Part shown: positions 1 through 49,552 of the stretch, in pieces
How positions within the stretch are numbered: the stretch's first letter is position 1
Layout of the letters: each line of letters begins with the position of its first letter
From: Thermoproteota archaeon
GTDB lineage: Archaea; Korarchaeota; Korarchaeia; Korarchaeales; Korarchaeaceae
NCBI GenBank assembly: GCA_027492205.1
Contig: JAOZFN010000003.1
Coordinates: 1 to 49,552, forward strand
Length of the DNA stretch: 49,552 bases
Direction: 5' to 3'
Made by a program: the position numbers and the translations under genes
The notes under the pieces: generated by a model
Database searches by the model: none
The model's input: the letters and a program-made list of their open reading frames with translations, nothing else
What the model was told of the DNA's origin: nothing

Positions 1-1136
1 CCCTTGATTGAGCTGAGGGACGTTTGGTTCAGGTACGAGGGCTCGGGTTCGCCCGCGCTGAGGGGGGTCAGCCTCGAGATCAGGAGGGGTGAGTTCGTCC
101 TGCTGCTCGGGGCAAGCGGCGCCGGAAAGTCCACCCTGCTGAGGACCCTCAACGGCCTAATACCGCACTTCTACCCCGGCGAGATGAGGGGGAGGGTCGT
201 CGTCGATGGCCTTGACACCAGGGAGGCTCAGGTCTCCGAGCTGGCCAGGAGGGTGGGGCTGGTCTTTCAGAACCCCGAGAATCAGCTGGTGACCAACCTC
301 GTGGAGAGGGAGATCGCGTTTGGGCTGGAGAACCTGGGCCTCAGCAGGAAAGAGATGCGGGAGAGGGTCAGATCCGTCGCAGAGGAGTTGGGGATAGGGG
401 AACTCCTGAATAGACCCACCGGGAGTCTGTCTGGGGGAGAGAAGCAGCTGGTTGCCATAGCGTCGGTTCTGGCGATGGGGCCCGGTTACGTGGCCTTAGA
501 TGAACCCACATCAGAGCTGGATCCGAGATCGGCCGAGGCCGTCGCGGAGGCGCTGAAGAAGATTCACCGGGATGGGAGGACGGTAGTCGTGTCCGAGCAC
601 AGGCTCGACGTCTTCGCCCCCCTGGCGACACGGGCGGTGGTGATGGACCGAGGGAGGGTCCTGGCGGACGGAGACCCAACAGAAGTGTTGGTTAGGAGGG
701 ATGTGATCGAGTCCGGGGTGCTCCCGCCCAGAGTAGTGCAGATCTACCTGGTGGCCAGGGACCGCGGCCTCCTAGATGGGTGGACGGGGAGGGCTCCCCT
801 GTCCGTGGAAGAGTGCTTGGGGATGTTGAGGGAACTTAGAAGATGGGGGGGCGGTCGCCCTTGATTGAGCTGAGGGACGTCTGGTTCAGGTACGAGGGCT
901 CGGGTTCGCCCGCGCTGAGGGGGGTCAGCCTCGAGATCAGGAGGGGTGAGATCCTCGTCGTGCTGGGCAGCAACGGCGCCGGAAAGTCCACCCTGCTGAG
1001 GACCCTCAACGGCCTAATACCGCACTTCTACCCCGGCGAGATGAGGGGGAGGGTCGTCGTCGATGGCCTTGACACCAGGGAGGCTCAGGTCTCCGAGCTG
1101 GCCAGGAGGGTGGGGCTGGTCTTTCAGAACCCCGAG
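1..1136 (+). repeat. ~279 bp near-identical direct repeat (1-279 vs 858-1136) covering the 5' thirds of the two ecfA genes
   Basis: By-eye alignment: 12 mismatches, one at position 24 and 11 within 94-116; 117-279 is identical to 974-1136. Confidence 0.9.
4..864 (+). CDS. ecfA1: ECF transporter ATPase (EcfA/CbiO family), copy 1
   Basis: Walker A GASGAGKST, Q-loop VFQNPE, signature LSGGEKQ, Walker B/D-loop LDEPTSELD, H-switch SEH; TTG start. Confidence 0.92.
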   Translation: MIELRDVWFRYEGSGSPALRGVSLEIRRGEFVLLLGASGAGKSTLLRTLNGLIPHFYPGEMRGRVVVDGLDTREAQVSELARRVGLVFQNPENQLVTNLVEREIAFGLENLGLSRKEMRERVRSVAEELGIGELLNRPTGSLSGGEKQLVAIASVLAMGPGYVALDEPTSELDPRSAEAVAEALKKIHRDGRTVVVSEHRLDVFAPLATRAVVMDRGRVLADGDPTEVLVRRDVIESGVLPPRVVQIYLVARDRGLLDGWTGRAPLSVEECLGMLRELRRWGGGRP

Positions 1137-1685
1137 CGGATGTTCTTCTCGGAGACCGTACTTGAGGAGTTGACTTTCGGACCCCTAAACTTCGGGATGG
1201 ACGTAGAGGACGCCAGAAAGAGGGCCCTGGAGGTAGCTGAGGAGATGGGCCTGACCGAGCTTCTGAGTAGACCTCCCTGGTCCCTCAGCGGAGGTGAGAT
1301 GAAGAGGCTGTCAATAGCCTCGGTGCTCACGATGGATCCGGCGTACGTCGCGTTGGACGAGCCGACGGTCGGTCAAGACGCGAAAAACAAGGCGAGCATC
1401 TGCTCCTTGATCAGGAGGGTGAGAGAGGAATCGAGGGGTGTTATCGTGGTGACTCACGATCTAGAGTGGGTTGTCGACTTAGAGCCCGACAGGATAGTAC
1501 TCATGGAAGGCGGATCTATAGCTGCGGACGGCGGGAGGGAGATACTCGCCGATGGGAGTAGGCTGAGGGAGGTCGGGCTATCGCCGCCCGTGTGCGCTAT
1601 GGTCTCAGAGAGGCTGGGGATTGGACCGAGGCTAACTCCGCGAGAGGTTGTAGAGGGAGTCTTAGCTGGGAGGGGGTTCGGTTGA
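861..1685 (+). CDS. ecfA2: ECF transporter ATPase, copy 2
   Basis: GSNGAGKST, LSGGEMKR, LDEPTVGQD, VTHD; start placed at TTG 861 by homology to copy 1 and overlap with its stop. Confidence 0.92.
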   Translation: MIELRDVWFRYEGSGSPALRGVSLEIRRGEILVVLGSNGAGKSTLLRTLNGLIPHFYPGEMRGRVVVDGLDTREAQVSELARRVGLVFQNPERMFFSETVLEELTFGPLNFGMDVEDARKRALEVAEEMGLTELLSRPPWSLSGGEMKRLSIASVLTMDPAYVALDEPTVGQDAKNKASICSLIRRVREESRGVIVVTHDLEWVVDLEPDRIVLMEGGSIAADGGREILADGSRLREVGLSPPVCAMVSERLGIGPRLTPREVVEGVLAGRGFG

Positions 1686-2398
1686 TCTCGCTGGGTGTCC
1701 TGAGAGGAGAGGAAGGTTCCCTCGGCTGCAGGATGTGTCTGGCTCATCCGGCCTCTAAACTCCTGTGGATGGTGTCCTTCTCTTCTCTCCCGCTGGTCAT
1801 ATCGAGTCCCGCGTATCAAGTCATCCTACTACTCCTGGTCACCCTCACGTCCCTTGGGGGAGGGGTGGGCCTTCGCCCCCTCTCTGCGGTCAGGCATTTA
1901 GCGGTCCCAATAGGGGCTATAGTTGTCCTGAACTTCGTGTTCACTAGAGATCTCGTGTTTTCCGTGGGCATGGGGCTGAGAATGTTTTCCATGGCGGCGG
2001 CGGCCTTCCTGTTCTTCGCAGTTACGGATCCGATGGAGGTGGCGGACCTGCTAACCATGATGGGGGCGCCTCCCCCCGTTGCGCTCGCCGGTATGGTGGC
2101 CGTCAGATTCGTACCCGTGATGATCGAGGACCTCAGGGGGATCGCCGCCGCCCAGAGGAGCAGGGGGTATCGGTCCGACGTCGGAGGACCCGTCGAGAGG
2201 ATCAGGAAGCTGGCCCCAATATTGATCCCCGCCCTAGTCTTGGTGGTGAGGAGGAGTCAGGCGGTCGCCGAGTCCGTTGAGTCGAGGGGCTTCGGCAGTG
2301 GGAGAAGGTCTCTCTACCCAGATTACAGGTTTAGGAGGGTCGACCTGCTCTTGGCGTCTTGGGCCCTGATACCATGGTTTGCGATTCTAATCTCGTGA
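1682..2398 (+). CDS. ecfT: ECF transporter transmembrane component T (CbiQ/EcfT)
   Basis: Hydrophobic helices and the two conserved coupling motifs AQRSRG and ESRGF; TTG 1682 overlaps the ecfA2 stop. Confidence 0.88.
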   Translation: MISLGVLRGEEGSLGCRMCLAHPASKLLWMVSFSSLPLVISSPAYQVILLLLVTLTSLGGGVGLRPLSAVRHLAVPIGAIVVLNFVFTRDLVFSVGMGLRMFSMAAAAFLFFAVTDPMEVADLLTMMGAPPPVALAGMVAVRFVPVMIEDLRGIAAAQRSRGYRSDVGGPVERIRKLAPILIPALVLVVRRSQAVAESVESRGFGSGRRSLYPDYRFRRVDLLLASWALIPWFAILIS

Positions 2399-2682
2399 CT
2401 GAGAGGCCCCCCTCTCCTTCCACTGCGACAATTGGGGAGGCCACCGCACCGACCCATTGGACTGGAATTGGGTAAATTTCAACTCCGGCCCATATTGTAC
2501 CCGGAGCTGTCAGAGTGGAAGCCGCGGTCTCCCTCCCGTTGATAGAGGCACTCCTCTGCATTGTGTTTCTGCGCAGGAAAAACATGAGAATCATTCTAAG
2601 GTCGCCCCTCGTCAAATATGAACTCGCTTAATTAGACCAATCTTTCAAGTCGAAGCAGAGTCGGAAAACTCGAACTCGGAAA
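2399..2682. other. Candidate replication origin / orc1 upstream region
   Basis: Non-coding and AT-richer than its flanks, directly upstream of orc1/cdc6; inverted AGTGGAAG-containing boxes at 2417-2430 and 2508-2521, the left one followed on the minus strand by a G-string. Confidence 0.35.
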
Positions 2683-3894
2683 TTGGAGGTGGGGGATCGG
2701 TTGGCAGCAAGGTATTCTCACCTAAATTCGATTCCTAGTGGCAGAAACGTGAGGATAATCCAGGATAGAAGGGTTCTCTCGGACGCCTACGTCCCAGAAA
2801 CCTTGCCGGGTAGGGACGAGCAGATCCTCATGTTTGAGGAGCACCTCGAGCCCCTCCTGTTTAATGAGCCCCCCTCCCACCTAGCCTTCACCGGGATGGC
2901 TGGCACGGGCAAAACTGCCGTGGCCAAGCACGTCCTGAGGCACAAGAGCGAAGAACTCCGAGGGGCCCCCGTCCGCTTCATCTACATCAACTGCTCTCAG
3001 GCCAACACCTCTTACCGCGTCATGTACCAACTGAACAGGGCCTTCGGGATCCTGGTGCCCCCAAGTGGCTATCCCTACGACGTCCTCGAGGACAACTTCA
3101 GGAAGGCGTTCTTGGAGGCCGACGTGAGGATGTTCCTGGTGTTGGACGAGGTTGATCTCCTGGTCAGGAGGGACGGCGGGCGGCTCCTCTACTCCCTCAC
3201 CAGAATGAACTACGATCTGGACCTGAGGAGGAACTCCGTCACCGTGCTGGGGATATCCAACACCCTGAATTTCCTAGACAGGCTTGACAGGAGAGTTTTG
3301 AGTTCGTACAACCCTGACAGGATATTCTTCCAACCGTATTCGGCAGATGAGCTCTACAACATTCTCCTCCAGAGGGCCAGGCTCGGCCTGAGGCCGGGCT
3401 CTTGGGAGGACGCGGCCCTCAGGAGGATAGCCGCCAAGGTGGCGAGGGAAGGCGGTGACGCCAGGAGGGCCATAGATCTCCTGCGCATGGCCGCCACACT
3501 TGCGGAAAGGGATAGATCCGGGAAGTTGACCGAGGATCACGTGGGGCAGGCCGAGATTCGGGTGGACGAGAGTGAGGTCCAGGTGGCCATTAGAACCCTC
3601 CCGTTTCACCACCTGCTGGTCCTCAAGGCCGCCGTGGACCTCCTCCTGGCCGGAGATCCGAGGCCAGGCACTGGAAAGATATACGAGAGGTACGAGAGGT
3701 ACGCCAGAAGGTTCCTCGTGAGCCCTCTCACGATGAGGAGGGTGAGCGCGATCCTGAGGGAACTTGAATCCCAGGGAATCATCGAGATAGAGATGAGCTA
3801 CGGAGGCGCGAGGGGGAACACGAAAGTCGTTAGAGGGACGGCCCTACCGCCTCTTCGCCTCAAAGAGATCTTGAATGAGGTCACGCGGGTGTAG
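2683..3894 (+). CDS. cdc6: Orc1/Cdc6 replication initiator AAA+ ATPase
   Basis: YVPETLPGRD, Walker A GMAGTGKT, YINC, Walker B LDEVD, sensor GDARRAIDLL, C-terminal wHTH (GGARGNT); true start may be TTG 2701. Confidence 0.95.
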   Translation: MEVGDRLAARYSHLNSIPSGRNVRIIQDRRVLSDAYVPETLPGRDEQILMFEEHLEPLLFNEPPSHLAFTGMAGTGKTAVAKHVLRHKSEELRGAPVRFIYINCSQANTSYRVMYQLNRAFGILVPPSGYPYDVLEDNFRKAFLEADVRMFLVLDEVDLLVRRDGGRLLYSLTRMNYDLDLRRNSVTVLGISNTLNFLDRLDRRVLSSYNPDRIFFQPYSADELYNILLQRARLGLRPGSWEDAALRRIAAKVAREGGDARRAIDLLRMAATLAERDRSGKLTEDHVGQAEIRVDESEVQVAIRTLPFHHLLVLKAAVDLLLAGDPRPGTGKIYERYERYARRFLVSPLTMRRVSAILRELESQGIIEIEMSYGGARGNTKVVRGTALPPLRLKEILNEVTRV

Positions 3895-5461
3895 GCGACC
3901 TCAGATCCAGGGGCCTCACGCTTAGGTCGTGGAGAGAGAGGACCGGGTATATCCCAGGGGTCGCCGTTATCCCCATCTTCTTTATGTACGGCGTCTCGGC
4001 CTGGAATGTTCCGGAGTTTATCAGCCTGACGCCCCTGTAAACCCCAACTCCAAATATGTGAACATGTCCCATGTGGACGACCTCTGGGACCTCCTCAATC
4101 ACGAGCCAGTCTTTAGACTCGGGCGCAATCGGATGTTCCCCGTACATCGGCGCCAGGTGCCGCGCCCTGAGGAGCTGCCTCATCGCGGAGACGACCGTCC
4201 TTCCGGTGGGGGGCTGGAGGCCGGGGACGTACTTGAACACCGTGTTGAGGCTCCTCCCGTGATACAGCAGTATCCTGACTCCCTCCAAGTTGACAACGGC
4301 CGGGTTTCCGACGGCCAAGAAGTGGTTAACGGAATCGATCAGGGGCCTCAAGAACCTCTCGGGAACTTTGGGCTGTGGCTCCGCCTGTCTCACCGGTTCG
4401 TGGTTGCCTGGAATGTACACGACGCGGATGTGACTCGGGAGCATTGACAGGAGACGCGCCGCTTCTTCGTACTGCCCATAGATGTCTTTAATCTCTAGCT
4501 CATCTTCCTGGCCGGGGTAGATGCCTACTCCGTCCACGAGGTCCCCGCATATCAGGAGGTACCCGACATCCTTGGCGTCCTCGCTCTTCAACCAGTCGAC
4601 GAATCTCCTCCACAGGTCCTCGAGGAAGTAGCTGCTCCCGACGTGAACGTCTGAAATGAGGACGGCCCTCTTACGGGACCTTGACCTGTTAGGCGTGAAC
4701 CCCCTGGGGACATCCGGGTGGTGGATTGCGTCCGTCCGGAGGGTTCCCCTCCTGGGATCCACCTCGCCGCTCACAACTATCAGCTGGTCCATCATCACCA
4801 TCTCCGCCGCCCTGTAGAGATCACCCTCTTCTCTGGGGACGAAGACCCTTATCTGATCGCTCTCGTCCTCCAGGACAATGACAAAGCCCCTCCTCGTGGA
4901 TCGCTTCTCCGCGACCAGCCCAGCAATGTGGGCCCTCGACAGCCTCTCCGCCCTGAGGCGGACTTGTGATGGCGTGTAGAGGTTGTTCTGAAACCTCTTT
5001 CTGACTATCCCGAGGAGCCTCCTGAATCTGTCTTGAAAGTACTCAACGAACTCTTCAGGAACGCCCCTCCTGACGGAGAGGACGGGGTCAAGCTCAACTC
5101 TGACCCACTCGCCGACCTGAGCAGAGCGTGCGGCGGTGGGCCCTTTGCCTTCTTCGATTCCCCATCTCTCCACGTCGACGACCTTCGTCGACCGACCTGT
5201 CGCTTTAACCCTGGATTCACTCACTCGCGTCGCTTCCGCTTCGCCCAGAATTCTCTTGATGGAGTCCTCGTCTAGTACCGGGGGGAATTCGTCCCCCCCA
5301 CCCTCAAGCGCCGCGAGGAGGTCACGGGCGCTATAGGCTCCACCCGTAATCAGCCTCAGCGCCCCGGGCGTGAGGTGGTACCCCCTCTCGGCGAGGGTCA
5401 GAATCAGGCTCCTGACCGCCTCTCCCCTCTCCTCTCCGTTGAGGACGCTGCCCTCCCTCAC
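3881..5461 (-). CDS. polB: DNA polymerase D small (proofreading) subunit DP1
   Basis: YFQDRF, OB fold, calcineurin-like motifs SDVHVGS, GDLVDG, PGNHE, YHGRS, RHLAP, GHVH, NSGTFQ; start adjusted to the GTG overlapping the upstream stop. Confidence 0.93.
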   Translation of the reverse strand: MREGSVLNGEERGEAVRSLILTLAERGYHLTPGALRLITGGAYSARDLLAALEGGGDEFPPVLDEDSIKRILGEAEATRVSESRVKATGRSTKVVDVERWGIEEGKGPTAARSAQVGEWVRVELDPVLSVRRGVPEEFVEYFQDRFRRLLGIVRKRFQNNLYTPSQVRLRAERLSRAHIAGLVAEKRSTRRGFVIVLEDESDQIRVFVPREEGDLYRAAEMVMMDQLIVVSGEVDPRRGTLRTDAIHHPDVPRGFTPNRSRSRKRAVLISDVHVGSSYFLEDLWRRFVDWLKSEDAKDVGYLLICGDLVDGVGIYPGQEDELEIKDIYGQYEEAARLLSMLPSHIRVVYIPGNHEPVRQAEPQPKVPERFLRPLIDSVNHFLAVGNPAVVNLEGVRILLYHGRSLNTVFKYVPGLQPPTGRTVVSAMRQLLRARHLAPMYGEHPIAPESKDWLVIEEVPEVVHMGHVHIFGVGVYRGVRLINSGTFQAETPYIKKMGITATPGIYPVLSLHDLSVRPLDLRSPTPA

Positions 5462-6228
5462 GTCATGTCTCCGCAAGCGCACCACACCTCCACCAGCATG
5501 TCAAAAAGTTCATCGAGGCCCCTTTCCTCTCTGGCTGAGATTAGCGCAACCCGCTGCGCGGTTCTGAACTCTTTTACGGCCTCAAGAAGATCTGAGAGGG
5601 CTTCTGACGCGACCCCACGGCTCTGGAGGATTAGATCCCTAGTCTCGCCCCTAAGCACAGATGTCCAGATCTCCTTCAGCCGCTCGCCACCCCCCAGGTC
5701 GGCCTTGTTCAGCGCCGGAATAACCCCCACATCGAGCTTCAGCTCGATGATCTTCGCGAGGAGGGCCGCCGTGAGGAGGTCCTCAACCATAACGTTTGAC
5801 TCGACTTCACCGAGGAAGACGGCTGTCGTCCTGGAGAAGCGAGCGGAGATCGCGTCAACTATCCTCCTGCCGGACGCCCTGAGGGCGAATGCCTCTGCCT
5901 GCCCTGGGGTGTCGACGATCATGAAGTCGGTGTCCACGGATTCGAGTCCACTAACGAGTCTCTCGAGGTTCTCGTCCTCCGCGAGGATATCGATCGCCCT
6001 CAGTATGGCGCCGTTTGGGCCCAGCCCTTCCCTCTCCATCACGTCTTCGACCGTCACCAACTCCCTGACGTCGTACGCTGGCTCATAGGGTATCCTCCTG
6101 ACCCCAGGATCTAGGTTGACGGCGCTCGCTCTCAGCCCCCTTCTCTTCATCCACCTGACAAGGGCGCCGGTCAGAGTGGTCTTACCGGTCCCCGCGAGTC
6201 CCATCACCAAGGCCACGTCGGTCGTCAT
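5458..6228 (-). CDS. GPN-loop GTPase
   Basis: GLAGTGKTT, NLDPG, GLGPNGA (GPN loop), DTPGQ, NKAD, C-terminal CACGD; start at ATG 6228. Confidence 0.92.
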   Translation of the reverse strand: MTTDVALVMGLAGTGKTTLTGALVRWMKRRGLRASAVNLDPGVRRIPYEPAYDVRELVTVEDVMEREGLGPNGAILRAIDILAEDENLERLVSGLESVDTDFMIVDTPGQAEAFALRASGRRIVDAISARFSRTTAVFLGEVESNVMVEDLLTAALLAKIIELKLDVGVIPALNKADLGGGERLKEIWTSVLRGETRDLILQSRGVASEALSDLLEAVKEFRTAQRVALISAREERGLDELFDMLVEVWCACGDMT

Positions 6229-7568
6229 CCCACCCCCAGCTCCCTGAGCGCGGAGATAGCGATCCCCCTCAGCTCGGTGAGCCCCTCCTCCCTCTCTGAC
6301 TCCGCGTAAATCCGAATCTTGGGCTCTGTCCCGCTCACCCGCAGGAGGATCCAACCGTCCTCTAGTATGAGCTTGACTCCGTCGAGCCTGCTGACTTCGA
6401 CAATCCTCCCACTAAGGGCCTCTTCCACCCTCGAGACCAGGGCCCTGAAGACCGCTTGCCTGTCTCCCTCGAAGAGAAAGCTCATCCTAAACTGATGATA
6501 CTTTGGGACGGCCTCCAGAGCCTCCCTCAAGGAGCCGAACTCCTCGACGGCCCTGAGGACGAGCGTTGAGGCCATGATCCCGTCGAAGAAGGGTCCCCAC
6601 TCGGGCACCATGATCTTCCAGGGCTCCGTCACCAGATCCGCCTCCCAGCCCTCTGACGCCCTCCTAAAGTACTCGCTGTGCAGGTCCCCCAGCCTCCACT
6701 CCACGACCTCTCCTCCTTGGGACCGTACGAGGTCTCGGATCCCCCACCCAATGTCCACGGAGACTATCACCCTCCTCGCCCGCAGCACCAGCGCGGCCAG
6801 CGAGGAGACGGCGTACTGCGGGACGAACTGCCCGGAGCCGTCGACGACCGCCACCCTGTCTGCGTCACCGTCCCAAGCTATCCCCATCTCGGCTCTCAAC
6901 CTTCTCACTAGGTCCCCGAGTCCAGCCAGGTTCTCACGAGTCGGCTCTGAGGGCCTGCCGGGAAACCTCCCGTCGACCCAGTCGTTCACAGTCGTGACCT
7001 CCGCGCCCATCCTCGATATGACCTCCGGGGCGAGGTTCGAGGCGCAACCGTTCCCCGGGTCCAATACGACCCTCGTGGCGACCTCGGAGCTGGAGATCCT
7101 CAGCAGGTCTCGAACGTAGTCGGTGGGCGTGTAGCCCGAGGGCGTGACCTCAGGTCTCCTCTCCGGGAGCCGAGGGCGCGGGAGCCCGTCGATCTCGCCC
7201 TCAATTTTCCTCTCCTCCTCCCGGGTGGCCTCCGCCCCCCTCGAAGATATGGCCTTGAAGCCGTTGAATTCTGGAGGGTTGTGGCTGGCGGTGACGTATA
7301 TTCCCGCGATTCCCTGCACCTTGGCCGACCTGCAGGTCACGGGCAGGGGCGCGAGCCCCAAGAGCTTGACGTCTTTACCCTCGGACAGCACCCCGCTGAT
7401 GACAGCCGCAGCCAGGGACGGGCTGCTGAGCCTCCCATCCCAGCCGACGAGGAAGGGCTCGCTTTCCATCACTCTCGCGACTGCCCTACCAAACCTCAAC
7501 GCTGAGACTTCGTCGATCTGGACCCCGTAAACCCCCCTGACGCCTGCGGTGCCGAACAGTTTCCCCAT
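6225..7568 (-). CDS. Phosphoglucomutase/phosphomannomutase (alpha-D-phosphohexomutase family)
   Basis: LFGTAGVRG, catalytic TASHNP, metal loop DGDADR, RVSGTEPKIRIY. Confidence 0.93.
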   Translation of the reverse strand: MGKLFGTAGVRGVYGVQIDEVSALRFGRAVARVMESEPFLVGWDGRLSSPSLAAAVISGVLSEGKDVKLLGLAPLPVTCRSAKVQGIAGIYVTASHNPPEFNGFKAISSRGAEATREEERKIEGEIDGLPRPRLPERRPEVTPSGYTPTDYVRDLLRISSSEVATRVVLDPGNGCASNLAPEVISRMGAEVTTVNDWVDGRFPGRPSEPTRENLAGLGDLVRRLRAEMGIAWDGDADRVAVVDGSGQFVPQYAVSSLAALVLRARRVIVSVDIGWGIRDLVRSQGGEVVEWRLGDLHSEYFRRASEGWEADLVTEPWKIMVPEWGPFFDGIMASTLVLRAVEEFGSLREALEAVPKYHQFRMSFLFEGDRQAVFRALVSRVEEALSGRIVEVSRLDGVKLILEDGWILLRVSGTEPKIRIYAESEREEGLTELRGIAISALRELGVG

Positions 7569-7615
7569 GCCTCCACCGAGCGGTTATATACCCGGGGCGT
7601 GATAAATGGGTGGGT

Positions 7616-7726
7616 GCCGGGGTACCCTAGCCAGAGGGCCTCCGGCCCGGCGAAGCCAAGGGGCCGGACTCGAGATCCGGTGGCCTCTCGGAGGCCACGT
7701 GGGTTCAAATCCCACCCCCGGCGCCA
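7616..7726 (+). tRNA. tRNA-Ser(CGA) with a 20-nt D-loop intron (7635-7654), CCA encoded
   Basis: Acceptor stem GCCGGGG/CCCCGGC, anticodon CGA at 7671-7673, long variable arm, TTCAAAT T-loop, G73; removing the insert restores D-loop AGCCAGGCCAA; TATA-like TTATATA at 7584. Confidence 0.9.
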
Positions 7727-7732
7727 CCAACC

Positions 7733-10072
7733 CTACTTTATGTTGTGGAGCCTCCTGAGGTCGTCCTCGAAGGGCTTCAGCTCCTCGGGGATCTCCACGC
7801 TGATCTCATCGCTCAGCCTGAGGCCAGACTCCTTCTTCATCTTCCAGACCATGCTGTTGAACTCCATGAGCCTCTTGCCCAGCGCCTTGTACTCAGTCTC
7901 CCACCTCTCGTCGGGCTCCGGCATGCTCTCCCTGTGGACCGATCCGCCGTAGAGCTCCCTCCAGAGGTAGTCGGTGATGTGCGGCGTCACGGGGGCCAGC
8001 CACCTGAGGACTGCCCTGAGGACCGTGTGGAGAGTCCACCTGGCGGCGTTCACGTCTTCCTGCGGAATTTCCCCGTCTCCGTAGGCTCGAGCCTTCGCTA
8101 GCTCGATGTAGTGCGGGGCGAAGACCTGCCAGACAAACGTCCTGGCCGAGTTGGCCGGGTCAAAGAAGTCGAACTTCTCGTACCCCTCCAGCGCCCTCTT
8201 GAGGTAGTCGTTCATCTCCCCCAAGATCCAGAGGTCCGTGGGCTTGAGCTTGGGCTCCCCCTCGGGCATCGGGAACGCAGAGATGAACCTGGCCACGTTC
8301 CACAGTTTCTGCAGGAACTTGAAGGCCCCGGCTATCTTGGCCTCGGATATCCTGAAGTCGGAGCCGTGGTGGGCCTCTGCGGCGCCGAAGAACCTGACCG
8401 CGTCGGCGCCATACTTCTCGAACATGGGCCAGGGGTAGATTATGTTCCCCAGCGACTTGTGCATCGCCCTCCCGCGCGCGTCGAGCCCCATCCCGCCGAT
8501 CCACACGTGCTTGAACGCGTGCCTCCCGGTGGCCAGGTATACCCTGACCAGCGTGTAGAAGAGCCAGGTCCTCACTATGTCCTTCCCCTGAGGCCTAAGG
8601 TCAGAGGGACCGCCCAGCTTCCTGTAGAGGTCCTCGTTCCACCCGTACCCATTGTAGACTAGGGGGGATATCCCGGAGTCCATCCACGTGTCGAACACCC
8701 TGTCCTCTCCCACGAATCCCTCGGTCGACCCGCAGTGGGGGCACCTGTCGAACGGCGGGTCCTCCTTCCAGGGCTGGTAGTACTTCCCGGTAGGCGGGAC
8801 CACCGGCTTCCCGCAGGACTTGCAGTACCAAACCGGAATCTCTGTGGCGTAGTACCTCCTCCTTGAGATGGGCCAGTCCGTGTCGACCGAGTCTATCCAG
8901 TCGAGCAGGTACTGAACCGACCAGTCGGGGTAGAACCTCATGTCCTCAAGGGCCGCCCGCCTGATCTCCTCGAGGAAGTCCATCTGCTTCAGGTAGTACT
9001 CCTTCATGGGGACTATCTCAATGGGTGTCTTGCACCTCCAGCAGACGGGCGTTCGGTGCTCTATCGTCTCAACCCTCTCGACGTACCCCGCGGCCTTGAG
9101 ATCCTCGATTATGGCCTCCCTCGCCTCTTTAATGGTCATTCCGGCGTATTTCCCCGCGCGCTCGTTGAGTCTCCCGTGCTCGTCCACGATTATGGTCGGC
9201 TCGAGGCGAAGCTCCCTGAACAGCTGAACGTCGGCCTTGTCGCCGTAGGAGCAGACCATGACCAGCCCGGTCCCGAACTCGGGGTCGGCCGCAGGGTGTT
9301 CTAGGACCGGGACTTCCCTGCCGAGCGGGGTCTTCACCTTCTTCCCGCTCAGCCACCAGTACCTCTCGTCGTTGGGATTGTAGATGACGGCCGCGCAGGC
9401 GGGGAGGAGCTCTGGCCTCGTGGTGGCTATCGTGACGGTCTTCCCGTCCTCTGTCTCGAACTTTAGGTAGACGATGACGGACTTCAGGTCCTTGTACTCG
9501 ACCTCCGCGTCGGCTAGGGTGGTCTGACACCTCGGGCAGTAGTTGTTGGGCCTGTAGTCCTCGTACACATACCCCTTGTTCCACGCGTCGATGAAGGTGG
9601 CCTGGGTGACCGCCCTCCACATCTCGCTGTCCGTTCTGAACACGTTGTCGAAGTCGGCGCTGATGCCGAGCCGCTTGCTGATCTTGACGATGTCCATCTC
9701 GCTCTCGTCGAGGAACTGGGCGCAGAGCTTCAGGAACTCCTCCCTGGGGTACTCCCTCATGTGGATTCCGTACCGCTTCTCGGTCTCCACCTCAACCGGC
9801 AGGCCGTTCCTGTCGATCCCCATGGGGAAGTAGACCTCGTAGCCACGCATCCTCAGGGACCTCGCGATCATGTCGATCTGGGAGTAGTGAATCGCCGCGG
9901 CTACGTGCCACTTCCCGCTTGCGTAGGGCGGGGGGGTGTCTATGGAGAACTTGGGCTTCTCCGAGTCGGGGTTGAACGCGTAGAGCTTCTCTCTCTCCCA
10001 AATCTCCTGAATTTCCAGCTCCATATCAGGGAGCCAACGCTTCTTCTCTATCTTGGGGGAGAACTTCGACAT
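7733..10072 (-). CDS. valS: Valine--tRNA ligase
   Basis: FSIDTPPPYASG, ATTRPELL editing domain, DWPISRRRY, FDTWMDS, QGKDIVRTW, MHKSLGN. Confidence 0.95.
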   Translation of the reverse strand: MSKFSPKIEKKRWLPDMELEIQEIWEREKLYAFNPDSEKPKFSIDTPPPYASGKWHVAAAIHYSQIDMIARSLRMRGYEVYFPMGIDRNGLPVEVETEKRYGIHMREYPREEFLKLCAQFLDESEMDIVKISKRLGISADFDNVFRTDSEMWRAVTQATFIDAWNKGYVYEDYRPNNYCPRCQTTLADAEVEYKDLKSVIVYLKFETEDGKTVTIATTRPELLPACAAVIYNPNDERYWWLSGKKVKTPLGREVPVLEHPAADPEFGTGLVMVCSYGDKADVQLFRELRLEPTIIVDEHGRLNERAGKYAGMTIKEAREAIIEDLKAAGYVERVETIEHRTPVCWRCKTPIEIVPMKEYYLKQMDFLEEIRRAALEDMRFYPDWSVQYLLDWIDSVDTDWPISRRRYYATEIPVWYCKSCGKPVVPPTGKYYQPWKEDPPFDRCPHCGSTEGFVGEDRVFDTWMDSGISPLVYNGYGWNEDLYRKLGGPSDLRPQGKDIVRTWLFYTLVRVYLATGRHAFKHVWIGGMGLDARGRAMHKSLGNIIYPWPMFEKYGADAVRFFGAAEAHHGSDFRISEAKIAGAFKFLQKLWNVARFISAFPMPEGEPKLKPTDLWILGEMNDYLKRALEGYEKFDFFDPANSARTFVWQVFAPHYIELAKARAYGDGEIPQEDVNAARWTLHTVLRAVLRWLAPVTPHITDYLWRELYGGSVHRESMPEPDERWETEYKALGKRLMEFNSMVWKMKKESGLRLSDEISVEIPEELKPFEDDLRRLHNIK

Positions 10073-10090
10073 GGGCTCACCCCTGCGGCC

Positions 10091-11041
10091 TCATCCCTCC
10101 TCCAGGCGCGTCCTGTACTCGCGGTATAGGTCGGGGTGGGACCTCATTAAAAAGACGCGGAGCCTGCCGATCGCCATCCGCCGGGTAGGAGCGCCCTCGG
10201 CACCAAACGCCTCGTATATGAAGCTGGCTACGCTAGAGGCAAATAAAGCCGACCAGACGGGGTCCCCCGTCCTCATGAACTCGGAGACGAAGGCTGCAGC
10301 CGACACGTCCCCCGCGCCCCCGGGGTCCACGATCTTCTCGGGGGGCACCACCGGGATCCTAAAGACCCTCCCGTCGAACGCGAGCAGGGCCGACTCCGCC
10401 CCACCCTCCCGGGTCATAAAGGCTATCTTAGCGCCAGATTCTAGGAGAGACTTCAGCTTGCCCTCATCGCCCCTTCCAGTGGCGAGGTAAGGGAGTTCCG
10501 GCTTGCTCGTGATTATTATGTCCGCGGCCCCCTCGAGGCCCTTGGACGGGTTCCACCGGGCGAAGCGGATCCACCCACCTCTTATCCTCCTCCGGACGTA
10601 CCCCTGAGGGTCCACTGCCAGGAGCCTGCACCTCCTCCCTACCTCGAGGAGCGTCTCCTTCGGGATCTCTCGGTATATGGGAGATACGAGGGCTGCCTCG
10701 CAAGACACCCCCAGCCTCTCAACTTCCTCCCGCGCTATGGCCTCCCCAGCGCGCCTCAGCCGGAGGGTCCTATCCTCCCCCCTGTAGAAGAGCTCGTACG
10801 AAGAGGTCGATCCCGACCTGATGAGGCCAGATAGATCAACCTTCGCTTCTAGGAGGGGCTTTAGGTCTCTTTCTGGCTTAACCTCAGGGCCGCACTTCGC
10901 CAACACGCCTGACCTCACGCCAAGTCTGGATGCGGCAAGGGCTGCGTAGAACGAGCTCCCCGCAACCCTCTCCGCGAACCCCGCCTCGGTGTGTATCAGG
11001 TCTATGGATATGTTCCCCACGGCCAGGAAGGTCACCCTCAT
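10091..11041 (-). CDS. PfkB/ribokinase family carbohydrate kinase
   Basis: GNISID, N-terminal AGSS motif, C-terminal VDPGGAGD anion hole. Confidence 0.85.
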   Translation of the reverse strand: MRVTFLAVGNISIDLIHTEAGFAERVAGSSFYAALAASRLGVRSGVLAKCGPEVKPERDLKPLLEAKVDLSGLIRSGSTSSYELFYRGEDRTLRLRRAGEAIAREEVERLGVSCEAALVSPIYREIPKETLLEVGRRCRLLAVDPQGYVRRRIRGGWIRFARWNPSKGLEGAADIIITSKPELPYLATGRGDEGKLKSLLESGAKIAFMTREGGAESALLAFDGRVFRIPVVPPEKIVDPGGAGDVSAAAFVSEFMRTGDPVWSALFASSVASFIYEAFGAEGAPTRRMAIGRLRVFLMRSHPDLYREYRTRLEEG

Positions 11042-11071
11042 GCCCCGACGCCAGGGCTTCAGGTCCGGTCG

Positions 11072-11650
11072 CTATAAGGTTCGCCGCGCGAGTCCGACCA
11101 CGGATTTCCCTATGAGGTCCGCCAGCCTCAGGGGCTCGGGGACCTTGGACTCGATCTGCCACCTAGTGACGACCTCCCAGAGCTCACTCCGATCTAGCCC
11201 GACGCTGGCGCAGTATATCTCCCCGCGGGGGGTGGCGAGCGGCGCGTATGGGGGGTTCTTCTCGAGCACCCGAAGGTTCTCGCTCAAACCGTGAGATATC
11301 ATGGCCCTCCTGACTAGGCTCCACCGGGGCGGCCTCTCCAGCACGGCCACGACGGGCGCGCCGGTCCTCTCCCAGATCTCCCTGAGGTTGAGGGGGTTGA
11401 AACCGGCGACCACCGTGCCGTGGGTGAATACCACCCGTGCCTCCTTCCCTACTTCTTCATGCATCGAGGCGACCGCCTGAGTCGCGTCGGACCCGTCCAC
11501 CTTGACGTCGGTCGTGAGCACCTTCTCGACGACGCCTCCACGCATGAGGACCCCGATGAGCCAGGTCCTCTCGTCCTGGCCCCTCACGAAGGGACAGTCG
11601 TCCACTCCCAGGGCCCGCGCTCCCGCCTTCAACGCGCCCATCCGAAGCAT
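11072..11650 (-). CDS. DUF99 family protein (endonuclease V-like fold)
   Basis: LGVDD, VDGSDAT, AGFN, PEPLRLADLI motifs. Confidence 0.8.
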   Translation of the reverse strand: MLRMGALKAGARALGVDDCPFVRGQDERTWLIGVLMRGGVVEKVLTTDVKVDGSDATQAVASMHEEVGKEARVVFTHGTVVAGFNPLNLREIWERTGAPVVAVLERPPRWSLVRRAMISHGLSENLRVLEKNPPYAPLATPRGEIYCASVGLDRSELWEVVTRWQIESKVPEPLRLADLIGKSVVGLARRTL

Positions 11651-11684
11651 GATTTATCTAAACATCGGCCTCCCCCCGCCTGAC

Positions 11685-12464
11685 ATGAGGGCACCCAAAC
11701 TCGGCCCGGTGGAATCGAGGCTGGCCGAGGCCGCCGCGGAGAGGGCTCTGTTGGCCGTGCTCATCGATCCCTTCAACGTCGAGCCGAACGAGGCGGGTCG
11801 CGTGGCTGCGGAGGCCGAGGCCGCCGGAGCCGACCTGATACTGATCGGCGGGTCCGTCGGCGCCGGTCTCAAGCTTCACCCCGTCGTCCGAGCCGTCAAG
11901 GAGGCCGTCTCCATACCGGTCATACTCTTTCCAGGGAACGTGGACGGCGTGTCCCCGGAGGCGGACGCCCTCCTCTTCATGTCCCTCCTGAACTCCAGCA
12001 GCACCTATTGGATAGTTGAGGCGCAGGCCCTCGCGGCCCCCGGGATCAAGGCCATGGGGCTCGAGGCCATCCCCACGGCCTACCTGATAGTGGAGCCCGG
12101 CGGGTCGAGCGCGGCGGGGTGGGTCGGGAGAGCCAGGCAGATACCCAGGGCCAAGCCGGAACTCGCGGTGGCCTACTCCTTGGCCGCGGAGTTGATGGGG
12201 ATGAGGTGGGTCTACCTCGAGGCGGGGAGCGGGGCAGCCCAGCCGGTCCCCGTCGAGATGGTCACCGCCGTGAGGAGGCACACGGGCCTGGGTGTCATAG
12301 TGGGGGGCGGGATCAGGTCGCCCGACCTCGCCCGGGAGAGGGCCGCGGCCGGGGCCGACGTCATAGTGGTGGGCACGTACGTCGAGTCTGGAGAGACCGC
12401 GGAGAAGGTTTCCAGCCTCTCAGAGGCCGTCAAGGAGGGATCCCGGCTCAGAAACAGTTTTTAA
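11685..12464 (+). CDS. Geranylgeranylglyceryl phosphate synthase
   Basis: LIDP, IGGS, LFPG, FMSLLNS, YLEAGSG, VGGGIR, IVVGT; start adjusted to ATG 11685. Confidence 0.93.
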   Translation: MRAPKLGPVESRLAEAAAERALLAVLIDPFNVEPNEAGRVAAEAEAAGADLILIGGSVGAGLKLHPVVRAVKEAVSIPVILFPGNVDGVSPEADALLFMSLLNSSSTYWIVEAQALAAPGIKAMGLEAIPTAYLIVEPGGSSAAGWVGRARQIPRAKPELAVAYSLAAELMGMRWVYLEAGSGAAQPVPVEMVTAVRRHTGLGVIVGGGIRSPDLARERAAAGADVIVVGTYVESGETAEKVSSLSEAVKEGSRLRNSF

Positions 12465-12489
12465 ACCCGGACGCCCCCGTGCGGGGCGG

Positions 12490-12567
12490 AGCCCCGTGGT
12501 GTAGCCAGGTCAAGCACGCCGGGCTTTGGACCCGGAGACCCCGGTTCGAATCCGGGCGGGGCTACCA
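12490..12567 (+). tRNA. tRNA-Gln(TTG), CCA encoded
   Basis: A1-U72 acceptor stem AGCCCCG/CGGGGCT, anticodon TTG at 12526-12528, GGTTCGAATCC. Confidence 0.95.
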
Positions 12568-12636
12568 GTCAGTCCAATCCAGCCGGGCCGGCGGTCAAGC
12601 CCGACCACCGGTCCAATCCACGCGCGGGCGATAAGC

Positions 12637-13155
12637 GTGCACCTCAAGTTCGTCGCGGACGCGATGGTCGCCCACCTCGCTCGGTGGCTCAGGGTCATGG
12701 GGTACGACGTGCTGGATCACACCCAGTGCGGCGAGGACGACGCCGAGATACTCGAGTGCGCGCGCTCCACGGGTAGGGTCATCATCACGAGGGACGAGGA
12801 CCTCCACGCCAGGGCGGTCAGGGTGGGCTTAAGATCGCTGCTCCTGCGATCTGGGGAGGTCGAGCAGGCGTTGGCCTGGATCGCCCACGAGACGGGGATA
12901 GACCTGTCCATCGACCTGTCGCGGACCAGGTGCCCCCTCTGCAACTCTCCCCTCGTCAGGGTTCCCTCGGTCGAGGCGCACGGGGCCCCAGACTACGTTC
13001 GAGAGAGGTACAGTGACGTGTACGTCTGCGAGAGCTGCGGAAAGATCTACTGGCCGGGGTCACACTTCACACGCATGCAGGCGACCCTCGCCAGGGCTAG
13101 GGAGGCCCTCAAGAAACTTAAGAGCGGCGAGAGCCGAGGAGGAACGGGCCGATGA
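12637..13155 (+). CDS. Mut7-C RNase (PIN-like) domain protein with zinc ribbon
   Basis: FVADAMVAHLARWLRVMGYD, IITRD, RCPLCN...CESCGKIYWPGSH; start adjusted to GTG 12637. Confidence 0.9.
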   Translation: MHLKFVADAMVAHLARWLRVMGYDVLDHTQCGEDDAEILECARSTGRVIITRDEDLHARAVRVGLRSLLLRSGEVEQALAWIAHETGIDLSIDLSRTRCPLCNSPLVRVPSVEAHGAPDYVRERYSDVYVCESCGKIYWPGSHFTRMQATLARAREALKKLKSGESRGGTGR

Positions 13156-13206
13156 TGACTGGTGACGGCCGGGATAGGTGACCTCACTGACCTACCCTGA
13201 GGCCCG
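13145..13206 (+). ncRNA. Box C/D methylation-guide sRNA, predicted target 16S rRNA helix 34
   Basis: Terminal stem CGGGCC/GGCCCG, C box ATGATGA 13152-13158, D box CTGA 13197-13200, degenerate D'/C' (GGGA/AGGTGA); both guides complementary to conserved archaeal 16S sequences. Confidence 0.8.
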
Positions 13207-13211
13207 GGAGT

Positions 13212-14642
13212 TCACCCCTCGATCCACCAGACGGTCTCCTCTCCGCGATCCTCCAACCTGATGCCGAGCTCCCCCAGGCGAGACCTTATCGTGTCCGCAA
13301 GATCCCAGACCTTCCTGCGCCTCAGCTCCGAGCGGACCTGAACGAGAAGGTTGACGACCCTCTCAAGCTCGGCGGACGAGCCCCCGGAGGTGACCTCGAA
13401 CCCGAGAACCCCCATGAGGTCCCTCAGCGCGGCTACAGCCTCGGCCGCCACGTTGGGCGCCAGGGACTCCGAGGTCACCTTAGAGGCGGCGGCGCTTATG
13501 GCGTCAAGGGCCGCGAGGGCCTTGGGCGTGTCGAAGTCGTCGCTCATGGCCTCAAAAAATGCCGCTCGAGCCGAGAGGATCCTATCCCTGAGCTCGAGGT
13601 CCCCAGAGGACAGGCTGTGCGACGGGCCGCTCTCCCTGAGGTAGGCCTCCGCCCTCATTAGGGCCGACCGCCAAGACTCCAACCTGCTCCCCGCAGCCCT
13701 GACGGCCTCCGGAGAGAATTCTAGGGGCGACCTGTAGTGTGCCGACAGGAGGAACGCCCTCAGGGCCTCGGCCCCGAACTCCTCCACAGCGCCCTTCACC
13801 GCGAAGTAGTTCTTCAGGGACTTCGCCATCTTCTCCCCCTTCACGGTGACCAGGCCCACGTGCATCCAGTACCTGACGAAGGGAGACCTGCCGGTGTAGG
13901 CCTCCATCTGGGCGATCTCGTTCTCGTGATGCGGGAAAACCAGGTCCTGGCCCCCGCCGTGGACGTCAATCTGCGGTCCTAGGAGCCTGAGGATCATCGC
14001 GCTGCACTCGATGTGCCACCCCGGCCTGCCTGGACCCCAGGGACTCGGCCAGCTGGGCTCTCCCGGGGCGGCAGCCTTCCAAAGGGCGAAGTCTTCGGGG
14101 GACCTCTTTCCCTCGCCCGGCTCGACCCTGGCGCCGGCGACCAGGTCCTCGATCCTGACCTTCGAGAGCTTCCCGTACTCGGGGAACGTTGAAACGTCGA
14201 AGTAGACGTCACCCCTCTCCGTCGCGTAGGCGTGCCCCCTCTCGATGAGGCCCTCCACGACGCGGATCATATCGTCGATGTAGTCTGTTGCCCTGGGGAC
14301 CACGGTGGGTAGGGAGACCCCGAGCATCGACATGGCCTCGAAGTACTCCCTCTCGTACCTCTCCGCCACCTCTCGGAAGGAGACGCCCTCCTCGTTGGCC
14401 CTCTTAATGATCTTGTCGTCTATGTCGGTTACGTTCGTCACGAGGGAGACCCTGTACCCGAGCCTCTCCATGTACCTCCTTACGACATCGAAGAACACGG
14501 CGGGCCGCGCGTGCCCGATGTGCGCCACGTCGTAGACGGTCGGCCCGCACACGTACATCCGGACATTAGGTGGATCGAGCGGGCTGAACTCCTCCTTAAT
14601 CCCACGGAGAGTGTCGCTCAGCCTGAGCGCCGGCAAGTACAT
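13212..14642 (-). CDS. cysS: Cysteine--tRNA ligase
   Basis: YVCGPTVY, HIGH, DFALWK, GRPGWHIECS, HHENE, KMAKS. Confidence 0.96.
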   Translation of the reverse strand: MYLPALRLSDTLRGIKEEFSPLDPPNVRMYVCGPTVYDVAHIGHARPAVFFDVVRRYMERLGYRVSLVTNVTDIDDKIIKRANEEGVSFREVAERYEREYFEAMSMLGVSLPTVVPRATDYIDDMIRVVEGLIERGHAYATERGDVYFDVSTFPEYGKLSKVRIEDLVAGARVEPGEGKRSPEDFALWKAAAPGEPSWPSPWGPGRPGWHIECSAMILRLLGPQIDVHGGGQDLVFPHHENEIAQMEAYTGRSPFVRYWMHVGLVTVKGEKMAKSLKNYFAVKGAVEEFGAEALRAFLLSAHYRSPLEFSPEAVRAAGSRLESWRSALMRAEAYLRESGPSHSLSSGDLELRDRILSARAAFFEAMSDDFDTPKALAALDAISAAASKVTSESLAPNVAAEAVAALRDLMGVLGFEVTSGGSSAELERVVNLLVQVRSELRRRKVWDLADTIRSRLGELGIRLEDRGEETVWWIEG

Positions 14643-14703
14643 CTCAGCGGCCCGTCGATGTTGGGATTAAAACCTGATTGGGCGCCGGTCGGCGGGAGCC
14701 GAG

Positions 14704-15846
14704 TTGCAAGAGGACAGGGTTAGGGCGGTTCTGGAGAACGTTGCTGAGCCGGTTGAGGAGTTTGTGATGACCATGGACGAGCTGACGGAGATCGCGAAGA
14801 AGCCTCGGCCGACCACTTACATCGGATACGAGCCCTCTGGCCCGATCCACGTGGGGGTCCTCTTCACCATACAGAAGCTCGCGAAGCTGGCGAGCTTGGG
14901 ATTCCACTCCATCGCGCTGATGGCCGACCTCCACGGCTTCCTGAACGGGAAGGGTTCCCTGGAGATCCTGAAGGAGGTCTCTCTTACCTACTGGAGGGAG
15001 GTCTTCACCACCCTCGGGTCTCCCGACATAGACATCGTGCTTGGAAGTGAGTACCAGCTCACGGCGGACTACGAGCTGGACATGCTCACGCTCTCCCAGA
15101 GGGTGACTGCAAGGAGGGCGTGGAGGGCTATGTCCATGATCGCCAGGGAGACGGAGCACCCCACCGTGGGTCAGCACATCTACCCGATCATGCAGGCCCT
15201 AGACATAATCTACCTGGGCTGCGACCTGGCCATGGGGGGCACAGACCAGAGGAGGATACACGCCCTAGCGAGGGAGCTCTTCGGGTCTAAGATAGAGCTG
15301 AGGCACGAGAAGTGGGTTCCCGTCGCCGCGCACTACCCGCTGGTGCCGGGCCTCCTGCCGGGCGGGAAGATGAGCAGCTCCATCCCGAAGTCTCACATTG
15401 CGGTCCACGACCCTCCAGAGGTCATCAGGAGGAAGATGAGGGCGGCGTTCTGCCCTCCCCCCGGAGACGAGCAGTACGACGAGGAGGGCAAGCTTGTCAA
15501 CCCTATACTGGCCATGTTCAAGATGGTGATCCTCCCTAGGGAGGGCAGGATCACTCTCCCGAGGGCCAGGGCGGCGGGGGGCGGGGAGGTCGAGGTCTCC
15601 GAATGGGGTCAGCTCTTCGACCTCTACCAGAGGGGGGAGCTGCACCCGCTCGACCTGAAGAACTTCGCCGCTGAGTACTTCATCGAGAGGTTCCGCCCGG
15701 TGAGGGATAAGTTCGAGTCAGATCCCTCCCTGATCGAGCCCCTTTACAGGCTCCAGCGTTGGCAGTGGGAGCACGGGCTCTTGGGTGATGCCGAATGGGA
15801 AGAGGTGAGGAGATCCCTCTCCCCGTACTTGGGAGAGATCTCGTGA
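14704..15846 (+). CDS. tyrS: Tyrosine--tRNA ligase (archaeal type)
   Basis: YIGYEPSGPIHVG, ADLHG, YPIMQALD, GGTDQRRIH, KMSSS, LHPLDLK. Confidence 0.93.
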   Translation: MQEDRVRAVLENVAEPVEEFVMTMDELTEIAKKPRPTTYIGYEPSGPIHVGVLFTIQKLAKLASLGFHSIALMADLHGFLNGKGSLEILKEVSLTYWREVFTTLGSPDIDIVLGSEYQLTADYELDMLTLSQRVTARRAWRAMSMIARETEHPTVGQHIYPIMQALDIIYLGCDLAMGGTDQRRIHALARELFGSKIELRHEKWVPVAAHYPLVPGLLPGGKMSSSIPKSHIAVHDPPEVIRRKMRAAFCPPPGDEQYDEEGKLVNPILAMFKMVILPREGRITLPRARAAGGGEVEVSEWGQLFDLYQRGELHPLDLKNFAAEYFIERFRPVRDKFESDPSLIEPLYRLQRWQWEHGLLGDAEWEEVRRSLSPYLGEIS

Positions 15847-17324
15847 TAGAGTCTCCGGACGAATTGTTCGTGCTCGAGGAGAACGCCGAGTGGCTGGGAG
15901 TCACCCGCCTGCTCATGATGGAGAACGCCGCCGGGGCCGTGGTCAGGGCCGTGGAGGAGGTCCTGGGCGGCACGCTGAGGGACAGGAGGGTGTTCGTGTT
16001 CTGTGGGAGGGGGAACAACGGCGGCGACGGAATAACGGCGGCCAGGAGGATGGCCGCGCTCGGCGCCAGGGTCACGGTTATACTCGCGGGCGATCCTTCA
16101 GCAAGAGAGGCCTCCTACAACTTCGGGGTCATTAAGAGGGGAGTCTCCGTTGAGATCCGCCGCTATCCCGACCTCCCCGATGGGGAGCCCGACGCGGTGG
16201 TTGACGCCCTGCTGGGCACCGGCGTGAGGGGAGCGCCCAGGGGGGTCGTTGCCCAGGCAATCGAGGTCATCAACTCTCTGGGGGCCAAAGGGATCCCCGT
16301 CATTGCCGTCGACGCGCCCTCCGGCCTGAACCCGTTTACCGGCGAGGCCCCTGGCGCAGTCGTCAAGGCCAGCGTGACGGTCACGTTCCACGCCAGAAAG
16401 CCCGGGCTCAGGTCCGACCTCTGCGGGAGGGTGATCGTCGCCGAGGCGGGCGCGCCCGCGGAGTCGCTCCTCTACTGCGGCCCGGGAGACGTGAAGGTAA
16501 TCCTAAAGCCGAAGAGACCTCCTTGGTCCCACAAGGGGGACTTCGGCAGGGTTCTAGTGGTCGGCGGATCCTCGCGGTACACGGGGGCCCCGGCCATGGC
16601 CGCGATGGCCGCCCTGAAGGCCGGCGCCGATCTGGTGTCCATCGCCGCCCCCCGCTGGGTTTCCGCGACGATAAAGCCAATCTCGCCCAACCTCATCGTC
16701 CTCCCCTTGGAGAGTCAGGATCGGCTAGGGTCCGACGACGTGGACCTCGTGATCAGGGAGGCAGAAGGCGCCGACGCGGTCCTGCTCGGTCCGGGCCTTG
16801 GGGCAGATTCTGAGACCATCAGGTCGGCCGGAGAAATCTTGGGGAGGCTGAGGGATCTTGGAAAGCCGACGGTCGTCGACGCCGACGGGCTGAAGGCCGT
16901 CCCTCAGGACGGGGGGTGGCCCGGGCTGGTGATAACGCCACACGCAGGCGAGTTCCGGAGGATATTCGGCGAGGCTCCGGGCCCCGAACTCGGAGAGAGG
17001 GTGGGCTCCTGCCTACGCGCGGCCCGCGAACTAGGGGGAACGATTCTACTGAAGGGCCACGTCGATGTGATATGCTCTGGTGAAAGGGTGAGACTAAACG
17101 TCACGGGAAATCCCGCCATGACGGTAGGCGGGACGGGTGACGTCCTATCAGGCGTGACCGCCGCATTCCTGGCCATGTCGGGGAATCCGTTCAGGGCCGC
17201 CTCTGCCTCAGCGTTCTTGGTTGGACTGGCCGGAGACCTGGCGTTCGAGAGCCTCTCGTACTCGCTGACCGCCCAGGACGTCCTGGAGCACATACCGACG
17301 GCCCTCAAGAGGATAGGCTACTGA
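15843..17324 (+). CDS. nnr: Bifunctional NAD(P)H-hydrate epimerase/dehydratase (YjeF)
   Basis: LMMENA, GNNGGDG, DALLGTG, HKGDFG, GPGLG, DADGL, TPHAGEF, GGTGDVL; start adjusted to GTG 15843. Confidence 0.94.
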   Translation: MIESPDELFVLEENAEWLGVTRLLMMENAAGAVVRAVEEVLGGTLRDRRVFVFCGRGNNGGDGITAARRMAALGARVTVILAGDPSAREASYNFGVIKRGVSVEIRRYPDLPDGEPDAVVDALLGTGVRGAPRGVVAQAIEVINSLGAKGIPVIAVDAPSGLNPFTGEAPGAVVKASVTVTFHARKPGLRSDLCGRVIVAEAGAPAESLLYCGPGDVKVILKPKRPPWSHKGDFGRVLVVGGSSRYTGAPAMAAMAALKAGADLVSIAAPRWVSATIKPISPNLIVLPLESQDRLGSDDVDLVIREAEGADAVLLGPGLGADSETIRSAGEILGRLRDLGKPTVVDADGLKAVPQDGGWPGLVITPHAGEFRRIFGEAPGPELGERVGSCLRAARELGGTILLKGHVDVICSGERVRLNVTGNPAMTVGGTGDVLSGVTAAFLAMSGNPFRAASASAFLVGLAGDLAFESLSYSLTAQDVLEHIPTALKRIGY

Positions 17325-17436
17325 CGAGGGGCATAAGCCGAGACCGACGAGTGGAGGGCCCCGTCTGACCCGGTCCTTCGCTGGCCGGAAGGATCCCCAG
17401 AGAAAGTAATAAGGACCGGCGAGGGGAGTCCGCTCA

Positions 17437-17500
17437 GGGGACTATGAGCGATAGCTCCACAGCCTGATCTTGTGACGAGACTCTCCGCTACCGAGTCCCC
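17437..17500 (+). ncRNA. Candidate box C/D-like (K-turn) sRNA with its own promoter
   Basis: Terminal stem GGGGAC/GTCCCC, degenerate C box ATGAGCG, D' CTGA 17464-17467, C' GTGACGA 17472-17478, D CCGA 17491-17494; BRE/TATA-like AGAAAGTAATAA at 17401-17412. Confidence 0.5.
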
Positions 17501-17669
17501 CTCAACGACCTTAACCTTCTTGAGCTCAAATCCGGATCACAAAAGTCGCAATCCAAAAAAGTGAGGAGAGGCAAGATAGGGCAAGGAAGAAAGCGCGTTC
17601 TGGCCTCTCAGACACCTGCTCAGCCCCTACAAGCCGTTCTGAGGGGTCTTTCCCTGTCTGGTAGAACCT

Positions 17670-17881
17670 TCATTCAGGGCTTTCTGGGGGAACGGATCCT
17701 CCCCACATCTCGCAGCCTCTCCTCACTACGTTCATGGCCCCAACGACACCGCGATCGCCTTCGAATCCGCACCGTCGGCACTTCAATATCCGGAGCCACT
17801 TTAAGCAAGTTTGGCCTACACATCGGATATTATGATGGGGTCCCCTTGGGATTTACGTGAGCACCTTGCGGCCATATTTGC
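17670..17881 (-). pseudogene. tnpB: C-terminal remnant of an IS200/IS605-family TnpB (RNA-guided RuvC nuclease)
   Basis: Minus-strand translation across frameshifts: KYGRKVL / VNPKGTPS*YPMC / RILKCRRCGFEGDRGVVGAMNVVRRGCEMWGGSVPPESPE*; matches the TnpB pattern VNPxxTSxxCPxC...CxxCG.DRD..AxxNI. Confidence 0.75.
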
Positions 17882-20484
17882 CAGTCGGGGCCTGATTGCA
17901 ACGTCGGCAGGATCGACCGGAAGCCCGGCAAGTTCTACTACGTGGACAGGTTTTAATCGCCCCCTCAGTCGGGGCCTGATTGCAACCGATCTATTCTCCA
18001 CGTATCCATACCTATACATCGGCGGCCCAAAGGTTTTAATCGCCCCCTCAGTCGGGGCCTGATTGCAACGGCTGGACCTCCTCCCCGTCGACTGGCTCCC
18101 GCCGGAGGTCTCGTTTTAATCGCCCCCTCAGTCGGGGCCTGATTGCAACTTTCACGTAGATGGGTGAATCAGTCCACACAGTAAGGCGTATGTTTTAATC
18201 GCCCCCTCAGTCGGGGCCTGATTGCAACTCCTCGCGTTGCCAGCGTGCAGGTTGGTGCAGGTCACCCTGTGTTTTAATCGCCCCCTCAGTCGGGGCCTGA
18301 TTGCAACATGGACGTCAGTTCCCGCCCCCACCCGCCGGCCCTCGTTAGTTTTAATCGCCCCCTCAGTCGGGGCCTGATTGCAACTGGACCGACGCCGACG
18401 ACGGAATAGACATAGACGATTACGATGCCTATGAGTTTTAATCGCCCCCTCAGTCGGGGCCTGATTGCAACTACGGCTACCTGGCCGCCAGGGGCGCGGT
18501 GATAAGGGTCTGGCCCGCCGGTTTTAATCGCCCCCTCAGTCGGGGCCTGATTGCAACCTGGCTTCGCAGTGATACAGCACCGCACTTGGCAGAAGTTCAG
18601 TTTTAATCGCCCCCTCAGTCGGGGCCTGATTGCAACGTCCGGCTTTTCGTCGGCCACCTTCCTCCACAAACTGCGCGAATAGTTTTAATCGCCCCCTCAG
18701 TCGGGGCCTGATTGCAACTCGGCCCGACCCCGGCCGCCGTCTCGGCGTCCCCCCCGGGTTTTAATCGCCCCCTCAGTCGGGGCCTGATTGCAACCTTCTG
18801 TGGCTCAAGTTCAGGGGGATTCCGGTCAAGCTTCACCCTGTTTTAATCGCCCCCTCAGTCGGGGCCTGATTGCAACCGGGGGCGGGTGGTAGTATATGTA
18901 GAGTCCGGGTTGCAGAGTGATCGTTTTAATCGCCCCCTCAGTCGGGGCCTGATTGCAACTATCGCGAAGACCCTTACAGTAACCGCGAAGTTTGCGGGAA
19001 CGGCGAACTAGTTTTAATCGCCCCCTCAGTCGGGGCCTGATTGCAACCCAGAGGCCGGACTTCACCTCGAACCCCACGCTGACGGCCACGTCGGTTTTAA
19101 TCGCCCCCTCAGTCGGGGCCTGATTGCAACGTGTTGTCAACCGTGCAGTATGACGGCAGGTCGTCTGGATCGTTTTAATCGCCCCCTCAGTCGGGGCCTG
19201 ATTGCAACAGGACATGGAAGCCTACCTGTACTACGTCCCACCGGGCTTCAGGTTTTAATCGCCCCCTCAGTCGGGGCCTGATTGCAACTGGTCGTGAACG
19301 AGTCGATGACGCACATAGCTGCCTCCGCGTTTTAATCGCCCCCTCAGTCGGGGCCTGATTGCAACGTGTCGCTCGGCACGGTGAAGTCGTAGTAGTAGAT
19401 GCCCGGTTTTAATCGCCCCCTCAGTCGGGGCCTGATTGCAACGAGGGAGGCTCTGGAAGTACGGGTACGGATACACGGGCCTGACGATTGGTTTTAATCG
19501 CCCCCTCAGTCGGGGCCTGATTGCAACCGCGAGCTGGAAGATAGTGAAGGATCAGAGCGGGTACGTCAAGATATACTGTTTTAATCGCCCCCTCAGTCGG
19601 GGCCTGATTGCAACCTATGTCTCCGCGCTTGTCATGAAGAGTTGGAGCGGCAGTTTTAATCGCCCCCTCAGTCGGGGCCTGATTGCAACTTATAGTCGCG
19701 GGGGCCGCGGCGGTGCTGAGAGCTAAGTTTTAATCGCCCCCTCAGTCGGGGCCTGATTGCAACGAGGTAGTCGCGGCACTTGATTATGTATCTGTACTGC
19801 TTTGCGACGAGTTTTAATCGCCCCCTCAGTCGGGGCCTGATTGCAACGCGAGGAATGGCCTGACGCCCGAGTCGCGGCACGAGATACTGCTGTTTTAATC
19901 GCCCCCTCAGTCGGGGCCTGATTGCAACAGGTCCACCCAAGTTTTGACGTGCGGCTGCACTTGGGCGGGTTTTAATCGCCCCCTCAGTCGGGGCCTGATT
20001 GCAACGCGAGGAATGGCCTGACGCCCGAGTCGCGGCACGAGATACTGCTGTTTTAATCGCCCCCTCAGTCGGGGCCTGATTGCAACGGTAGTAGTAGAGG
20101 TGGTGGTGGTGGGGTGGAGCTAAAGGGTTTTAATCGCCCCCTCAGTCGGGGCCTGATTGCAACGTCTTATAAGGCTAAAATCTGCTCGTGTATGGAGGTG
20201 TGTGGCGTTTTAATCGCCCCCTCAGTCGGGGCCTGATTGCAACTACGAGGGTTACATGTCTCGCGGGGAGTTCTTAAGGTGGCTGGTGAGTTTTAATCGC
20301 CCCCTCAGTCGGGGCCTGATTGCAACTCTTTAAGAGTGCAGAGGAGCTCCAGTCAAGTGGATAGTCTATGTTTTAATCGCCCCCTCAGTCGGGGCCTGAT
20401 TGCAACCGAGAAAAGGTTTCTCTGCTCTGAATCGATTTACGATATTGGTTTTAATCGCCCCCTCAGTCGGGGCCTGATTGCAAC
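17882..20484 (-). CRISPR. CRISPR array: 32 full 37-bp repeats plus one truncated terminal repeat, 32 spacers of 37-51 bp
   Basis: Repeat (minus strand) GTTGCAATCAGGCCCCGACTGAGGGGGCGATTAAAAC; full copies from 17950 to 20484 and a 21-bp partial copy at 17882-17902; orientation inferred from the degenerate end, leader position and 8-nt ATTAAAAC handle. Confidence 0.98.
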
Positions 20485-20691
20485 CCTCGCTCTACCTAGC
20501 TACTCTCCCCGGACGCGACTAGGAGGCTACGTCTCTATCTCGGTCATAGCGCTGATCGAGGTTTTCGGTCCGGACCTTATAAAGATCAGCGCGATTCCAC
20601 AGTATTGCCTCCTTCCTGTACTAACGAAATCGTTAGTGCGCAAATGACGAATATGCAACACTTTTTCTACAACATAGTGCACCTACACTAT
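20485..20691 (-). promoter_or_regulatory. CRISPR leader and divergent csa3 promoter
   Basis: Non-coding region between the intact end repeat and csa3; minus-strand TATA-like TTTATAA at 20577-20583; several perfect inverted repeats. Confidence 0.7.
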
Positions 20692-21360
20692 GTGACGGTT
20701 AGGCGTAGGCTTTTCTCCACGGCCGTGGGGTATAGCGAACAACTGATGCTGAGAGCTTATCTAGCCGTAGGAATTAGAGAGGGCGATCGCATTCTCTTAA
20801 TAAGGTCGGAAAAAGAGGATGATCAGGCTAGGAGAGCTGAACATAACTTTAGAACGCTGATTGAGGGCCTGAGGCCTGGAATAGACATAGAGTCAGTTTC
20901 CATGGATCCGATGGATTTCGAGGGTAACACGGTGAAGCTGGTGAGGTTGTATGCCGAGGCTAAGAAGTCTGGATACTCCATTGTGGTGAACCCAATAGCC
21001 GGGCTCAGGGCGCTCGGCCTAGTCCAGATCCTCGCCCTAACCTTCGTTGGTGGTCAAGCAACCATCCATCTGGAGACGGGGGGAAGCGTAGAGTTGGTGA
21101 ACATACCCAGCTTTACTCCTCGCATAAGGGAGGAGAGGATAAGGGTTCTCATGGCAGTTGGGAGGGATAAGGGGCCTAAGCAGGTGGCAGAGGAACAGAA
21201 TATCACCCTACCTACGGTCTACAGGCATCTGAAGTCCCTTAGGGGTGAAGGTTTGCTGGACGGCTCTGGGAGGCTCACCATACTCGGGAGGGGCCTGATC
21301 GAGCTCTACCGGTGCGGGCTCATTTCTCCCGCTGCACGGAAATCGAATCATGTTAATTGA
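20692..21360 (+). CDS. csa3: CRISPR-associated transcriptional regulator Csa3 (CARF + wHTH)
   Basis: N-terminal TAVGY...LMLR, AGLRAL CARF motif, C-terminal HTH LPTVYRHLKSL...LTILGR; first gene of the cassette; start adjusted to GTG 20692. Confidence 0.85.
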   Translation: MTVRRRLFSTAVGYSEQLMLRAYLAVGIREGDRILLIRSEKEDDQARRAEHNFRTLIEGLRPGIDIESVSMDPMDFEGNTVKLVRLYAEAKKSGYSIVVNPIAGLRALGLVQILALTFVGGQATIHLETGGSVELVNIPSFTPRIREERIRVLMAVGRDKGPKQVAEEQNITLPTVYRHLKSLRGEGLLDGSGRLTILGRGLIELYRCGLISPAARKSNHVN

Positions 21361-21424
21361 ATTTACATCTTGTTGATAGAATCAGTTAAATTACTCTGGG
21401 AATCACTAGACTCAGGTCGGCCCT

Positions 21425-21847
21425 ATGTCCCTAGCAGGTGCGAGCAATAGGGCTCGGCTGGTAACCCTTCTCGAGGAAGATCCAGGCATCTACTTCTCCT
21501 TCAGAAGGGTTGCTGGCGTCCTACACTTCGTCGTCGAGCATGGAAGCATAAAGAACTACTTCCACGAACTAAAGCTCCTCGGGGTTGACCGTCCAGAGAG
21601 GTTTTCGTATATACTAGCCAGGGCCTTCGAGGAGTTCAGGAGGGAGATTCGCGAGGAGCCCATGAGACGTGAGGCACGAGGCGTCCTGAAAACCTTCGGC
21701 TTTAGGGAGGGTAGCGATCTTACGAGAGATTTTGAGGTCGTAACGAGGCTATACGTTCAGTACGGGAAAGAACTCCTTAACCAGCTCTTGGCCACAGTAT
21801 CGGCCCCATGCCCTGTTTGTGTGAGCGAGGTGATTGAAACTGGGTAG
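21425..21847 (+). CDS. csa5: Probable type I-A small subunit Csa5 (Cas11a)
   Basis: Small helical protein immediately upstream of cas7 in the canonical I-A order; no strong sequence motif recognised. Confidence 0.55.
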   Translation: MSLAGASNRARLVTLLEEDPGIYFSFRRVAGVLHFVVEHGSIKNYFHELKLLGVDRPERFSYILARAFEEFRREIREEPMRREARGVLKTFGFREGSDLTRDFEVVTRLYVQYGKELLNQLLATVSAPCPVCVSEVIETG

Positions 21848-22922
21848 CCCACTCGATTTTGAGCCCAGGTATATGAGCCTCGCCGCGAAGTTGGTTTTGA
21901 ATGTTCACGACCTCAACAACGAGAGAGCTGAGGAAATTAGAACAGTCCCCGTCATTTACGAGGTTAACGGGCGTTGGAAGATCGTCTCTGAGGCGGTGGC
22001 CGTAAGCGGACAGATGCTCAAGCACTGGCACTTAGCCTCGATGGTAAACATCGCTGAGGCGCGAGATCTCATTGACAAGGTGGGCTTTTGCGGTAGATGC
22101 AGAAAGAGGGAGGGGATCAGAGTCTCAAGGGACGATGCCGTCGCTCTCGCCAAGAGGCTAAGCAAACAACCTAAGAACCTCACGGAGAAGGACATAATCG
22201 AGGCTTGCGCAGGTGAGGATGTCCACGGCTTCCTCTTGACAAACCCCATTACAATCAGAAGGGAGTCTCTGGTTAGATTCTCTTGGATGCTTCCCTGTTT
22301 CTTAGAGGAGGCTTTGGAGAGTTCGGGGACGGTAACCCCATACAAGGTTGTCATCCACACTAGGAACGTGAGGGCCCCAGGGAAAGGCGCATCTGACGCA
22401 AGCTCTAGCGAGACCCGTGATGAAGGAGGCTTGACCTCAGAGGAATACCAGTCCGAGAGGAGGACTCCCGAGCAGATGCCGTTCTACAGATCGTATGCAT
22501 CAGGCATATATGGATTTATTTCAACTGCAGACTTGGCTCACATCGGATTTTCATTTAACGACTTAGAGCCCATAGGAAATAAGGAAAGGGTGATGTTGAG
22601 GAGAAAGCTCCTGATAGAGGCCTATGCGCCCATGCTATCAGGTCTCGGGGCATCTCTCTCTAGAGCTCTGCCGGCGTCGGCCATACTGGAGCTCATGGTC
22701 GTCTTCAGCGACGGACCTCTGCCAGCACCGGTGCATCCAATATATCCAAGCTACCTAGAGCGAAATATCAGACTCTACCACGATCAGGCCAAGGCCTTGG
22801 GATCAAATCTCATGGTGTTCCTGTGGACCAAGGAACCAACCGACCTGATGAATAGAGAAGCTGAATTCCCGAGACTTCGAATCGTTGGCAGCCCCGTAGG
22901 CTGGATAGGGGAGGTGATCTAG
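21834..22922 (+). CDS. cas7: Type I-A Cascade backbone Cas7 (Csa2/DevR)
   Basis: VHDLNNE, AVSGQMLKHWH, CxxC, DVHGFL, IRRESLVRFS, YASGIYGF. Confidence 0.92.
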   Translation: MKLGSPLDFEPRYMSLAAKLVLNVHDLNNERAEEIRTVPVIYEVNGRWKIVSEAVAVSGQMLKHWHLASMVNIAEARDLIDKVGFCGRCRKREGIRVSRDDAVALAKRLSKQPKNLTEKDIIEACAGEDVHGFLLTNPITIRRESLVRFSWMLPCFLEEALESSGTVTPYKVVIHTRNVRAPGKGASDASSSETRDEGGLTSEEYQSERRTPEQMPFYRSYASGIYGFISTADLAHIGFSFNDLEPIGNKERVMLRRKLLIEAYAPMLSGLGASLSRALPASAILELMVVFSDGPLPAPVHPIYPSYLERNIRLYHDQAKALGSNLMVFLWTKEPTDLMNREAEFPRLRIVGSPVGWIGEVI

Positions 22923-22949
22923 CTCAAGAAATCCTGAGAGTTCTTTAGG

Positions 22950-23915
22950 GTGCTGGCCTTGAGGCTCGTCGCCGTCGGTGGGTCCATGCTGATACCCATG
23001 TTTTCAGCGAGGGACCCCCTCTCTCACGGCGTCAGACTGTCGTATCTCCTCCCGCCCCCAACTACCCTTCTTGGCGCCTTTGGATCCGGTCTCGGCCTAA
23101 CTCTCGGCATTCCAAGAGGTGAGTGCCCGGCAGGGGGTAGGCAGGTCAGAGACGTACTGAGGTATGCCCTCGAAGAATCCGCGTTGGCGATCGTTAAGCC
23201 CGAGGGCCCCATAATCAAGTCTGCTCAGATGTGGAAGCTTGTTAACTTAGAGAAGGAGAGCACCTCCAAGTCTAGTAAGAAAGAGTCGGAGAGGGGCTTA
23301 CATGACGCATTCGAGGCTGAATACATCTCTTCCTCAAAGATCGGCCTTACGTTCATCGTGGACCTAGACCTCTTGAGCGAGGGACTATCTGAACTGGCCT
23401 CATCCGCGTGCGCGGACCCCACTATTAGATCCGTTGGTGACGTGGGGCTGGGTCCAGAAGACCTTGTGAAGGCTATTACGCTCATGGATAGGTTGGGCTC
23501 GACGGAGAACCTTGGGAGAGTCACACATGCCTCTCTACTTTCGATAAAGAACGTAGAGACTTCAGGCTTGCTTGACTCCTGTGTGCCCTTAGAGTGGATC
23601 CAATCCGTAGAGGCAGCGAGGCCTCACGAGTCGGCCGAGCAGATCATCCTGCCAGTAAACAGATTCGTGTCTAACCGCGTGAGATCCGCTAAGGCAGATA
23701 AGATCAAGGGTAGAGAGTGGTCCCGAGTATGGTTCTTGGCGCCCCTGAGGCCCGGTACCAAGAGGATGAGGGGTAAGCGCATCCCTGTGTACGAACCAGC
23801 GCCGATCAGGGTGCAGGCCAATGATGGTTACGTCGTGGCGACTCTGGAGGATCCTAAGGGCGAGTTGAGGTTCGTCACCGTTCTCCCAGAGGACATCGCT
23901 AGGGAACTGGGGTGA
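22950..23915 (+). CDS. cas5: Type I-A Cas5
   Basis: SYLLPPPTTLLGA N-terminal motif, RLGSTE, position after cas7. Confidence 0.88.
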   Translation: MLALRLVAVGGSMLIPMFSARDPLSHGVRLSYLLPPPTTLLGAFGSGLGLTLGIPRGECPAGGRQVRDVLRYALEESALAIVKPEGPIIKSAQMWKLVNLEKESTSKSSKKESERGLHDAFEAEYISSSKIGLTFIVDLDLLSEGLSELASSACADPTIRSVGDVGLGPEDLVKAITLMDRLGSTENLGRVTHASLLSIKNVETSGLLDSCVPLEWIQSVEAARPHESAEQIILPVNRFVSNRVRSAKADKIKGREWSRVWFLAPLRPGTKRMRGKRIPVYEPAPIRVQANDGYVVATLEDPKGELRFVTVLPEDIARELG

Positions 23916-25798
23916 CAGCTTTGGGCGAGTGGCTCCGAGACGTAAAGAAGGTCTACGAACTCGCCCACCAAAGACCATTCAGACCTCGGCAGGCGCAGGA
24001 GGTCGCCATAGATGGCATGGAGAGGGCTTTCGAAGAATTCAGCGAAGGCGATGAGGTCAGACCCATACTGGTCAGGCTGCCAACCGGTTACGGCAAGACG
24101 CTGGTGGGCCTGTCTGCAATGATTCACCAGGCCGCCTCCGGCCGCTGGTTAACCCGAGGGCTGGTCTATACTCTCCCTACGAGGACCCTGACCCGAAGGC
24201 TCTGGGAGAGCTCAACGAACTTGCTGAAAGCCGCAGGTCGCGGGTTCCGCCGCGAGGGAGAGGCTCAACTTATGGGGCCCTACCGCGCAGTCAGAGAGTT
24301 TCATGGGGGCAACCTAGATGCGTCTCACTTCGCCGCCACGGTGGCGGTCAGTACGTTCGATGTCTTTGCGCTGGCCTACGCCCGTAGGAGCAGGGCGGGA
24401 TTTCACTTAGAGCTCCCAGCGGGCGTGATAGCGACCTCATACGTGGTCTTCGATGAGGCCCACATGCTGAGAGACGACTACTCCTACACTCACCTCGTCA
24501 TGGGGAGACTCGTGAGACATCTAACATCGGCCGGAGTTCCCGTGGTGGTGATGACGGCCACGATGCCTAGGACCCTGGAGGAGATGGTGTTCGACGGAGA
24601 GGAGCCCATCAGACTCCCTGATGATCAGTCCTACTTTGGTACAAAGGAAGAAGAGTACAGAGGGAGGATCAAGTCGATTGAGCTTCAAGATTTTGAGAGC
24701 GAAGGCGCTAGCGTGGAATATGTCGTAGAGTTCGTGTCAGAAAACCTTAGGAGGGGAGATCGGCGGATCTTGCTAATTCTAAACGAGGTAGGCCGGGCCA
24801 TTCTGTTCTACAAGCGGCTGGCGAAGGAGTTGGGGGGTAAGGCCAAGGTAGGCCTGATCCACTCCAGAATATACAAGCAGGATAGGGACAGGAGGGAAGC
24901 TGAGGCATTTCGTGCCCTAGGAAAGGAACCTGAGGGCCCTTACGTACTTGTCGCCACACAGGTCGTGGAAGCTGGACTCGACGTAAGTTCTGATCTGCTC
25001 ATCACCGACTGCGCGCCGCTAGACTCCCTCGTTCAGAGGCTTGGGAGGTGCGCCAGATGGCCTGGAGAAATAGGAAACGCCTTAATTCTCAGATATCCCA
25101 AAGTGGGGCGTCCCTACCCTCAAGATCTCGTGGATGAGTCCTGGGAGGCTCTGAGAGACGCTAAGTCTGACGGAGAAAGGGCCAACAACTTGCTAGACCC
25201 AGCCTATGTCATGAGAAGTCTGGACGATGTCTATCAGGGTCTGGCAATAAAGCCCCTCTCCTCAAGGTTGGAGGAGTACCTTGCGTACTTGGACGGCCTC
25301 GGCTTGACCACCTTCTCGGCGAACAGGAACGTGATGAGGACCGTCATGGCGAGGCCGGATGCCTTCTTCACGTTGGTCGTTCCTGCGGGGAGGTTCGAGA
25401 TATTTGAACTGTCGAGGGGCGAGGACTGTTGGACCGTGGCCATGGAGCGCGTTACAGACTACTCGGGCGTTCTTGAGGGCTTGAGAGAAGGTAAGGTGGT
25501 TGCATTAGAGGCTCTCTGGGCCATGAATCACAGCTTCTCCGCGAACAGGAGGGTCGTGAAGAGAGGGGACGAGTTCAGGCCCTTCGTGCTGCATCAGATC
25601 ACCCCTAATGGTGGGAAGCAAGCGATAGAGCTGAGGCTAATTCAAGCCTTCCGAGGTGGAGACCAGATCTCTCTCTACGCTCTTAAGAGAGCCGAGGAAA
25701 TCCCGTGGGAGGGCATATTCCTCCTGAACCCAGAGATGTATGACGAAGAAGCAGGATTGGGCGTTATATCAAGGGAGGGTGAGCAGAATGCCGATTAG
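23912..25798 (+). CDS. cas3: Cas3' SF2 helicase
   Basis: LPTGYGKT, DEAH, MTAT, LIHSR, ATQVVEAGLD, QRLGRCAR. Confidence 0.95.
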   Translation: MTALGEWLRDVKKVYELAHQRPFRPRQAQEVAIDGMERAFEEFSEGDEVRPILVRLPTGYGKTLVGLSAMIHQAASGRWLTRGLVYTLPTRTLTRRLWESSTNLLKAAGRGFRREGEAQLMGPYRAVREFHGGNLDASHFAATVAVSTFDVFALAYARRSRAGFHLELPAGVIATSYVVFDEAHMLRDDYSYTHLVMGRLVRHLTSAGVPVVVMTATMPRTLEEMVFDGEEPIRLPDDQSYFGTKEEEYRGRIKSIELQDFESEGASVEYVVEFVSENLRRGDRRILLILNEVGRAILFYKRLAKELGGKAKVGLIHSRIYKQDRDRREAEAFRALGKEPEGPYVLVATQVVEAGLDVSSDLLITDCAPLDSLVQRLGRCARWPGEIGNALILRYPKVGRPYPQDLVDESWEALRDAKSDGERANNLLDPAYVMRSLDDVYQGLAIKPLSSRLEEYLAYLDGLGLTTFSANRNVMRTVMARPDAFFTLVVPAGRFEIFELSRGEDCWTVAMERVTDYSGVLEGLREGKVVALEALWAMNHSFSANRRVVKRGDEFRPFVLHQITPNGGKQAIELRLIQAFRGGDQISLYALKRAEEIPWEGIFLLNPEMYDEEAGLGVISREGEQNAD

Positions 25799-26627
25799 GA
25801 CATTCTCTTGCCGATTTGCGGGAGAATGCGTCTTCAGGGGGCGAGAGTTCTGCGGAGATGGTGAGGCACCTGCCACCCTCCCGCTGAGATCTTATCACCC
25901 TGACCCCTCTAAGGGGGAACTCCCAGAGTGCTACGTTCACCACATCGCTAGGTCGCTCGAATTCTGGAGGTCACAGAAAGACAGGTTTGCCCGTAGCCTG
26001 GCGCGGCTGATGAGGCACTCCCTCGGCCTTGAGCTGAATCGGGATCAAGTCGTCGACGCAGTATCTCTCCTTGTGGCCCATCACGATGCTGGTAAGCTCA
26101 CTAGAAACTATCAGGAGGGGGTTAGAGGATATAGGCACGAACTGATAAGCGCGTTTTTGCTCTGGGATCGGGCCCTCATGCTAGGGCAGGAGTTTGGATT
26201 AGGCGAGGCTGACAGGATGCTACTTGCAGCCGCTCTCACCTCGGCTTGCTATCTACACCATGAGGCTATACAGGTAATGTTTCGCATGTGGGATGTGAGG
26301 GCGCCGACATATGGGGATCTCCTGTCAAGACTGAGCAGATTAGAAGTGGAGACCCTCCCGTATGCTAAAGAACTCGTGGAGTGGCAAGAGAGGGAGGCCA
26401 CTGGCAGGATCTTAGGCCACTTTGACTGGCCGCGTTGCATCAGAGGACGGGAAATGGTTTCAAAGTTGGCTAAAGCTGTGACCCTGGTCGACGGCGCGGC
26501 CAATCCCGTAGAAGTGAGGATGACAGTCTCGGCTCTTCTCTTGGCGCTCACGTATGCGGATAACGTCGCAGCAATGCAGAGGGGAGGGGCCGTGCGCAGC
26601 TTCCACAGGGCAATATTGGGGGTATGA
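25788..26627 (+). CDS. cas3: Cas3'' stand-alone HD nuclease
   Basis: YVHH, HHDAGK, RHELISA, LHHE, YAD motifs; start adjusted to ATG 25788. Confidence 0.9.
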   Translation: MPIRTFSCRFAGECVFRGREFCGDGEAPATLPLRSYHPDPSKGELPECYVHHIARSLEFWRSQKDRFARSLARLMRHSLGLELNRDQVVDAVSLLVAHHDAGKLTRNYQEGVRGYRHELISAFLLWDRALMLGQEFGLGEADRMLLAAALTSACYLHHEAIQVMFRMWDVRAPTYGDLLSRLSRLEVETLPYAKELVEWQEREATGRILGHFDWPRCIRGREMVSKLAKAVTLVDGAANPVEVRMTVSALLLALTYADNVAAMQRGGAVRSFHRAILGV

Positions 26628-28201
26628 ACTTGGCGGAAGTTACGTACCGGAGAACTGGCGATAAGATCCTCGATTCCCTCGTTTTGGCGGCCCTCACAGA
26701 TCTGACAGAGAGGCTGCGAGGAGAGGTTGAGTGGTATCCCGTAGATCCCCTCGGCGAGCCAAGTCTGATCAGGGTGAGCCTCCCTCAGGCCAAGACTGCA
26801 CTCGAAGTCAGGACTCAGCTGGCGCGAGAACTCGCCAGGGCCGTTAGGTCCTACTTTGTTGGCAGATCTCTTAGCGCGATTCGAGTTAATACCGGTGGTC
26901 GGGGAAAGCCGATTGAGAGGGATTTTTGCCTGTTCTGTTCCATGAAAAGCAGGCATAGGTGCCCAAGCGTAGACCTACTCGAAGCTGTGCGTGCGTTCGC
27001 AGAAAGCCCCACCGAGCATGCCCGGGAGGACAAGACGAGCACCCTTCTATCAGAGGTGGAACTTCAAGTGGCCTCAGAGTTGCTATTGTTTGTCGGCAGG
27101 GAGGGATTGGTCCTCGACGATCTGAAGGGAGGCGTCAAAAGGGGCCTGGAAGACTGTATGAAGAGACAAGATCCTTACAAGTTGCGCGAGATCTTAAGCA
27201 GACTAGGTAAGAAAGAGTTGAAAAAGATCAGGCTGAGGAGCCCATATCAACTCTTCTCCTTCTTTCCGTCAGGGATGAGGAAAACGAGGATCTCCGAGAT
27301 CAAGAATATCCCTGGGGGGCCGAATCCACCTCCCTATCTGATCTTAAGGCTCATCGTCAACGAATTAGCCCGCAGCGGGTCTCTAAATGAGTGGTCCCCA
27401 TTCGCAGTGTCTAAGGGGAAAACTAGCGGAGCAGAATCTCTCTATATATTCTTGTCTCCATACTGGTCAAAGGGAAAGTACGTATGGGACGGCAGGTATG
27501 AATCATCGTCTTCCTCCGTTCCGAGACAAATAGCCGCTCTGGCGCTCTACGGGACGTCGTTGCTAGGCCTATCGTGGCTGGCAGGCGTAGCGGTCTCTTT
27601 ACTCCTTATCCCACCTACACTCCCAGCGAACCACGCAGCGGCGGTGAAGCAGCTGAGCTTAGCCAGGCGGTTCGTGCGACTGACGAGCTTCGGCGAGTAC
27701 CAGAGCTATATTCTAGACAGGCGGATCTTGGCGTCACTGCCAGGGAGAGTTAAGTATCTTCCGATACTGACGAACTTGGACATTCCAGCGTTGGCAGAGC
27801 TTGCTAAGGGCGGATGGAAGTTCCTTCTAGTTGAGTTCGACACTAGACAAGGGATGCCTCAAAACCCAAGAAACTTCAGGGAGGAGGATCCAGGGCAGCT
27901 GGCAAGGTTCTTGATCGACTTGGGAGAGCACTTCAGCGAATTCAGAGAATGGATTCACTTCCTTATGAGCGCGTTTAGAATGGAAAAACACAGGAGAGAA
28001 GCGTCTGAAGTTCTGCTGGAGATAAGGAATGCGATAGTGTTTGGAGATCCATCGCGACTATCCATCGCGCTTGATAGATCGCTTAGGTTAGTCAAAACCA
28101 ACAATAGCCTAAGCTGGGGGATTTATGCTATCCCAAGAGGGAAGGCAGTCTCTCGAATGATCGAAGCAATTCAGAGGGCGGAGTCCGAGGTGTCGGATTG
28201 A
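26624..28201 (+). CDS. cas8a: Divergent type I-A large subunit Cas8a (Csa4/Cas8a2-like)
   Basis: Position after cas3''; N-terminal TGDKILDSLVL and central SLYIFLSPYWSKG...ALALYG resemble Csa4 motifs. Confidence 0.65.
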   Translation: MNLAEVTYRRTGDKILDSLVLAALTDLTERLRGEVEWYPVDPLGEPSLIRVSLPQAKTALEVRTQLARELARAVRSYFVGRSLSAIRVNTGGRGKPIERDFCLFCSMKSRHRCPSVDLLEAVRAFAESPTEHAREDKTSTLLSEVELQVASELLLFVGREGLVLDDLKGGVKRGLEDCMKRQDPYKLREILSRLGKKELKKIRLRSPYQLFSFFPSGMRKTRISEIKNIPGGPNPPPYLILRLIVNELARSGSLNEWSPFAVSKGKTSGAESLYIFLSPYWSKGKYVWDGRYESSSSSVPRQIAALALYGTSLLGLSWLAGVAVSLLLIPPTLPANHAAAVKQLSLARRFVRLTSFGEYQSYILDRRILASLPGRVKYLPILTNLDIPALAELAKGGWKFLLVEFDTRQGMPQNPRNFREEDPGQLARFLIDLGEHFSEFREWIHFLMSAFRMEKHRREASEVLLEIRNAIVFGDPSRLSIALDRSLRLVKTNNSLSWGIYAIPRGKAVSRMIEAIQRAESEVSD

Positions 28202-29001
28202 TGCCTGCCTTCGTGACTGTCAAGTTGTACCCTTCAACCACATTGATCTACGAGATCCCGTCCTCAGGCAAGCTGGCTCAGAGCTTATTCTTCAAGACCC
28301 TTGGATCGGCCGACCCCGAGTTAGCGCGCGAGATCCATGACGATCCTGCCTGCTCTGGTCTCAGCGCTCCATACGCCGTGAGCAGAATAACCACGGGTAG
28401 GCAGTACGTCCATGGGATATCTGCGGCTGTTGCGCCCGGGGATCATGTGAGGCTGACTGTAAAGCTCCTCAGGGATGACTTGCTTGACCCACTTCTGAGG
28501 GGTCTGGCATCGGGGGAGTTTGAGCTTAATCGTGTCCCAGTAACCCCAATGGAGGTCAAGTTTCACAGAAAGCGCTACGACGACCTGTGGAGAGACAGTC
28601 CTATTGCGCGGAAGGTTTCCTTTAGGTTCCTGACTCACGCTCTCATTGGAAAGGCCTTCCCGCCGTCCCTTAGCACTCTCCTTGAGAGACCCATAGCCGC
28701 TTGGAATGCTTGGGCTCCGGAGTACCTGAAGTTTGACGAGGAGCACCTTAAGGGTCTCGAGCTGGCCGCTCCTACATCGCCCAGTTGGCTGAGAGAAGGT
28801 GCCGTGAGATTGTGGCATGGAACGCAGAGGAGAGAGTACATAGGTTACTTGGGGCAGCTCACCTACGACCTGAGGCGACTAGACTCCTTCTCCGGCAGGA
28901 TCCTAGCTACTCTCGCAAGGTTTTCTGAGTTCTCTGGGATAGGCACTAAGACTACCATGGGATTTGGCGTTGTAAGGGTTAGTCTCGGAGTTTGGAGGTA
29001 A
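28198..29001 (+). CDS. cas6: crRNA-processing endoribonuclease Cas6
   Basis: AREIHD, PYAVS, FRFLT, C-terminal G-rich loop FSGIGTKTTMGFG. Confidence 0.92.
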   Translation: MMPAFVTVKLYPSTTLIYEIPSSGKLAQSLFFKTLGSADPELAREIHDDPACSGLSAPYAVSRITTGRQYVHGISAAVAPGDHVRLTVKLLRDDLLDPLLRGLASGEFELNRVPVTPMEVKFHRKRYDDLWRDSPIARKVSFRFLTHALIGKAFPPSLSTLLERPIAAWNAWAPEYLKFDEEHLKGLELAAPTSPSWLREGAVRLWHGTQRREYIGYLGQLTYDLRRLDSFSGRILATLARFSEFSGIGTKTTMGFGVVRVSLGVWR

Positions 29002-29132
29002 AGTAGATTTCTTAGATTCCTTAGTTTAGTCATGAGTAACTCAAGCCCTAGACCTTACTAATTGGCGTATTCAGCGCTAAACATCGTGCTGAGAGACTGG
29101 GATCGCTCGAAATGACTCTCCATTCGAAAAGA

Positions 29133-30020
29133 TCAGGAGGAGAGGCCGAGGGCGGCCTCCAGCGCCCTCGCCCTTGCGGCCGCCTTCCTCAGGATGAGTT
29201 CGGCGGTCTTAGGCGATACCCACCCGATCTCGCTGGCGAGGGCCAGCGCCTTCTGCGCCGCCCTGGCCACGATGGGCTCGACGGTCTTGTCCGTGACGAT
29301 GCCCTGCTCGACGGCCAGCGATATTCCGGCACCGGCGGCCCTGCTCAGCTCTTTCAGTATCTCCTCCCTCGTCTTGGCGAGCACTTCCGGGGACCAGAAG
29401 ATGCCCTCCTTGTCCACGGCGCCAGAGACCTCAAGCCTGACCTCGACCGGCTTTATCCCGAGGGCCTTCAGTATCTCCGCGATCTGCGCCTGGACCTTCT
29501 CGCCCCTCTTGACTATCACGAAGTCCTCGGAGATGGATATCTTGCCCCCCACGATCTTGGTGGGGACGCCAAGTGCCCTGAGGTCGGTCAGTATCGGGCC
29601 TGGGGCCAGGTCCGTGGGTCCGGCCGGTATCACTATGTCCTCCTTCGCCACCTCCCCGGGCATTATGTCTACGTTGACCGTTTTCTCCCTGAGCTTCTGG
29701 TAGAGCCTCCACGGGCTCTCCTTGCTGAAGATTATCATGAGCCTCTGCGGCACGTGGTCGAGGAGCTTGTTCAGTCCCTCCCTGAAGTCGACCTTTGAGA
29801 AGGCTATCGGGACTAGCCTCTTCTTCACGACCATCAGCTTCGTGTCCGGGGCGAGCTCCTTTCTGATCCTCTGCAGGAAGTCCGCCGGGGATCTTCCAAA
29901 GTCGGCGAACATGACCGTTGGGAACTCCTTGGCTCCCTCGACTATCTTGCGAACCATCTCCTCCTTCCTGAGCCTGGCCGGGCTCTTCCTCTTCCTGGCC
30001 CTCACTTCCGCGGAGCTCAT
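29133..30020 (-). CDS. rpl10: 50S ribosomal protein uL10 (P0)
   Basis: LQRIRKEL, IVIPAGPTDLAPGP, LGVPTKI, LKALGIKP; follows L1. Confidence 0.92.
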   Translation of the reverse strand: MSSAEVRARKRKSPARLRKEEMVRKIVEGAKEFPTVMFADFGRSPADFLQRIRKELAPDTKLMVVKKRLVPIAFSKVDFREGLNKLLDHVPQRLMIIFSKESPWRLYQKLREKTVNVDIMPGEVAKEDIVIPAGPTDLAPGPILTDLRALGVPTKIVGGKISISEDFVIVKRGEKVQAQIAEILKALGIKPVEVRLEVSGAVDKEGIFWSPEVLAKTREEILKELSRAAGAGISLAVEQGIVTDKTVEPIVARAAQKALALASEIGWVSPKTAELILRKAAARARALEAALGLSS

Positions 30021-30715
30021 CTCTTCCTTCGCCTCCCACCCATTGCGGCCTCGACCCTTATCGCGGGCCCCATCGTGGTCTTGACGTACACGGCCTCCAG
30101 CACTCCCAGATCACCGTACTTCCTCTCCAGGGCGGCCAGCACGGCCTTAATGTTCTCCACTATCTCGTCGGGATCCATGTCCCTCGTGCCCACCCGCGCG
30201 TGGATGACGGGCTGATCCCTCATCCTTACCCTCACGGACCTCTTCAGCCTCTGGATGGTGTCCGGCAGCTGATCCACCCTCGTGGCCGGGAGCGGAATGG
30301 GCATCTTGTTCCTGGGGCCGAATATAGGGCCTATGTCCCTGGCCAGCTTGGGTAGGGCGTCGGCCTGGGCGACGAAGAAGTCGAACCTGTTGGCCAGCTT
30401 CCGGAGTTCCCTCTTGTTCTTGGCCACGCTGAGGATCTCGGCCGGGTCGAAGACCGCGTCCGCCCCGGCGTCCCTCGCCTTGGTCGCGAACTCTCCCGTC
30501 CCTATGACCGCCACCTTGGCCTCCTTCCCCTTCGGCGCGTGTGGGAGCGCGACTATCTCGTTGATCTTGAGGGACGGGTCCTTCTTGAGATCCAGCCCCC
30601 TGAACACCACCGTGAGGTCAACGGACTCCTTGAACCTCCTCCGGGGGCTCTCCTCTATGGCCCTCCTCACGGCCTCCCTCAGGGGATCTTCCAACGCGGA
30701 GATCGTAACGGCCAT
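30017..30715 (-). CDS. rpl1: 50S ribosomal protein uL1
   Basis: RRFKESVDL, LPH, GPRNKMP, VYVKTTMGP. Confidence 0.95.
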   Translation of the reverse strand: MAVTISALEDPLREAVRRAIEESPRRRFKESVDLTVVFRGLDLKKDPSLKINEIVALPHAPKGKEAKVAVIGTGEFATKARDAGADAVFDPAEILSVAKNKRELRKLANRFDFFVAQADALPKLARDIGPIFGPRNKMPIPLPATRVDQLPDTIQRLKRSVRVRMRDQPVIHARVGTRDMDPDEIVENIKAVLAALERKYGDLGVLEAVYVKTTMGPAIRVEAAMGGRRRKR

Positions 30716-30737
30716 GATCAACACCCCTCACGCCTAT

Positions 30738-31229
30738 TCAGGATCCCTCCTCCTTCAAGAGGTCGTCCCAGAGACCTGCGTCGACGTCCTTGATGGCCTC
30801 CTTGGGGTGCTTTCCCTCCACGGTCATGCCAACGCTGACGGCCGTGCCGAGCACCTGCTTCACCGCCGACTTCAGGCTGGTGGTGTTCATGGACTCGAGC
30901 TTCATCTTGGCTACCTTCACGATCTGCTCCCTCTTCAGGTCACCGACCGACTTCGAGCCAGCCTCGCCCGATCCCTTCTCAACACCTATCTCTCGGATCA
31001 GCAGCATTGAGGTCGGGGGGAGGCCGACCCTCACCTCGTACTGTCTGGTCTCCAGATCGACGATTATCTCGACTGGGACCTTCATCCCCGCGTATTCCTT
31101 CGTCTTCTGATTTATCTCGCCTACTATCCTGCCTATGTCAACTCCGAGGCCGCCCAGCGCCGGGCCGATCGGCGGCCCAGGCGTGGCCTTTCCACCTTCC
31201 ACGAGGACCTTGACGACCTTCTTGGGCAT
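30738..31229 (-). CDS. rpl11: 50S ribosomal protein uL11
   Basis: VEGGKATPGPPIGPALG, GMKVPV, PPTS; GGAGGTG RBS before ATG 31229. Confidence 0.96.
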   Translation of the reverse strand: MPKKVVKVLVEGGKATPGPPIGPALGGLGVDIGRIVGEINQKTKEYAGMKVPVEIIVDLETRQYEVRVGLPPTSMLLIREIGVEKGSGEAGSKSVGDLKREQIVKVAKMKLESMNTTSLKSAVKQVLGTAVSVGMTVEGKHPKEAIKDVDAGLWDDLLKEEGS

Positions 31230-31250
31230 CTGGTACACCTCCTCAGCCTA

Positions 31251-31784
31251 TCAGGCTTCCTCTTCCCCAGGAGGAGCCTCCTCCCCCTTCTCCCCTCCCT
31301 TCTCCACCAGCTTGACGCTGTCGACGGGGAGTTGGACCTCCCAGTCTCGCTCGATGTCGAGCAGCCTCGCCGTTATCAACTTTCTCCCCTTCCCCGAGGG
31401 TGAGGAGAGGACGAGCGCGCGGAATCCCTTGAAGTTACCCCTGATTATCTGGACTACGTCCCCCGGCTCTATCTCAATCTTCTCGGGCTCCCTGTAGAGG
31501 AGGGCGTCGATCTCCGAGAGCGGGACGGGACTGCCGGGGAGCATCTTTGCCCTGGACACTCCCTTCACGAGCTTCCTGACCTCGTACTCCCTGTCGGCCT
31601 CTAGGAACAGGTAACCCCTCAGCCTGGGGACGAAGAGGATGGATCTCACTCCCAGCCGTGAGTACTCTGCCTTCTTGGCGAGGAGCTTTATGATCCCGGC
31701 CTCTTGCCCAGCGGGCACCTTCACGACGAAGAAGAAAGCCCGCCCCTCTCGCTCCTCGCCTCTGCCTCCGGCGCCCTCGCTCAT
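31251..31784 (-). CDS. spt5: Transcription elongation factor Spt5/NusG
   Basis: NGN domain (GQE, LRGYLFLEA) and KOW motif (PGDVVQIIRGNFKG); start adjusted to ATG 31784. Confidence 0.92.
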   Translation of the reverse strand: MSEGAGGRGEEREGRAFFFVVKVPAGQEAGIIKLLAKKAEYSRLGVRSILFVPRLRGYLFLEADREYEVRKLVKGVSRAKMLPGSPVPLSEIDALLYREPEKIEIEPGDVVQIIRGNFKGFRALVLSSPSGKGRKLITARLLDIERDWEVQLPVDSVKLVEKGGEKGEEAPPGEEEA

Positions 31785-31804
31785 CGCCCAAGCACCCTCG
31801 GAGC

Positions 31805-31981
31805 CTATACCTGCCCCCCGCTCATCAGGGTGACGGCCAGCTGCAGGAGGAAGCCGATCAACCCGACGAGCAAGAAGCCCAAGAACGTTATCTTGAAGAC
31901 CGTCCAGAGGTCGTCCCACGTGGGCTTTCTAGCCACCTTGAGCGTCCTCTTGATGGCCTCTAAGATATCCTCGCCCACCAA
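31805..31981 (-). CDS. secE: Protein translocase subunit SecE/Sec61-gamma (58 aa, not in the ORF track)
   Basis: Manual translation MVGEDILEAIKRTLKVARKPTWDDLWTVFKITFLGFLLVGLIGFLLQL...; ARKP motif plus one TM helix; conserved ftsZ-secE-spt5 order. Confidence 0.92.
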   Translation of the reverse strand: MVGEDILEAIKRTLKVARKPTWDDLWTVFKITFLGFLLVGLIGFLLQLAVTLMSGGQV

Positions 31982-31998
31982 TGCGGCCCCACCCCACC

Positions 31999-33192
31999 TC
32001 AGACGCCCTCAATCCCCAGGTCGCTCAATATATCCTTCTTGCTCCTGGCGGCCGGTCTCCTGATCCCTATCGTGGGCTTAGTGGGCTCCAGGGGACTCAC
32101 CGCGGCCTCCCTCTCAATCTTCGCCTCCCTCACCACGCCTTCCAGCTCCTCTATGTAGGGTGAGGTCACCCCGGTGACGATGAGGAGTACCTGGACCACC
32201 CCCTCCAAGTCGTCCTCTATCCTGGCGCCCCAGATCACGTTTGCCTCCGGGTCCAGCGCGCTGACCACGGTCTCGACGACCCTCTTCATCTCCTGCAGGG
32301 ACAGGTCCGGTCCGCACGTTATGTTCACCACGGCGGCCTTGGCGCCCGAGATGTCCGCTTCGAGCAGTGGGTTCGCGAGCGCGTCTTCCACGGCCTCAAC
32401 GGACCTGTCCTCCCCCTCGCTCTCTCCGAACGCGAGTATAGCAGGTCCACCGCGCTCCAGGACGGCTCTAAGGTCGGCGAAGTCTACGTTGATGAGCCCG
32501 GGCTTGGTCACCAGCTCGACGACGCCCTTGACCGACCTGGCCATTATCTCGTCCGCTATCAGGAACGCCTCGTGCAGGGGGCGGTCGCCGACCAGCTCCA
32601 GTATCCTGTCGTTGTTCACGATCACGACGGTGTCAGAACTCTTCAGGACGTTTGCGAGCCCCTCTCTGGCGATCTCGTTTCTCCTTCTCCCCTCGGCCTC
32701 GAAGGGCAGGGTGACCATCGAGACCACCACGGCCCCAAGTTCCTTCGCGACGCTCGCTATCACGGGGAGCCCGCCGGTGCCGGTCCCGCCGCCGAGGCCG
32801 GCCATCAGAAAGACGATGTCCGATCCGTCCAGCAGCTCCCTGATCTCCGGCTCGCTCTCCTTTGCAGCCTCCTCGCCTATCTTGGGGTCCCCTCCAGCCC
32901 CGCTCCCGCCGCATAGCTCCCTTCCGAGGAGGAGCTTCCTGTCGGCGACGCTCTCTAAGAGGTGCTGGGCGTCGGTGTTGGCCGCCACGGTGACGACGCC
33001 CTCCAGCCCGAGCGCGTTCAGCCTGGTGACCGTGTTGCTACCTGCGCCACCTACGCCAACAATGACGATCTTCGCCCTCACCCTCTCGAGGAACTCCCTG
33101 AGGTACTGGTCCTCCAGCGCCTCCCTGCGTACTTCTGAGGCTCCTGTGGGCGGAGATAGGGCCCTTTTAGCTAACGACTTCACCTCAATCAC
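31999..33192 (-). CDS. ftsZ: Cell division protein FtsZ1
   Basis: GVGGAGSN, NTDAQHL, GLGGGTGTG, PFEAEG, GLINVDFADL T7 loop, IWGA. Confidence 0.97.
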   Translation of the reverse strand: MIEVKSLAKRALSPPTGASEVRREALEDQYLREFLERVRAKIVIVGVGGAGSNTVTRLNALGLEGVVTVAANTDAQHLLESVADRKLLLGRELCGGSGAGGDPKIGEEAAKESEPEIRELLDGSDIVFLMAGLGGGTGTGGLPVIASVAKELGAVVVSMVTLPFEAEGRRRNEIAREGLANVLKSSDTVVIVNNDRILELVGDRPLHEAFLIADEIMARSVKGVVELVTKPGLINVDFADLRAVLERGGPAILAFGESEGEDRSVEAVEDALANPLLEADISGAKAAVVNITCGPDLSLQEMKRVVETVVSALDPEANVIWGARIEDDLEGVVQVLLIVTGVTSPYIEELEGVVREAKIEREAAVSPLEPTKPTIGIRRPAARSKKDILSDLGIEGV

Positions 33193-33284
33193 CTCACTAA
33201 CTTACTCAAAACCGCGCGGTCCCGCCGCTCATATTAAATATGGTGGTAAGCGATACGTCGAGCGCGGCGTTGCGCCGAGTCGGT

Positions 33285-33375
33285 GGGCCCGTAGCTCAGC
33301 CTGGTAGAGCGCCGGCCTTGCACGCCCCGCCAGGAAAGCCGGAGGTCGCGGGTTCAAGTCCCGCCGGGTCCACCA
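33285..33375 (+). tRNA. tRNA-Ala(TGC) with a 14-nt intron at 37/38 (33323-33336), CCA encoded
   Basis: G3:U70 pair, anticodon TGC at 33319-33321, BHB helix CTTG/CAGG with CAC and AAA bulges. Confidence 0.92.
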
Positions 33376-33430
33376 CCCATCCCCTCCCGAGGGAACCTTA
33401 ATATTGGGTGGTCCAGCCGCCAGCGGTCGA

Positions 33431-33525
33431 GGGCCCGTGGCTCAGCCTGGCAGAGCGCCCGGCTGATAACCCGTCTGGTGGTGGAAACCGGGAGGTCGCG
33501 GGTTCAAGTCCCGCCGGGCCCACCA
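33431..33525 (+). tRNA. tRNA-Ile(GAT) with an 18-nt intron at 37/38 (33469-33486), CCA encoded
   Basis: Anticodon GAT at 33465-33467; stem CCCGG/CCGGG closes only after removing the insert; relaxed BHB. Confidence 0.88.
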
Positions 33526-33549
33526 CCCATCTCCCGAGGGTGTCCCTCG

Positions 33550-34614
33550 TTGAGGCTCTGGGTCGACATAGTGAACTCGCCCCACGTCAGGCTCTTTGAG
33601 AGGTTCCTGTCCCTGTTCTCGTCGGATTTAGAGGAGGTATTGGTGACTACCAGAAGGTACGGGGCCCTCCCAGACCTCGTTCAAAGGCTGATCTCTCCCA
33701 TTCTGGGCCAGCGCTCGGAGATCCTAGTGGTCGGCGAGAGGGAGGCGGATCGGGTCGGAAAGCTGAAGTCCCACCTGTCCCGCGTCTCGGCCCTCGCAGA
33801 CCCGGTCGCCGAGTTCGGGCCCGATGCAGCCATCTCGAAGGCCTCTCCCGAGCTCGCGAGGGTGGCCTTTGGACTAGGGGTCCCGTCGGTGATCGCGAAT
33901 GACAACGATGAGAGCGCGTTCGTATGCAGGCTATCCTTCCCGCAGGCCGACTCGATAGTAGTCCCCGAGTCTTTTCCCGATCGAGTCATCTTGGCCAGCG
34001 GGGGGTCACTGCGGGCGACGAGGAAGTTCCGGGGAGTCTTCGAGGTCGCGCACGTCCTTCAGCACTTCGATCGGGGACCATTCGAACCGGTTCGACCGGA
34101 GGACCTTGGGGTCGAGCCGGGCGGGTACGTGATCTTCCGGCCGGAACCCTTCGGCGCCTCTTACCTCACGGGGGCCGCCAGGTCGCCCCAGTACCTCAGG
34201 GAGATTTCGCGCAGATACGACGTCCTCGTGATCCCACGGGGACCGGAGGACGAACCTCTCTGGCGGAGGGAGGGCGCCAAGGTGGTTTCGCCGCCGGTCG
34301 ACTTCCTGGATCTGGCGTCGCGGGCGGCGGCCGTCGTGGGGGCCGGCGGGACGATGACCCGCGAGGCCGCCCTCCTTGGGGTTCCCGCGGCATCAGCCTT
34401 TCCCGGCAGGGAGCCCTGCGTCAGCCTTGAGCTTGAGCGGCTAGGGTTGATCTACAGGCTCAACGACCCGGTGGACATCCACGAATTCCTAGACCTTGCG
34501 AAGGACCGCGCGGCCTGGGAGCGGCGGGCCAGGGACTACATTCACTCCGCAGAGGATCCAGCCAAGGTCCTTTGGGAGGAGGTCAATCGCGTGGTCGAGC
34601 GCCGGAGAGCTTGA
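33550..34614 (+). CDS. DUF354 family GT-B-fold protein (putative glycosyltransferase)
   Basis: LWVDIVNSPHVRLF, ARVAFGLGVP, GAGGTMTREAALLGVP; start adjusted to TTG 33550. Confidence 0.85.
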   Translation: MRLWVDIVNSPHVRLFERFLSLFSSDLEEVLVTTRRYGALPDLVQRLISPILGQRSEILVVGEREADRVGKLKSHLSRVSALADPVAEFGPDAAISKASPELARVAFGLGVPSVIANDNDESAFVCRLSFPQADSIVVPESFPDRVILASGGSLRATRKFRGVFEVAHVLQHFDRGPFEPVRPEDLGVEPGGYVIFRPEPFGASYLTGAARSPQYLREISRRYDVLVIPRGPEDEPLWRREGAKVVSPPVDFLDLASRAAAVVGAGGTMTREAALLGVPAASAFPGREPCVSLELERLGLIYRLNDPVDIHEFLDLAKDRAAWERRARDYIHSAEDPAKVLWEEVNRVVERRRA

Positions 34615-34840
34615 CCCTGATCACGGCCGCCCTCACGGAGAGGTACCAGCCTCCTAGGGCAGCGGCTAGCGCCGCCAGCCCGGCCAGCACCTTTAACCCC
34701 TCAAGGATGAGGTTTCCCGCGGCCCAGTTCGTCACGAGGACGCGACCAATCAGGTAAGCTGCCAACATGAGGGCCCAGCCCTCTAGCACGAGCGCGACGC
34801 CGACCAACATCCCCCTGTCGACTCCCATGACGCTCACCAC
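34583..34840 (-). CDS. Small hypothetical membrane protein (two TM helices)
   Basis: Hydrophobic 85-aa ORF overlapping the stop of the upstream transferase gene. Confidence 0.5.
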   Translation of the reverse strand: MVSVMGVDRGMLVGVALVLEGWALMLAAYLIGRVLVTNWAAGNLILEGLKVLAGLAALAAALGGWYLSVRAAVIRVKLSGARPRD

Positions 34841-35826
34841 CCCGGAGTCAGGGCGAGGAGAGTCAGCACCGCCAGGAGCGCGGACAGGCCCGTGAGGAGG
34901 TGAGCCTCCCTGACGACCTCCGGCTCGGTCTTGGGCCTGTCGAGCGTGAGTATCGATATGAGGGTTATCGGGGCGGCCGGGTCCGGATTCGCCCTGATCA
35001 AACCACGGGAATCGACCAAGACGGGTCTCCTGGCAATCTGCCGCCTCTCCCTCAGTCCGCCCACGCTGCTCAGCAGGAAGAACCCCGAGACCATGAATGG
35101 CAGCATCGCAATCAGCAGGAAGGCCTCAAGCCCGTCGTACACCGGAATGGCGCTGAGGGCGGCCCCTATGGACAGAGAACCAACGTTGCCCGAGAACACA
35201 CGTGCTGGGTACCTGTTGTACCGGTAGTAGGCCAGCAGAGCGAGCCCCAGGACGAGGGCCAGCTGCGCGGTCGCGACCCCGCCGGTCAGCGCGCCGATAG
35301 CGGCCATGGCGCCGCAGGCGATTGCGACGCTTAGGGGCATCATCCCGTTCAGCGCGTCGTACATGTTGACCGCGTTCGTGACCACAGCCGCGTACGCGGG
35401 CACCAGTACGTTTATGGCGATGAAGAGCCTCGCCCTGCCCAGGATCGGGAGAAGGGGCCTTGGGTTCACCGCGCCCGCCGCGATCAGGGGCGCCGCAACC
35501 CCGAGCGTCAGGGTTGGCTTGAGCACCCCGCCAAGGTCCACCCGGTCGTCGAGCGCGCCGATCAGGGCCCCCGCGGCCGCAGCCCCCACGAACCCCACGG
35601 AGTGGGCCGAGCGGGTCAGCGCCCAGAGGAGGGCAGCTCCTACCGTGGCCCCAACGAAGACGGCGAACCCGGCCCCCTCTGGCACCTCAGGGTGGCCAGG
35701 CTTGTGCACGTCCACTCCGACCATCCCCCTCCGGCGCAGCCTCACCTCGAGGCGCCTGGTGAGCAGGTCCGTCACCGCGCCCGCCGCTGCGGCGGAGATC
35801 AGCGCGGCCGCGAGTTCTCCGAGCAT
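34834..35826 (-). CDS. Polyprenyl-phosphate HexNAc-1-phosphate transferase (AglH/GPT/MraY, Glycos_transf_4)
   Basis: GVDVHKP, VPEGAG, GALDD, NAVNMYDALNG, YNRYPARVFSGNVG. Confidence 0.88.
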   Translation of the reverse strand: MLGELAAALISAAAAGAVTDLLTRRLEVRLRRRGMVGVDVHKPGHPEVPEGAGFAVFVGATVGAALLWALTRSAHSVGFVGAAAAGALIGALDDRVDLGGVLKPTLTLGVAAPLIAAGAVNPRPLLPILGRARLFIAINVLVPAYAAVVTNAVNMYDALNGMMPLSVAIACGAMAAIGALTGGVATAQLALVLGLALLAYYRYNRYPARVFSGNVGSLSIGAALSAIPVYDGLEAFLLIAMLPFMVSGFFLLSSVGGLRERRQIARRPVLVDSRGLIRANPDPAAPITLISILTLDRPKTEPEVVREAHLLTGLSALLAVLTLLALTPGW

Positions 35827-35879
35827 TCGGTCGACCCCCTCCTTCCCGTTTATTAAATGGGGGACCTTGTCGTCAGAGG

Positions 35880-36812
35880 ATGCTCGAGTGCGCCCTTCCT
35901 CCGCTGCTGTCGCTGGCGCTGACGGCCGCCGCGCAGAGCAGGTGGATCGCGATCTCTGAGTCGAGGGGATGGACCGCGAGAGACGTCCACAAGCCCGTGA
36001 AGCGCTTCTGCGTCAGCGCGGGGGCGCTACCCTCGGTGGCGGGGGCGGCCGCGGGTCTCCTGACCCTGAGTCTCCTCACCAGAAGTGCCGAACTAGGCGT
36101 TGTACTCGCGGTACCACTCTTCCACGCGGCCATGGGGATCTACGATGATCACGTGGGCCTCTCCAATCTTGAAAAGGTGATCCTTGGGGCCGTCCCGTTC
36201 CTCCTCCTCCAGCCCCAGCCGAGACGCATCCTGTGGCTATCTATGCCAACGTGGGCATTTCCAGTCTGGGCCGCCCTTCTGGGGACGTTCTCCGTTAATG
36301 CGATCAACATACTGGCGGGATTCAACGGGATAGAGGCGGGCTACTCCTTCCTGGTAGCGCTGGCGCTGGCGATCCACGCGTGGCTCTCCGGAGATCTGCT
36401 GACGGTTGCCGTGTCGCTCGTCTTCCTGGCTGCCCTCGTCCCCTTCCTCCGGTACAACGTCTACCCGGCCAGAGCATTTCCCGGCAACGTCGGCACGTTC
36501 TTCATGGGCGGGTACCTGGCCACTTACGCGCTTCTGGCCGGACTAGACTGGGTACTCATCCTGATGCTCTCACCTCACGCGGTAGACTTCCTCTTGAAGG
36601 TCTTCCGGTGGGGGAGGACTTCCACCAAGGGGAGATCGAGGGTCCTCCCCGACGGCAGGCTCGCTCCACCCCCCCACCTCTCGCTGGTGGGCCTGCTCCT
36701 CAGGGTCCGAAGGATGACCGAGCCCCAGCTGGTGTTATCGATCCTGACGCTCGGCGCCGCCATGCTGGCCCTAAGCCTGTTCTTGCAGCCTCTCGTACAT
36801 GCGCCAGCTTAG
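35880..36812 (+). CDS. Second AglH/GPT-family HexNAc-1-phosphate transferase
   Basis: RDVHKP, GIYDD, NAINILAGFNGIEAG, YNVYPARAFPGNVG. Confidence 0.88.
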   Translation: MLECALPPLLSLALTAAAQSRWIAISESRGWTARDVHKPVKRFCVSAGALPSVAGAAAGLLTLSLLTRSAELGVVLAVPLFHAAMGIYDDHVGLSNLEKVILGAVPFLLLQPQPRRILWLSMPTWAFPVWAALLGTFSVNAINILAGFNGIEAGYSFLVALALAIHAWLSGDLLTVAVSLVFLAALVPFLRYNVYPARAFPGNVGTFFMGGYLATYALLAGLDWVLILMLSPHAVDFLLKVFRWGRTSTKGRSRVLPDGRLAPPPHLSLVGLLLRVRRMTEPQLVLSILTLGAAMLALSLFLQPLVHAPA

Positions 36813-38312
36813 GATGGGCTTTCTGGCGGCGAGCACTTCGTCGAGTCTGCCGACGGCCGTGGAGCGAGGCGCCGTCTTGAGGATATCCGGATCCTCGTAC
36901 GCCTCCCGCAGCGCCCTCTCCAGGGCGGCCACGTACCTGTCAAGCTCCCTCTTGCTGTCCGACTCGGTCGGCTCTATCATCAGAGCCTCCTCCACAATCA
37001 ATGGGAAGTACATCGTCGGCGGGTGAACCCCGAGGTCGAGCAGCCTCTTAGCGATGTCCAGCGCCCTGACCCCTGTCTCCCTCCTGAGAGTCTTCAGGCT
37101 GATCACGAACTCGTGCTTGCACGGATCCTCCGCGCCGTACTGTATCGACACGCCCCTCAGCCTGCGTACCTTGCTGAGAACGTAGTTCGCGTTCAGCACG
37201 GCGGCACCGGATACCGCCCTCACTCCCTCCGATCCCAGGCGCTTGAGGTACGCCCACGCCTTCACCACCACCCCGAAGTTCCCGTAGAACGCCCTAACCC
37301 TGCCGATGGTCTTTGGCACCGAGTAGTCCAGGTAGTATCCGTTCTCCCCTCTCCTCACCAGCGGGACCGGTAGGAAATCTTTCAGCCCGTCAACGACTCC
37401 CACCGCCCCGGCGCCGGGACCCCCCGAACCGTGAGGGGCTGAGAACGTCTTGTGCAGGTTGAGGTGGGCGACGTCCACGCCCATGTCGGAGAGGAGGACC
37501 CTCCCGAGGATGGCGTTGAGATTTGCCCCGTCGTAGTAGATCAGGCCGCCGGCCCCATGCACCAGGTCTGCTATATCCAGAATCTCGGTCTCGAACAGTC
37601 CGAGCGTATTGGGGTTTGTGAGCATCATCCCGGCGGTGCGCTCACCGACGGCCTCCCTGAGCGCGGCCATGTCCACCCTGCCCCTCTCGTCGCTCGGGAT
37701 CTTGACCACCTTGAACCCAGCCATGGCCGCGCTGGCGAAGTTGGAGCCGTGTGCCGACACCGGGATCAGCATCTCGTCCCGCTGCGACTCGCCCCTGTCC
37801 TCGTGGTATGCCCTGATCATCAGCGCCCCCGTGAACTCCCCGTGGGCCCCGGCGGCGGGCTGAAGCGTGTAGTGGGGGAGTCCCGTGAGCTTGGCCAGCA
37901 TCTCGGCCAACTCGAACATTATCTGCAGAGCCCCCTGAACAGTCTCCTCGGGCTGATAGGGGTGAAGCCTGGTCACCTGTGGGAGGGCGGCCAGCCTCTC
38001 GTGCAGCTTCGGGTTGTACTTCATCGTGCATGAGCCGAGCCAGTAGGACCCGCTGTCGACCCCATAGTTCATCTCCGCGAGGCGAGAGAAGTGCCTCGCC
38101 ACTTCTGGGGCGGCCAGGGACGGCAGCCGCAGGTCCCTCCTCATCAGGTTCTCGGGGACCAGCTCCTCAGGTGAGTCAACTCCCAGCTCCTCCAACAGCT
38201 CCGGCTCCACCCTGAAGCGGTAGTAACCGTCGCCGTGCGATAGCTCGAACAGGGTCGGCTCTAGGATATCTCGGCCCGCAGCCCACCTGGCCTGCCTGAA
38301 CTCACCCTCCAC
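36771..38312 (-). CDS. gcvPB: Glycine dehydrogenase (decarboxylating) subunit 2
   Basis: LGSCTMKYNP, QPAAGAHGE, TNPNTLGLFE, PLP lysine HLNLHKTF, MIEPTES. Confidence 0.96.
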   Translation of the reverse strand: MEGEFRQARWAAGRDILEPTLFELSHGDGYYRFRVEPELLEELGVDSPEELVPENLMRRDLRLPSLAAPEVARHFSRLAEMNYGVDSGSYWLGSCTMKYNPKLHERLAALPQVTRLHPYQPEETVQGALQIMFELAEMLAKLTGLPHYTLQPAAGAHGEFTGALMIRAYHEDRGESQRDEMLIPVSAHGSNFASAAMAGFKVVKIPSDERGRVDMAALREAVGERTAGMMLTNPNTLGLFETEILDIADLVHGAGGLIYYDGANLNAILGRVLLSDMGVDVAHLNLHKTFSAPHGSGGPGAGAVGVVDGLKDFLPVPLVRRGENGYYLDYSVPKTIGRVRAFYGNFGVVVKAWAYLKRLGSEGVRAVSGAAVLNANYVLSKVRRLRGVSIQYGAEDPCKHEFVISLKTLRRETGVRALDIAKRLLDLGVHPPTMYFPLIVEEALMIEPTESDSKRELDRYVAALERALREAYEDPDILKTAPRSTAVGRLDEVLAARKPILSWRMYERLQEQA

Positions 38313-38313
38313 G

Positions 38314-39720
38314 TCACTTCACCTCCCCCAGCGCCGCGACAAGCGCGTCCAAGTCCGCCTTCGAGTGTCTCTCCGTCGTCGCGATCAGGACGCTGTCTCC
38401 GAGCTCCGGGAACCACCTGCCCACCCAGGGGCCTATCAAGATCCCCCTCTCGACGAGCCTCCTGACCGCCGCCCGCCAGTCGACGGACTCGGCGGACACC
38501 AGGAACTCCTTGAAGTGGAAGGAGTCGAATCTTGGCGCCGACAGGCCCGGAATCTCGCTGATCCTCCTCTGCAGGTAGTGAGAGTTGGCCAGGATCTTCT
38601 CTCCGAGGGTTCGCATCCCGCTCGGCCCTAGGAGCGCCAGGTAGACCGCGGCCCTGATGGCCATTAGGGCCTCGTTGGTCGTGATGTTGGAGGTCGCCCT
38701 TTCCTGCCTTATGTGCTGCTCCCTCGTCTGCAGGGTCATGACGTAGCCACGCCTCCCGTCGGCGGTCCGCGTCATTCCTATGACCCTCCCAGGGAGCTGG
38801 CGTATGAGCCTCGGTTCTGCTCTGGTGGCGAAGATCCCGAGGTATGGCCCGCCATAGCTCATGTAAAGCCCTAGAGGTTGTCCCTCGCCCACGACTATGT
38901 CCGCGCCCATCTCCCCCGGCGCGCGGAGCACGCCCAGGGCCGATGGGTCGACCCCCACAACCATGAGACCCCCGGCTCGGTGAACCGCGTCTGCAGCTCC
39001 CTCAACGGGTTCTTCTGCGACTCCGAAGAAGTTAGGGTACTCTAGGTAGACCATGGCGGTGTCCTCATCGACGGCCTCCTCGATCCGATCCAGCGGGACG
39101 GTCCCCCGGCTCCGATCGAAATTGATCTCCCTTATCTCGGCGTGGGGTCCAACGTATGTTCTGAGAACCTCAAGCCTCTCGGGGTGGGCGCTCCTCGGGA
39201 CGACCAGAACGCGGCGCCTCGTCACCCTCAGCGCCATCCGGGCGGCCTCGCCGAGAGCCGTGGACCAGTCATAGAGGGAGGAGTTGGCGGCTTCCATTCC
39301 GGTAAGCTCGCAGATGAGTGATTGGTACTCAAAGAGGGCTTGAAGAGATCCCTGCGAGATCTCAGGCTGGTAGGGAGTATAGGCCGTGTAAAACTCCTGC
39401 TTACCGGAGACTTCGTCGACGAGCGCCGGGACGTAGTGGTCCCAGGACCCTCCCCCCATGAAGCACTTCAAGTTCCAAGCTCCTAAGTTTCTCCCCAGGA
39501 TCTTCTCCGCCTCCGCCTCGACGGAGACCTCGTCTCCTCCCTCGCCAATATCGGGCGACTCCCTGAGCAGCGCCAATTCGGGCACGTCTCGAAATAGTTC
39601 TTCCACGGAACCCACGCCCATCTCGCCCAACATCTCCTCGATCGTTTCCTCATCCCAATTGGGGATGAGACCCGTTACCGGCCTAACAGCCTCCCGCCCT
39701 CCAGAGTCTTTCCCTCTCAA
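38314..39720 (-). CDS. gcvPA: Glycine dehydrogenase (decarboxylating) subunit 1
   Basis: [37 protein letters not shown]. Confidence 0.96.
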
Positions 39721-40152
39721 GGGAGATCGCAGCAGCCCGAGGTCATACGATAATTAGATTCTCCCTCAGACCCCCCGGCGACCCACGGTTCTGGGAAGAC
39801 TCTCATGTAGGGGGCTTGATGAAACTTCCGAGCGAAAGTTTCACCCATATAGGCCCTCCCCCACGACCGGGCCGGTACCGACCCGAAGTTATTTCTAAGA
39901 TAGATAACATCAGCCTCCACGCTCGTCCATCTAATCTAAACCAGTTAATCTATCCCTCAATGAGGTGCGTTACCTCATTTCCATGCAGATATAGTCTCCC
40001 GTAGCTAGATATTATCAAATCAATGGGAGTTTCCTTATAGGATCCTTGGATCGAAGTTGCGCACGTCGGCCGCACACTCGATCCAACCCTCCTTTGTGGG
40101 TCGGGAGTCGGCTCCAACAGACCCTTTATTTGACGACTCGTAGACTAAGCTG

Positions 40153-40179
40153 TCCCGCGGGCACATATAACCCGCGGGA
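40153..40179 (+). promoter_or_regulatory. Putative cdrS-ftsZ2 promoter/operator
   Basis: TCCCGCGGG-CACATATAA-CCCGCGGGA: two palindromic CCCGCGGG boxes flanking a TATA-like ATATAA about 20 nt before the ATG. Confidence 0.4.
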
Positions 40180-40189
40180 GCGTATAAGT

Positions 40190-40414
40190 ATGTCAGAGGG
40201 TTACCGGGCCAGGAGAACCGGGTCCGACGGTGTCTTTTCCCCCGCCGTCGTGTCAGTAAAGCTCCCTATAAGCCTCCTCAACCAGCTCGAGATCCTTAGG
40301 GACGCACTTGGCTACTCGACGAGGAGCGAGCTCATTAGAGATGCCCTCAGAGAGTTCATCTTGAGCAGGCACCGCCTCATTGGCGCCTACTCTCCAGAGG
40401 GAGGTGGGGCGTGA
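40190..40414 (+). CDS. cdrS: Ribbon-helix-helix (CopG-like) regulator, CdrS-like
   Basis: VVSVKLP...LLNQLE...GYSTRSELIRDALREF RHH signature; coupled to ftsZ2; start ATG 40190. Confidence 0.8.
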   Translation: MSEGYRARRTGSDGVFSPAVVSVKLPISLLNQLEILRDALGYSTRSELIRDALREFILSRHRLIGAYSPEGGGA

Positions 40415-41661
40415 TGGCTAAGATGATAGAGGACGCCCTTCGACTCAAGTCTGAGCTTCCTAGTCCCTCCTCGCCGGAGGAGGACCCCCTGAGCATGATA
40501 AGGAGGATAATGAAACCCGAGCAGACTGAAGACGACATCCCCGACATCTACGCCGACGTCCTCGGAGTCTCCTCGCCAGAGGTCGGCGAGGCGAACATAG
40601 TGATCGTTGGCGTCGGCGGCGCGGGCTGCAACACGGTGAATACGATCATGAAGGTGGGCATAACCGGCGCCAGGGCCGTCGCCATCAACACTGACAAGAG
40701 GCACCTCGACAAGGTCAACGCCCACATGAAGGTCCTCATCGGCGAATCCATCACCGGGGGCCTGGGGGCTGGTGGCTACCCAGAGATAGGCAGGGCCTGC
40801 GCCGAAAAGGATGCCTACCTCATCGCTGATGCCCTGGGGAAGAGGCCAGACCTCGTATTCATCGCGGCGGGGATGGGCGGGGGCACTGGCACGGGGGCGG
40901 CGCCGGTAGTGGCGAAGATAGCCAAGGACAAGGGCGCTATAGTGATATCGGTCGTGACTCTGCCCTTCAAGTACGAGGGTCCGCCCAGGATGGCAAAGGC
41001 CGTAGAGGGCGTCAAGAGGCTCGCGGAGTACTCCGACACCATCGTCACGATCTACAACGATAAGCTGCTCAGGTTCAAGAACCTCCCACTCGACGAGGCC
41101 TTCGCGGTAGCGGACTACTTCCTCGCCATCATGGTGAAGGGGATCACAGAGATCATAACCAAGAGGGCCCTCGTCAACGTGGACTACGCGGACATCATGG
41201 CTCTGATGAGCACGGGCGGACTGGCCGCCGTCGGCATCGGCGAGGCGAGCGGCAGGAAGGGAGAGAGAGTTGAGGCCGCCATCAGAATGGCCATGGAGAA
41301 CCCCTTGGTCGACTTCAAGCCGGACGGGGCCAGAGGGGCGATACTGGTGGTCTTAGGAGGGAAGAGCATGACCTTGGAGGAGGTTCACAAGGCCGCAGAG
41401 ATAGTCTCCTCAAAGCTCGCACCCAACGCGGTGTTCAAGTGGGGGGCCGACATAGATTCGTCGCTCGGCGACAGGATCAGGGTAATCCTGCTCTTCTCCG
41501 GGATCAGGGGACCAAACATCATCATAAGGCAGAAGACCGGGGTTCCCGCCATCGCCGATCCAACGATCAGGGGGCTAATCGGCGCGCGGGAGGAGCCAGA
41601 GCCTAGGGAGAAGGTACTTCAGGAAGTGCTCCAGATAGTTCCGGCAATGACCTTCGATTGA
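40411..41661 (+). CDS. ftsZ: Cell division protein FtsZ2
   Basis: GVGGAGCN, INTD, GMGGGTGTG, PFKYEG, LVNVDYADI, KWGA. Confidence 0.95.
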   Translation: MMAKMIEDALRLKSELPSPSSPEEDPLSMIRRIMKPEQTEDDIPDIYADVLGVSSPEVGEANIVIVGVGGAGCNTVNTIMKVGITGARAVAINTDKRHLDKVNAHMKVLIGESITGGLGAGGYPEIGRACAEKDAYLIADALGKRPDLVFIAAGMGGGTGTGAAPVVAKIAKDKGAIVISVVTLPFKYEGPPRMAKAVEGVKRLAEYSDTIVTIYNDKLLRFKNLPLDEAFAVADYFLAIMVKGITEIITKRALVNVDYADIMALMSTGGLAAVGIGEASGRKGERVEAAIRMAMENPLVDFKPDGARGAILVVLGGKSMTLEEVHKAAEIVSSKLAPNAVFKWGADIDSSLGDRIRVILLFSGIRGPNIIIRQKTGVPAIADPTIRGLIGAREEPEPREKVLQEVLQIVPAMTFD

Positions 41662-41690
41662 CCCCCGACCTCCTCTCTTTGTCCATTATT

Positions 41691-42803
41691 TTACAAAACC
41701 TTGACCAAGGTCTCTTCCCTATACCCCGTCACGACCCTTAGGTATCCCCTGAACTTCGTCCTCAGCTCCTCTTTAATGTCGAGTCTGAGTTCCCTGAGCT
41801 TGGCCAGCTTGGCGGGATGAGATATCACCATTAGATCAGTTTTGTCCAGCCTCTCTAGGACTCTTTCTGATATCTGCTGGTTGCCCCGACCGAGCAAAAC
41901 GCCGGAGCCGCCCACCGGTGTGAGGATTAGCTTGACCGGGCCAGCGTGTCGATCCACTATAGCCTCGAGCTCGCGGGCGTCCACATCCTTTGCAATCAGG
42001 CGATTCCCAAGGGCGACATCCACGCCCAGAGGAGTTTTCTCTATTCCCAACCTTGCCGCCACCTTGGAGACCGTGGATCCAGGGCCTAGGATGTAGAGGG
42101 TATCGGGATCCATATTTTCGGCTAGATAGGCAGCTATCCCGTCGTAGACGGCCTCGTCTCCCCCCCGAGTCGGCTCCTTGGTGTATTGAATGTGGGCGGG
42201 GTCGTCGGGGGTGATCGCGAATCCCTTCAGCTCCAGTCTGAGTTCTCCCTGGCGATAGAGGTCCTCGGCGGCGTCAACTATCTCAGCAGTGCGGACGCCA
42301 ACGCGCCCCTCCACGTACTCGGCCGCCAGGAGACCGGCATCCTCTGGCGAGTATGCGAACACCCCAGAGAACATCTTCACGCCCGCAGGTATTCCCAAGA
42401 TGGGGACCTTTTGATCCACCGCAGAGACCACGTCGGCCGCGGTGCCGTCGCCCCCGCAGAACAGTATTAACGCGACCCCTAACCCGCACATCCTCCTGGC
42501 GGCCTCCACAGTGTCCTCGGGCGTACTCTCACAGGAGTTCGGAACTTCGAGGACCTTCGCGATGCGGGCCCCGACCCTCTTCAGGGTCTGCTCCCCCATG
42601 ACCCCGCGCGGTGAAACGAACTGAACCTCCGGGATTCTGGCCAGCAGGATCCTGACAGCCCTCTCGGCCTTGATCGGAGATGTGGGCCTGTATCCCCGGC
42701 TTAGGGCGGTCTTCACGATCCACGGCGCGTCGGTACCCTTGAACCCTGCTGGTCCGCCCAGTCCGGCTATGGGGTTCACTATGAGCCCGATGAGCCTCTT
42801 CAC
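41691..42803 (-). CDS. ATP-NAD kinase family protein
   Basis: IVNPIAGLGG, GGDGT, LGIPAGVKMFSGVF, LGRGNQQIS. Confidence 0.88.
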   Translation of the reverse strand: MKRLIGLIVNPIAGLGGPAGFKGTDAPWIVKTALSRGYRPTSPIKAERAVRILLARIPEVQFVSPRGVMGEQTLKRVGARIAKVLEVPNSCESTPEDTVEAARRMCGLGVALILFCGGDGTAADVVSAVDQKVPILGIPAGVKMFSGVFAYSPEDAGLLAAEYVEGRVGVRTAEIVDAAEDLYRQGELRLELKGFAITPDDPAHIQYTKEPTRGGDEAVYDGIAAYLAENMDPDTLYILGPGSTVSKVAARLGIEKTPLGVDVALGNRLIAKDVDARELEAIVDRHAGPVKLILTPVGGSGVLLGRGNQQISERVLERLDKTDLMVISHPAKLAKLRELRLDIKEELRTKFRGYLRVVTGYREETLVKVL

Positions 42804-42834
42804 GAGGGGGCCCCAACGGAACTCCCGTTAAAAG

Positions 42835-43485
42835 TTGGCAGATACCCAGCCCTTGGTGCTCCTAGACCTGCTGAAACTTGCCCCCGGCCTCACGCTGATA
42901 CACGGCCCACCGGAGGCCGGTAAGACGACCGTAGCCACAATGCTCGCGCGGGAGATGGCCGCTCATGGGCGAGAGGTGATCTACTTTGACACCTCGCCCG
43001 CAGGCGAGGGGGTATCGAGGCTGTACTCCACGATAGTTGGGGCTGAATTGGCCGCGGAGAGGATAAAGGCCGTGGTTGCCCCCCCAAACCGGCTCCGCAG
43101 ACTCATAATCCCGATTCTCGCGAGATTCGGCGGGGCCCCTCCAGACTTGATAGTGGATGAGCTGTCGGCGATTTTTCTCTCAATCGCGGCGACTACTCCG
43201 GCGGACGATGTGAAGGCTCGCTCCAGGGCGTACAGAGAGATGCTAGCCGTCGCCGCCCTGATGAGGGCCTACGGAGAGGGAAACTCCGTCACGTGCATAG
43301 CGGCGGTCGACGACACGACGGAGGGTCTGCCCGTGGGGGGTCGTGCCCTCACGGCGCTGACGTCCTCCTCCATAGCCGTCGTGAGGAGCGAGCGCGGGGT
43401 AAGAAAGATCGTGGTCGAGCAGGGCCCCTCTGAGGGCGTGGAAGTTGAGTTTCGAGTGACAGAGTGGGGGCCGACGCTCCTTTAA
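42835..43485 (+). CDS. Short RecA-family ATPase (RadB-like paralog)
   Basis: TLIHGPPEAGKTT, IYFDT, LIVDELS, PVGG, C-terminal FRVTEWG; no N-terminal domain. Confidence 0.7.
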   Translation: MADTQPLVLLDLLKLAPGLTLIHGPPEAGKTTVATMLAREMAAHGREVIYFDTSPAGEGVSRLYSTIVGAELAAERIKAVVAPPNRLRRLIIPILARFGGAPPDLIVDELSAIFLSIAATTPADDVKARSRAYREMLAVAALMRAYGEGNSVTCIAAVDDTTEGLPVGGRALTALTSSSIAVVRSERGVRKIVVEQGPSEGVEVEFRVTEWGPTLL

Positions 43486-43517
43486 ATCGAGGGCTCCTTC
43501 CTCCCAACACGACCGAA

Positions 43518-43997
43518 ATGGAGCAGGTAGCCGCCCTCGTGAGGGAAGCACTCTGGTTCGTTCTACCAGCGTACTTCGCCAACGCGGCACCCGTCGTACT
43601 GGGTGGAGGGCCACCACTGGACGGCGGGAGAACATGGAGGGACGGCAAACCCCTTTTAGGCAGCAACAAGACCTTAAGGGGGTTCATCTCCGGAGTGCTC
43701 ATGGGCACCCTCGTGGGGGCCGCCCAGGGGAGAACCCTGGCGGGGTTTCTTATGGGGTTGGGGAGCATGCTGGGGGATGCCCTGGGCTCCTTCATCAAGA
43801 GGCGGCTGGATCTGAAGCCGGGGGATCAGGCGCCGGGACTGGACCAGCTCGGATTCCTCTTGGTCGCGCTTATGTTGGTGTACCCGATGGAGAGGCCCGA
43901 TTCGGACGTGCTCCTTACAGCGGTCCTTATTACACCGATCGTCCATGTGGCAACCAACGCGGTCGCGGTCCTCCTCGGCCTCAAGAGGTGGTTATGA
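43518..43997 (+). CDS. carS: CDP-archaeol synthase (DUF46)
   Basis: LPAYFANAAPV, PLDGG...DGKPLLGSNKT, GDALGSFIKRR, LDQLGF; start ATG 43518. Confidence 0.93.
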   Translation: MEQVAALVREALWFVLPAYFANAAPVVLGGGPPLDGGRTWRDGKPLLGSNKTLRGFISGVLMGTLVGAAQGRTLAGFLMGLGSMLGDALGSFIKRRLDLKPGDQAPGLDQLGFLLVALMLVYPMERPDSDVLLTAVLITPIVHVATNAVAVLLGLKRWL

Positions 43998-43998
43998 C

Positions 43999-44931
43999 TT
44001 GGCCGAGGTTCGGGAGTTCTTGAAGGCGAGAGGCTATCCGGATTGGATAATAGAGCGGATCCAAGCATGCTTTTCGTCGGTAAAGGAGCTCTCAATGGTC
44101 CCCCCGGGAGTCTTAGCTGAGTCCTGCGGGGTGGACGCAAAGATCGCTAGGGAAATCGTGCGCCAAGCTGCAGAGGCAACCGTCTACCTGAGGCCCGCGA
44201 TCGAGGTGGCCCGAACCCCCAAGAAATACCTCAAATTCTTGGTGAAGTCCATAGACGAACTCCTCGGCGGGGGCCTTCCAAGAGGGTCTCTCGTTGAAAT
44301 ATACGGAGAACCCGGGGTTGGCAAGACGCAGACCGCCCTTCACCTCGCCGTTAACGCCCTCCTTCCTACGGACGAGGGCGGTCTGGGTGGGAGGGTGGTC
44401 TACGTGGACACCGAGGGGGGGTTCTCCCCAGACAGAGTGGCCGCCATGGCGAGGGCGAGGGGCATGGAGCCAGAATCCGCCCTGGAACGCATATCCGTGG
44501 TGGAAGTTCGGACGGTGGAGGCTCTGTTGGTCGCGCTAACCCGCGCACGCGATGAGGTCAAGGCGGGGGCAGTCCTCGTGGTTGTGGACTCCCTCCTCTC
44601 GCCCTTCAGGCAGGAGTATTCGGGTCTTGGCATGCTCGCCGCTAGGCAGCAGAGGCTCGCAGCGGCGCTCGGGGAGCTGGGAAGGGCGGCAGACCTCGGC
44701 GCCGTCTGCGTGATCACCAACCACGTCATTGGGAAGACGGGGGGGCTTCAGCGCTACTCCCCGGCGGGGGGATACGTCCTGGGCCACGCCCCCGACCCCG
44801 TGCTGCTGATCAGGCGATCCGTCAGGAATAGGCGCATCCTGAGCGTAGTTGACTCCTCACACCTCCCGCCCGGGGAGGCGCTGTTTGCAATAACGGAAGC
44901 CGGGCTCGTCGATGTGGAGGGGCTTGCGTAA
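43999..44931 (+). CDS. RadA/Rad51-family recombinase or divergent paralog
   Basis: IDELLGGG, EIYGEPGVGKTQ, YVDTEG, VVDSL, RQQRL, DSSHLP; N-terminal helical domain; start adjusted to TTG 43999. Confidence 0.85.
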   Translation: MAEVREFLKARGYPDWIIERIQACFSSVKELSMVPPGVLAESCGVDAKIAREIVRQAAEATVYLRPAIEVARTPKKYLKFLVKSIDELLGGGLPRGSLVEIYGEPGVGKTQTALHLAVNALLPTDEGGLGGRVVYVDTEGGFSPDRVAAMARARGMEPESALERISVVEVRTVEALLVALTRARDEVKAGAVLVVVDSLLSPFRQEYSGLGMLAARQQRLAAALGELGRAADLGAVCVITNHVIGKTGGLQRYSPAGGYVLGHAPDPVLLIRRSVRNRRILSVVDSSHLPPGEALFAITEAGLVDVEGLA

Positions 44932-44977
44932 ACGTTCTATAATTGGAGGCCCACGGCTTCCCCTCGGGTGTTGTCTC

Positions 44978-45400
44978 TTGGATCAGGTGCCGAGGGATCG
45001 AAAGTATACTAAGACCCACGAGTGGGCGAAGCTCGAGGACGGGCGGGTCAGAGTGGGGTTGACGAAGCACGCGATCGACTCCCTCGGAGACCTCACGTAC
45101 GTCGAGGTGAAGTCAATAGGCACCGAGGTGGAGAGGGGTGGCGAGCTGGGTCTAGTGGAAAGCAACAAGGCGGTAGAACACATCTACGCGCCTGTCAGCG
45201 GAAGGGTGGTGGAGCTTAACTCGGACGCTGGAGTGATAGAGGAAGGTGGTACCGAGATCACGGGGGAACTCGAGGTTATCTCAGAGGACCCCTACGGGCA
45301 AGGATGGATAGTGATCCTTGAACCCACCAAGCTTGATGAGGAGTGGGACCAGCTCCTCTCTCCAGAGGAGTACGAGAAGCTCCTCGCTGAGGAGGGCTGA
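44978..45400 (+). CDS. gcvH: Glycine cleavage system H protein
   Basis: KYTKTHEW, lipoyl-lysine motif VESNKAV, APVSG, DPYGQGW; start adjusted to TTG 44978. Confidence 0.92.
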   Translation: MDQVPRDRKYTKTHEWAKLEDGRVRVGLTKHAIDSLGDLTYVEVKSIGTEVERGGELGLVESNKAVEHIYAPVSGRVVELNSDAGVIEEGGTEITGELEVISEDPYGQGWIVILEPTKLDEEWDQLLSPEEYEKLLAEEG

Positions 45401-45412
45401 GGTCAGGGGGAC

Positions 45413-47635
45413 TTGTCCGCACCCCTCGAAAACCCCTTCATAGACCCAGACGCCGTCGAGTACAGGAGGTACCAGGTCGAACTCGCCAAGAGGGCACTGA
45501 AGGGGAACACTCTGATATCGCTTCAGACGGGTCTCGGCAAGACGGTAATAGCCGCGCTGGTGGCGGCCGAGAGGCTGCGACAGAGACCCGAGGGGAGCGT
45601 ACTGGTGCTGGCGCCGACCAAGCCGCTGGCCTCTCAGCACCTATCCACCTTTCGAAGGATCATGAGGTTGGAGGAGGGGGCCTTCCGCCTCGTAACCGGT
45701 GAAGTCCCGCCGATCAGGCGCGAGGCGATCTGGCACTCAAGGGCCAAGCTATTCTTTGCCACCCCTCACACCGTCTGGAACGATGTCGTCTCAGGGTCAC
45801 TGGACCTGAGGGGCTTTTCGCTGTTGGTGTTCGACGAGGCCCACAGGGCCGTCGGAGCCTACCCCTACGTGAGGATCGCCCAGGCGTACCTAACCTCGAC
45901 GCGCGACGGCCTGATCTTGGCCCTCACGGCCACCCCTGGCTCACCCGAGGGTCGCCTCAGGGAGGTCACCAAGTCTCTGGGCATCAGGGAAGTGGTTATC
46001 AAGACCAGGGACAGCCCTGACATCCGCCCTTATGTCGCCCCCCTAAAGACAACGGTCGTCAAGGTGAGCCTTCCCTACAAGCTCAGGGCCGCCTTGGAGC
46101 TGCTGAGAGCGGATCTGACGCTAGTCGTCCGAGAACTCGCGGCGGAAGGCCTCCTCTCCGGAAGGCCGGATTACCGGATCCCCCTCCGAGAGCTTCTGAC
46201 GCTGAGATCACGCCTGTCCACAGAGGATAGCCCGGACTCTAGGGCAGCGCTCGCGAAGGTCGCTCTGGCGATAAAGTTGAGACACTTGATAGACGTCGTC
46301 TCGAGTCAGGGCCCGAGACAGGCCCTCGCCTACCTCGAGAGGCTTGCCTCCGCGCCTAGGAGGGGGAAGTCGGACAGGATGCTCTTGGACCTTCCCTCCG
46401 TCAAGAAGCTCCCAGAACTCCTCCGAGGGTCAACTCACCACCCGAAGCTCGACGTGCTGAAACGCCTCCTCAGGGAGCGGGCCTCTCGCGACCCGAGCTT
46501 CAAAGCAATCGTCTTCGTCAGCCTGAGGGACACGGCCAACCTGGTCCTTCAGGAACTCACGGGGGTGAAGGGCGTCAGACCAGCCAAGTTCTACGGACAG
46601 GCGTCACGGGCCGGAGGGAGGGGGATGAGTCAGGCCGATCAGCGCAGAGTCCTTGAGGAGTTCTCCGCCGGGATCTACAACGTTCTCGTGGCGACAAATG
46701 TGGCTGAAGAGGGTCTGGACATACCCGAGGTAGACCTCGTCGTCTTCTACGATCCAGTCCCCTCAGCGATAAGGCACGTGCAGAGAAAGGGCAGGACCGG
46801 CAGGGGGAGGCCCGGGGAGGTGGTGGTCCTGCTCACGGTGGGGGCTGAGGAGTGGGCGTTCTGGAGGGCGGCGAGGGGGGAGCGGCAGGTGATGGCCGCC
46901 AGACCCTCCACCGACTTGACGACCTTCACCGTCCCCTCAACCACCCTACAGGCCGAAAGACCGGCTGAGAGAGATGTCACGGTGGTTGTCGACACTAGGG
47001 AACTCCAGAGCGAGGTTGTGAGGGAGATGGCGCTGATGCCGGACGTGAAGGTCTCCGCGTCGAGGCTGGAGGTCGGGGACTTCGTGCTCAGCGACAGGGT
47101 CGCCGTGGAGAGGAAGACCGTGGAGGACCTCGCGGCCTCCCTTGTCGACGGGAGGATCTTTGAGCAGATTCACCGCCTGAGGGAGGTCTACGAGATCCCC
47201 ATACTGCTGATCGAGGGTAGAGACCCATACAGACCCTCCAGGCGCGGGGTGAGCCCGAAGTCCCTCATGGGTCTCGTGTCATCCCTGGCCCTTATGGGCG
47301 TTCCCGTCCTGTGGGCGAGAGACCACAAGGACACGGCCCAAATACTCAGGCTGATCGCCAGGAGAGAGCAGCTAGAGCGCAGGCGAAGGGTGGTCCTCAA
47401 GAGAGCACCCGCCAAGAGCCTAAGCGAGGACATGGAGAGGGTGCTCTCGTCCATACCCGGCGTCGGTCCCGAGACCGCGCGAAAGCTTCTGAAGAGGTTC
47501 GGTTCGCTGATAGCTGTGTTTAATGCGGACAGGGATCAGCTGATGGAAGTGAGGGGGGTAGGACGGAAGCTGGCGGACTTCATCTACGGTTTCGTGAGGA
47601 GGCCCTACGGCGGGGAAGAGGGTGAGCCGGATTGA
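45413..47635 (+). CDS. hef: Hef: FANCM-like SF2 helicase fused to an XPF/ERCC4 nuclease and HhH
   Basis: YRRYQ, TGLGKT, DEAHRA, EEGLDIP, QRKGRTGR; VDTRE, GDF, VERKT...DGR; SIPGVG HhH. Confidence 0.94.
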   Translation: MSAPLENPFIDPDAVEYRRYQVELAKRALKGNTLISLQTGLGKTVIAALVAAERLRQRPEGSVLVLAPTKPLASQHLSTFRRIMRLEEGAFRLVTGEVPPIRREAIWHSRAKLFFATPHTVWNDVVSGSLDLRGFSLLVFDEAHRAVGAYPYVRIAQAYLTSTRDGLILALTATPGSPEGRLREVTKSLGIREVVIKTRDSPDIRPYVAPLKTTVVKVSLPYKLRAALELLRADLTLVVRELAAEGLLSGRPDYRIPLRELLTLRSRLSTEDSPDSRAALAKVALAIKLRHLIDVVSSQGPRQALAYLERLASAPRRGKSDRMLLDLPSVKKLPELLRGSTHHPKLDVLKRLLRERASRDPSFKAIVFVSLRDTANLVLQELTGVKGVRPAKFYGQASRAGGRGMSQADQRRVLEEFSAGIYNVLVATNVAEEGLDIPEVDLVVFYDPVPSAIRHVQRKGRTGRGRPGEVVVLLTVGAEEWAFWRAARGERQVMAARPSTDLTTFTVPSTTLQAERPAERDVTVVVDTRELQSEVVREMALMPDVKVSASRLEVGDFVLSDRVAVERKTVEDLAASLVDGRIFEQIHRLREVYEIPILLIEGRDPYRPSRRGVSPKSLMGLVSSLALMGVPVLWARDHKDTAQILRLIARREQLERRRRVVLKRAPAKSLSEDMERVLSSIPGVGPETARKLLKRFGSLIAVFNADRDQLMEVRGVGRKLADFIYGFVRRPYGGEEGEPD

Positions 47636-48156
47636 GATACGTCTTCAAGCTGGTACGAGACCGGACAGGGCCCGTCAAGCTCTTATCCTACGTACTCGTC
47701 GCGCTCTCTAGGCTGAACGGGTTCACCGACAGGATGCTGGTGAGGCCGGGACATGCTCCGCCGGTTAGGGCGACCCGGGAGTTCGTCGTCGCAAGGTTGG
47801 CAGCGGACAGGGAGTTTCTGTTCGACTCGGGTGCCGCGCTGAGCGCCATATACGCCGCGAGACAGTCCGAAGAGCCAACAATAGAGTTCAGGTTCAGGGT
47901 GACTATCAAGTACTACTACAGGACCGACAGGGGGAGGATCATTACCCTCAGGTACGATAGGTACGACCTCACGGTTAGAACGGTAGAGGATGGAGTCTTA
48001 CTGGAACTTTCAATGCTTGGAGGGCTGTCTAGGACAGATCCCACGTCTCTGGTGGACATGATAGTCGAGGAGGCGCGATCCGCATCGGGTTCCACCGTCC
48101 CAATTAACGTCTCCGTTGTCCCCCCTGGCGATACTCTCGGAGGATCCGCTCGATAA
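47632..48156 (+). CDS. Hypothetical protein
   Basis: 174-aa ORF overlapping the hef stop by 4 nt; no family recognised. Confidence 0.6.
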   Translation: MRYVFKLVRDRTGPVKLLSYVLVALSRLNGFTDRMLVRPGHAPPVRATREFVVARLAADREFLFDSGAALSAIYAARQSEEPTIEFRFRVTIKYYYRTDRGRIITLRYDRYDLTVRTVEDGVLLELSMLGGLSRTDPTSLVDMIVEEARSASGSTVPINVSVVPPGDTLGGSAR

Positions 48157-48487
48157 CCTCGACCGTCTCGACGATCTCCCTGACCCTCGAGATTTCTTGG
48201 TGATCCACCTCTCCAAGCTCGATAGAGCTCACGCTCCTATCTAGCAGGCCTATTAGCGCGTCCCTCAAGGCCATAAGGGAGTACATGGCCCTCGCCTCGG
48301 CCGCCTCCTCTTCAGACGACACTAGTACGTACTTCGTCCCACAAACCGCGCACACGACCTCGTCTCCCGCTTGGAAGAGGGGGGACCCACATCGAGGGCA
48401 AGTCTCCGAGAGCATCCTCCACCCTCGCTTTAGGGCCTCTGCCAGCTTGGCGGACTTATCCTCGGTCTCGTCCCTCTCCATCTCCAA
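48104..48487 (-). CDS. UPF0148 / Sjogren autoantigen p27-like zinc-ribbon protein
   Basis: LKRGWRMLSETCPRCGSPLF...CAVCG; divergent from a UPF0147 gene. Confidence 0.85.
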   Translation of the reverse strand: MEMERDETEDKSAKLAEALKRGWRMLSETCPRCGSPLFQAGDEVVCAVCGTKYVLVSSEEEAAEARAMYSLMALRDALIGLLDRSVSSIELGEVDHQEISRVREIVETVEVIERILREYRQGGQRRR

Positions 48488-48570
48488 AGCGGGGGCCGCG
48501 GGGGGACTTTAAATAGGGATTAGTCAAACAATTTGAATTGAGCCCTAGTCGGTTTTGGGAGGTGGTTGCA

Positions 48571-48855
48571 ATGCCTAGGAGGTCTTCGGCCAAGAAGGCC
48601 GAGTACGAGAAGTTCATCTCGGATGCCATCCAGATGTTAGATCGGATCTCCCAGGATCGGGGGGTGCCGCGTAACATAAGGAAGGCCACCACCGACGTGA
48701 TCGACGCGCTGAGGGACGAGTCCCTCTCCTACGGAGTCAGGGCCAGCAAGGCCATATCGCTCCTAAACGAGATCATAAGCGACATAAACATGCCCCCGCA
48801 GACCAGGTCCCAGATCCTCCTGGTTGTGGGCCTTCTGGAGCGGATCAAGGACTGA
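48571..48855 (+). CDS. UPF0147 family protein
   Basis: DRGVPRNIRKA, RASKAISLL, DINMP..TR; GGAGGTG RBS before ATG 48571. Confidence 0.88.
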   Translation: MPRRSSAKKAEYEKFISDAIQMLDRISQDRGVPRNIRKATTDVIDALRDESLSYGVRASKAISLLNEIISDINMPPQTRSQILLVVGLLERIKD

Positions 48856-48898
48856 GGCCGCCAAGCATATATTCGGCTCCCCCCATCCTTTGAGGGGC

Positions 48899-48991
48899 GC
48901 CGGGGTAGCTCAGACTGGGAGAGCGCCCGGCTGAAGGCCGGGAAAGTTAGACACCGGGCGGTCGTGGGTTCAAGTCCCACCCCCGGCACCA
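48899..48991 (+). tRNA. tRNA-Phe(GAA) with a 16-nt intron at 37/38 (48937-48952), CCA encoded
   Basis: Anticodon GAA at 48933-48935; helix CTGA/TTAG plus ACA bulge; GGTTCAAGTCC. Confidence 0.92.
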
Positions 48992-49114
48992 TCTATTCAG
49001 CTGTTGACCCGCGTGTTCGGAGTTCCCACCCCGCGAGTCAGAGTCGTAGTATCTTGCTAGGGCTTCCCGGGGGTCACCTTGCTCTCGAGGGAGGAAGAAG
49101 GTGGCGCTCAGGTC

Positions 49115-49203
49115 TGGTGCGGGGGGTGGGATTTGAACCCACGCGGGCCTACGCCCACCCGGTCCTGAACCGGGCGCCTTGGACCAGGCTTGGCTACCCC
49201 CGC
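49115..49203 (-). tRNA. tRNA-Leu(CAG), CCA encoded
   Basis: Reverse complement GCGGGGGTAGCCAAGCCTGGTCCAAGGCGCCCGGTT-CAG-GACCGGG, long variable arm, A73. Confidence 0.95.
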
Positions 49204-49255
49204 CCGAGCCTACTCCCCTATTCTGCCCGTATTAAAACGTTAGGAGGTGATCGGG

Positions 49256-49333
49256 TGGTGCTCCGGCCGGGATTTGAACCCGGGTCTGGGGCTCGAAAGG
49301 CCCCTATGCTTGGCCTGGCTACACCACCGGAGC
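49256..49333 (-). tRNA. tRNA-Glu(TTC), CCA encoded
   Basis: Reverse complement GCTCCGGTGGTGTAGCCAGGCCAAGCATAGGGGCCT-TTC-GAGCCCC...GGTTCAAATCC. Confidence 0.95.
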
Positions 49334-49379
49334 ACCGGGTGGCGGCTAATGGTCGGGGGAAATAAAGGTTGGCTCAGGG

Positions 49380-49552
49380 TCAGATGGGCACCCCGAGCCT
49401 GTTCTCGAGCTTCTCCCGAAGGTAGCTCACGAACAGCTCCTTGAGTTCCTTCGCAGACGGGCTCATCGCCTTGAAGATCTCTAGCTCAGCCTTCTTCTTG
49501 TTCTTCAGGAACCACTCGTTCTCTCTCTGCCAGAACGGGTGCTGCAGGTTCG
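49380..49552 (-). CDS. 3' end of a gene cut by the window edge, probably DNA topoisomerase VI subunit A
   Basis: Manual translation ...HPFWQRENEWFLKNKKKAELEIF...FVSYLREKLENRLGVPI*; W..E...KAE...YL.EK resembles the Top6A/Spo11 C-terminus. Confidence 0.55.
   Translation of the reverse strand, partial: NLQHPFWQRENEWFLKNKKKAELEIFKAMSPSAKELKELFVSYLREKLENRLGVPI

Follow-up and report, generated by a model that had tools for sequence, protein, structure and literature searches.

In the conserved associations of Cas12 genes with CRISPR arrays, the array lies downstream of the gene, and the surveys of such associations leave out arrays that are linked to other CRISPR types, according to the parts of PMC10691335 that deal with them. 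In its remarks on origins, the same source, by Altae-Tran et al., leaves open a route to Cas12 by the insertion of tnpB near a pre-existing array. TranC systems are described, in summary, as RNA-guided endonucleases of transposon origin (10.1101/2025.09.28.678669). In this study, the window was a stretch of 49,552 nucleotides, in which the last repeat of a type I-A CRISPR array runs base to base into the remnant of a tnpB gene. The locus resembles the Cas12f-like and V-U groups and TranC in that a TnpB-family sequence lies directly beside a co-oriented array. It differs from TnpB-derived type V loci, as outlined in PMC10691335, in that its array lies on the upstream side of the gene and not on the downstream side; moreover, a set of type I-A cas genes, with cas6, belongs to the array itself, the gene is dead, and its relatives are not array-linked. 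Type V membership would call for an effector–array association that is kept among relatives, and for an array that is downstream and free of other CRISPR types; here the association is not kept, the array is upstream, and type I-A is present.

The rearrangements associated with insertion sequences at the CRISPR-Cas loci of Escherichia coli offer another comparison. In the account given in PMC3903273, as at our locus, a variable cassette lies between conserved flanks, and the arrangements differ, among other features, in their insertion sequences. The present case differs from that account (PMC3903273) in its archaeal-type genome and in its breakpoint, which is inside a repeat and inside an IS gene; the IS is probably older than the cassette and does not disrupt it. 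The genome is taken to be archaeal from its type I-A cas genes, C/D-box-like sRNA, TATA-type leader motif, and long tRNA genes.

The array (17950–20484, minus strand) consists of 32 identical copies of a 37-nt repeat, which reads GTTGCAATCAGGCCCCGACTGAGGGGGCGATTAAAAC on the minus strand. There are 32 spacers of 37–51 nt, counting the trailer-most one (17903–17949, 47 nt, minus strand), whose 3′ side lacks a full repeat. A 33rd, terminal copy of the repeat (17902–17882, minus strand) breaks off after 21 of its 37 nt. Read by eye, the next 16 nt agree with the missing part of the repeat in only 1 position, and therefore this copy is truncated and not degenerate. The last spacer would thus be left without a Cas6 site on its 3′ side. 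The minus strand is the sense strand of the array, with the truncated repeat at its trailer end, because the flank at 20485–20604 bears the promoter motif that is seen before the other arrays of the genome. This leader (minus strand) carries the TATA-type motif GCGCTGATCTTTATAAGG, 18 nt, at 20592–20575. Three other arrays of the genome, with a repeat ending in ATTGAAAG, are each preceded by the same motif, which has exactly four genomic occurrences, every one at an array leader. Two copies with one mismatch are found in the congener G003, and one spacer is common to this array and the main array of the genome.

A search of 40 relatives that allowed up to three mismatches did not find the repeat. 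Its 21-mer gave one single-copy chance match, in an unrelated bacterial MAG, in a genome-contig collection, and no match in a metagenome-contig collection; therefore no relative with the ancestral array trailer was recovered. Self-targeting was considered and rejected, as none of the spacers of the array matches tnpB or the IS copies. Another array of the genome (C1:107599–108094) has chimeric 37-nt repeats, which end in GCCCAGAACG, a match at 9 of 10 positions to the terminus of the IS right end in the tnpB remnant. Across 43 phylum genomes, the 23-nt 3′ part of the chimeric repeat was confined to that array; it was not found in a viral-contig collection, and the syntenic region of the congener G001 has a normal array instead.

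The remnant, which we call the stub, is the 3′ end (~285 bp) of a tnpB pseudogene, probably of the IS607 type, on the minus strand (17596–17881), identified by tblastn, DNA alignments, and its right-end motif. It starts directly at the base after the truncated repeat, is co-oriented with the array, and comprises the last ~86 tnpB codons, i.e., the zinc ribbon and the RuvC-III region; a complete ORF bearing RuvC-I and RuvC-II is absent. When the intact TnpB of contig C11 of the same genome was searched against positions 17000–18000 by tblastn, it matched the stub with its C-terminus at E = 4e-19 (40 of 84 residues identical), and the same match had E = 2e-12 in a whole-genome search; the identity was 53% over 66 aa and 48% over 84 aa. 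The Pfam model PF07282 (Cas12f1-like TNB) scored 22.7 bits (E = 1.1e-4) in one run and 19.4 bits in a second, under its cut-off of 26.3 bits, which is expected because the stub is short and frame-broken.

DNA alignments showed that the stub has frameshifting single-base deletions and two in-frame TAA stops, within 17825–17838 and 17796–17808. In the zinc ribbon, the first Cys of the first CxxC is changed to Tyr (YPMC), and the second pair is kept as CRRC. The RuvC-III motif is changed from DRD to DRG (17748–17759), and the Asp lost is, going by the D-x-N-A-A-x-N motif, presumably the catalytic one. The terminus GGCCAGAACG of the right end of the element is at 17605–17596 on the minus strand, and its motif (...YAGAACG) is common to the stub, C11, G001:C46, G002:C99, L102, and L103. 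A retained, structured omega-RNA was also considered, and the folding gave it no support (z = −2.08 for the stub and z = −0.67 for its counterpart in the congener G002; the homologues number only a handful). The earlier note on this DNA had described a last repeat that stops at 21 of 37 nt, several peptides, a zinc ribbon and RuvC-III of TnpB, and frameshifts, a stop, and the change of DRD to DRG. This description held up: all the quoted peptides are present in minus-strand frames, and the one stop became two. As read from its sequence, the stub is non-functional and probably a remnant of an IS607-type insertion sequence, and there is presumably no working TnpB–CRISPR system here.

The closest intact copy, C11:45788–47633, is an ordinary IS607-type element with a serine-recombinase TnpA and a TnpB, the latter a 402-codon open frame, and the limits of the element on both sides follow from two empty sites in G003. 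The stub is assigned to the IS607 type by its nearest intact homologues, as C11 and C3 each carry a serine-recombinase TnpA. The stub is like the IS607-family elements (a MerR-HTH serine-recombinase TnpA plus TnpB) in the TnpB C-terminus, the second CxxC, the position of the RuvC-III DRD, and the right end. Unlike the intact elements, it is reduced to the final ~86 codons plus the right end and bears the lesions described above, and neither a tnpA fragment nor a left end of the IS was found in the window.

On the left, the last base-for-base syntenic sequence is a 66-nt sRNA gene on the plus strand (17436–17501), and blastn synteny with the congeners stops at 17501, the left boundary of the island. 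The gene is present in all five genomes of the genus, with two putative guide stretches (~11–12 nt) that are nearly invariant and a terminal stem, GGGGACU/AGUCCCC. By eye, and from consensus motifs, we take it to be C/D-box-like; Rfam gave no match at E ≤ 1 for positions 16500–21000. The DNA between the sRNA gene and the right end of the IS (17502–17595, minus strand) is not part of the IS. About 50 nt of it past the right end (about 17594–17544, with a T6 run inside 17553–17563) is common only to the allele of G002. The local alignment of this flank with G002 scored 26, which was reached by 0 of 500 shuffles, and the flanks of four other IS copies scored 12–13. The pre-crRNA would probably extend across the stub as far as the T6 run (~17560).

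The stub, the array, the leader, and the type I-A cas genes together form an island of 11.6 kb, from 17502 to ~29124. Its GC content is 0.53–0.58, against 0.63 (0.635–0.649 in the flanks). The cas cassette (20605–29001, plus strand; GC 0.544 against 0.634 for the genome) has eight ORFs, which were named by NCBIfam matches. Models for cas5a (22950–23915) and cas3′ (23912–25798) scored above their cut-offs; those for csa3 (20605–21360), cas3″ (25740–26627), and cas6 (28198–29001) scored below. For cas7/csa2 (21834–22922), the DevR/Cas7 subfamily model was above its cut-off and the Cas7/Csa2 model below. The ORF at 21425–21847 matched no model, nor did the 525-aa ORF at 26624–28201, which is a putative Cas8a by position only; among the NCBIfam models, no Cas8a or Csa5 match was found in the cassette. 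By this gene content, with Cas7/Csa2, Cas5a, split Cas3′/Cas3″, Cas6, and Csa3 beside a leader-bearing array, the locus of the array is type I-A.

The sole cas1 of the genome is on contig C1. The best match of the island Cas7 in 36 family genomes was 35% identical, and nothing was found at E ≤ 1e-40 in 43 phylum genomes. Although the cas genes look foreign, the array is not simply foreign, because its leader motif is native to the genus and it shares a spacer with the main array. The right end of the island (29002–29124) is followed by renewed synteny with the congeners from position 29125, or possibly 29110. A transposon carrying CRISPR-Cas as cargo was rejected: in comparisons with the C11 IS, 161 of 200 shuffles scored at least as well as the island's right end did with the IS left end, 91 of 200 at least as well as the island's left end did with the IS right end, and no tnpA fragment was found in the window.

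Comparison with four congeners showed what occupies the same site elsewhere. In three of them the island is missing, and the counterparts of positions 17501 and 29125 lie 30 bp (G003), 30 bp (G001), and 75 bp (G004) apart. In the fourth, G002:C99 has at the same site a 1.25-kb insert, which holds a longer pseudogene of the same tnpB in the same orientation, with 72% DNA identity to the stub over 221 nt. The G002 contig (15.9 kb) is collinear with positions 29125–42467 of the window and has no array and no cas genes, and relaxed blastn found no trace of repeat or cas DNA in the insert. Because G002 has the IS without CRISPR, the transposon insertion was independent of CRISPR. The flanks of G002 and G004 are 96–98% identical, yet their alleles at the site differ; therefore the site has been exchanged by recombination, and parsimony on the species tree is unreliable here.

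The homologues of tnpB elsewhere were seldom near arrays. Among the tnpB places in 36 family genomes, an array was in reach of 1 of 26, by a detector that requires at least three exact 14-mers spaced 45–110 nt and so misses degenerate and two-repeat arrays, and whose positive control worked. This one place is G001:C46, a related tnpB pseudogene 3.1 kb beyond an array trailer, co-oriented, with three genes between. None of 22 tnpB places had an array inside up to ~8 kb, and an array was near 1 of 80 metagenome tnpB loci.

A deletion or an illegitimate join is the only sensible origin of the fusion of repeat and tnpB, a junction that is known from one MAG contig. We believed that the junction is probably the scar of illegitimate recombination between a resident, dead IS and the CRISPR-Cas island, and that the IS came first. 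Long before the CRISPR-Cas locus came, the IS would have inserted beside the C/D-box-like sRNA gene, in the interval that separates it from the next gene. Later, and in this lineage alone, the type I-A island, with its array, leader, eight cas-region ORFs, and low GC, would have come to occupy that intergenic hot spot. A non-homologous join, either at the integration of the island or by a later deletion, would have removed the old trailer end of the array, the 5′ ~315 codons of tnpB, and any tnpA and left end, with one breakpoint after base 21 of the repeat and the other at tnpB codon ~316–319 in the numbering of the C11 open frame. The earlier note had proposed that a co-oriented tnpB at the trailer was joined to the array by a deletion. 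From this proposal the co-oriented remnant, the base-to-base join, and a deletion or illegitimate join survived; an association of TnpB with CRISPR was not supported. One objection to the preferred order is an ancestral allele with both the IS and CRISPR-Cas, from which G002 lost CRISPR-Cas. The scar would be just as incidental if the ancestor had cas genes, array, and full IS, and if the array trailer and the 5′ part of tnpB were lost in the present genome, CRISPR-Cas in G002, and everything in the other three species. We consider this reverse order unlikely. The IS allele is old, as the copies of the two genomes are only 72% identical; the exchange seen between G002 and G004 marks the site as a recombination hot spot; and the leader motif is native to the genus. 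IS607 elements excise precisely, which makes clean losses plausible. However, more independent losses are required, the G002 insert has no trace of repeat or cas DNA, and the low-GC cas genes have no close homologue in 43 phylum genomes.

The earlier note had gone further and seen in the locus a possible fossil of a TnpB–CRISPR association. Spelled out as a genuine association, an active tnpB at the trailer would have used, or have been on the way to using, the transcripts of the array; it would have shared this array with type I-A as a Cas12f-like effector in the making, until a deletion destroyed it. The stub does adjoin the array directly and in the same orientation, the related pseudogene of G001 is also co-oriented past an array trailer, 3.1 kb off, and the landing of tnpB near an existing array is the very route that the remarks of Altae-Tran et al. 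(PMC10691335) leave open. Even so, we regard this reading as very improbable, since G002 has the same insertion without any CRISPR, the island is present or absent as an indel, the tnpB homologues are IS607-type copies of the ordinary kind, and the array, which lies upstream of the gene in reverse of the conserved Cas12 layouts presented in PMC10691335, belongs to a Cas6-bearing type I-A system. The many lesions of the stub and the absence of the repeat from 40 relatives and from the metagenome collection, with one chance match in the genome collection, point the same way. The note had thought that relatives may keep an intact, array-linked tnpB; of the 26 family places and 80 metagenome loci, one of each lay near an array. 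Essentially, the homologues are ordinary IS copies and not array-linked, an outcome that the note itself had named as speaking against its reading. The pseudogene 3.1 kb past the trailer in G001, together with the chimeric repeats of C1, hints that the right ends of IS607-type tnpB recombine with CRISPR repeats above chance. We give little credence to the claim that they do so and that, in an ancestor, a type I-A array was directly followed by an intact tnpB that was transcribed together with it. An error of assembly, in which the contig mis-joins the array and the stub or collapses the DNA between them, would be easier to suspect in a 17-contig MAG, as arrays assemble poorly and other arrays of the genome contain runs of N. 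It is nevertheless the case we hold least probable: contig C10 has no N, on the left the stub is tied to its flank in the way seen in G002, on the right the cas genes lead into theirs, and these two flanks are adjacent in three congeners. Moreover, a de Bruijn mis-join would need a shared k-mer, and beyond a 107-nt match of 78% the repeat and stub DNA is not found elsewhere in the genome.

Should the minority reading of an array-linked tnpB hold, the locus would give a rare view, in nature, of a transposon nuclease placed under the transcription of an array, and an ancestor with a co-transcribed tnpB would be a natural example of a transposon landing beside a pre-existing array. A tnpB fragment physically beside an array is not evidence of a transition from TnpB to Cas12, and synteny with four congeners sufficed to show this. 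Breaks inside repeats occur in the arrays of this genome. The locus defines an 11.6-kb type I-A island and its insertion site beside a small RNA gene. The dead IS stub at the edge of the island is a scar of the sort that one would anticipate at an intergenic hot spot used both by mobile DNA and by variable defence loci.

The genome studied here (G000) comprises 17 contigs and 1.94 Mb and is 96% complete by marker genes; the window is its entire contig C10. The CRISPR array (17950-20484, minus strand) contains 32 exact copies of the 37-nt repeat GTTGCAATCAGGCCCCGACTGAGGGGGCGATTAAAAC and is followed by a truncated 33rd repeat (17902-17882, minus strand) that retains the first 21 of 37 nt. Read from the sequence, 1 of the next 16 positions agrees with the remainder of the repeat, so the 33rd repeat is cleanly truncated, unlike the degenerate terminal repeat that arrays usually have. 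In the leader flank (20485-20604), an 18-nt motif, GCGCTGATCTTTATAAGG, lies about 90 nt from the first repeat. This motif occurs four times in the whole genome, each time at an array leader, the other three lying at a similar distance ahead of arrays that are all on contig C1; with one mismatch, it occurs twice in congener G003. The main repeat of the C1 arrays ends in ATTGAAAG, as is typical of such repeats under the handle consensus. The shared leader motif and the C1 repeat end confirmed the orientation proposed in the earlier note, with the minus strand as sense. The leader position therefore puts the truncated repeat at the trailer end, and the decayed tnpB remnant joined to it (the stub) is co-oriented with array transcription.

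The spacer third from the trailer (18070-18112) was identical at 42 of 43 nt to a spacer at C1:74078-74119, within the 78-repeat main array of C1, whose repeat differs. Judging from this shared spacer, spacer acquisition by both arrays probably took place within one lineage through a single cas1, and the match suggests the same invader as the spacer source for both. The sole cas1 of the genome is at C1:82551-83414, between two other arrays. A search of the spacers against the IS copies found no target. Two repeat-spacer units are tandemly duplicated at 19811-20164, where TRF gives a period of 158 and identical spacers start at 19848 and 20006.

Downstream of the truncated repeat, all peptides quoted in the earlier note were present in three minus-strand frames. 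G000 has one intact tnpB gene on C11 and another on C3. When the C11 TnpB was used as the tblastn query, its C-terminal part matched the stub with E=4e-19 (40/84 residues identical) in window 17000-18000 and with E=2e-12 in the whole genome, which bears out the identification of the stub as tnpB; Pfam PF07282 gave 22.7 bits, under the 26.3-bit cut-off. The described frameshift, stop and DRD-to-DRG lesions were each seen in DNA alignments, which show deletions of single bases, two TAA stops, DRG replacing DRD and, in the zinc ribbon, YPMC where the first CxxC is expected. Of 80 metagenome loci, 55 yielded TnpB sequence stretches at the junction position, 58 in total, and the one from locus L169 reads WQCGKYGAPVVAVDP, which supports the frame read as KYGRKVL and indicates that homology extends up to the junction. 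The RNA fold of the stub was unremarkable (z=-2.08; G002 counterpart, z=-0.67).

The C11 tnpB is preceded by the gene of a 202-aa protein that combines an N-terminal HTH with a serine-recombinase core; the C3 homologue of this protein is 53% identical. Both elements are of the IS607 type, the family name used for elements with a serine recombinase and tnpB (PMC10691335). The C11 element spans 45788-47633, as delimited by two empty sites in G003, and its right end thus lies about 20 nt beyond the tnpB stop. Its terminus, ...GGGTTAGAAC, is conserved in the tnpB copies at G001:C46 and G002:C99, in two metagenome copies and in the stub, where it reads GGCCAGAACG (17605-17596, minus strand). From this terminus, we place the IS-derived portion of the window at about 17596-17881.

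A seven-repeat array at C1:107599-108094 has a normal leader and chimeric 37-nt repeats, in which the first 14 nt are those of the usual C1 repeat and the last 23 nt are unrelated (TACGCCTTTTTTGCCCAGAACGT), include a T6 run and finish with GCCCAGAACGT. The ten bases ahead of the final T in GCCCAGAACGT match the right-end terminus of the stub at 9 of 10 positions. The 23-mer was not found outside this array among 43 phylum genomes, and its 20-nt core was absent from viral contigs. One idea is that ruler-based spacer integration may have copied a truncated first repeat along with the DNA next to it.

Across the leader from the array, the plus strand carries a type I-A cassette of csa3, cas7/csa2, cas5a, cas3', cas3'' and cas6 with two ORFs, at 21425-21847 (+, 140 aa) and 26624-28201 (+, 525 aa), that matched no NCBIfam model; judged by position alone, these could be Csa5 and Cas8a, respectively. 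Four ARAGORN tRNA genes of 89-95 nt are located at 33285-33375 (Cys), 33431-33525 (Ile), 48899-48991 (Phe) and 49115-49203 (Leu). Introns in tRNA genes are common in archaea, and tRNA-Leu is normally long; the lengths of the Cys, Ile and Phe genes, which exceed that of an ordinary tRNA, suggest that these three contain introns.

The sequences at or before 17501 and from 29125 onwards are separated by just 30, 30 and 75 bp in congeners G003, G001 and G004, respectively. Because the flanks are nearly adjacent there, we regard 17502 to about 29124, with the stub, array, leader and cas cassette, as an 11.6-kb indel (the island). The GC content of the island is 0.53-0.58, compared with 0.635-0.649 in the flanks and 0.634 genome-wide. 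The best identity of its Cas7 among 36 family genomes was 35%, no match at E<=1e-40 was obtained among 43 phylum genomes, and the island ends did not resemble the C11 IS ends. On the left, the island starts at the last base (3' end) of a 66-nt element (17436-17501, plus strand) that is conserved in 5/5 genus genomes. This element combines a terminal stem (GGGGACU/AGUCCCC) and CUGA-like D' and D boxes with two almost invariant stretches, each about 11-12 nt long; it matched nothing in Rfam and is probably a C/D-box sRNA gene.

At the identical site, G002 has a 1.25-kb insert (contig C99, 554-1800) in which the same tnpB survives as a longer, identically oriented pseudogene. This pseudogene has an internal deletion and a frameshift, keeps its last 99 codons open with DRD, is followed by 260 bp of AT-rich DNA and shares 72% identity with the stub over 221 nt. 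Past the IS right end, the two have about 50 nt in common with an alignment score of 26, which 0/500 shuffles reached; four other IS flanks scored 12-13. This common flank indicates that both tnpB remnants derive from a single insertion event. The G002 contig, collinear with window 29125-42467, has no array; given the one-insertion descent, the tnpB insertion at this site exists without CRISPR. The interval from the sRNA gene to the next gene holds non-homologous DNA in every species (window 17502-29124 compared with G002:C99:554-1800 and with G004:C16, positions 3847-3920 of its extracted locus L033).

Homologues of the C11 TnpB (E<=1e-20) were found in 12 of 36 family genomes, at 26 distinct places outside the window. 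No array was present at 22 places scanned up to about 8 kb on each side, at two more scanned over ±1.5 kb, or on the whole G002:C99 contig. At the remaining place, G001:C46, also scanned as a whole contig, an array lies 3.1 kb from the 5' end of a pseudogene with three oppositely oriented genes between, giving a total of 1/26. This pair occupies 1785-2887 and 6020-6964 of locus L035. The pseudogene is frameshifted, 79% identical in DNA to the intact C11 copy and co-oriented with the 13-repeat array, beyond whose trailer end it lies, and the intervening genes encode membrane or secreted proteins. Of the 199 confirmed metagenome loci, the best 80 included one with an array (a three-repeat mini-array, 1.45 kb downstream), and none of them came closer to the stub than 73% identity over 109 nt. 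With linkage this rare, the homologues look like ordinary IS copies, essentially the outcome that the earlier note named as refuting its reading of the stub as a fossil of a TnpB-CRISPR association.

We consider a truly functional association of this kind very unlikely. PMC10691335 describes conserved Cas12-array associations in which the array is nearly always downstream of the gene, mirroring omega-RNA, whereas here the array is upstream. In the same paper, Altae-Tran et al. kept loci with arrays of another CRISPR type out of their survey, while the array here is part of a type I-A system, and the tnpB here is dead. They add that a route to Cas12 by tnpB insertion close to an existing array cannot be excluded. 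An assembly artefact at the join is very unlikely: the sequences that meet there come from a single locus, and the flanks outside it lie next to each other in three congeners.

We believe that the join is quite probably an incidental scar, with the IS first, the island later and a non-homologous join. An IS607-type element would have inserted beside the sRNA gene, and the type I-A island would then have occupied the same interval in the G000 lineage, when the IS was decayed or still intact. Repeat base 21 would have been joined to about tnpB codon 316-319, either at integration or through a later deletion, at the cost of the array's former trailer end and the 5' part of the IS. That such a scar arose with these events in reverse order is rather unlikely. 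The flanks of G002 and G004 are 96-98% identical, yet the interval differs; this points to exchange of the interval by recombination, marks it as a hot spot and weakens a strict parsimony ordering of events. Thus, what the earlier note observed, a truncated repeat fused to tnpB, stands, and its interpretation is supported in part: the stub is a tnpB pseudogene remnant, probably of the IS607 type and of a known kind, at the edge of a CRISPR-Cas island.
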